Of a stretch of DNA of 52,004 nucleotides, positions 1 to 52,004 are shown piece after piece (the first letter of the stretch is position 1; each line of letters starts with the position of its first letter). The position numbers and the translations under genes are program-made. The stretch comes from Diploschistes diacapsis. Its lineage: Eukaryota. The notes under the pieces were generated by a model. It ran no database searches, had not been told where the DNA came from, and saw only the letters and a list, made by a program, of their open reading frames with translations. Location of the stretch: the NCBI GenBank assembly GCA_023645945.1, contig JALAIB010000010.1, positions 1-52,004 of the forward strand, read 5' to 3'.

Positions 1-481
1 GGGGAGAGGGAAGGGAAGGGGTGTGGGCGTTGTGCGGGAGTGCTTTGATGGAGTGTGGTTTCGCGAATAGCGGAAGGGTTAGCGGGATTAGTTTTCTTTT
101 GGGAGAAAGGGATGCTGAGGGACACGTGTTGGCTTTTGGAAGTTGTTGTTGCCTGGAATGTTTTGCTTTTGGTGGTGCTGTGCATTGTATTGTATTGTAA
201 GATATGACAATGTTAAACGAGGGCGGTGTATACCTTCCTGTAGATGCTGGAAGTAATAACTGTGTGTTTTTCCGTCTAGTTTCTTTTCTATAACCCAGTG
301 CCGAAGGTCCATTGGATCGATAACTCTACTTGGTCAAGTCTGTAGCCAGTCTCGGTGAATGCGGTTAAAGTGTAAGACTGCTGTATCCGAACCCCTGGAA
401 ATGCCATCACACTACCGAGCCTGACTGTCCGCGCCACATGCAGAACGAATCCTGCTGCATCATGCAATCATGCAAATTCCA

Positions 482-1918
482 TCACATGGAAGCAGATAAA
501 CTTTCCGTGGCCGCCTTCCTTAACCTATTCATCACAGCAGCGGCCGTTTCTCCTTCATCCTCAATACCCTCGACGAAGACGGTGCTCACACCGCGCAGGT
601 CAAGCTCCCGTAGGGCCGAGAAGAGATCTCTTGCAACGTCCTTCACCGACGGCCCTATCGACAGATCCCACACGTCGTACTCTTGCTCCCCACTCCTCGC
701 TTTGATATGCCGCACGTCATACGGCAGCTCCCCGCCAAGGCCCTCGATAGGGAACTCCAGCTTGACACCGTTGATCTCGTGAATACCATTGGATACCTCG
801 CTGCCCTCGACAGCCTCCCACCTCTTCGTCCGCATAACCCCAAAACTCCTCTGCCCCTTCCTCACCGCCTCCCCAATACTGCACTGCACCACCTCCCACC
901 CGACTCCAGCATCAGCAAGCACCACCTTCGCGGCGGGCGAATAGTGCTTGTACTTCATGCCCGGCGCCCTCGCCGCCTCCTCGTCCTCCAGCTTCCGGTC
1001 CTGATACCCAACCACCACATCCTCCCAGCTGGGACAGGCGCGTATCTGTTCGATCCCAACACCCCCCGGGCGAAGGATGCAAGGGGGCGAGCTTAGCCCG
1101 TCGACAACGGTGCTCTCGACGCCGATGGCGCAGGGACCGCCGTCAAGGATGATCTCTATACGCCCTTCGAGGTCATGCGCGACGTGCTGCGCCGTCGTAG
1201 GGCTGGGCTTGGTAGATGCATTGGCGGAGGGCGCGGCTAGTGGAAGGCCGGACAGCTTGATGAGGGCGAGCGCTAGCTTTGAGGAGGGCATGCGGGCGGC
1301 GAAGGTGGGCTGGGAAGCTGTGACTTCCGGGGCGAGCGTCGAGCGCTTGGGATTGGGGAGCAGGATGCTCAGTGGGCCGGGCCAGAAGCGTTTGATGAGC
1401 GGTAGATAGATTTGCGGGATTGGATCCGAGCCGTTGTCGGCTGGGTCGAGCAGGGCCCTCAGTTGATCCAGGGACGCTATGTGCACGATGAGCGGATTGT
1501 CCGAGGGGCGCTGCTTGGCTGCATAGATGCCTCGTACGGCGTGGCTTGAAAGGGCGTTGGCGCCGAGACCGTAGACGGTTTCGGTGGGAAAAGCCACGGG
1601 GTGTAGGGTGGTGCGGAGGGCATCGGTGGCCTCGAGCAGGTTGAATGCAGACGGGGAGGCCGAGGGCTGTAGGGACCAGGGCTCGAGGAAGTTATTCGGC
1701 TTGCTGAACGCGAACGTGCCGATGTCATCCACGTTGATAGGCAGAATCCGAGTGAAGAGAGGAAGGGGTGGGCCTTCGTCGCGGACAACCATTGCGTCGG
1801 TATAGCGTGGTTTTTCAGGTCGACGGTCCCTAGAGCCCGGTGTTGCTTTTCTGTGCCTAAGAGAGCTCCGATAAAAGTATGTGCCCAAGGGCCTTGACTT
1901 TACAAAAAAATTGCTCAT
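482..1918 (-). CDS. SUA5: Threonylcarbamoyl-AMP synthase (Sua5/YrdC family, t6A tRNA modification)
   Basis: Intronless ORF with VAFPTETVYGLGA, KQRPSDNPLIVH, AAPSANASTKPSPT, GVESTVVD and APGMKYKHYSP motifs plus a C-terminal Sua5 domain (MNRLRKAA). Second in-frame ATG at 1792. Confidence 0.95.
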   Translation of the reverse strand: MSNFFVKSRPLGTYFYRSSLRHRKATPGSRDRRPEKPRYTDAMVVRDEGPPLPLFTRILPINVDDIGTFAFSKPNNFLEPWSLQPSASPSAFNLLEATDALRTTLHPVAFPTETVYGLGANALSSHAVRGIYAAKQRPSDNPLIVHIASLDQLRALLDPADNGSDPIPQIYLPLIKRFWPGPLSILLPNPKRSTLAPEVTASQPTFAARMPSSKLALALIKLSGLPLAAPSANASTKPSPTTAQHVAHDLEGRIEIILDGGPCAIGVESTVVDGLSSPPCILRPGGVGIEQIRACPSWEDVVVGYQDRKLEDEEAARAPGMKYKHYSPAAKVVLADAGVGWEVVQCSIGEAVRKGQRSFGVMRTKRWEAVEGSEVSNGIHEINGVKLEFPIEGLGGELPYDVRHIKARSGEQEYDVWDLSIGPSVKDVARDLFSALRELDLRGVSTVFVEGIEDEGETAAAVMNRLRKAATESLSASM

Positions 1919-2344
1919 TCAGCTGATCATACTAATCATGCTCATTCGACTCGGAGACATGTTGTATGAGCAAAAGATTTTGAATCATAAACGCAGACAT
2001 CTGTTTCTCCAACATGACTTATCCAAATAAACCTGGATGATAGATAGATCTAGGCTTTTCGGTAGTCGAATAATCAATTTTTGACATTGGGGTTGAGCTC
2101 GAAAGGCAAGTGATATGACTTGAAGTTTTGACCACCAATCACCAATCATGATCATGCTGAAAATATTTTCGGCTTTTTACGACACCCTCTCTCTCCCCTC
2201 CGAGCACAAGATAAAGGCTACCAGTGTTTGTTTGTGCTGATCACAAGTAAGCGTCCGCACGACCTTGTAGCGGGAATATAACGATTGATTTGCTGATACT
2301 GATGCTCTATCTTAAAGCACATGTAGAGTGCTAGCTTTGGGGCA

Positions 2345-5300
2345 TCATCGCAACTTCTTACTACCCTTCCCACTATGGCCACCTCCCTTTCCGCCTCCTT
2401 TCCCTTTCTTCCCTTTATCTGCCGCTCCGCCCCCAGCTATCATCGTCCTGACTTTACTGACAGGCACAACACCAACAACTTCCACATCGCGGAGGCCTTT
2501 GATGAGCTCACCTTCTCGTCTCGCAACTATCTCTTCTAGATATCTCTCATCTCCTACTTCGGGCATCTTCCGCTTCTCTTTGTCTGCAATGGCTTGGCCC
2601 CAGTGCCTCAAGATTTCTTTGATGGCCTTGCCCTTCTTCTGCGACCCAGGCTGGATTTTAACTCTCCATTTGAATCGTGCCCCCATCGCGTCCCATGGAG
2701 CACAGATAACAAGACATTCCAGGATCTCATCACCGGGCAAAGGGTTTCCGATAAACGAATCTATAACACCCAACTCGGCGACCTCGTCTTCATCCATAGG
2801 ATCTACTCCCTCTTCTAGTTTGAGTCTTCTAGCTTCCTCGGCTTCTTTTCCAGTTTCCTGCGTACGTCGATGTTGCTCTCTCCTCCGCTCTTTCTGTACT
2901 AGCAGCTCGGCCTCCCGCGATGCTTTCTTTTCTGCTTCAGCTTTTGCCTTTTCCTGACCTGCTTTCGATCCAAGTAAACGAAGTGCAAGAGCCCGGTCTT
3001 CTTCATCCTGATGGGCATACTTGTTTTTCATTTTTGCACGCTTCCCATGTTTACCGCGGACCTGAGGCGCTTGTTTCGTCTGTTGCAAGCTCGCCTCGGT
3101 CGCTTCGTTTGCTCCATCAGCTGCCGGGAGGTCCTTGATATCTTCTTTTGTAACCTGGACCTCATCTCCAGAACCCGAATTACCCGTCTCGTCATCAGTG
3201 GACTCTCCACCTCTTTTTCCCTCATTGTCGCTGTCTGACACATGTTCGGATCCCAGAAGGTTATCGTCCTCGGATTCATCTATATCTGGCTGAACCGCTA
3301 TGCCCGGTTGTAGAGGATTCTGGTACGAATCTTTCCTGTAACCACTCTCGTCTACGTCTGCATCATCGTCATGGTCCTTTTCTGGGTTTCCCCTCTCACC
3401 ATGGTCTGACTCAGCTGCCCTAGACGGCTCATCTTTCTCTTTAGCAAGGCCTTGCAGAGCCTGATCAGCTTCAACATCATCCTGCGCTGTTTCTTCATTG
3501 TCGATCTCACTATCTTCTCGCTCGTGGTCATCTGTCAACGTACGTTTATCTGACTTATCATCCATAGGTACAGTGTCGCCTTGCACGCGGTGTTTAAGAT
3601 GCCTCGCTTTGCTCTCTTCATTCACTTGAAACATCACTCCAAAGCCAAGAAGAAGCTGTGCTGGCGGAAGAAAATTCTTCTGCCCTCGGATATTGAAGAG
3701 GCCCACTCCGAGAATGTCTCCACCATGAGCTGTCTTCGACACTTGATCAGCATTCACCCACCAGGCTGCCATCACTGCTTTTGAATCCCAAGCAGTGGAA
3801 GTTGTGACCGAGAAAGTGCCTGCTTGACCGAGAGTCGAAGGGGGGATGGGCGCATCGGCAAGACCAACCTTATTCTTGACAATGACCGATGAGGCGCCCT
3901 CCAGATCTGCGCTTACATAAACATCGCCTTTGCTCAAGTGCTTTTTATATAGTATCTCGTTTTGGTGAATGTCTCTGCCTCCCAAGACCAGGTAGCTTTC
4001 GGAGGAAATAAAGTAAAAGAATTTTTCAAACCATAACTGTTTGCGCACTGGCCGAAGAATTTGTTTTTCTTGCTTTAGACCCTTTTTCAAATCTGCAGTG
4101 ATTTTGCGCTCAGTACTTTTCAAGGCTACTTCAGATGCTTGCAGAGTCTTTTGCTCCTTTACGGCTGCATACTTTTTTTGATCGTAATATTGGCGTGCGT
4201 TGGACCATGGCGAAAGGGCAAGATTAATATCCACAACTACATTTTGCTCCTTACTGGCCTCGGTTTCCTTGGGCTTGGAAGGTTTCTTACTCTCATCCTC
4301 GCTGTCAGAGTATTCGCTCTCAGTTTCATCGAGAAAGTCTTCCTCTTCCGGCTCTGCGGCTCCTTCGGTTAGTAACAATGTAATTGTATTCTCATGAAGC
4401 TTTAGCGGAAGCTTAATAATGTTGGCCACAGGATTCTGTCGAATTCGTTCCATCTCGATAAGTCGAGCTATCTCGACCCAATCCATACCCTGCGCTATCA
4501 GTCCATTCACTGCTGCTGTAGCTTCCTGTACCCTTTGTAGATTCCCCTCAATAGCCTGAGCTTTTCGTACGTTGGATTCCTGAACTTGCTGAAGGCCGCC
4601 AAGCCGTCTTTCATGATCCTGACGGGCGGCCTCGAGCTTTCGCTTCGCATTTTCTTCACGCTCATTGAGACGCGACTCTAGCTTTTGTGATTCAAGGGAC
4701 GAGAAGAACTCGTCCACGGTCTTGTTGAAACCTTCAATTTCCAGAATCTGAACTTCGGGATCATCCTCGAACTGCCGTGGGCGAAATGGATGGAAATCCT
4801 CGTACATCAGGTTAAGGTTCTCTTTATCTACCTCGTGTTCTCCATTGGTTGCCTTCGCATCATGCTTTGGTTTTACAAGCTTGGCTATGATATAGCCCTT
4901 TGTCACATCGGTTGCTGTTATCTGGTTAACTAGAGATTTCGCGTCACTCAAGACAGTCATGAGCGACTCTAGAAGCCCTTCGTCTTTCAATAGTTCCTCG
5001 ATCGGCGTCCCAGAGGGGAATTTGTTCACCAGAAAAGCATGCTCGAGTAGCATGGGAGGAATTTCCGTGATCGATATCGCTAACGCCTTTCGCAAGGCTT
5101 CCTTGGGCTTGTTCCTTTTTTTATGTTTCTTGCCAGCGGCCTCGTCTGCCTTCGTCTTTTCCAGCACATTACTCAGCCCTTTCTTTACCCTTTCCCTGCT
5201 TAATTGGGGTGTTCCTTCGTAGTTCTGTCTATCTACTAACGAATACTTTAGGCCCACTCTTAGCGCTTCATTCGTTTCAGATACAATTCGCAGCAAGGCA

Positions 5301-5739
5301 AGGACGTTGAGTTCTTGGTCGGTAAGCACGACGTTTCCGCCAGCGTAGAACTCGAGAAAGAGCCGGTACTGGCCATCGCTGAACTGAAACTCGATAATCC
5401 GGTCTGTACCAACTTGAGATACTTTGGTGACGCGACGGGTCCTAAGAAACTTCCGTAGTCGAGAGACAAAGGCGGACGGTGCTGCTGCTGTAGCGCGAGC
5501 AAAGTTCGTAAGATGGCAGCGGAACCCGCTGTCCACCACGACTTGTTGTCGACTATTGGGCTTGGCAAACTTGAAGAGGAATATTCGAGACGACAGATCG
5601 TAAACATTAGCGAGGCGAAGGGTACACAGCGCGGCGGAGAGCTCATGAGAAATGACCTGGACTTGATTAAGCAGAGGTGGGGGCGGGGTAGAAAAGCGCA
5701 GTTTACCTTTACATCGAGCGATGAAAATCGTTGCTTCAT
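2345..5739 (-). CDS. RQC2: Ribosome quality control subunit Rqc2/Tae2 (NEMF homologue), 2 exons, ~1114 aa
   Basis: Exon 1 5739-5707 (MKQRFSSLDVK), 50-nt intron 5706-5657 (GTAAAC..CAG), exon 2 5656-2345 in frame. Motifs DSGFRCHLT, GTDRIIEF, LEFYAGGNVVLTD, WFEKFFYFISSESYLVLGGRD and C-terminal PGSQKKGKA. Confidence 0.95.
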
Positions 5740-6118
5740 TCTACCATGCACAAGTGTCTGGAATATTGAATCTAGGGAAGCTATCAAAAGAGTTATATGG
5801 AAGAGAGAGCTGTAGGTGGTTGAGAAACAATTCTCCTGCGAATGACGTACTTAATTTATGAGTTTGTTACCCGAACAAGCGGGCCGGCGAAGTTGATAAG
5901 CTCCAACGGTCGTAAAACCGACGGTGGGCTTCACTAGAATACACAAAGATCCTCCAAAGACTAAGATTTGCCATGAACCAATACCGTAGTAATAAGCATC
6001 AAGCGTCATTAAGTCGCCCATCCACCCAGCAATGGCCCGACAGTAGCCCGAACACCAACCCAAATGTTGCGCTTACCCCTGTATCACACATTGGATTCCA
6101 AGGCATTACCGATACTCT

Positions 6119-7971
6119 TCAAGAAGCCGTGGCATCGTTTTCATTGGCAGCGATCTCACCGCCAGCTTCCCGCTCAGCCCATTCCCCCCACAGGTTTCGC
6201 TTGGGCCTGATGCGGATAGGGGCACCGAGCTCGGTGGACGATTGTTCAACTTTGATAGCGTCTTTTGTAGCCAACACCAGCGTTTCAAAGAACATTTTTG
6301 TTGCCTCCGCCTTCGTGGTTGTCCTCTCAGGGTAGAGATCTTGGAATAAAGCACCCCCTTTTCTCGAAGAGGCAGCTTCTGCCGATCCACCAAAGAAGTC
6401 TCGCAGAACATGTACAGCATGCTGCGTGCCAACTGAGATGGGTCCTTGCTCATCCGGATATAAAAGCGGCGCTCTAGTCTCATCGAAGTTGTCGCCAACT
6501 GGACTGAGTTCTTCGTCGTCGTCATCATCTTGATCAAGGGGTGGCGCCTCATTATTTGCTAATGGATCGAGTTCTGATTGGCCAGGAATATGAAGAATCG
6601 TAGAGGAGTCATGTTTGGAAAGATCGGCAACAGCTTCATCCGGCACGACCATATCATCTTCTTCTGGGATCTCGATTCGTAGTTCTGCGTCCTGGTCTCC
6701 TTCTTGACCCAAATCGGCTACTCCACTATCTCGTTTGCGCTTAAGCGTTCCTGCTTTTCTTATTGCTTCAATGGAGAGAAGGCCACGCAGTTGAGGTGCT
6801 AATCCTTTGGAGCGCCCATCGCCCATGATGCTAGATACAAAGCCACCGCTCTGTTGCATAGTCATGAGAGCAAGAAGCAGCGGGTCCTTGGGTAACAATG
6901 ATAACGGCTTGAGGATGGCAGATCGATCGTTCTGTTGTTGCTTGATGAGGGCAGGAGGAAGCATCGTTTCTCTATCTGTAGGAAGCAATTTACGCCTTTT
7001 CGAAGTTGGTTGTCGAGCAATCTGTGCGGGTTCTTCAATTAAGGTTGTCTCATCGAAATCTCGAATTTCACTTGATCGAACGGACGATAGTGGAGATTGG
7101 GAGATGCGATCAAATTGGGGTCCGTTGTCGAGAATAGTAGGGGCTAGTGGCTCCTGCATGTCCGTCGCAGGTTCTGTTTGATCGATGTCCATTACCATAT
7201 TTTCATCTTCTGGGAGCTGTACATCTGTGGGATCGAGGCTTGGGCGTGGTTGGAGTGATTCATCATCGTCCAGATCTAAACCTAAGTCATCGTCGTAAGG
7301 CTTTGGATCGTCATCGATTAGATCGTCATCGACCGGGCGCGGGGGTGGCGCGTCGCGTCCAGTTTCAATATCAAGCTCGAGTCCTAGATCATCTTCATAC
7401 AGTGTAGACGGTTCTTCAGGCGCGCCTCGGCCAGCCTCGATGCTCAAGGGATCTAATTGCACTTGGGTAGTCCAATTCAGAGGATTGTTGTCCGTTGGGC
7501 CGAAATCAATCTCCATTGCCTCCATGTTGAAGAGCGATTCATCTAGAGTTGGGAACTGAATATCCCCTGCTAGCTCATCTGGTGCGGTCAAGCCGGGATT
7601 GGGTACAGTAGAGGTCATGGGTCCTAGTAGATCAACATCGGCATTACCAGGACGGAAAGCCTAGGTATTGTTAGCTAGAAGCTTTGTATTCAGTAGGGCA
7701 GGCATACCATTTTGATTTTCAAAAGTGCCTCATTGCAATCATCCATCAGATAACGCGCTTTCCTACTATATATCCTAACCACTCCCAGGAGTAATTGGCC
7801 GCTAAGGCGCAGCGCCATTGGGGCCTGTCCCTGATCAACGATGGCATTGACACTACTTTCGATATTTGACTGTAGGATATGGGATTTGTTCAGCTTGCGC
7901 TCAAGATTCGCGGACAGCCACACTCTTGCGAGTGGACCTGTCTTTGACAGAAGGGTCTCGGAATAGAACAT
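6119..7971 (-). CDS. RAD21: Cohesin kleisin subunit Rad21/Scc1, 2 exons, ~601 aa
   Basis: Exon 1 7971-7708 (MFYSETLLSKTGPLARVWLSA...ALRLSGQLLLGVVRIYSRKARYL), intron 7707-7661 (GTATGC..TAG), exon 2 7660-6119 ending in the kleisin C-terminal motif ATKMFFETLVLATKDAIKVEQ. Confidence 0.95.
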
Positions 7972-8080
7972 GATGCCGAAGCGATTGCGCTTGAGCGCAA
8001 CCAGCTCTAGGAGCAAGTGATAATATGAATCTGCAAGCTGATCTGTATTTGACAGGCAGGGGCTGCTATGTTTTGTTTAG

Positions 8081-8297
8081 ACGCGTAAAGCGTAGGTGCG
8101 CCTGCGTGATAACATGAGCCAGGAATGCGCGTAAATAGGTAAGCGCGTGTGTATCTGTGATAAGGGATCGCGTTTCTAGAGGCTGCCAACACCGAGAGCA
8201 CTCTGCTATAGCAAATAGCAAGATGCAATAAAACACAGATAGACTTAGCAAAGAAATGACAACAAGTTAACAGGGTGATTGATTCTCTGAGTCGCGG
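8081..8297. promoter_or_regulatory. Cluster of MCB-like (ACGCGT / CGCG-core) boxes in the divergent rad21-pmr1 intergenic region
   Basis: ACGCGT at 8081-8086, GCGCGT at 8127 and 8143, TCGCGTTT at 8168, TCGCGG at 8292. Confidence 0.5.
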
Positions 8298-8629
8298 TGC
8301 AAGTGGGTGGCTGGAGAAATTGATCTCCCGCAGCAATAATGGCCCTGTAGGGCTGACGACTTGAAGTCAAAGCTCTTGGGTAGCCCTACCATAGTTGATA
8401 GTCACTGACGGCCGTTGAAGCTCCATTGGTAAGGAATAGACGGTAGAAGCACCCTTTACTAATTGAAGCTGCCAAAGTACCCGTGCGTCGCTCACATGAC
8501 TAGGAGGGAACATCCGTGTTGAGTGAAATTCTAGTTACGCTTTTTTCTCCTACGCATCGAAGACTGTCTGCGCCCTGAGGATCTATAAAGCCAGATCTCA
8601 GGCTGTGGACCACGCCCGACAATGAGATA

Positions 8630-11600
8630 ATGTCAAGACCCCATGTCCCTTCCTCTCTACCGCTTCACGATTACAACTCGAAGGATGTTCCCACGTTCAG
8701 GGCGCCATCACCAGTCTCGCCGCGGCCAAGAACGCCTCAGGCCTCCTCTATAACGTCGACGTACTCCCAACTATCTCCTCAAGAAGCAGCTACACAACTA
8801 CAAACCTCGCTGACAATAGGGCTGTCTCCATCCGATGCCGAAAGCAGGTTGATGCAACATGGGTCGAATGAATTACCGCATGAAGAGCCCGAGCCACTCT
8901 GGCTACGCTTCCTCAAACAATTTAAAGAGACGTTGATCCTCCTTCTCCTGGGCTCTGCTGCCATATCATTTATCATGGGAAACTTAGACGATGCGATAAG
9001 TATCACGATTGCTGTTGCGATCGTAGTCACTGTCGGCTTCGTACAAGAGTACAGATCGGAAAAATCACTGGAAGCGCTGAGTAAATTGGTGCCACACTTT
9101 GCGCATTTGATACGAAGTGGTAGCGACAACTCGAAAGTCGCTAATAATTTTGAGTCGTTAGCAAATGGCGAATCGTCTATTGGACGAGCTTCAACGACAA
9201 TTGCGGCATCACAGCTTGTACCAGGGGACTTGGTCCTCTTTTCAACCGGAGACAGAATCCCCGCCGATATTCGCATCACCGATGCCGTTGATATCTCAAT
9301 TGATGAGTCGAATCTTACGGGCGAAAACGAACCTGTTACGAAGCATGCAGGGGCTTTGCGCAGTTCATCTGGGCCGCGACTATCTGCAAGAGGGATGCCT
9401 CTGTCACCAGCCTATGCTTCGCCAGCAGCCGGTACTGTTGGTGCGGACGTGCGGTTGAACGAACAAGTCAACATTGCTTTCATGGGGACTTTGGTAAGGT
9501 CTGGCCATGGGCGAGGGATAGTGATCGCGACTGGCGCGCAGACGGAGTTTGGCGCAATATCAGCTTCCTTACAGGAGATTGAAAGTCCTAGAACACCATT
9601 GCAGCTCACCATGGATCGTTTGGGTCAAGAACTTAGTTATATATCTTTTGGTGTTATTGCCTTGATCGTTATTGTGGGTTTGCTCCAGGGCATGCCGTGG
9701 CTGGAAATGTTCACAATTGGGGTTTCCTTGGCAGTCGCTGCTATACCTGAAGGTCTCCCCATTATCGTCACAGTTACTTTGGCACTTGGTGTGCTGCGCA
9801 TGTCAAAACGAGGTGCCATCATAAGAAGACTGCCTAGTGTCGAAACACTCGGTTCCGTTAACGTCGTCTGTAGCGACAAGACAGGAACACTGACAATGAA
9901 TCATATGACAGTGACGAAAATATGGCATGCGGATGCGCCTGAGCTAATAGAGCTTGGCAAAGATCTGGCATCCTCCAATCCGGACCCTGCTACAAGGACA
10001 ATAGTTCGGATAGGCAATATTACGAATAACGCGCGGCTCTCACGCACCCTTGCCAACACACCAGCAACCGCAGCTTCGGCATTAGTCTTATCGTCCACTC
10101 TCGGTGAGAACGCGCATTCTGGCCATAGGAGCCGTTGGCTTGGTCAGCCCACCGATGTCGCTATGCTCGATCTAGTGGACGCTTTTGGCGAGGACGATGT
10201 TCGAGAACGCTTAGGGCAAAGGTTGGCCGAGACTCCTTTTAGTTCGGAGCGAAAGTGGATGGGCGTTGTCATTGGGGGTGATTTGACGGACCAGGATCGT
10301 GGCTCAGGGTTTACCGCAGCCTATATCAAGGGAGCGTTCGAGCAGGTCATCAAAAGATGCGATACTTACCTGACAAAAGACGGGCGGGAGGTGGTTCTCG
10401 ACGAAACACGAAGAAATGTAGCTTTTGCCGCTGCGGAAAAAATGGCTCAGGAAGGACTTCGCGTATTGGGCTTCGCAAGCGGCTCAGTTCGGGAGAATGG
10501 ACGGGGTTATTCCCGATACTCAAGTAGAACCACAACACCAAACTCTATGGGGGAGAAGTCTGCTCCAGTGAGCCAGGATGAAGATCAATATCAAGGCTTA
10601 GTGTTTGCTGGCCTTGTTGGCATGAACGATCCACCTCGAAAAGATGTCGACAAGTCCATCCGACGGCTTATGAACGGGGGGGTCAAGGTCATTATGATCA
10701 CTGGCGACGCCGAGACGACTGCTCTGGCAATCTCGCGGAAGCTTGGCATGCCAGCTATCGGCCAGCTAAGGGTGAACCCGTCGAACAGCTCAGGTCCGGT
10801 CCTTCGAGGAGATCAGCTCGATCAGATGTCAGAGAGCGAGTTGGCTGAAGCCATGTCGGGGACCTCGATCTTCGCTAGGACCAGCCCTGAACACAAGATG
10901 AAGATTATCAGAGCATTGCAATCTCGAGGAGACGTGGTGGCTATGACTGGCGACGGCGTGAACGATGCTCCAGCGCTCAAGAAGGCGGACATTGGCATCT
11001 CGATGGGCATGCTGGGCACAGACGTAGCAAAGGAGGCCGCCGACATGATCCTGACGGACGATGACTTTTCAACTATACTCCACGCGATCGAAGAGGGAAA
11101 AGGCATTTTCTATAATATTCAGAATTTTTTGACGTTCCAGCTCAGTACCTCAGTCGCCGCCTTGTCGCTCGTACTCCTTAGCACCATCCTTCGTTTCAAG
11201 AATCCTCTTAACGCCATGCAGATTCTTTGGATCAATATCCTGATGGATGGTCCTCCGGCACAATCCCTAGGTGTCGAGCCGGTCGACCCAGCCGTCATGT
11301 CGCGCCCACCTCGTCCCCGTGGCGCTCGCGTTCTGACCCGGGCACTAATACAACGGGTCCTCACCTCAGCCAGCATCATCATGCTCGGCACGCTGGCAAT
11401 CTACATTCGCGAAATGTCCTCCGAGGGCGTCACGGCTCGCGATACCACGATGACCTTCACCTGCTTTGTATTTTTCGACATGTTCAACGCGCTCACGTGC
11501 CGCTCGGAAGGCAAGAGCGTACTACGCGGCGAAATGGGCTTGTTTGGGAACAAGATGTTCAATTTCGCTGTGGGCGGAAGTCTACTTGGGCAGATGCTCG

Positions 11601-11770
11601 TCGTTTACTTTCCGCCCTTGCAGCGAATCTTCCAGACGGAAGGGCTGCACCTGGGCGATCTGTTATTTCTTGCATGTGTTGCTAGTACTGTTTTCTGGGT
11701 AGACGAGGGTAGAAAATTCTGGCAGCGAAGAGCGAGATCTGGATTAGGAGGCTATAGTACCAGTGTATAA
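8630..11770 (+). CDS. PMR1: Golgi P-type Ca2+/Mn2+-transporting ATPase (type IIA, Pmr1/SPCA)
   Basis: 1046-aa ORF with [17 protein letters not shown], phosphorylation site [26 protein letters not shown] and [18 protein letters not shown]. Confidence 0.95.
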
Positions 11771-11930
11771 ATACTGTGATATGCTGATAGAAGACATTGT
11801 ATGATAAGTATTACATGGACATGACCAACGTAATAAATCCATCATTCAAGTCATATCTTCATCGGCATTTTCAATAACTAAAAATGGACGCCATACTGAT
11901 AGGGTATCTACAACAAGCTTGTACAACGCA

Positions 11931-12740
11931 TCAGAGCCCCTGCCGCATCCTCTCCGCCAGCTTCTGTTTGCTGAATTCCCATATGTTGAGAATGCCCTGT
12001 TCGCTCAGATCAATGTTCTTTATCGTGACCGTGTCCTGCGCCGGCGGCTTGCTGACTCTGCTCGCCACAATGACCGGATCCGTCTCCAGGATGATAGAAT
12101 CGTCTACGATTTCATCTACAAATCGGATACGAACAAAGGTGAGCCTTCACTGTCTCCGCGAACTTCTCAGAGGGTACGAGGTAAGCGGAAACGTACCAAT
12201 GGCCAGGGAGACTATGTCGTAGTTCTCGATAATCGTCCGCTTATCCGTCGAATTGCTTGCCGGAGCCTTAGCATGACCAGCAGGAGCCAGATCGGAGGAT
12301 GAGGGGACAAGACACGTACTGCAGCAACACGGCCATTGAGTCCCGCAGCGCAAGCAAGACACTGAACAGCATAACCTCGTTCTCCTCCGCGCCTCCTATG
12401 ACGTAAAGCATTACGTCCCCTTGACTTCAATTAGTCAAATTCATTGGCGTTCGAAAAAGAAAGAGCCCGATATCAAACCTTCCATCTTGTACACCACAAT
12501 TCTGTTGTCGTAGAGGATGATGTCGTTGCTCGTTTTATTTGTCTTTTCCAGCAACCCCTTCTCGAACGCTTTCTGCTCCTTCACTGTCGGGTAGGGGTTC
12601 AAGCCGGGTTGGGAGGAGCCTGGAGCGGCGTTTTGAGAGGATTGGTGTGGGGGCGAGTAGTACTTTGTGAGGAGGCGGCTACCGTCTGTGGAGAGGATAA
12701 GGATCGCGTTCACGGAGAAGAGGGACATATTGGGCGCCAT
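11931..12740 (-). CDS. RET3: Coatomer subunit zeta (COPI), 4 exons
   Basis: Exons 12740-12479, 12419-12320, 12255-12197 and 12115-11931 joined through GT-AG introns. Gives LFSVNAILILSTDGSRLLTKYY..KEQKAFEKGLLEKT..DVMLYVIGGAEENE..DKRTIIENYDIVSLAIDEIVDDSIILETDP. Confidence 0.92.
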
Positions 12741-13393
12741 TTGTGGTAGAGGGTTGCGGCGGGGGAGGCGGCCACTGGAAGTGAGCGAGGGGATATCGGG
12801 GAGGTTGTGGAGGAGGCGTGAAGGCTATTGGAAATTCGTCGTTAGTATCTATCTACCTCTGCTACTGTAGGCATTGATATTCGGAAAGTTCTGAGCACAG
12901 TACACAAGTAGGATAGGGCACGCTAATTGGCTCGGCAATCCCACTTCCAAGTTGCTTGTTGAAAACACAACGACAACTCATCTTGCTTTTCGTCCTCATA
13001 CTTCATAATAAACACAACCTCCCCTCTATTCCTATTCTCTCCTCCTCCACGCTTGATAGCCCTTGTCGGCTTTTGCTATAATACGAAACAGAATGCAGAC
13101 GCAAAGTTTCTTGCCGGGCGGAAGATCGAGCGCTAGTCTCAGCGTACCTGACTTGGCTAGAAAAGGGGCCGGCGGCTATTGTTAGTGCTCTGAGTCAAAT
13201 GCGTGCAACATGGATACGGTCATATAGGAGCATGCCAGGAAGGTAGTTTTGTTCATGTTTGCTAACACTGAAATGCTGCAGTAGTTCGTCATACCGAAAA
13301 GCTCTGACCCAAAAAAAATCCAACAACGAATGAGCGCCAACACCCGCATCTCAGCCTATAAGATTCGTCCAAAGCAGCAAGGGATACATTTTC

Positions 13394-13726
13394 TCAGATG
13401 GCCTGCAATCGCCGTTGTTTCTCATAACCCAGGTCGTTAATCTCTTTCTCCAGCGTCTTGACTATGTCTAAAGACCGGTCGATTGACGCGATGAACTTGC
13501 CTCCTTCTCTTTTCCACCGAAGAATTCGTTCGACCTCGGCGGCTCGTCGGCGTTGTTTCGTGTCGATCTTCTCGCACAGCTTGCACTTTTGATTCACTGG
13601 CACCGTTTGCATGATCAACTTCATGCCGCATGTTTCGCCCGTTCGGTATTCCCGGTTGCAGTGTTGTCTGAAGTGGCCCCACTTCCAATCACCGCATTGA
13701 AACCGATGCTGATCAAAAAAGCACAT
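13394..13726 (-). CDS. Small Cys-rich protein of unknown function (110 aa) with probable 5'UTR introns
   Basis: Good start context (CTAAAATG). Pattern C-x8-C..HC..C..CxxC followed by a charged helical tail. Candidate UTR introns 13935-13860 (GTATG..CTGAC..TAG) and 13787-~13737 (GTAAGC..CAG). Resembles a conserved filamentous-fungal hypothetical family (recalled, not searched). Confidence 0.8.
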   Translation of the reverse strand: MCFFDQHRFQCGDWKWGHFRQHCNREYRTGETCGMKLIMQTVPVNQKCKLCEKIDTKQRRRAAEVERILRWKREGGKFIASIDRSLDIVKTLEKEINDLGYEKQRRLQAI

Positions 13727-16700
13727 TTTAGGTTGCTGCTCGTTTCATCAGTACCTCGCTCGCCTCAGGCTGATTTGGTCTGCTTACCTTGTAATGCTTG
13801 CTGCTGCTTTATCAACTAGTGTGTCTGGTCCCAAGCTTTCGAAACCGGTTCTTGAATATCTATCATACAGTCAGCACCAATACTTCAATCCTATCTTGTC
13901 CTTGTTGAGGCATGCTCTCCATGGAAGAGACATACGAAGTAAGGGAAGCCCTGAAATTCTATAAAGTTGAAGTTTGGTATTGGATGAGTTTGTCTGGCTG
14001 ATGTTTCTGACTTTACAAAGGGGCGCTTGGGGGATATTTATGCCTCACGTCTCAAACTTGTCGAGGCCGGTATTTCGTACAAACGTGGATGCCCTCTCCT
14101 CGCGCAGGTCGCCCTTTGTTGAGAGAACGACTATCGTTGCTTCCTTCAGCACACCGAGAGTGGACTCGTTTTCTCCGTAGCCAATGGTATTCGCCGAACC
14201 GGACGATCAAGAATCCAACATGAAGCTCGAGCCCTCTTCGGAATGTGTTTTGGCTTGAAAAATGCTACACATTCTCGTATCTCAACAAAAGCGGGTCAAA
14301 GAAGACTCTCCTGATGCAGGCTCGTCACATTGAAGCCTTGCCATAGCCTATCGGATCGAGGAGAGGTCACACAAGTTGTAGTAAAACCCTCGCTGAAGTC
14401 CATCAGTCTGCGGAGTTGTCCAGCGTTTCTGCAAAGTCCTTGCATCTATCACAAGTCACCTGAATGATAGAGGATGGGCAACGGATGCAGTCTAGTAGGT
14501 TACCCTGGAACGGGTCCATATTCACTGGATATCGATCACTGATCCAGAGACGCTAAGTTGTGGTCTTTGAGCACTGGATTGACAGCGTATGCAGTAAGAT
14601 GATTTCCACTTCTATCGACAGTTTGCAGCCCCCATCATCATGCAGTTGCCTAGACTGCTCGCTAAGCCTGCCTTTTCTAGCTCTTTGCATGTGGTCATAC
14701 TGAGGACAACAGCTATGGAACGGATGATATTCTTATGATTAGCATGACAGTCCAAGCCGGTTCGCCACTAGTGTGATTTCTTTGCATTCTGGGTTTATCA
14801 CTTCTGTTGGCGTATCTGCAAACAGCCTTTTCTCTCCGGCTATCTCCCCCCTTATCACGTCAAGAGGTCCTGAGCGCTCTTCTGTGCCGATCTTACGAAA
14901 TCTACTCAGACTCTCCTCCTATCCGACGAGATGCACTCTGGTCCTCATGCACGCTTTGTTTTCCTTCGCATTTAGTGTCTTTCTAGCAGACCCTGCACCA
15001 CTGGGTTGCATTTCCGAGGCTTTCCTGAGGGAAGCTGAGCGCTCTTAGTCCCTCAAAGACAAGGATACTTCACGAAAACATCCCTCAAGGAGTTGTGTCG
15101 TTCCATAAACTAGAAGACATCTGTATGCCTCGGTTGCATGTTCATCATTTCCTGTCTTGATTTGCCCCCTTGGAAGGCAGCGTTGCAGTTATCTCTTTCT
15201 CTATCACTAACTTGCTAGCTCGGTCCATACGTTATCTTATCCCTTGTGACGCAAATACTCTTCTCCCACACGCAATCGGATCGATCAGCCGCTCGCTGTT
15301 CTCTTGAGTGACGGCATAATGGTGTCTTTACATCTTCAACCGTTGTGTTAATCGGGATGTCGGCATCGGCCTTGAGGGTTTTTCTTATCCTAGTTATCAT
15401 GAGGCGCTGTTTGACCAGAACTGAACGGTGGTGAGGCAATTCGGGCGTCAGACAACGTTACATCAAGGTGATATCAGTTGGATCTTCAGCTGAATCACTC
15501 CACTGCGGCGAATCTGTAAGAAGGGTGCACGACGAGGAAGGCTTCGTGCCAACTCGAGGGGCTTTTGGCGTTTACGTTTTCGCGGCCGCGAATCCCTGTT
15601 CTTGGGCCGCAACCTAGCATTTTTCTGCCTTCCCACTAAGACATGTCAGCATTATATGAGTTTTCTTGTCTCTTTTGCTTGAATTCGATTACCAACGTGT
15701 TTCCGTGGAAATTTTGTCCGTGAAGTCTGGGTTTTTATGGATTTTGCTCCCCAGCGCATGAGTTGACGTTGAGACTTGCCATATGCAGTACAGCCGAAGC
15801 GTTCCTCTGTGCTGGGTCTTTTTCGCTCAGGTGAGCTGCATCTGCTGCAAGCTGGACTCAACGGGTGGATTCTGCCAACAAATAGGAGGCGCGCAATGTG
15901 TGCGGAGCTCCCTCTTGCTGCATGTGCTAGCGTGTGCCCGTTTAGTCTGCAGCTAATTGCTAGACCACGAGCTAGCACTGAGCTTATATCTGTGAGCTTC
16001 TTCATGCTCAATTGATTCATTCAGGAGCTAAAGTACGTAAGCATCGCTTCAAGCATGCAGTGAGATTACCCGAATCAGAACTCTGTACTTTGTAAGTTGG
16101 ACGAACCACGAAGAAGATTATCTTAACATGAAAATCCCGGCTTGCACTGTTCAAGAACTGTGCAAAGCAAGCAGCCAACGCACTTATGTCGACTCGACTC
16201 GACGCGACGCATGCAAAGTGACGAGAGCCCTAGCGCATCGAATGAGTGGCCAAGAGCTCTCCAACTCGGGAAGACCTTGTTAAGAAGAACACGAACGTCA
16301 CGACGCGTAAAAGCCCTGATTTGGCTTCGGGATACTCAGCTGTCAGCCAGAAACACCTTGATACATATCTGCTCGGGACTTCATGCGCTGCTGTCGAGCG
16401 AAGCATGATTGCTACGCTAATAATGACTGTTGTACTGGCATACCAGACTTCTGTCCTAGCATGATTCCACCCCCACTTCAGAAAGTTGCAAGCTGCGGAT
16501 CACTCTTTTGCACTGCGAAACCTCACACGAGATGCGTCTGCTTCCGACACACAGCAAGCCTACAAGCACGTGCCAGCCGCCTGCCAATACAGTCGCACAT
16601 ATAGAACTCCGAGGAGCAGCTCAAGGCAGACGAGGAGCCATCCATAAGTGGAGTACCGCTTACCTGAGGTCCATTTACTAGATCAAGAGCATCCGATCTC

Positions 16701-18212
16701 GATAAATAGTATGCTCGGCTTTCGACTCTTGGATACTACTGCCCTGTGCTTCCTACTACCTACTGGCCATTAGATCTCACCAGCATTCTCGAAGCAACAA
16801 CTACTAGTACAAGACCCCCAGCACGATGCTTCTGAAGTCCTCCAGAGCGTTCCAAGGCGAGGGAAGGATACTCTTCTCCTTCTCTAAGTATACCACAGCA
16901 CCATCACCTCAGACATATTAGCCACAGCCGACTAGACCACTACTCACATGTTGCTGTGCCCCATCCTTACGAGCTGCCCAGAGCTAAAGTCCCCTACGCC
17001 TATCCGGTAGTATTTAGGGAGAAAATAAACAAGATAGCAAGTCTGGCTCGGCACCGAGCGCATGAATGAACGGACCACCTCCATAACAGACGCGGCGCCG
17101 CGCGAAGACGGTGAGACAGCACTCCAGCATCTGGCTTTCTTGGCTTTTTGATATCTCATCTCAGCTGCACAAGGCTAATATAGGGGGCGTAAAGAGCCTC
17201 GAACTTGGCATTCTACATTGCTCCATTCGAGACTGGTCGCCACAATAAGCCTGACCGCTCTTGTGCGCTTTCTTTTGTTTTCTTTTATTGCAACTGACCC
17301 CTTTATTGATGAGTTGTTTCTCCTTCGTTATGGCCCGTTTTCTTCGATATCTATGAGTCATAGATGCTTTGTATACTCTTGGCTTTAATGCCACATTTTC
17401 ATTTTCGTCAGCCTTGCGTTGGTGAGGCCGTTGCTGTTGAATTGACTTTTGGCTAAGAATAGGTATGAAGGTATATGGAGGCTGAAGAGACGAGTTAAAT
17501 GTAAGCAAGTTGAGGTATATTCATATGGTGGAGGACAAAATGGGCTTTGGCGTAGAAGGCCAAAAAAGCATGGATACGATAAGAGAACAAGGAAAGGACA
17601 TAAGAGAGCTCCCAAGTAATAAAGTGAGGTCTCTCGAACGAAAGACCGTCCTATTGCATCAGATAGGGCAAAGAGGAGATGGAATATATAGGAAGCGTAC
17701 GCATGGATTTTCTTAGACATGGGGCCAAGAGTGAACTTTATTTAGAAACATTGATTCTTTGTTCGCTGTTCTTGAATTCGAGCACTTCTTCTTGTACCAG
17801 GGATCTTTCTATTGATCAGGTGCTTTGCCTATCCTTGCTTTGAGCCCTAGGCGTGTGAGATGCCTTCTTGGCGCCCTTCAGTGATTCGAACATGACGCTG
17901 TGCCTTTTGACGTTGAACTTCTGTAGTACAATGTTTCATACATTGCTATCTTCAACGATGGTACCGGAGCGTGAATTTGGCCGTAGCTTGTCAATGGGCC
18001 AGAGCCCTGAGCTCGCTCGCCCGCTGCCGTATGCCGCTCGCTGTTCTGTCCTAAAGCAGGGTAAAGCTGAGTTTGTCGGACCAGCCTAGCATCGACACCC
18101 TACCTAGACCTCGATATGCGTGTCCCTGCAGGCTGCGGTGCCTTGCAGCATGCTGCTGCCCTTGGTCTCGGCATCGTCCGAAACATGTCACTGTGTCTCG
18201 TAACATGAGCTT

Positions 18213-18930
18213 TTAGCCGATGGCATCTTGCACGGCTCTTAGACCCGTTATGCCCTGATCCCGATGGCTGAAAATGGGCCCCGCACGGCCTTTCTTGATG
18301 GTCCTCAGACTCAGGTCCGCTCGGGTGGGCTCATCTTCGTTTGTGGTCGAGTATTGTGGTCTTGCTTGCAACGGAGCTATACAATCTTTTTTAGCTTGTG
18401 CAATCGAAGGGATACGGGGGGTCCTACTTGGCCCATAGGGACCCGAGACCTGCAGGTGCGGCTGTTGCGCGGTGAAGACGTCGATGACATTACTGGATCC
18501 CGCATTAGTTACGATTCTCCCTGATAGATATCTTGTGCTGCGGAGAGCATTACTCAGACATGTCGTGAAAGATTCCCTCCAACGTCTCCCTTTCGCGTCG
18601 TGTCGACTCAGGGTCCTGTTGGTACGGGCTGCGCTGGGCTCCTCCTCCATTCACATGCGTACCATCCGTCCCGTATCGGGTTCGGTAAGGGTCGTCGTAC
18701 AAGAGGCCCCGCGTCTCAGAGTCCTGTGTAAAGGGAGAGGCTAAGTTAGCAGGAAGGTAAGTTTTGTAGATATCCCTAGCAGCGTAGTCGGGGACGAGTA
18801 TGTAGGGTTGCGGGCAGGGTGGCTGGGGAAGGGAATGGAGTGGGTGGAAAGGAGAGGATACTACTGGAGGACGTACGTCTCCTTCATGGCGGTGACGGTT
18901 AAGTCCGAGGCATGAGAGGCAAATGCCCAT
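18213..18930 (-). CDS. LAMTOR1/Ego1(Meh1)-like vacuolar membrane anchor of the Ragulator/EGO complex, 3 exons
   Basis: Exons 18930-18877, 18723-18554 and 18492-18213 with GT-AG introns. N-terminus MGICLSCL (myristoylation plus palmitoylation pattern), dileucine ETRGLL, helix RERETLEGIFHDMSDNVIDV. Confidence 0.7.
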
Positions 18931-19644
18931 TGTTGGAATGTGAGAGCACAAAGACTTCGTGGAAGCAGGAACTTTATGGAAAGGCTCTTAGGCTTTGTTC
19001 TCGAGCACAGCCCGGGAAGACCGAGCGGAGAACGGAGAAACCAGGGCCGATAGGGCTAGGGGAACGACGCGTCTAATGTCCATGACTGACTGACCTGAGC
19101 TTCCATCCTCAAATGTCCTCAAAATGTCTTGCATCTTGCGTCAATATTCCATACACTGGAAGAACATCTTGTTTCGAAGATAGCCAGACGCTGAGAAAAC
19201 CAGAGCAAGGAGCATCGGATGTGTGTTTGAATATCCCAGTGGTTTAAATCAAGGTATAGGCTTTCATCTCGATCATGCAATACCCTCGACCGTCAAAAGT
19301 AAGTTACGCATGTCTCTATCCAAACTCGTTTGCTTGTCATCTTCCGCACCAAATATCAATGGAGGAATAGTCCACTGCCCTTACATCACATGGGCAATGC
19401 AAGATTCGATACATGCTTCTGATCCAGCCTCTACGCTGTGGAATGCTGTTTTCGAGAATGACCAAGGGATGTACTTCCGCAACCCCTTTCACTTAATTTG
19501 TACAAGGGAGCTTCTGTCGCCTTAGCAGAATATATAGAAGACCATCATACGACGACTCAAGGTCTTTTCAAGGCCGGCCTGTCTTCTCTTTTGCTACTCG
19601 AGCAGCAGCTTAACGCAGCTACTGCTATTGAGCCTTGCGGCAGT

Positions 19645-22132
19645 ATGCACAACACGTTCGTTTGTTTGGCCACGGCCATCTTTTTCTCTGCTTTTTTGGA
19701 TTTCTCAGCGGCCCGCCTTGAAATACATGAGTACAGGAAGAATGTGAACGCGCTTCAAGATGCGGGAAAGCTCCGGAAGCGACAAGACAATGCCACAGCG
19801 ACATATGCTCCTGGGCAGCTGTGTACCGAGGACGACTATCTTCAAGCTTTGCAGACTTTCTCTGCCGAGGCTGTTCCCTTCTGCAGCTCCTTCCTAAACA
19901 TTGCAAACTATACGTCCACAACTGCGTGGACAACTGTTACCACGTAGGTGTTTCTATCTCGTCTCCGGCATCTTCTGATAGATAAAGCACTTTCGTTACG
20001 ACCATCACGACAGAGACTCCAATAGCCGCGAGCACTTCCGTGAGTAAAAACTGTCCAATCAGCCGGTGAGTGCTGTTCGTTGTGCTGAAAAACATCCAGG
20101 TTGCTTCTACAACCACCACTTTTACGGCCACGTATACCTCGTACTTCCACAAACGAGATGTTGTCCCGGAGCCTACTCCTCAACCTACGGAAGCTCCAGA
20201 ATTGCCACTAGGCCTCGAGCATGTGCAGATCTTGAAGCGACAAGCAACATGCAACGACACTGCCATCATTAGCTCCCTGAGTAGCGGGTGTGAATGTCTA
20301 CATGTGACTCCTACGACCGTAGATGTGTGCGAGACGGCAACGATCGTGAGTCGAGACATTTAGTTCGCATGAATGATTTCCCTAACAAACTCCTAGATCG
20401 ACACACTGACTGCAGTCCTGTATACCGGCGCGACGACCGTTGCAACCTACACCAACGGTATATTTACTACAACTACGACTGTGCCCTACTATCTGCCTGC
20501 TTCTCAGTCACCTCCTCCTAGTTCAGGCTCGTCGACTGTGGTGGTCAGCGCTACCGTATCAGTGGGAAACACCGTGGGTTCTCTTACTAGCCTCACAACT
20601 TTGTCACCCAATGCTACGGCACCCGCCTCGAGCTCTACAGGCAATGCTACAGCTTCAACTACCGGTCCAAAACCCTCAGACACGTCAATTGCGAGCGCTG
20701 CTGCCAACTCCACAGGCCCAGCGACTACTACACAAACTTCGGGGGAGCCCTCAGGCTCGCCAACGCCTTTCCCCCCCAACGGGACTCTGACTACTGTGTC
20801 TCCAACCTCAACAGAAAGTTATACGATCCCACCCTTCTCGATCTCCGGAGGCTTTAGGCTGACGACCGTGACTCTAACTGGTCCGTCCGGCGTGAGCACT
20901 ATCACAGAATCCATAAGCAATACTACCACGGTAACGCTTCCGGGCAACAACAGCACCACGACGACTACTATCTACTATACGGTCTCTCCTACGCCAGAGT
21001 CGACTGTCCCCTTGAACGCCACTAGTCCCACACGGAGTGTATCGCCTGTGAATTCGATGAACGTTACCGTCAGCCCGACCGGCTGGCGCCCCAGTGGCTC
21101 ACCAACAGCTCCTGCAAATGCGACAACGACGGAAACCGTTGGGCCTCCCATGAACACCACAGCTCCAAGTGGATCACCATCGATTTCTGCCAACGAGACC
21201 GTGACTCCCGCAACTACACCTGGGTATCCTATGAACATGACTTTAACACCTTCAAGCGGGATCCCGTCTGCCAGCGAGAATTTCACCACTCCAAAAGCTA
21301 CCGCGACGGCTTCCACCGGCGTTCCTCCAAGCTCCGTGAATATCACTATCTCCGCTTGGCTAACATCGAATACAGTCGTGACGGCCTCCACTGGCTTGCC
21401 TTCAAGCTCCGCGAATGCCACCTCCGGTACGCCAGCATCGACCACAACCGTCACGGCTTCCACTGGCGTTCCTCAAGCCTCCGAAAATGCCACCACCTCC
21501 GCTGCGCCAACATCAAACACAACCATGACGGCGACTATTACCCTGCCTCCAAGCTCCATGAATGCCACCACCTCCGCTTCGCCAACAACGGACACAACTG
21601 TGACGGCCTCCGCAGGCACCATCACTCCGACCCCTGGCAGGCCCAACATTACCAGTATCCATTTAACTATCTCGCCCCCTAGCATTACTTACCCTCCTAA
21701 TTACCGGTCGACAGAGATCACATCAGTCCTACCTGATGGCCAGACTACCTCCTATCCTTATTTCTATGTATGTCTTCGCTTCCGAACCCGGACACTAATC
21801 CACCTTAAACGAAGAAACTAACTTGTGAATAGGAGGCAGAGACCTTCACGGTAACTTACAACTACACCCAAGTCACCACCACAGTCGAAACTTCAATCAG
21901 CGCTAGCACAAGCTATTCGACAACGACCTTCCCCGTGGTCTTCCCCAACGGCACCGGCACCCCTTCATACTCGGTCACTGCGCCTACTTTTACGCCGTAC
22001 ATCGTCACGCTGACGTCTTCGTCGGATAGCGATGATAGTTCGACTGCGGATGCTTCGTCGAGCACGCCTGGTGCGGCCATGGTTAGAAGGGTGGAGAGGG
22101 TCAGAAGGATTAAGCCTGTTGATGTGAGCTAG
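19645..22132 (+). CDS. Secreted Ser/Thr/Pro-rich mucin-like glycoprotein, 5 exons, ~755 aa
   Basis: Exons 19645-19943, 19988-20039, 20100-20345, 20397-21767 and 21833-22132 keep frame through canonical introns. Signal peptide MHNTFVCLATAIFFSAFLDFSAA, KR dibasic sites, Cys motifs (PFCSSFL, SSGCECL), many N-x-T sequons. Confidence 0.8.
21306..21620 (+). repeat. Coding tandem repeat, ~75-bp (25-aa) unit, 4+ copies
   Basis: Units begin ACGGC at 21306, 21381, 21453, 21528 and 21603 (spacing 75, 72, 75, 75), encoding TAS(T)GxPxSSxNAT-like peptides. Confidence 0.8.
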
Positions 22133-22634
22133 GTGCGGTTTTGGCTCGAGGTAGATTGGATGCTAGGGTCCTAACGGAAGGGTATTCGGAGTGTATGGTG
22201 GGAAAAGACGAGAGTGCTCTAGGGCAGGGGAAGAGGGGATTGAAGATTAGGGAACGCGTTTGATGCGATACTGGTTACTTGGATAGCATGCTGGTATACA
22301 ATTGAATGCGATAGATTTGGAATACTTTCAAGCTTCTTGTCATGCTCGAGTTGAGCTCCGTTCGAGTCACTCTAGAGGTGCTAATATTACCAAGATCAGC
22401 GGTACAGTAGGCGAGTAGTGCTGCTGTATTCATGAGCAGAGTGGTCGCTTTTACTCGCTGTCGCTGACGTCTCATCATGGACATAGTGCATATATGATGG
22501 GACTTTCTGTAAGTCTCTCTGTTGGCCGGAAGAACGATGATGCGGTGTCTGCTGCCTTCAGCCTTGAACCGAAACAATGCGATGATTAAAGGTTTCTTAA
22601 CTATCATATACTTGATTGATTCAATAGTTCTGAC

Positions 22635-23777
22635 ATGGCAGCAGCTGGGAAGGACGAGCAAGATCGGCTCGCACTTGTTTCTTCGCTCTACGGGCCCGGA
22701 ACGATCGCTTGCTGGTATCTCACGACCCTATCTGTCCTGGTAGCATGGACGCTGCACCCACATAAGAGAAAATCTGGATCGATCGATGTCGACTTGATCA
22801 CTGTCTTGACTCTCCCAGCCGTTGCTGCAGGTCATCTAATCTCTCAAGTCAGAGCATTCTTGAGCCAAGATCATACAGCGCGACAAGCGAATCATGCCAG
22901 TCCACAATCTTTGCAAGCTCTAGCCGCGATCGAAGCACCTCTGATCGTCGTTGAAACATTTATGGCAATCAGTGTTGTACTCTTTGTTATAGCTGCGATG
23001 GTGCGCTGTATACGGAAAGCGATCGTGGTAGCGTTGATCGGGCTTTTTTGTCTTGCCGTTGACTGCTATGTACATTTCTCCGGGCTCAGGGACTTTGGGC
23101 TTCAATACAAACCGGGCTCGTCAAACGGCGATGCGACAGCGACAGCGTTTAGTCGATTATTCGTTGCAGGCTTCCCAGGCTTGATCACAAGCATTCTGGT
23201 GACATTATCAATTTGTGCCATCATCACTTCCTTCGCAATAGCGGTCTTGATGGTGGTTTACCATGGAACGTCATCAACTTGTTTAGAGCAAGATGTGGAA
23301 CTTGTCAACAGTACTGATCCAACCGGGCCATCAGCGTTGAGATCTGGACCACCGGTAAGCGTAGGACCTCCTAGCCTCGGAACAGCAAACATACATGGTG
23401 CCAGCAAAGGTGAGACTTTATGCATGCGCGCAGTCACCTCGTCGACCATTCTATTTCTGCCTTCAACATTCCTCGCTAGCCTGCTACCACTGCACTGGCA
23501 TAGCATCGAGGCCCACACAGCTACATCAGTAAAGACAGCCTCGCAAACGGTTGTTCAGTACGCAGCACGATTCACGAAAGACTTCTTTCCACATACTGCA
23601 TACTCTATTGCGGACTTGGACCAAGCAGTGGCAACAACGGCGGGTGGTACAGTGCTTGCTTTTGGCATCTACAACGTGGCAAAGTCCCGTTACATGAGTT
23701 GGACTTGCCAAAATGCAGCCAACTTGGGACAAACGGACGCCAGTTCAAGCATAGACGACAGTCTTTCTGGCTCATAG
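22635..23777 (+). CDS. Multi-pass membrane protein of unknown function (380 aa, intronless)
   Basis: Uninterrupted 380-codon ORF with about 6-7 hydrophobic segments, an N-terminal LYGPGTIACWYLT motif and a C-terminal FFPHTAYSIADLDQA motif. Confidence 0.75.
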   Translation: MAAAGKDEQDRLALVSSLYGPGTIACWYLTTLSVLVAWTLHPHKRKSGSIDVDLITVLTLPAVAAGHLISQVRAFLSQDHTARQANHASPQSLQALAAIEAPLIVVETFMAISVVLFVIAAMVRCIRKAIVVALIGLFCLAVDCYVHFSGLRDFGLQYKPGSSNGDATATAFSRLFVAGFPGLITSILVTLSICAIITSFAIAVLMVVYHGTSSTCLEQDVELVNSTDPTGPSALRSGPPVSVGPPSLGTANIHGASKGETLCMRAVTSSTILFLPSTFLASLLPLHWHSIEAHTATSVKTASQTVVQYAARFTKDFFPHTAYSIADLDQAVATTAGGTVLAFGIYNVAKSRYMSWTCQNAANLGQTDASSSIDDSLSGS

Positions 23778-24313
23778 CATGCTCTTGAGAACTTCAATAA
23801 TATCCTCTCATACACACTGTTGGATCATCACAATTATTACATTGCTGGCCTCAGCAAAAATGTTGATATGCCTAGTCTGTTACCTCAATGAATCATTACC
23901 CTTCGTCGATGAAATAAGGTCTGTGGTAGCTGCTACCAAAGGTGCAACGCTTGGCCCCTATTAACCTCCTGTCCAAGCGCCTCTCCACTCTCTTTCAATT
24001 TCCGCTTCCTGCAACACAGGTTATACATCATTCAGCGCCATCGATTTGCCAGTTTTTCACATTTGTCCTAAGTGCTTCCAACCTCTGATCTGGACCTCTT
24101 TCTCCGTACGCAAATGTGATATCCCAGCGGATCAGAAGTCCAGTGCTGGCATTCCGGGTTGGCTCTAAGGCCACCTATATCGATGGGGGGGAAATGGAAG
24201 GACCCTGGAGCCTCTAAGGGCAAGACTTATTGAGGTATGTGGTGATGCAGTTGGGTCCTGCCGGGCACCGGTCTTGAGAAAGTAGACATGAGTTTTACAT
24301 TATTCAACTACGT

Positions 24314-24344
24314 TATTCGTTATGGTATTCGTTATTGTATTCGG
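24314..24344. repeat. Short tandem 12-mer TATTCGTTAT(G/T)G x2.5
   Basis: tattcgttatgg tattcgttattg tattcgg seen directly. Confidence 0.7.
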
Positions 24345-26699
24345 TGTTTGGTAATCGAATGCATCATTCTTCAAAAGCTAAGAAATCATAAAAGTAAGAA
24401 CGAGCCTTCTTTGTCCTAGAATTCGGCACGAACTGAGGAAATGATAGGCTAGACGCCAGTGTGAATCGCTGCTTCGTTCAATGGCAAACCAAATCGTGCC
24501 AAAGGCAAAGAAATCACAGAAACCTATTGTGGTCGTAATTCGTCCACTGTCTCCTGAGCATACAATTGCCGCATGTTCCACACTGCCCATTGCCGAATCC
24601 CCTATGCAACCAGAAGATTTAGTAGAGGCTCTATGCCCATCAAGGAAATGTGGATTGTACTTGTGCACACCCAAAGATATTGTTAGCATTCTATATTTGC
24701 CCATTATCTTTTCTGATAGCCAGATTGTTCAACAAGCCTTCATTTAATCTCTTTGGACTTCGAACATCGAACTCTCCGCACTACTGCCGCTACCTATCTA
24801 TGGTGTTATCGTTTTTTTGTGGGATCTATCTTGTCGAGCGAGCTCGAGTAGTTGTAAGTATACCATATAAGCAGGTAGAACTACCCTTGTCGCCAGATTT
24901 GCTTTTGAGCAGACCCTGTCCGAGACGAATATGCCCGTACTAAGCTTGGAATAACCCTTCGTGGCCATTTGGCCATGACTTTACTTGCTCAATTTTTATA
25001 GGTTTGAAGACCTTTTGAGCCCTTTCGATTTTATTAGACTGAGTCATTTTCTTACCCTTATTTTTATTTAATAGTTGATTGGAAACCTCCGGTTTTTGCT
25101 GATTAGCCGTGTCTGATGGACCTAATCAGTGCTGGTCAGCCATATGATTAGAAGACTCACGTCAGTTATATATACGATTATGGCCCTTTTTATGCATAAT
25201 TGACGTGGGTGTTTTTAAAATGGCCGTAGCTATCTAAACAGGGCTTATAACGGCTTGAATTGACATTCCCGACGCAATAAATAGTCAGAGCGTTGAGATG
25301 TATCACGTCTGCCTGGACTTTATTCTTCTTGCCCGAGGTAATGCGCTTTTTCTAGACGTTCCAAGACACTATTAAAAGCCTCTCTCAGATATTTCTTCGA
25401 GTTAATTACTCTCTCGATGTCTTTGCGGGCACAATTTAACAGACACTATCAGTCACGGATGTCCACCATTTAAAGATTCAGCATATAAAAAAAAGCAGCT
25501 TCGACCTCGCTCAGCGTCTGACCCTTTTCCAATTGCGAAACAGGAACTTCGTTGTCCTAGGCTCTATTAGTGCTTGACAGAGGCCCGGGAGCCTCTGATA
25601 TTCATCGCCTCTTTTTCAATCTACAAGCATAGACTTGACAATTACCTTACGCTGATCAAATGCGAGTATTTCTCCTGCGCTTGGCACCTCAAGGCTTTCT
25701 AATCGGTTGCATACTGTCTGCTGTGCCCCCAACATAGAGCTGTTTTCAAGTACGACTTTCGAACTTTCAGCTACCGACAGCACAGAGCCTTTCGTGTTTT
25801 CGAAATGTCCACAATTGCAGTGTGCCGTGAGATGTACTTGTGCATATACCCGGTTCAATCCGGTACAGTACTCAAGCTGGGAGACGGTGTATACTCTTAT
25901 GTTTTATAGGGTTGTGTACCTAGGTCGGATACACCCCCCCTGTGATGTCGACGGTGGATCAAGGAAATCTAAAACAACATAGCCTATGAGCGATAAATCT
26001 TACTTCTTCGGCAGTGTTGAAACACGGTGTATATGAATTGTCCCTAATGTTATATGATCGATGCCTCGCGGCCTGACTGAGTGCCCGTGAGTCGAAGATT
26101 ATCCTGTTTTTTTTCTTCAATGGCGTTATTTAGGTTTGTTTAGGTGTTTCCCTTCCAGTAAGAATTCCTCCCTTGCTCCTAACCAATATATGCCTTTAAA
26201 ATGGAGCCTAAGTTCTGCCTGCGGATGGAGCAATAGGTATTTGTCCCAGTCTTAGCAATCCAGTCTTGGACTCAGCGCGACATACCATATGCATACACAT
26301 ACGATGCATTAAAGCAGCCCTATTGACTCGTTTTGTCCTTAAAGACCCAGCACTCCACAAATAGTTCCTCAGTAATTAAACCACGTTGGGGCGATTTTGG
26401 CCTCCTGAGAGGAATCCGGCCTGTTTGACAAGAGCCTCCTTCTGTCCTACGTTGCGTCTTAAGAAAATCTCTATCGAACTTCGACTTCTATTCTGTAGCC
26501 GCAGCTACGACTCTTTGAAGTCAAGAGTGCCGTGGCTTTTCCTGCCTAAGCGCAAACCCAGGTTTAAGTGGTAGACGAGACCCGTGCCCATTGCCCGAAA
26601 GGATGCCCGAAGAATTCTATCGATCGTCGGATCCTAGGTCCCATGCTTAAGTTGGATCTGCTCAGGGCTTGTACAGACCAGGTCTTCCGGTGCCTATCC

Positions 26700-29600
26700 C
26701 TCTCTGTCATTCTCCAGGGTAGTGTTTGCTAACGAGCCTCTCCAACAGCTTCTTAGCCCAAGTAGCGGCAGCTACGTCTCTGATAGTCCTGTGCATTCTA
26801 CAGAGCTTTAACAGCTTCTCATACCATTTCACCAAGCGGGTGGCGCGTTCCTGGCTGCAATATTATACTGCCGTGACTGTTGGTTTCTTCCGTCGGGTCA
26901 AAGTAGGGGGCTATTCAAATTAGATGCTTCTTTCTTTGGAACCCTATAATTGGGCATGTAGTTTGCTGCTGCGCCATAGCGACCTATAATGTTACTCGTC
27001 TGTTGCTTCTGGGCATTAAGTAATGCAAGTTTTATAAAACCCCGATTCCTGCCGAACGGGTTGCTGTGCTAAGCTTGAGATAACTAGTTTCTGTTTCCGT
27101 CCCGTGGTGACCTTGTTCCTCGTGGAGTCCCATGAATCCAGGCTCTATTCCCTCCCTTGCCCGGCTCTCTTCCATTGAGATATGGGGCACTGTTTTACCA
27201 CAGATTTCCATCCTGCTCCTTCCCGTAAACTGTTAGAAATGTCTGAGAAAAGCTACTAAAAGGGGTGTTGTGTTCGCTGCGCAGATTCCTGAAGCTTTCG
27301 TGCGTGCTTTTATCGTCTACCTGACCATTGATTCCGCCGCCAAACGCAGATGCAACCACTCGTTGGGATATACGGCTTCTTCCTCGGCTCCGGCATCGAA
27401 CACATTCCAAACATCCCATGCCGTCGCCGAAGCGTGGACGAATACTTGAGCGTCCTTCTGGTCGTACTATCGATTTGGCTTGGACAGCTAAAGCCGTGGT
27501 TGTGTGACTTCGGATTCTGTGGCATGTGAATGCTACTATTCTATTTGCGCAGCTTTCCAGCTCGAGTCGTAGAGCCGGGCTGTTTAACAAGAGGCAGGCG
27601 AAATGATGGCTGCAGGTTTTGTATCCTTTATCAGTGGCATAAGATGTCAAGGTCCTTAATCTGGCAAAGTAAGAACTATGAAGAGGACATGGTGGTGAGA
27701 GGACGACAGCCTGGCCCGAACCGCTGCTGTGTCATTATACCTGCGCGCGATTAGCTGGGCTTCGTCTCTGGCCGAAAGTGAAGATAGTATAACGGGGGTC
27801 TCGAGCGTGAGTGCAGGTCCATCTTGGTGTTCCGGTATATATCGCTGTAAGCTCCTGAGCCACACGGCTATAGAAACGCCAAATTCAAGGCCTGCTTTCT
27901 ACAGCCCATAGCTTCACGACTGATGGCTTGTTCAACAGTATTTTCCAGCTGAGCCGTCATCGCCTATGAATGCCATGAACAATAGAGATATGGCAGTTCG
28001 TGCTGGGGCAACAGTATTGGCGCCGGGGTTCTGAATGCTTTGTACTTGTGGCTCCGTGTAGGGAAAAAAAGGCCCCGTTAATCCACACCTGTCTCTTGAA
28101 TCTCAGTTCTCTCTCTGAGATGGCAGATAAAAGCACGGTCTGAAATCCATATCAGAGCGCACCAACACAGTTATTATATCCTGGTCTTAATTTTTTGAGG
28201 TATGATAGTAGGAGTTGAAGTCTCAACAAAGATGAATAATTTTAAATCCGCCAGTAATCCAGAATTAATCTTCTCACGGCCTGGGTTCCGAGCCCATATT
28301 GTAGTTTTGGTGTAAGACCCGTCTTTTCCTACGACATGATACAGGTGAGATAAATTCCTAAAGCAAAATATAGCGAGAAGACCTGCCGATTGGGCAACGA
28401 GAACTACAGCTTCTGCCCACGATTTCCTCGGGTAATAGTTTCGTGAAGCTGTTGGTGATCCAAAGACCTCGCTTGAGCGATGTTACGGAACGCAGTTGGC
28501 TTCGTGAGATTGCAAGAAGGAAGCGATTGGCCTAGACTTGCTTGGTATCCAAAGAACAAAACAGTCCTACTTCGATATTTTAGTAGAGATTCCAATCCCA
28601 AGTCTGGCTGCTTTGGCCATCAGATACCGTAATAGAAGTTTCTGATTATAATTATCTCCCTTATGTCCATCGGCAAGTCTTATCACTGAATCCTTCCATA
28701 TCTGCACTGATCTATGGACCTGTGGATTATAAGTATATGATACCTGATTTTCTTGACATCTGTGCAGACTTGCCTTTCCTAGGCGGAGATTAAGTGTTCC
28801 GAAGCAGGTACGTTGAGAAATATAAAAGAACAGCAGGATATTTGGCGGGATTATAACATCCGGAGAAGGGACAATGGGCTCGAGCACACTCCCACTGCCA
28901 GTTTACTGCTCGAAAACTCCCCTAGGCCGTCACATAGCCAGAGATAAACAAAAGACAACTTAAGTCGATCATCAGGGAGCACCGCTAGGGCTCCAATGCC
29001 ATGTCCGAAGTCCTCTCCTTCGATCAGAAACGCAACAGGCGATTAAGCCCTGTAAGCCTCGTTCACTGCATATTCGTTGTGTCCGGTCTTGATCAAGTTA
29101 TCAACCAAGGCCCCTTATATTCGCTGTGGACGGGGCCGCCTTTATTCCTCTCAGAGGAAGATTGAGCGAATTGATCGCTATGTCTTCGCTAAAGTCTATC
29201 TGATGAGCAGCGAAAAGTGATTGGGCGTGAGCAAGCTTTGTTTCAAGCATGATCCTACGTAGCTCAGGAGTGAACAGGCCGGGTATCTATCGGGCACATA
29301 ATTAGCAGGCAAAATCTCTAGTCAACTAAGCAGAAGGGACTCACGATTTCACAAGCACGCTTCGCAGTCGGAGCAGAACAGGATTCGCAAGCGGATTTGC
29401 CAGAAGAAAGACCAGAACAAGGAGGCCAAGCGGGCACCACACCGGCAGTCAATAGCTTCCTCGCGCAGGCCAAACAACAGGGCTCCGGCAAGGAGGTGGA
29501 CTGAAATTGTGTCGAATCCTATCATCGTCGATCGTTAGCCTTCCGGAACTCTATCGCAGGATGTGCGCATACCAGACGGGGCAGAGAGGAGTCAGCCTCT

Positions 29601-30620
29601 GTTATTACTAGATTATCTTCATGTAGTAACAGACGCTAGACTCCAGTTCGGTGCCTGAATAGCTTTTAGGATTCCCGATCCCGCGTCGATTTCTCGATAG
29701 AGAGTTAGCAGATAGTAACTGCTCTACGGTCCTTAGCCCTTTAGTTTCCAACTAAGTATTTCTCAAAATTCAATCCGCAGGTCCTGAAGGCTTTAACGAA
29801 AAGTGTGTGCGAGTCCGTGCTTTGACTTCGTTCCGATCCGAGTACAACCAGCGTGTATGAAAGACAGTCACGCTGCCTAGGGTTTTTCGGCACCATCGTC
29901 CCTAGAAATTTCGATGGTGGCCGCCAAAGAGGGATATTATTCCTCTCTGACATCGAGATGTTATCCAGACAACAAGGTGTCTATTGCCTGCCAGTTTCTC
30001 CTGTACAAGGATAGACAAAGGTTCTTGTGTGACGAAAGTCTGGTCGCCGTCTGAAGAGATAAACTTGTCGATCGTTCTTTTCGTTCTGTGCCGGAGCTCT
30101 CTCCATGTAGGCACCCAACTTAAAGTAGAATGCTATATATTTAGCTGAAAAGATTATGTATTTTCTCGGTACATAAACAGGAAAACAGAGCACATGGAGG
30201 CTGTATCTCCATGGGTAACTCAACACAGAACGCTGCTCCTGGAGGAGGTCGCATCTGGGCTCAGGTCTTGCCTTCCTACATTCACCTATTTGCGAACATG
30301 CATGATAGCATAAAATCCAGGACCTGTTCCAGCTTATGTTGGACTCATCGTCCGCTGCCTAGCGTTCGGGGGTGTTGATAAGAGTAAGTTGTGAGAGCGA
30401 AGTAAGCAGCTGCGGCGCCTCCCACGGTAAGCCGCCATCGCTAAGCGTATGGCACCAACTTTGCCGGATCGAGATGCCTGCCACCTGTTCTTCCACGTTG
30501 ACCAGAAATTCTCGTGCTCAAACTAGTCGAGATACCCGAGAGTCTTGTTCGTCTACCTGGACAAAGAAGCTTTCGTCATTATGTAGTTTCGATACCTTGA
30601 TTCTGCCTTGCTGACTCAAC
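26700..30620 (-). pseudogene. Decayed NACHT - winged helix - ankyrin (NLR-like) gene; boundaries approximate
   Basis: Minus-strand fragments in the expected order, broken by stops and frameshifts: KFISSDGDQ..VVWITSR (~30070-29953), WYAHILR* and CLACARKLLT (29477-29448), PVHS*A, then ankyrin-like GKASLHRC, LMAKAARLG, GANTVAPARTAISLLFMA, RTLTSYATDKGYKT (27656-27615), DAGAEEEAVYPNEWLHLRLAAE, NIAARN and EAVKAL. Confidence 0.5.
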
Positions 30621-31169
30621 GGCGGACGTTTTTGATGTATGTACGTGCATTCTTTCGAAGTAGTGATCTTTACGAAGTTGTCCTATCTTCCCCATATAAC
30701 AATCTACCATATCGTCAAGATAGAGGCTCCGCTAATTTCTGAAGAGAGGCGCCTTAAATGACCGGTCAAGGCTCCTGAAAAATGATATGATGCACCTACA
30801 TAAGATGCGCGATGGTGCTTGAATCGAAAAACTAGTCCGTGGACTCCTTATGACTCGCAAAATCTTCGGTCTCTTGTTGCCTGCCACCTCAATATACACA
30901 TCATTCTCTTTCCGTATCCTCACGGAGAGTTGCATTGGCGTATGGGTAAGCTGAAATATCTATCTGTAAGTAGTAGACAAAGACAGGTGAAGCCTGATGT
31001 AAACTCCTATACTAGGAAAAGAGTACGCTAGGTCATGTATCACACACCTAGAGTTTCTTAATTTCTTGCGGATTCTTGTTTCCGTCTCAAGATCCCCGTG
31101 CCTGGAGAGAAAGAACAGGGAAGAACAGATACACCGGCGCAGAAAGAGTCTGTAATCTTGCTTTGATTG

Positions 31170-31930
31170 GGTGATTTTATTACCAAACTTGGAGAATATT
31201 CTCAAACAGCTAAGTCTCTTTGGAGATTCGTACATTTGAAGATTCACCCTTCCTACCATAGCTCTTTTGTAGGGAGGGGAAATAAAAAAGGTATGTATCT
31301 TCCGTAGCACTATTATAAGTGGGTTCGAGAGCCCAGGAATTGCTTACAGCAATTGAGACGAAGCCAGTCTACAGCATTCATTTCCGGAGAAAAAGTTGTA
31401 ACCAGAGTCCTATATCATCGATATCTCGGATGTTAATGCTGCTCAAAGTTCTCTGAATGGTCCGACATATTAAACAGGACAATTCCGAGAGCTCCCGCAA
31501 CATGTAGCTGATCTATTCTTTCGTACCCAAAGGCAAGGTAAAGCGCCAAAGAAGCTGTTGTTAGTCCTGTGTCGCTTGTGATTACCTTTCAAGCGCGAAA
31601 CCCGATTTCCTCAGGTGATTAAGGAAAAATAATATGCATCCGAGATCAGCAGTAGTGGCCCTTTCTCCATAACTGCTAGCAACTACATTTCGGGACAATT
31701 CCTTAATTCTTGGGGCCGTGTCTGCAGATATGCAGCGGAGGCACGAAGCACTCCACCCATCCGTCCTACATTCTCAGCACAAATTAAGAATCTATCTCGG
31801 GATAAAGAACTTTTTTCGACAGAACTCCGTCAAGAGGAAGCGAGCGCAGCCCTAATAGACTTGTCGGAGGAACAGAAGATTCGGATTCGTCTGAGCTCTC
31901 AAGGTTTATATATTCCTGCTCTTCCTTGAA
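31170..31930 (+). pseudogene. Possible highly decayed Ser/Thr protein kinase relic
   Basis: Colinear degenerate fragments VHLKIHPSYH, an intron-like GTATGT, RRHEALHPSVL (cf. HGDLKPENIL), KLRIYLGIKNFF (cf. LKIADFGL) and FV*AL (cf. DVWSL). Weak, by-eye similarity only. Confidence 0.25.
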
Positions 31931-32846
31931 GTGCACTTAAGAGGTTCCCAGATCAGCTTTCGGATATTAATGAGACAACACAAGCCCTCGCTCATGCACT
32001 TCCTGCTGCATTTCCCGCAGGCCTCGAGGATATGGATCATTTCGAAGGCAAGCCTGATGTTCTTTGTCCGAGTTAATCATCCAGCCTATCTTCGTTCGCC
32101 TGTCCACATGGTTTGAGAGATCATATTGCCTGCATTAAACGATATAGGAAGAGCTCTGCGGTTCTGGTACACATTCGGTCGAAGTTTTAACCAGCCAGGG
32201 CCGCGCCCTCCGTACCGAGCATACATGTATCGCTTGCTGCTATCTCCCGTTTCTACTCGTATATTTCTGATTTGAAAGGGTGATCCAGAAGCAAGTCCTG
32301 GGCCATTTGGAAATCTAGTATCCAGAAGCTACTCCCGTGCCAGTGTGGTTCATCTTGACAGGCGAAGTATACAGATCTACTAATAAGAAACTCTCCGAAA
32401 GCGAGACAAGGCCGATCCTGGCAGACTACGTGTAGGAAGAAGGAAGTTTGATGTAGAGCAATACTGTCGGCTCAAATCAAAGAATGTCCTATTGTATAAT
32501 GCATGCTGCTCTTTTGCTAGTACCACCACTTTTTCAGTCTGTAACAAAGTGCGGTAGTAACGATTCCACCTGTCTTTTTGCGAGTATATTCAAGAAATAA
32601 ACATGCTTGAACCTAGTATCAGCTTTATTCGCATGCTAGCCCTAACGAAGCTTTGGTGCCTGGCTCTTTTCTTCGTATTCGGCCAAAGAACCTAAAGACC
32701 GCTTCTTCTCCGGGATAGCCAAAAGTGTCATCCCATTTCAGGATGCTGCGACCGTTTCTGTATGTCTTGAAACTCGCCAAAATAATGTCCGCCTAATACA
32801 GAGACCTACCAACCGCCTCAACACAAGGTTGTTCGTTACATTGCAC

Positions 32847-32868
32847 CGGGCTCGGGCTCGGGCTCGGG
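32847..32868. repeat. Hexamer microsatellite (CGGGCT)3CGGG
   Basis: Seen directly. Confidence 0.85.
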
Positions 32869-33331
32869 TATTGAGGAAATGATTTGATCCTCAAGCCTTC
32901 ACAGCAGGTTGCAACAGAAAATGGCTGCAGGATGTCTCGACCTATTTCTGCATCTCACATATTCCCAATAGATGTCCTTGAATAGGGAGCTATCAAGTTG
33001 GTGCCGCGGTAGGCGCTTTCCTCTCCCAAGTCGACTCCGAGATTGGGGCGTGCTTTAGTCTGCGGAGTCCGACCTGGGGTGGGCACATTTTCCAGCAGAG
33101 GAAGTTTATATAAACTCTAGACCTGTTTCTGGGTACTCCATGCAGATTTCCTATAACGAATCATTATGCATCTTGTAAGGTTCGGCCTCACATGCTTTCC
33201 GGCTTTCTCGAGAGAAGAGGAGTGCCTGTGAATGACTGTCCGCCTGTTTCGGGCAGGTCTCCTGAGGACAACTATGTTGTAGCACTGTTTTCAACATGCA
33301 AGCATCAACATCTTAAAAGGGAGAAGGACGG

Positions 33332-33354
33332 GAATGGCCCTGAATGGCCCTGAA
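33332..33354. repeat. Tandem 10-mer GAATGGCCCT x2
   Basis: gaatggccct gaatggccct gaa seen directly. Confidence 0.8.
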
Positions 33355-36300
33355 AACCCTTTTCTATTTTGCAATCCCCATCTCTGTCAGTACTTGTGCT
33401 TTTCCCATTTTGTCAAGACTCAGGGTTGATCCTGTCCACAACCAAGTCGAGCAAGGGAGCAAATACTCTGCGTCCCATTGACATGGTGTATTTTTTGTCG
33501 ATGGGAAATTACTACTATCTGCAAGATCCGACCCTAGCTCTTGTTACATTCGTCTCACAGGAACATAATGGTTGGAGCCTAATTCTCATCTTGATAATGG
33601 ATGGGCCTTCTCGCTAGTGTTTCGGGAATTATAGTCTCCGCATACCTGAAAATGCGACGTTAGTAGCCTGGGTGGCCCTTTAATTCCTCACGATGACCTT
33701 ATAAACGAGACTATCATATTCCTCTTTTTTTCCTAATGTAGTGTGCCGGCGTATAATCATCTATCGTTCTCTGGCCTCTTCTCCAGAGGGAAGGAAATCG
33801 TGATGGAGCCGCAGTCTCTATCGCAGACCATGATTTCCCAACAGGGAACTGCACCGGGCAAACTATTCCCTCTTCTTCATCGGCAATCGGGAGGGTTATC
33901 TTTGATGAGATCCAATCTGCGTGCAATTGAATCTTCGTCGCGAACCAAATCTCTCTTGCAATGAGCTGCACCAACGAACCATATCCTACCTCTCTTTGTG
34001 GATGGCTTTCTATTGGCGACCTCCAAGACTTTTAATTGAGACGCTAGCGATACAATTCGAAGGCCATGATGAGAGACTACAGACAAGGCTCTCTTCCTCA
34101 AACATATTGTGGGTAAGTTGACCGTCGCCGCTCCAAAGTGCTAGGTGGACAAATGTTAAGAGCCAGCCTGACCAGGATTAGTAGGTGGAATGGGAATTCC
34201 CTCTCCCTTTTACATATTTCGCCGAATAGAGCTCCTCATGCTTAGCACGCTTTCGATATTCCCATCGTCTCAGTGATAACCCACCCCCACGCTTTTACCT
34301 GAGAAGCCTACTTAGTTTATACTTTGTTGCTTGCCCCTGCCATTTGCTGTCGCTGAGATGAGCACGTTCTTATCCTAGTTTGGAGACCGTACATGTGCCA
34401 CGGTCGTCGAGGTCACGATCCGTAAGCGCAAGCAACGAGCATAACCGCGAAGTAGACATACTTGAAGCGTATGTACCACTTAGGTCCCCCTAAGAATAAA
34501 TAGAGACTTGTGACTTTAGCATTCTCTTATGTAGTAGCAAGGACAAACCTTTGCTTATAGGCTCTTTGAAGCAACTCGTGAGATCGCCCAGGTCCCTGAG
34601 CATCTGATTTCCGCTCTTTCCCTAAGCCTTTGCTCAGTAATCTCTTAATGCGAATGAAGTTTTGCTCTAACTTTGAGCATTCAACGATAGTTACCAAGCG
34701 TTCCTATCATAAATCCAGTCCAAGACAATACACCGTACGAGAAGACCTAAATTTCGATAGCGTCTGAGATCTGGATCCACACAAAGCAGCTTCCCAATGG
34801 TATGGTCAGGGAGTCGATTGTTCACCTAAACTGTTGTTAGATGTGTGAAAAAGTTACGGACACAACAAGCGCCGCATGCAGCTGAGCCAGTGTCACGGGT
34901 CTGATTTTGCTTGCGTTTTTGTCAATCCGCGGTCTTCTGGTCCGCCTCGCAATTGCTGTTCATTATAACTCTGTCGACAAGAACAGCCTATCATTACATT
35001 ATCGTTTGGGGAAAGACAACAAGATGCCGCACGTCCATGTGGGTCAGGTTATATAGCTCCGGAGGTCGGTTCTCCTTGAATTGGCTGATTGGTTCGAGCC
35101 GACTGCGACCTCTGCTGCTCTAGTTGTTGAAACAGCAGTAGCAAGCCCGTTTTCAATGACAAGGGCTTCAACTTCGCTGTCACAATTCTCCTGCGCGGCT
35201 TTGTTCCTTTGCCTTACTGTGCAGCAAGCCGTCCAGGAGATATATTATGTATAGTAGTGGTGTTTAGCTGGGCCACCAGGCGCGAATGTATGTCATCTTA
35301 TGGTCATGGAAGACTTTCCTACCAATGGCATTAAAACGACGAACGACGCCGTCGAGGAAATTATGGATGTGGAGCAAAGCTTACTGTCACCGGCGAAAGC
35401 GTCTCCCGCAATGATAATCCGATGTTGGTCCCTCTCAACGAGGAAAGATAGGTTGGATTCAATACAGGTACTAGCGACGCCCAGTCCGGATATGCGGTTG
35501 GCCGCTTTTCTTCTCTAAAACGCTTCGGTTCATCAGAGCATCCTCGCGAATGCTTCGGAAATCCCGCAACGGCAGGATAAAAGCAGGCTATATTTGATTG
35601 CACCAGGTGCACTCTTCCGCTTTGCCGGAATTTCGTGTTCGAACTGATCCTACAATTTCTCGAGAACCTTGAGAGGGTTATCAGTCATATTCTTGCCGGA
35701 AATTCTTATATGGGGTAACAACCGGATATCGCCTTGGGCACCGCTTGGTCATTACTTTTCAGATGGATTTTATTGTTTAATCGGTTTCCTGTATCTCCCT
35801 CGATAATGTTACGGTCTTGCAATACCCTTTCGAAGTTCCTTGACTTGTTCAAATCATGACAGTGTCGAACAGTACTTGCAGCGTTGTGGATGCTTTAGGC
35901 TTTTCTTATCCATGGACTGAAGATATCTTCACCTGCATAGCTATGTGGTTAGCTCCAAGGGTTTGAGAACCTTATTGCTTCTTGCAGCTTTTGCTAACCA
36001 TAGGCTTTACCTTTCCCGAACATTAGCTGGAGTCTAGAGGACCGCAGCCTCATCTATCTTGTCTTACTCGCTTTCTTGACCGTTCTCCGTCTCTTCAAGC
36101 AGTTCTCACTTGCCGACGCACAGCCTGGGTGGGTCGTTCTCGGTTAAACACTGAGAGTCTTCATAGCATGAGGGATATGCTGCGACATCAGTCGATGTTC
36201 TAGCCTCGTACATGATAACGAGGACTTGCTTTTTCCATGCTCTTATTTGAGCTATCTTTCACTTCATCAGTCTATACATCACATTATATTATGTGTGCAC

Positions 36301-37054
36301 ACTAACTGTGCTTGACTTAGACCCGTTTCCATAGCATGGTTGCGCTTCGAACAGCTTTGTGTAGCGCGAATAGCACAAGCTCGATCCTTGAAGCAGACCT
36401 TCCTTGGAATCTAGCCGGTGTCAACGGTCGAAGAAGCCTGCCTAACAGATGGCTTTGTCTCTTCGGCGGTGGGGATATCAGTCTTCACTTCCCGGGCTGA
36501 GGCTAGTTGCCTTTTGCGAAATGTTCGGTCGCTTGGACGCGATTCTGTTGTTTCTGTTAATCCTACATGTGCGTTTCTATGGTCATTTTATTGCTTATAA
36601 CATACTATTCCTTTGTAGGCCTAGAATGCGCACGTCGACAACCTTTCCAAAAACAGCCCATAAGCTAAACGCACCTTGCACGGCTGACTCTATTTCTTGC
36701 GTAACCCTGTAAGCTCTAGGAATATGAGACAATGCCGTGCCGGCAACTTAGCGACCTAAAGCTGGGAGTTGACGTTTGGATTGTATTGTCCCGTGCGACA
36801 GACCAGAACCCAAAAGGTTCGCAAGGGAGCTCTGCATCGGTTTATGGTTCTGCAACCACTAGGATGATCTGCACCACTTAAGTTGCTCTTTCATCTCAGT
36901 AGACGGGAGAATAGTAAGCAACTCAATCCGGACAAATCCCGAGAAGCCTGTTGATGAACGAGCAGATAGTGTACTAGGACTCAAGCTCCCAGACGGTCGA
37001 CAACATATGATACGGATAAAGTCCATGCTGTTATAAATGTCCGTTAGGCAATAC

Positions 37055-37288
37055 TCATATATAGGGGAAATATTTGGATGGCGCTCATATATATATATAG
37101 AAAGGAATGGTGCTCATATATAGTGGGTTGGCGTTCATATATATAGACAGAGGTCTAGGTCATGCTCATATATAAAGGAGATGTAATTTGCGCTCATATA
37201 TAAAGGGGAGATCCACTTGATGATCATATATAAACGGAGGATCCAAGAGTAGTCATATATAGAAAGGTCCAAGTGTTGCTCATATATA
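37055..37288. repeat. Periodic array of nine TCATATATA cores separated by divergent 12-22 bp spacers
   Basis: Cores start at 37055, 37085, 37114, 37135, 37166, 37194, 37224, 37253 and 37280 (spacing 30, 29, 21, 31, 28, 30, 29, 27). Confidence 0.92.
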
Positions 37289-37733
37289 AAGTCGAGACTT
37301 GTAGAGGATGAAGAGGAAGGATGAAAGTGTTTTAAAAGTGCAGGGAGTGGGGGGACCTTTATATGGATTTTTAACTCGGATCCCAATTCGGCGTGTTTTA
37401 CATTAACAAACATGGAGTGAATGCCACCTCCAGGCCCCAGCGCGTTTGCTGCTGCTGACAAGCGAACTGACGCGAATTGAAGGAATGACTCGCATAAAAG
37501 TCAATGTAAGAACGCATAGAGCAGCTGATCTCCGCAGTATGGAGGTCTCCAGAATTCCATTGCTGAATGTCCAGACCTTGGGCAGAACACTACTCGATCT
37601 CTAGATAATATTAACTTGGAGCGGATACCAGCTGGATTTTATTCATCACTAAACCTCCGATGCTAGGTAGTAGAACAAGCCTCGTTTGTAAACGGTATCA
37701 AGTAAAGACCATGTGCACCATTGTCCATATCTT

Positions 37734-40700
37734 CTACCGTAACGGACTCTCAAAGTACTCGATTCCTCTCCCTATTCCTCGTCGATTGGGCGTCTCAGGC
37801 CTGCTGTGTCCTTGCAACGTATCTGGAGTTTCTCTCCCTTCCAAGAAACTTGCCGGTACACGCAGCGTACCACCATCTACTCCGCGCTCACTCTTGGTTA
37901 AAACTTCTACTTCTCCGGGTGGCTTGTATCCCCACTTCTTACCTTCCCTGTATACTTCCTCCAGCATTGTGTCTATGATACCAGCATCCCGGAACTCTTC
38001 GAATTTTCGAAGTAGCTTTAGCGCCGTGTGTGCATCTTCGATACTGTCGTGGTTACCAAGCTGAACGTCTTCCTTGAGTAGATACCACGCTAAAAAACGC
38101 AGTGAGAGCTTTCGCTGACGGGCCTTGATGTAGAAGAGCTCGACGGTATCGAGCACCTGAGATTTTGGAATATGAATATTGATGGTTCTGAAATCCTTCG
38201 GCAGACCATGACCGACAAAGATGCAGCCGAGGTTGGAAAGTAGCCAGAGCTTCTTGTAGGCCACCTTAAGCGGCACTAGGTTATGCGGCGAATGTTGCGG
38301 GTCAAGGTCCCCCTTCTCGAGGCCCGAGTACCTAGTCAAGTAGTCAACGATATCTTCCCTTACTGTGATATAGTCGTTTATGAAGGGTACGCCCTCATCT
38401 TCTCCGCTACCACGGAGTACCGATACCCGGGCTAACCCAAGCCTAATTGGGCGGACCACCTCGCGATCTCCATCCGCTTTGACCTCAATTTCTTCCTGCT
38501 GTAGCTTAACGAATTCTGTATCGATTGCCACATAGGTACCCGAGCTCGGAGCTTCGGCCAATGGATCCAATACCTGACAATGCTGAAGCAGCCGGTTGCT
38601 AAAGACTCGTTAGCACATGCGGTTGCTTTGACGTAGAGACCGCTTACTTGATAGAGTAATCGGAGTACAGCAGAGACGTGTCTAGGTTCGCCTTCCAGGT
38701 GTCGTCGACAGCTTGCCTCGCCGTAGCGACTTGAAAAGCGACGATTGCAGGCAGCTTCCAGGAAGACGGGAAAGTTAGGGCATCTTCCCTTGGGACCTTT
38801 CGAACAAGGAAGTCATTGAACAAATGCCAATTAGAACACTCGGCGCTCGAGGTTGTAGAGATGTCGGCTGCACGAATAATCAGTGATTGGGTAAGCAGGC
38901 TCTCGATCGGACCAACCATTGATGAGCGATACAAGGTGTGATTTCTGATGCTCTGTACTGCTGACATCCACTAAAACTCCCACTAGATCGTAAACTTTGA
39001 TAATGTGCATGCCTTTCTCGAGATGTAATCGCAGGTCTTCCCCTTCAAAGCAAAAGAATTTGCCATTATCCACAATGACGCCAATCGAATCAGGCAGCCA
39101 ACCGGGGACAGCCCAGTACTGCCGTGCTTCGGGGGATTTCAGAGCGGCGTTGATCATAAGCACATCTGGCATCTTTCGCACCCCTTTGCGTGTTGCAAGC
39201 TGCTGGTACCGACGGCATTTGTCGCACCAACCGCGTGTCTGAGTCTGCAACTCCATGCTTGCTTTGAGCACTTGAGAGAACGTAGGAATGGGGTGTCGGT
39301 GCCTGTGATTTGGCGAATGGGTTTGCTGGTACGTGAGATCCGTAATGTAACCACCACCGGGTCGGACCGTTTCGTTGTGACAATGAACGCAGCGTATGCT
39401 CGTCACAGCGTCGACAGCGAGTGTCTGCTCAAATCCTCCAAGAGAGGGCGTAATCCGCCTGTAATCGTCGGCGGTATGTGAGAGAAGGAACCTGCAAGCC
39501 GACTGTATCATGTCCGCAAGAGCAGTTCCTTGACTGTTCTCTTCCAGCAAACCCATTCTGTTTGCTTGGGGTATGCTACTGAATGCTTTGAGAAAATTTG
39601 TTGCTTGACAATTCTGGCCTTCGGCCTTCTCCAAGGTATCGAACAGAAATCCAAGCTCACACAAAAGACACGTATCATTCATACAAGAGGTAGCGGTGTG
39701 ATGCAGAGCGAGATTTCGAAACAATGGCGTAAATTTCAAAAGTTGCAACAGAGGATTCGTGTATGAGTTGGGAATATGGGTCTCAAGTCCCGAGTACCGA
39801 GTCTTATTGTAAAACTCAAAATCGAAGTCGTCTACACCAAACTTACTGTACTTGATCTCAACATTCCGATAGATGATTGGGACGTCTGATTTCGTGGGAT
39901 TTTCCAGCAAGACCTGAGCAAGAGCGTCCTGCAGCTCATCTTCCCTGCGATCGATCTCCTGGTCACGCTCCGATTCCCGCGCTTTCTCGCTCAGAAACTT
40001 GGGAGCAGTGATACTCGAGCCGTTCGTTTCCGGAGCCCGTGTCTTTTCGGCTTGATTTCGGTGGCCCTTGCGTGGATTGGGAGCCCAAAGACCAACTTCG
40101 TTCTGACGAGCAATTTTAAGTATCGCAGGATCTATCTTGCCCCGAGGATCTCCAATCTCGAAAAGGAGATTATTCGACCATGCTGAAAGCAATTGCTCCC
40201 GATAGTATGGCATACCGACGGTACTAAGCGGGCTGGATCGCGTTAGTTAGCGTTTCCGAGCCACGCATATGGGCAACCCACACATCTTGACTAACTTCTA
40301 GGAGCGGTACAGGTTCAGCTACGTCGCCCCAATCAGGAGCAGCGTTGGAGAACTCTGCAAATTGCAGCTTGGAGGGAGAGCCCCATAGATGTACGAAGCC
40401 GTCAGCGTCTGCAATGGCCAGAGCTTCGCCAGAAGGAGCCAGAATGAGGCCCGACATGTAGGTAGATATGTTGGCTTGCCTAAGATTCACGGTATTGGAG
40501 TTCATCAGGTCAACAACCTGAAGCTGTCCGCCTTGGGACGCTAGGATACAGGTGGTTGACATTTTCGGATGCATCTGGACATGGGCAGCACCGGCATGAA
40601 AAGGTATAGGTGGAAGCTGCACCATTGCTCTTAGGTCGTAGACGTTCGCAAGGCCAGCAAGCATAGGCGTGCCCTGTGGACGATTAACCCAACCACAAGT

Positions 40701-41534
40701 CACCAAGTAGTTATTCCTGGCGTCCATGTCACATATACCGACATTGTTTGTCGACAAAGTGTTGACAACGCGAAGATTATCCGCATCAAGCAAGTTGACC
40801 GATCCGTCGGTGGTAGCTGCACAGATGTACTTGCTATGCTTCATCATCACATATTCATGTGTCGTGCTAATCTATTCCGAGTCAGCTTTCACTAACAGAA
40901 CATGGCGGGTCATCAAGACCTTCTCAACAACGCGACCCTTTTCCGTATCCACTTTCAGCATAATGCCTTGACAGCCAGCGGCAATGATATAGCCATGATC
41001 CTTGCCGACAAAGCTCATGCATCGCAAGTCTCTCATGGCCTCGTCCCTGGGCTATGTAAGCATCACTTCGGTGAGTGCATGGGCGGTGCGTACGTGAGGT
41101 GCCATATCGTCACACCACGTCGGGATGCTAGATGGATACTGGTGGGCGCAACCGAAACGATCCCCCGCTCGTGAAACAGCAATTGTTTGACGGGACCTTC
41201 ATCTGAAGGATGCCCTCGGTATGAGGTGTATCTTCGTAGGTCAGGTCCATAGAAGGAGGTTATTCGGCCCTTGTATACCAGTCAACAGAAAGCTCAATCT
41301 GCCTCCTCACCGGGGCACTCACGTACTCGTTACCAAGCCAGAGCAGCTCTTGCAGTGTGTCGAAGGCAAGAGTGCTGGCAGGCGTTGGGAGATCATGGGT
41401 TGAAGGAGGCGGAATGGTAACACGATTAATCTGTGAAGAAGCACGGCATCAGTATTCATGAATCCAGCAACGACAATGCAGTGCGGCGCCGCTATGGTTG
41501 GATGCTTACTTACCTCATCCCAGTCGGCCTCCAT
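37734..41534 (-). CDS. PAN2: PAN2-PAN3 deadenylase catalytic subunit Pan2 (WD40 + pseudo-UCH + DEDDh nuclease), ~8 exons
   Basis: Starts MEADWDE (41534-41514). Further exons ~41430-41323, 41269-41094, 41046-40920, 40871-~40284, ~40232-38918, ~38868-38648 and ~38599-37734. Motifs [45 protein letters not shown] and [11 protein letters not shown]. Confidence 0.95.
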
Positions 41535-41997
41535 GACGACCTCTTAAGTATAGATGAGTTCAGCCATTCGGCAAGCCCACGCACATGCTGACGCTCCAAG
41601 AGCAAAATAACAACTCCACAACAATGCTGTGCTGGTAAAGCAGCTCGGGCTGTGTTGAACATCGGAAGGGGTTCAACATGGTCACGGTGAATGCTGAGGA
41701 TTTCGTAAGGGAAGCGCAGCCCCCACGAGAGTTACTACTATTTCCCTACCCGGGTATGTTAACCGAGCGGGCAAACCCTATCACCTCTGACAGCGGCCAA
41801 AGGAACTTGGACTTCGAGTGGGACTGGTCGTCGACTGCCTGCTTGTCTGCCTATTTTGCCCAAAGCACAATGTAATAAGAATGTACAAGCTTATAAGGCT
41901 ATGCTTATTGGAAGCTCTTTAAGACAAAACATCAGCTTCCTCTTTCTTGCCACCTTGCAGCCCTTTTTCAAGCCGCATCAAGAGTCCTTGGATCATC

Positions 41998-43015
41998 ATG
42001 CCGAAACAGTATTTGACCGATGCTCAATCCTTTGGCGAACATTTGAAGAGGTCGACACGGATCCTTGCACTCCTAGGTGCAGGACTCTCGGCCTCTTCTG
42101 GCCTGCCAACTTTTCGAGGTGCGGGAGGTATATGGAGAAATCACGATGCTGTAGACTTAGCTACCCCTGAAGCGTTCGACGAGGATCCAGCCCTAGTTTG
42201 GCAATTCTACAGCTATCGAAGGCATATGGCTCTGAACGCGAAGCCGAATAAAGCTCACTGGGCGTTAGCAGAGTTGGCGAAGAGGAACAAGCATTTCATA
42301 ACTCTCTCTCAAAACGTGGACGGTAAGCTGTGCGGTATCTGACGTGCAGGCTAAGCTGCTAGCCGCTAAGTTGAAGCCAGGCCTGAGTCCTCGAGCTGGA
42401 CATCCGGCGAGGCAATTGCACCTTTTACATGGCTCTCTATTCGATGTAAAGTGCAGCGGATTTTACTGCACGCATGTTGAAAAGGATGACTTTACGGACC
42501 CAATCGTGCCTGCCCTTGCCATCCCCACGGATGCGCCTCAGCCTTTACCAGGTTCGACTACAGATGGCTCAGAAGCAGCCAACTCGCTAATGGCGGCTAT
42601 GAGGCACCAGGTCGCTGGAAGGGAACTCGACCTATCGAATGCCAGCGTACCTCTTGCACGCATCTCTCCCGAGCAACTCCCTCGGTGTCCAAAGTGCCAT
42701 AACCTCACGCGGCCAGGAGTGGTATGGTTTGGTGAAAGCCTGCCAACGGACACCATACATGCCGTGGATACATTTATCGCCGAGTCCGGGTTCATCGATC
42801 TGATTCTCGTGATAGGCACTAGTGCAAAGGTCTACCCAGCAGCCGGGTATGTCGATGTTGCAAGGAAAAAGGGGGCGCGAGTGGCAGTTGTGAACATGGA
42901 CGCTGCAGACATTCCGGGCGGAGCCAGAGGTTTGACGGATAGGGACTGGTTTTTCGAAGGTGATGCCGGAGTTATCATCCCAGAGATTCTGAAACCAGTG
43001 ATTGGCGAGGTATAG
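41998..43015 (+). CDS. NAD-dependent protein deacylase, class III sirtuin (SIRT5/CobB-like), 2 exons
   Basis: Exons 41998-42322 and 42381-43015 (intron GTAAGC..CAG). Motifs GAGLSASSGLPTFRG, QNVDGL, LHGSL, CPKC, RPGVVWFGE and GTSAKVYPAAG. YSYR fits the Tyr-x-x-Arg succinyl/malonyl-binding signature. Confidence 0.92.
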
Positions 43016-43967
43016 CGTCACCCCCTTCTTCCACCCGTACAATATTAAGAATAACCTGCATACCCAAGTACCTCTTCCACCACTGTATGGGCCTTACAAG
43101 AGCTCGAAAGATGCTTTAGATCGATCTTATGGAAGAGCTTCAAGTATCCCAGATGTGTTTTATGGGTTGACCTGAAGCATCTCATAAGCTTTTGTGTTGG
43201 CATAAAGTGGAAACCGAATGTTCAAACTATTATTAATAGGTATTGCCTGCCACCCTTCTCGAACTGAGTAGGTGCGACAGAAGGTTCGGAGAGTTTAGGG
43301 TTGGACGGGAAAACATCGGGACACTTTTCGAGGGCCTGGAAGCGGGCAAAGTATGGTGGGTAGTGGGCTATTTAAGTTCAAGTTGTTAGGTTGGGCACAG
43401 CTGAATAATGGATAATTGACCGACTTTTCGTTGTTGTCGAGCACTGTGAATCCTCTCTATTTTTCTTTGATTTTCCATGTCCAATATCGCATTAAGTGTG
43501 TCAGTGCCGAAGATAAGCGAGAGAGCCCACTCAAGGCACTGAGGCGACGATCGATATTGAGCCTCGGCGCTTGTTTTGAGCCCTCCATAAACCATATTCA
43601 ACTAACCGGAGTAAAAGTCCTTCAAGGTTTGCCCCGCATATACAGCGTTGTGACTACTACGACAACTATGACAAACAGCGTGTTATTTGCTGGAGGGCAG
43701 TTTCCATTCAACATGTCCATTGACATTCACCTGGGCCTTCTTCACACGCTCTCAGTTTCCATGGTCCGAGAACAGCACGCACAGGCCATTATGTCATTGT
43801 TGCAGGAGACGCCCCATCTCAAAGCCGCTTTATCGTCTCCATGGTCCGCTGCTGTCCTTTACCTCGCACCAGACTCTCCACAGCCTCCTCTAGATTTTCG
43901 CTCTGCCCGGCCTCAGCCAGCTATCCGCTCGCACACCCCTCACAAACCACTACCACCGGACGCGTCT

Positions 43968-43980
43968 CGGGGTAAGTCGG
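43968..43980 (-). promoter_or_regulatory. CCG-N7-CCG motif (AcuK/AcuM-type gluconeogenic activator site) upstream of the PEPCK core ORF
   Basis: Plus strand CGGGGTAAGTCGG is the reverse complement of CCG-N7-CCG. SYGGRG (CreA-type) hexamers lie nearby (43632 on minus, 43690, 43991). Confidence 0.4.
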
Positions 43981-44098
43981 AAAAGCCGCTCTGGGGCGTT
44001 GACGCCCGCTTTCTGCTTTCCAACGTTCCGTCGAGAAGCTGTACCGAGGATTGACGCTGAACAGCACATGTCAAGTACCTCCTGACTTCCCCACAACG

Positions 44099-46220
44099 AT
44101 GGCTACCTTCAGGAAGAAACTCGAAAACCAATCCGCTCGGGCATCTTCTCCAGGCCCATTGAGCAGCGACTTTGCCCGTCAGCAAGTGAACAAGCAGCAA
44201 AAAAACAACTATCACTCGTCATCGCTCAGCAGCATGAATGTCAACCAGACTATGCTTCACCCTCATGGGGTTACGTGAGTTCAGGTCCCAAACAGTTGCC
44301 GATGGCAAGGGCAATCGCACGTTCAATGTGGGTTAACTTTGGCCAGCCCCGTGGGTGGACACACTGAGCTCGAGGAGGAGCTCCACGAGATTGCTCATAT
44401 TGACTATGACCGCGTCGCCATCGTGAGAAGTGTTTAAATCCAAGCGATGCTTCAGTTGACACTAGAGCCAGATTGCCAATCCCTCGGTTGCCGCTCTCTA
44501 CGAAGACGCTCTCGTGTACGAGACTGGATCGGCTATAACAGCTACCGGAGCGCTAAGTGCGTACTCTGGCGCGAAGACGGGCCGCTCACCTTCGGATAAG
44601 CGAATTGTGAAGGAGCCAGAGTCCGAAAATGATGTCTGGTGGGGACCAGTGAACAAGCCGATGAGTCCACATGTGAGGCTGCTCCTGTCCCAAGAGCCAA
44701 ATGCAGCTTCAGGGCCGGCCGCTGTACCCATGGTGAACTGCACGGGTACAGGGCGGCCTTGAATGCTCTCTGCCTTGGGCCAGCTCCTGTCCCTGCTTAT
44801 GGAATGGAACCAACTTACACATCCTTAGATCTGGAAGATAAACAGAGAACGAGCGGTCGATTATTTGAACACAAGGAACCGTATCTATGTAGTCGATGGG
44901 TTTGCAGGATGGGACACCAATTACCGCATCAACGTACGAGTGGTCTGCGCTCGGGCCTACCATGCACTTTTCATGCGCAATATGCTCATCCGGCCATCGA
45001 GGGAGGAGCTGGAGCACTTCAAGCCCAATTACACAATCTACAATGCCGGTTCCTTTCCAGCAAATAGGTACACGACCGGCATGACTTCCGCGACATCCGT
45101 AGCGATCAACTTTGCAGAAAAGGAGATGGTTATCCTAGGAACCGAGTACGCCGGCGAGATGAAGAAGGGTATTTTCACAGTCCTGTTCTACGAGATGCCG
45201 GTGAAGCACAATGTCCTCACTCTACACTCTTCCGCCAATGAAGGCAAAAATGGTGACGTGACGGTCTTCTTCGGCCTTTCCGGCACCGGCAAGACGACGC
45301 TATCTGCAGACCCCAAGCGTGCCTTGATTGGAGATGATGAGCACTGCTGGAGCGACAACGGTATCTTCAACATCGAAGGAGGCTGCTATGCCAAGTGCAT
45401 TGGACTCTCCGCCGAGAAGGAGCCTGACATCTTCAACGCCATCAAGTTCGGCTCGATTTTGGAAAACGTGGTGTTCAGCCCCGAGAGTCGTGTGGTAGAC
45501 TATGAGGACTCAACATTGACCGAGAACACGCGATGTGCGTACCCGATCGAGTACATCGACAATATCAAATGGCCTTGCCTTTCCGAGAACCACCCGAGCA
45601 ATATTGTCCTCTTGACCTGCGATGCTCGAGGCGTGCTGCCACCCATCTCCAAGCTCACTCCCGCACAGACTATGTTCCACTTTATCTCCGGGTACACGTC
45701 GAAGATGGCCGGTACCGAGGATGGTGTGTCCGAGCCTCAAGCGACCTTCTCTTCCTGTTTTGCGCAGCCGTTCCTGGCCCTGCATCCGATGCGCTACGCC
45801 AAGATGCTTGCCGACAAGATCACCCATCACAAGGCCAACGCGTGGCTCTTGAACACTGGCTGGGTCGGAGCTGGCGCAACAACCGGCGGCAAGCGTTGCC
45901 CGTAGGTGTTTTGTGCCTTGAGATTCCTCGATGAAATGCTGACCGGTCCCAGGCTCAAGTATACCCGAGCCATCCTCGACTCGATTCATTCGGGCGAGCT
46001 AGCGAAGGCCGAGTACGAGACATACCAGACCTTCAACCTGCATGTGCCGAAGACGTGCTCGAATGTCCCCGACGAGCTGCTCAACCCTGCCAAATCATGG
46101 GGCGGCACCACTTCGTTCGAGGATGAGGTAATCAAGCTAGCCAAGCTCTTCGACGAGAACTTTAAGAAGTACTCGTCCGAGGCGACCGAAGAGGTCATCA
46201 AAGCCGGGCCAACCGTGTAA
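44099..46220 (+). CDS. PCK1: Phosphoenolpyruvate carboxykinase (ATP), AcuF/Pck1; 5 exons from ATG 44099, possible extra upstream exon from 43841
   Basis: Exons 44099-44274, 44347-44422, 44472-44672, 44829-45901 and 45953-46220. Motifs [24 protein letters not shown]-loop [25 protein letters not shown] and TENTRCAYP. Confidence 0.97.
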
Positions 46221-48457
46221 CCCTGCAGGAGAGAGTCATTTGAGATGGGTTCGCTGTACAAAGCTCGGTGGACATTTGGAAGGTTCCTCGGAGGTTGGGG
46301 TTCACCCCTAATCGAGAGCGCGCTCCAGCAGCTCATTCGAGCAAAGGCAAAAAAGTTGCATGTAAACCAAGCCAGTACGGGAAGTACTGTACAGAGTATT
46401 TGAACTACATATGTAGATTGAATTACGGGGAAACAGAACAGGGTTTCACTGGAAGCAACAGCTGGCTGGCAGCTGGCCATGTGCTTCACACATTGTAGAC
46501 GATTGCAGACCGAGCTTCTCCTCGGTCTCTTACTCAATCTGGTAATAGGGAATGGCCACGGCCTTGGGCTTCGTTCCCAGAAAGAAAAAGCCGGGGGGGG
46601 GGCGAGGGGCGGTATTTAGATAAATGCTACGCTGCGTCACAGGGATCCCCCCCAGAAGGCCAAAGCCAAGCTCTAAGAGAGGAGAATATGGGCAAGTGAA
46701 CGTATGGAGTATGGGACGGCACGCCCACGTGCGCGCGATGCCGTCCTATTCCCCCATGGGGGTTGGGTGATGTTGCTATTTTACGTAGAACAAGCAGGTT
46801 AAGACCGGGTGCAGTAGTACAGTCAGGTGCCAAAAGTAGTTAGGTACACCATAAGCGGCAGTAAAGAGTTGACTGTCTCTTTACTGCCGCTTATGGTGTA
46901 CCTAACTACTTTTGGCCTAGTACTGTAGTAGCCAATTCTCGTAAAGAGAAAGCGGGGCAAGCTAGCAGTTGGGCGCCAACAAGGGGGGCTGTACGTCTGG
47001 GGAGTTTGCTGGATAATTTTAATTCCGAGGCCGAGGCTAAAAGCCACGGATGCGGATCTCCCATACAGGGGACGAGCGGGAAGGCGGGATCGCCGCTGGG
47101 CAGCATGATCATCACCAGGGTTCCGGTGCCTTATTTTGGGCAGCCACTCGGAAGCTGGTTCACGTTCTCGAGGATAATTACTCTCTCTCCATATGCACAT
47201 TTTATGCAAAATTCGTCTAATTAGTAGGTTGCCCAATAATCTTAACGAGTCACGAGTCATGATGAGCCTCTGCTGCGAGCAATTGGCAACGTCATCCATC
47301 CCCATGTCCTTCGACTTAGCCGGCTGCAAACTAGCCACGACCTGGGCTATCCGATTGGCGCTGTAAAACCGGCGAAACCGCGAAAAGTCTACTCCATAGT
47401 CTATTACGACCGCCCCCCCCCTGCTTTGCCAATTATTGTTTTCAGACCAGAGACAATGCTGTGGCGTTTTAACGTGGGGGCCGACCGCCTTTGGCCTTCC
47501 CGTCGTTGCACCTGCATCTCGAGATGAGAAGGAGACGATCCGCATGGTTGGCAAAGATAGCCGAGAGTATGTATCCCAAGTACTTGGCAGTCTTACTTAC
47601 ACAGCTGAAGTTTACGAGAAGGACATTTTGCCGCAATGCCGTCTGACTCGCCCACATGGCGCCCCCAAAGCCACCGAGTCTGGTGGCTTTGGCAAAACCT
47701 TGGGAAACCATTCGTCTTCAGCTCTATAACCCGCTCCATCGTCGTCCAACTGCGTCCAACTGTTAAACCGAAGGCCAAAAACAGGGATTGATGAGCTGAG
47801 AAGAGTTGGGCGAGCTAATAGTTGGACGACGATGGAGATTGTACGCCTCTTTTTCGAACGTCTTACTTGCTTGCCCATTGTCTCCTCGGCCCTCACCACT
47901 ACTGTGTCCCCTTCTACCATGCCTGCCATGATCAATAGGGCGTGTTTCCAAGCGGCAATAGTCGAGCAGTGCTGCTGACTAACTTTATTCAGGCTAGGAT
48001 GCAAGTCCACCAGGATGCAGTCGGCTTGTTTCTCCCCTTGCCCAGAAGCCATGTGGTCCAAGAGCGGTCATGGCGCAGCTCCGGAAATGCTCCCACCGCG
48101 TGGATGCCGTCGTTCCTCGAGCTCGTGTTCTGGGCGTCGAAGTTTTGTACGAGACATATTTTGATATGTCGTGTCGATGTTTTTGATAGACCATGCTCTC
48201 TCTGCTCCAGGCACCCGCCTTAGCGTACTGCAATTTGCTGCAGGGTCGCACCTGTCCAGGGAGATTTGGATCTGCAGCCCCTGTCTTGGGGATGGATTCT
48301 CTGAGCGGGTCATAGGCTAGCTTTCAAAGTGGATCTGCTCTGGATGGGAGCTAACAGGGCACTTCTTCTTTTTTTTTATAAGCTCTCCCCATCGTCCGCC
48401 TCATACGATCCGGTTTTGGACTCCTTACGGTTTCCTCGAGACTAACAGCAGGCCAAG

Positions 48458-51034
48458 ATGCAGTTCAAACTCGCCGCTCTCCTGCTCCTTGCAGCAGCAA
48501 ATGAGAGCTTGGCTGCTTTCAAGCGCCCTATGCGATCGAGGATTCTTGCAGCAGGTAGAGCTGGACAAGAGTCGAAGATCGCAGCGCATCGGTTAAAGAC
48601 GACCAAGGATGCTGGCGACAGCGCCAGCTGCAACTCTACCGGCACCATCACCACCACCGCACCGAAGACAAATATTTTCGGAGGGCTGTCGGACGACGAG
48701 TTCGCAGCCGTCACGGCTTTCCTACACAACCAGACGGCGGTGAACCTTACCGCGGTTGCTAATGCCACAGCGTATGTATAACGCGGTAGAACCAGGCGTC
48801 CATGGCTAATCCGCGCCTGTAGCTGGGACAACACACTCATAAACCTGGATCTCCTACAGCCAAACAAGACGGATGCCCTGAACTACCTGGACAACAACGG
48901 CTCGGCTCCGCTGCGATACGCCCATGCCACGGTCCAAGTCGGTGCTACGCTCAACCCCTACGTCCAGGAGTACCAGGTCGGGCCGTTGCCTATAAGCAGT
49001 AACACCACTGCCGTTCCATTAACCTACATCTACAACACTGGAAACGGAGGGAAGATGCCAATCTTCAATGCTGACGCGGTCGCCATCTCGCAGTTTCAAT
49101 ACACAGTTGGTGCTTCGATCCAAAACATTACCATAGGGCTGATCAATGGGGTGAGCTTAAAACTTTTTGAAGTGCTTCGGGATGATACGAACGGGTTTAC
49201 TGACCGACTCAGACCGCTGCTGGCTCCACCAACGACACCCTGCTGATTGGCGGCAACGATCCTGTCATCCACGAGGGTGATAGAGTCGTGCAGTGGAATC
49301 AGTTCTACGCCATAAACACGGGCATATTCTTCGACGAGACTGTGCTCCCGACTGGCTTGGAATTCAAGACCGATATCACCGGTCGCGATCCGTCTCAGTG
49401 GTCCGTGGTCGGCTGGTACTATGCCGGCCAGTTTTGGAACACCACCGCGGACTTCGTTGCCGCTGCCAGCGCACCGGGATTCAAGAAGTACAATACGCCC
49501 ATCGATGGAACATGGGCGTCGACAGACCAGGAAGGTCCCCTTCTGCCAAACGACAATCTGTATCCGCCAACTGCCCTTCAGCCGCAGGGAACCCGTTACG
49601 CGGTTGACATGGAGCAGAAATACGTTGAGTGGAGTAAGTCCCAACGTCAAGGGGACAAAGTTTCCTGCATCGGCTAACTCGCAATCAGTGGGCTTCAGCT
49701 TCTACGTTGGCTTCACTCGAGACTTGGGTATGCAAATCCACAACATCGAGTACCAGGGCCAGAGAATCATCTACGAACTCGGTCTGCAGGAGGCCCTTGC
49801 GCACTACGCCTCGTTCGATCCTCTCCAGTCCGCAACCGCCTACCTTGACAGCTACTACGGTTTCGGCCCCAGCACCTTCGAGCTCGTTCAGGGGTTCGAC
49901 TGTCCCACGTACGCGACGTACATGAACGTCTCCTTCTACGCATCCGAGGTCAGCCACACGCACGCCAACGCCATCTGTCTGTTCGAGAACGACCCGCAAT
50001 ACCCCATCTCTCGCCACATCTCCGCCGACTACGTGAGCGTCACCAAGAACGTGAATCTCGTGCTCCGCAGCGTCGCGACGGTCGGCAACTATGACTACAT
50101 GTTCGAGTACGAGTTCCACCTGGACGGCTCGATCCACGTCACCGTGCGCGCCTCGGGCTACATCCAGGGCGCGTACTACGCCCACAACGAGGAATACGGC
50201 TTCCAGATCCACGATGCGCTCAGCGGCGACATGCACGACCACGTCATCAACTACAAGGTCGATCTCGACGTGCTTGGCACGAAGAACAGTCTGATGCGCC
50301 AGGAGGTGGTGCCGGCCACGGTCCAATACGCCTGGTCTCCCACTCCGCGCAACACGATGAAGGTCCGGCGGAGCTTCGTCGACAACGAGAAGGACGGCAA
50401 GATCGACTGGAACTACAACAGCGCCGTGACGTACGCCGTCGTCAACAAGGACGAGAAGAACGCGTACGGCGAGTACCGCGGCTACCAGGTCGCGCCTGCA
50501 TCCGGCAGCGTCATCCACCTGACGGTCCGGAACTCGACAGACCTCGGCTCCTCGGCCAACTGGGCGACGAACCACCTGTACGCCCTGCAGCGCCACGATA
50601 CCGAGCCACGCAGCGCGTACGCCTACAACAACCAGGACACGCGCAGCCCGGCCGTCGACTTCGGGCAGTTCTTCAACGGCGAGTCGCTGGACCAGGAGGA
50701 CATCGTGCTGTACTTCAACCTGGGCATGCACCACGTGCCGCAGACGGCCGACCTGCCCGTTACCGTCTTCACGACGGCGGAGTCGAGCCTGCTGATCATC
50801 CCGGAGAACTACATGGACCGCAACCCGTCGCAGGCCACCATTCACAACGTGAGGGTCATGTTCAACAACGGCATCGTGGATGACGTCGAGACGTTCGGCA
50901 CCGTGGTGCCGCAGTGCCAGCTCGACTTTGGCACCGTGAGCACGAACCTGAGCGGATACACGGGCGAGATCGTCACGCCCAAGTTCCCGTACGATCCGGC
51001 CGCCGCGCAGGTGGCGAACCCGGGCCAGTCTTAG
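48458..51034 (+). CDS. Secreted copper-containing (TPQ) amine oxidase, 4 exons
   Basis: Exons 48458-48771, 48823-49150, 49213-49633 and 49689-51034. Signal peptide MQFKLAALLLLAAA, catalytic Asp in AYLDSYYG, TPQ motif TVGNYDY, Cu ligands MHDH and GMHHVP. Confidence 0.93.
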
Positions 51035-51566
51035 AGGAGCCGAGACGGGGGCGGCGAAGGTGTTGTATTTTAGATATTGCATTGGTCCGGGATACAGCTT
51101 ATGTAGCACTCTTTAATTTAATCCTTTGGGCATTGTAACTAGGAATTGATCGGTCCCATACGCCATGTGTGGCTACGTCTCCCCCGTCCTTTGCCCCCTA
51201 CGTTCTTCTCCGCGGAAAAACTACCCTCTCGAATATTGATGAAAGCTTTTGCACTTCAAACGCCTCTCCCACCGTCTTGATAACCCGAAGACGAACCCGA
51301 AGAAAGCTTCAGACCAGATCGGGAATAACAATAGACTGCAAGGCATCTCAAGTTTTATACGATGGTCGTTAACCTAAAGCATCCTGTGAGTTCCCCTGGG
51401 CGTTTAAAAGGACGTGGAGGTATCTGGCGTGCAGATCTTTCCTTCTGTATCATCCCGCAACGCTATGCTTACCGTGCAGGTTATATGTCCTTTTATTCAA
51501 TACAGAGAGCAGCTGCTGCTACTCTCTTTACATCAGCAGTCTCACGTAGGATGTATTGCCTTTCTC

Positions 51567-51671
51567 GCTGCTGCTGCTGCTGCTACGATGGCTGGTGGAC
51601 GTACTAACTTGGATATCGAATTTCTAGCGGCCCGGTTTGGTACCCACTACTACTACTGTTATTATTATTAC
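51567..51671. repeat. Trinucleotide microsatellites (GCT)n and (TAC)n/(TAT)n
   Basis: gctgctgctgctgctgct near 51567 and tactactactgttattattattac near 51648. Confidence 0.75.
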
Positions 51672-52004
51672 TTTAATACATCCAACCGCCTACCTTGACC
51701 TGGTTGATAGATGGGATACATTCCTTCCTTCCCGGGGGGGGGGCCTTTCCACCATACATACATACCTCTCCGTATGTATGCGTTCTCATCCTTCACTCCT
51801 GTCTCAATACCGCAAACTGATAAACCGGGGACACACGAATAAAATAACAAAGACGTCCCCTACGTTCCTATTATCTCTTTTCTTTTCCTATTTTCCCCCA
51901 TTCCCTATCGAACATCTTTAAACAACACCCGTCTTTCACCGTCTCTTATATATAGTTAGTATTTTTTCCATCTTCTTCCTCGAGAAGGAGAGGAGGATTC
52001 ATAT

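What the first reader, a model, noticed from the sequence alone, without database searches (positions are those of the whole stretch)
37055..37365. Repeat-spacer array: nine invariant TCATATATA cores at ~29-bp period with divergent spacers
Seen: the 9-bp core is perfect in all nine copies while spacers differ (GGGGAAATATTTGGATGGCGC; TATATAGAAAGGAATGGTGC; GTGGGTTGGCGT; TAGACAGAGGTCTAGGTCATGC; AAGGAGATGTAATTTGCGC; AAGGGGAGATCCACTTGATGA; AACGGAGGATCCAAGAGTAG; GAAAGGTCCAAGTGTTGC). Spacers share a loose AAGG..RTCCA..TGC ancestry. Unit lengths are mostly not multiples of 3, so the array is non-coding. A related inverted copy (minus-strand CATATAAAGGTCC, ~37353-37365) is followed on the minus strand by a CT-rich tract (37326-37303), like a core promoter reading into the array. 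Core conservation despite spacer decay suggests selection. Hypotheses (inference): phased protein-binding sites such as subterminal recombinase/transposase sites at the island end, a multi-TATA element, or a transcribed array processed into small RNAs. A neutral old minisatellite remains possible.
Basis: partly seen in the sequence, partly recalled or inferred. Interest (0 to 1): 0.72.

Follow-up and report, generated by a model that had tools for sequence, protein, structure and literature searches.

The report
Old fungal minisatellite with frozen TATA-like core
A short non-coding stretch behind the PAN2 gene of a lichen-associated fungus holds nine decayed tandem repeat units that all keep one identical 9-letter AT-rich core; this suggests the core is a protein-binding site, but no function could be tested.

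Summary
TCATATATA occurs exactly nine times in 52 kb, all on the + strand at 37055-37288, 21-31 bp apart (0.19 expected, 0 of 100 shuffles reach nine). The units are homologous but old. Spacer pairwise identity averages 0.35, yet spacers are more alike than composition-matched shuffles (0 of 500). All 9 invariant alignment columns are contiguous (P = 1.5e-6).

The array is non-coding: every frame has stops, and there is no Rfam family, tRNA or fold signal. It lies about 445-680 bp past the stop codon of a minus-strand PAN2 gene, at the edge of a roughly 13-kb tract without recognisable genes.

On the minus strand every core reads TATATATG, a perfect TATAWAWR octamer.

I found no transposon ends, no partner array, no relatives in metagenome or viral scans, and no RNA data. 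A relative about 2% diverged keeps the array, but that is too close to test constraint.

Best reading: an old degenerate minisatellite whose core is held by selection as a binding site, with TBP the only named candidate. A neutral or ascertainment explanation remains nearly as likely. Interest is modest.

The parts
37055..37309 (+). Degenerate tandem array: nine units of 21-31 bp, each an invariant 9-bp core plus a decayed purine-rich spacer. The end of the ninth unit is not defined.
37055..37063 (+). core 1, TCATATATA (minus strand TATATATGA)
   Evidence: TATAWAWR match on the minus strand
37085..37093 (+). core 2, followed by an extended TA run to 37099. The relative X2 lacks 2 bases here.
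   Evidence: table 4 (37087, 2 left out)
37114..37122 (+). core 3 (shortest unit, 21 bp). X2 has AG put in behind 37121; the alignment is ambiguous and the core stays readable.
37135..37143 (+). core 4. X2 has C for T at 37134, the base just before the core.
37166..37174 (+). core 5. Also TATATAAA on the + strand.
37194..37202 (+). core 6. Also TATATAAA on the + strand.
37224..37232 (+). core 7. Also TATATAAA on the + strand.
37253..37261 (+). core 8
37280..37288 (+). core 9. Also TATATAAA on the + strand.
37303..37326 (-). CT-rich tract on the minus strand, right of the array. It is variable in X2, so its membership of the feature is doubtful.
   Evidence: (indels at 37330, 37341, 37349)
37353..37365 (-). 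The letters are present but the match is not above chance, so it is probably not part of the feature.
   Evidence: 45 of 200 shuffles; 37355 A>G in X2
37734..40871 (-). Context: PAN2 gene (PAN2_N / UCH_1 / RNase_T exons), with its stop codon at 37734-37736. The array lies about 445-680 bp beyond it.

Best explanation
The feature is an old, non-coding, degenerate minisatellite: nine units averaging 28 bp. In this window it occurs once. It sits in neutrally evolving intergenic DNA about 445-680 bp beyond the stop codon of PAN2 in a fungus recovered from a lichen metagenome. All units descend from one ancestral unit. Their spacer parts have decayed almost to random similarity, while a 9-bp AT-rich core has stayed identical in every copy.

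My reading is that the core is a recognition site for a DNA-binding protein and is held by purifying selection, which makes the array a cluster of nine such sites. The only named candidate is the TATA-binding protein, because each core on the minus strand is a perfect consensus TATA octamer (TATATATG). On this reading the cluster would act as an open promoter-type or boundary element between PAN2 and the gene-poor tract to its left.

Shown: the array, the homology of its units, the contiguous invariance of the core, the lack of coding or structured RNA, and the TATA-consensus match. Inferred: selection, the identity of the binder, and any effect on transcription or chromatin.
For: There are nine exact cores against 0.19 expected. 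The units are homologous: spacers are more alike than composition-matched shuffles, 0 of 500 for both the mean-pair and the best-partner score. Yet spacer pairwise identity averages 0.35 (range 0.09-0.52), and every one of the 22 spacer columns has at least one change.

All 9 invariant columns of 31 are adjacent, P = 1.5e-6. A/T-consensus spacer columns also vary (mean share of the commonest letter 0.71), so a mutation process limited to G/C does not explain an A/T core that never varies.

All nine cores match TATAWAWR on the minus strand, and 22 of the 38 matches in the window lie at 37032-37290. That consensus is taken from the abstracts of PMC4457894 and PMC5703507, as shown in the listing.

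Among 17 foreign arrays that share this core, have at least 5 cores and have spacers of at least 12 nt, adjacent-spacer identity is 0.57-1.0. This array has the lowest value (0.54) with nine cores.
Against: No function was tested. No RNA run was available, no genome is held, and no distant relative could be fetched.

No gene lies downstream of the TATA orientation. The 640 bp to the left differ from X2 at about 1.9% and carry a 1-base deletion at 36612, whereas PAN2 coding sequence differs at 0.5%. No ORF there has a Pfam family.

Between X1 and X2 the array is no better conserved than its flanks: 1 substitution and 2 indels in 37055-37204. About 1.6 changes would be expected in 81 core bases at 2%, so zero observed is uninformative.

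The spacing is irregular (21-31 bp), so the sites do not share one helical face. The core was picked by eye from a scan of very many windows, which weakens the P values. Conservation just beside the core is expected from anchoring the alignment on the core. TATATA is low in information, and TBP is a guess by consensus only.
Confidence: 0.4

Rival explanations
1. The array is a neutral old minisatellite. Its units arose by slippage or unequal exchange and have since decayed. The unbroken core reflects ascertainment (the most striking array out of very many scanned windows) together with uneven mutation: an alternating AT core has no homopolymer runs and a single C, while the purine-run spacers are prone to indels. 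Turnover that needs intact microhomology may add to the effect. On this reading it has no function.
For: It is the only such array in the window. The flanks evolve at the neutral rate, and the array is no better conserved than they are between X1 and X2. TA-run length varies, as microsatellite slippage predicts: units 2 and 4 have longer runs, and X2 lacks 2 bases at 37087. The X2 assembly breaks into short pieces across 37175-37312, and its loose ends show a variant tail of unit 6, as expected of a variable tandem repeat. There is no neighbouring gene, RNA family or structure. Arrays with three or more of this core are common in public data: an estimated 1,400 stretches in the metagenome collection. 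A few have fairly diverged spacers, such as L140 at 0.57 with 5 cores and L035 at 0.61 with 7 cores.
Against: With uniform decay, nine adjacent invariant columns have P = 1.5e-6 by placement and 4.5e-9 by a Poisson estimate. A/T columns in the spacers do vary (0.71). No classical RIP signature is present. None of the 17 comparable foreign arrays combines so many cores with spacers this diverged.
Confidence: 0.35
2. The array acts at the RNA level as a 3'-end or termination module. Read in either direction it gives nine (UA)3 motifs, the yeast polyadenylation efficiency element bound by Hrp1. It would serve as a fail-safe terminator for read-through from PAN2, or for non-coding transcripts from the left tract.
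For: The array lies on the 3' side of PAN2, about 445-680 nt past the stop. TATATA is palindromic, so both transcripts carry UAUAUA. The abstract of PMC12458251, seen in the listing, states that Hrp1 binds (UA)n repeats found in mRNA 3'-UTRs and in terminators of short non-coding RNAs.
Against: No RNA data exist for this organism here, so no poly(A) site or read-through is known. The motif's role is documented for budding yeast, and its role in Pezizomycotina was not checked. The invariant block is longer than UAUAUA (it includes TC on the + strand), which (UA)3 alone does not explain. The distance from the stop codon is long for a fungal 3' UTR; that figure is recalled, not tested.
Confidence: 0.15
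3. The array is the subterminal repeat block of a transposon, or the edge of a mobile island: transposase or recombinase binding sites at one end of an element that fills the gene-poor tract.
For: Direct subterminal repeats with short conserved cores are typical of several DNA transposon superfamilies (recalled knowledge). The array borders a roughly 13-kb tract with no ORF of 180 aa or more and no Pfam hit in the 11 ORFs tested.
Against: There is no second array or inverted core cluster in the 37 kb to the left or the 15 kb to the right. No TIR or LTR pair is anchored at the array. No transposase or recombinase family was found. There is no RIP or other repeat scar. The 31-mers of the array are low-copy in X1, whose only loose ends are sequencing adapters. 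X2 is collinear to the left.
Confidence: 0.05
4. The array is transcribed and processed into phased small RNAs of about 29 nt.
For: None beyond the repeat-spacer look and the unit length of about 28 nt.
Against: The spacers are homologous to each other and are not foreign-derived. There is no fold signal on either strand: z = 0.81 and 0.43. No Rfam match was found. The array matched nothing in the viral or metagenome loci beyond a plain TA run.
Confidence: 0.03

Closest known systems
Minisatellites (VNTRs) with a conserved core inside variable units (Jeffreys-type; recalled knowledge, no paper opened)
   Same: Head-to-tail units of tens of bp, non-coding, with units that differ from one another while a short core is shared. 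There are signs of length differences between close relatives.
   Different: In the classical case the core is G-rich and shared across many loci, and the units within one array are mostly alike. Here a single array in the window has an AT-rich core, and its spacers have decayed to 0.35 identity.
TATA box / TBP site of RNA polymerase II core promoters (TATAWAWR; abstracts of PMC4457894 and PMC5703507 seen)
   Same: Every core is a perfect match on the minus strand, and four cores also match on the + strand.
   Different: A promoter has one or two such boxes upstream of a gene. Here there are nine in 234 bp with no detectable gene downstream and no evidence for a transcription start.
Yeast polyadenylation efficiency element / Hrp1 (UA)n site (abstract of PMC12458251 seen)
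   Same: The (UA)3 motif is present on both transcribed strands, on the 3' side of a gene.
   Different: It is repeated nine-fold and lies hundreds of nt past the stop codon. The invariant block is longer than (UA)3. The organism is not a budding yeast, and there are no RNA data.
Earlier scan finding e1-7568804: a fungal tandem array of 17 conserved 27-bp motifs with drifted spacers (AI note, unchecked)
   Same: The same architecture in a fungal non-coding region: conserved motif, decayed spacers, read as a binding platform of unknown partner.
   Different: A different genome, a motif three times longer, and T-rich spacers. No sequence relation was shown (one search found no look-alike).
CRISPR repeat-spacer arrays
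   Same: Only the visual pattern of an exact repeat alternating with dissimilar spacers.
   Different: The repeat is 9 bp, not 23-50. Spacer lengths vary from 12 to 22 nt and the spacers are homologous to each other. The context is eukaryotic, with no cas genes.

Membership tests
Minisatellite / degenerate tandem repeat | Head-to-tail units of roughly 10-100 bp | tested here: met
   Nine units of 21-31 bp with no gaps between them. TRF detects only the last 2.4 units.
Minisatellite / degenerate tandem repeat | Units descend from a common unit | tested here: met
   Spacers are more alike than composition-matched shuffles, 0 of 500. Repeat families D1-D3 reach 74-81% identity over 27-37 nt.
Minisatellite / degenerate tandem repeat | Length or copy-number variation between individuals | tested here: inconclusive
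   X2 shows a 2-base loss and a 2-base gain inside the array. Its contigs break into short pieces across 37175-37312, so copy number could not be read.
TATA-box core promoter | Match to TATAWAWR | tested here: met
   9 of 9 cores match on the minus strand.
TATA-box core promoter | A transcription start and a transcribed gene downstream | tested here: not met
   There is no conserved ORF to the left. That flank diverges from X2 at the neutral rate and has a frameshifting 1-base deletion, and no Pfam family was found. Start sites themselves cannot be tested without RNA data.
Hrp1-type (UA)n efficiency element | UAUAUA in the transcript upstream of a mapped poly(A) site | not testable with these tools
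   The motif is present. No RNA run is listed.
DNA-transposon subterminal repeats / mobile island end | Partner end in inverted orientation (TIR or inverted repeat cluster), a target-site duplication, and a transposase nearby | tested here: not met
   No inverted cluster or TIR was found in 52 kb. No family was found in 11 ORFs of the adjoining tract.
CRISPR-like array | Repeats of 23-50 bp, unrelated spacers of near-constant length, and cas genes | tested here: not met
   The repeat is 9 bp. The spacers are 12-22 nt and homologous to each other. The neighbours are eukaryotic genes: PAN2, SIR2 and PEPCK.
RIP-mutated repeat | TpA/ApT above about 0.89 together with (CpA+TpG)/(ApC+GpT) below about 1.03 (thresholds recalled) | tested here: not met
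   The 37001-38000 bin gives 0.88 and 1.18, and the surrounding bins are similar. Spacers keep many GG runs and vary at A/T columns too, so CpC-type hypermutation (earlier notes) does not explain the pattern either.
Known structured RNA / tRNA | Covariance-model match or a stable fold | tested here: not met
   0 Rfam matches at E <= 1 in 24000-38000. 0 tRNAs. Fold z-scores are 0.81 and 0.43.

The most novel reading that the evidence does not exclude
On this reading it gathers many copies of a general factor, either TBP on DNA or an Hrp1-like protein on (UA)n RNA. That would set a chromatin or transcription boundary between a housekeeping gene and a long gene-poor tract.
Probability: 0.15. Interest if true: 0.6.

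Novelty: new member of a known kind. Interest (0 to 1): 0.3.

Why it matters
If the core is truly under selection, the array would be a compact natural example of multimerised binding sites in a lichen-associated fungus. Cis-regulatory DNA in that group is, as far as I recall, little studied; I ran no search on this. It would also give a simple handle for pulling down the binding factor: a 9-bp core against a mutated core. If the array is neutral, it shows that ascertainment plus uneven mutation can imitate a 'repeat-spacer' design, which is useful for calibrating this scan. In either case it is a single small locus with no link to a gene function, so its weight is modest.

Tried and rejected
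- **Whole-genome search for other arrays.** Not possible: no genome is held for this window.
- **RNA evidence.** No RNA holder is listed, so expression is untested.
- **The more distant holder X3.** It has no cover between 36597 and 37363 at 2.8-3.5x depth, so it says nothing about presence, absence or an empty site.
- **Pattern scans** with three cores and gaps of 12-22.
The viral scan gave 27 stretches.
  - The hits are TA microsatellites or satellites with near-identical units.
  - blastn of window 33001-41000 against the metagenome loci gave no hit at E <= 1e-3.
  - The array itself matched only plain TA runs of 16-20 nt.
- **Literature.** 'TCATATATA' anywhere in the text gave 178 papers. 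Of the 20 listed, none is by title about a fungal repeat or motif of this kind. The search on minisatellite, conserved core, fungal genome and intergenic listed nothing relevant. Only the listings were read.
- **Earlier scan notes.** Nothing for this genome or this sequence. Two word searches gave analogies only.
- **Dispersed single units.** An nhmmer profile of the units finds only the nine array copies (E 5.6e-5 to 0.052). The next best hit has E = 4.7.
- **Decayed units in the flanks.** A by-eye match at about 37003-37031 is not above chance (116 of 200 shuffles). Nor is the inverted copy at 37353-37365 (45 of 200).
- **Coding potential left of the array.** A crude codon-usage scan gave a maximum of 10.9 in 24000-37700, against a window-wide 99th percentile of 10.9 and 13.1 in PAN2. 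Its power is weak and no clear exon appeared. ATG ORFs of at least 45 aa and the six-frame view show nothing protein-like.
- **Rejected readings.** RIP, structured RNA, CRISPR-likeness and transposon ends.
- **A G/C-only or CpC-type mutation process** as the cause of the invariant A/T core. It fits poorly because A/T spacer columns also vary.
- The same statistics were then computed from the window file by coordinates.

Full report
**The observation**

The window holds exactly nine copies of TCATATATA. All are on the + strand, between 37055 and 37288, and start 21-31 bp apart with a mean of 28.1. Dinucleotide-preserving shuffles of the window give 0.19 copies on average and never more than two. 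With one mismatch allowed, 12 further sites appear, scattered over the window on both strands (21 in all against 7.03 expected).

Tandem Repeats Finder reports only the last 2.4 units, which shows how far the units have decayed.

**Are the units related?**

The spacers are purine-rich on the + strand (A 45, G 55, C 19, T 34 of 153). In a MAFFT alignment of the eight complete units their pairwise identity averages 0.35, with a range of 0.09-0.52. That is low, but they are still more alike than composition-matched shuffles. Neither the mean pair score nor the best-partner score was reached in 500 shuffles. The repeat finder also recovers 27-37-nt families at 74-81% identity that link units 4, 5, 6 and 8, and pair units 1-2 with units 3-4. 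So this is a degenerate tandem repeat and not a set of unrelated inserts between repeats.

**Is the core's invariance more than decay would give?**

The alignment has 31 columns. Nine of them are invariant, and all nine are the core. The chance that nine invariant columns fall next to each other is 1.5e-6. Every one of the 22 spacer columns has at least one change, with a mean of 2.14 extra states. A Poisson estimate for nine unchanged columns is therefore 4.5e-9.

Spacer columns with an A/T consensus also vary (commonest letter 0.71, against 0.60 for G/C columns). A mutation process confined to G/C therefore does not explain an A/T core that never varies. This covers classical RIP, which the dinucleotide indices rule out anyway. 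It also covers the CpC-type hypermutation noted for other lichen fungi in earlier AI notes.

Three caveats apply:
- The units were defined by the core.
- The somewhat higher conservation right next to the core is what anchoring the alignment produces.
- The array was picked by eye from a scan of very many windows, so P values near 1e-6 are less decisive than they look.

**What the array is not**

- *Not coding.* All six frames have 2-8 stops inside 37055-37309. The 121-codon minus-strand frame that runs through units 4-9 has no Pfam family.
- *Not a known or structured RNA.* There are no Rfam matches at E <= 1 in 24000-38000 and no tRNA. Folding energies are no better than shuffles on either strand, with z = 0.81 and 0.43.
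- *Not visibly a transposon end.* The window has no inverted cluster of the core and no dispersed single units. No TIR or LTR pair is anchored at the array. No family was found in 11 ORFs of the adjoining tract.
- *The 'inverted copy' is not supported.* The letters at 37353-37365 are there, but 45 of 200 shuffles of that flank match a unit as well, and the relative X2 differs inside it. A left-flank 'decayed unit' that I saw by eye is also at chance level (116 of 200).

**Context**

No genome is held for the window. Its best DNA holder is labelled a lichen metagenome and may be the source of this DNA. The genes are fungal in type.

The minus-strand ORFs at 37737-38609, 38834-40246 and 40227-40871 carry RNase_T, UCH_1 and PAN2_N, so this is PAN2. 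Its stop codon is at 37734-37736. A SIR2-family gene and PEP carboxykinase follow to the right. The array therefore lies about 445-680 bp beyond the 3' end of PAN2.

To the left, from about 24 kb to 37.7 kb, there is no ORF of 180 aa or more, no Pfam hit in the 11 ORFs tested, no clear coding signal and no RIP.

**A close relative**

Contigs of run X2 ('organism A', holding 47% of the sampled words) cover the left flank and the first five units.
- In 36415-37054 X2 differs at 12 positions plus a 1-base deletion at 36612, about 1.9%.
- In the intergenic stretch 37314-37733 it differs at 8 positions plus five indels.
- In PAN2 coding sequence 37734-38100 it differs at only 2 positions, 0.5%.

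The left flank thus evolves like non-coding DNA. Within 37055-37204 X2 has three differences:
- a T>C change at 37134, just before core 4;
- a 2-base loss in the long TA run after core 2;
- an AG insertion next to core 3.

None of these destroys a core. However, only about 1.6 core changes would be expected at this divergence, so the comparison cannot test constraint.

Across 37175-37312 the X2 assembly breaks into pieces of 49-59 nt. Their loose ends show a variant tail of unit 6. This fits a variable tandem repeat but does not give a copy number. The more distant X3 has no cover over the array.

**Searches elsewhere**

A pattern of three cores with gaps of 12-22 is common in public data. The viral collection gave 27 stretches. 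These hits are TA microsatellites or satellites with near-identical units.

None is related to this locus. blastn of window 33001-41000 against the metagenome loci gave nothing at E <= 1e-3, and the array itself matched only plain TA runs. Among the 165 foreign core clusters in 143 loci, 17 have at least 5 cores and spacers of at least 12 nt. Their adjacent-spacer identity is 0.57-1.0. The window's array, with nine cores, has the lowest value at 0.54. It is an extreme case, not a separate class, and this sample was itself chosen for exact cores.

Full-text searches found no description of such an element; only the listings were read.

**What the core looks like**

On the minus strand each core is TATATATG(A). 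That is a perfect match to TATAWAWR, the budding-yeast TATA consensus given in the abstracts of PMC4457894 and PMC5703507 (seen). Of the 38 matches to that octamer in the window, 22 lie at 37032-37290 (6.86 matches expected for the whole window).

As RNA, in either direction, the core carries (UA)3. The abstract of PMC12458251 names (UA)n as the Hrp1-bound repeat of yeast 3'-UTRs and short non-coding terminators. Both are matches to a consensus and not tests of function.

**Verdict**

The feature is real: an old, degenerate, non-coding minisatellite whose 9-bp core has resisted the decay that erased its spacers.

- *Preferred reading (0.4):* the core is a protein-binding site under selection, TBP being the only named candidate, and the array is a cluster of such sites at the border between PAN2 and a gene-poor tract.
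- *Nearly as likely (0.35):* a neutral repeat, made striking by ascertainment and uneven mutation.
- *RNA-level (UA)n terminator module (0.15):* the location 3' of PAN2 suits it.
- *Transposon end (0.05)* and *small-RNA array (0.03):* both poorly supported.

Nothing functional could be tested here, because no RNA data, whole genome or distant relatives were available. Interest is therefore modest.

Noticed in passing
window 46815-46930: A 54-nt inverted repeat, 89% complementary, with only 8 nt between the arms. This is a long hairpin or palindrome beside ORF 46826-47596 (-).
   Followed up: no
window 21300-21611: A 75-bp tandem repeat of 4.2 copies at 73% matches. It lies inside the long + strand ORF 20397-21818, which has no Pfam family. 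It is probably a coding repeat in a lineage-specific protein.
   Followed up: no
window about 24000-37700: A roughly 13-kb tract with no ORF of 180 aa or more, no Pfam hit in the 11 ORFs tested, no RIP signature and no Rfam match. That seems long for a gene-free stretch in a fungal genome (my impression, not checked). Its nature is unexplained.
   Followed up: partly
window 37140-37269: In run X1 the 130-nt unitig over units 4-8 has mean word depth 243.9, against 114.3 and 103.3 for the flanking contigs. Its two ends coincide with loose ends that read like library adapter sequence, identified from memory. This could be local coverage bias at tagmentation hot spots or a collapsed duplicate; it is not resolved. 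If it is a collapse, the true array is longer than the one assembled.
   Followed up: partly
window 37032-37290: 22 of the window's 38 matches to the TATA consensus octamer fall here. Only 16 lie in the other roughly 51.7 kb.
   Followed up: yes
window 37330-37355: Three indels and one substitution separate X1 from X2 within 26 bp just right of the array. This is locally denser than in the flanks.
   Followed up: no
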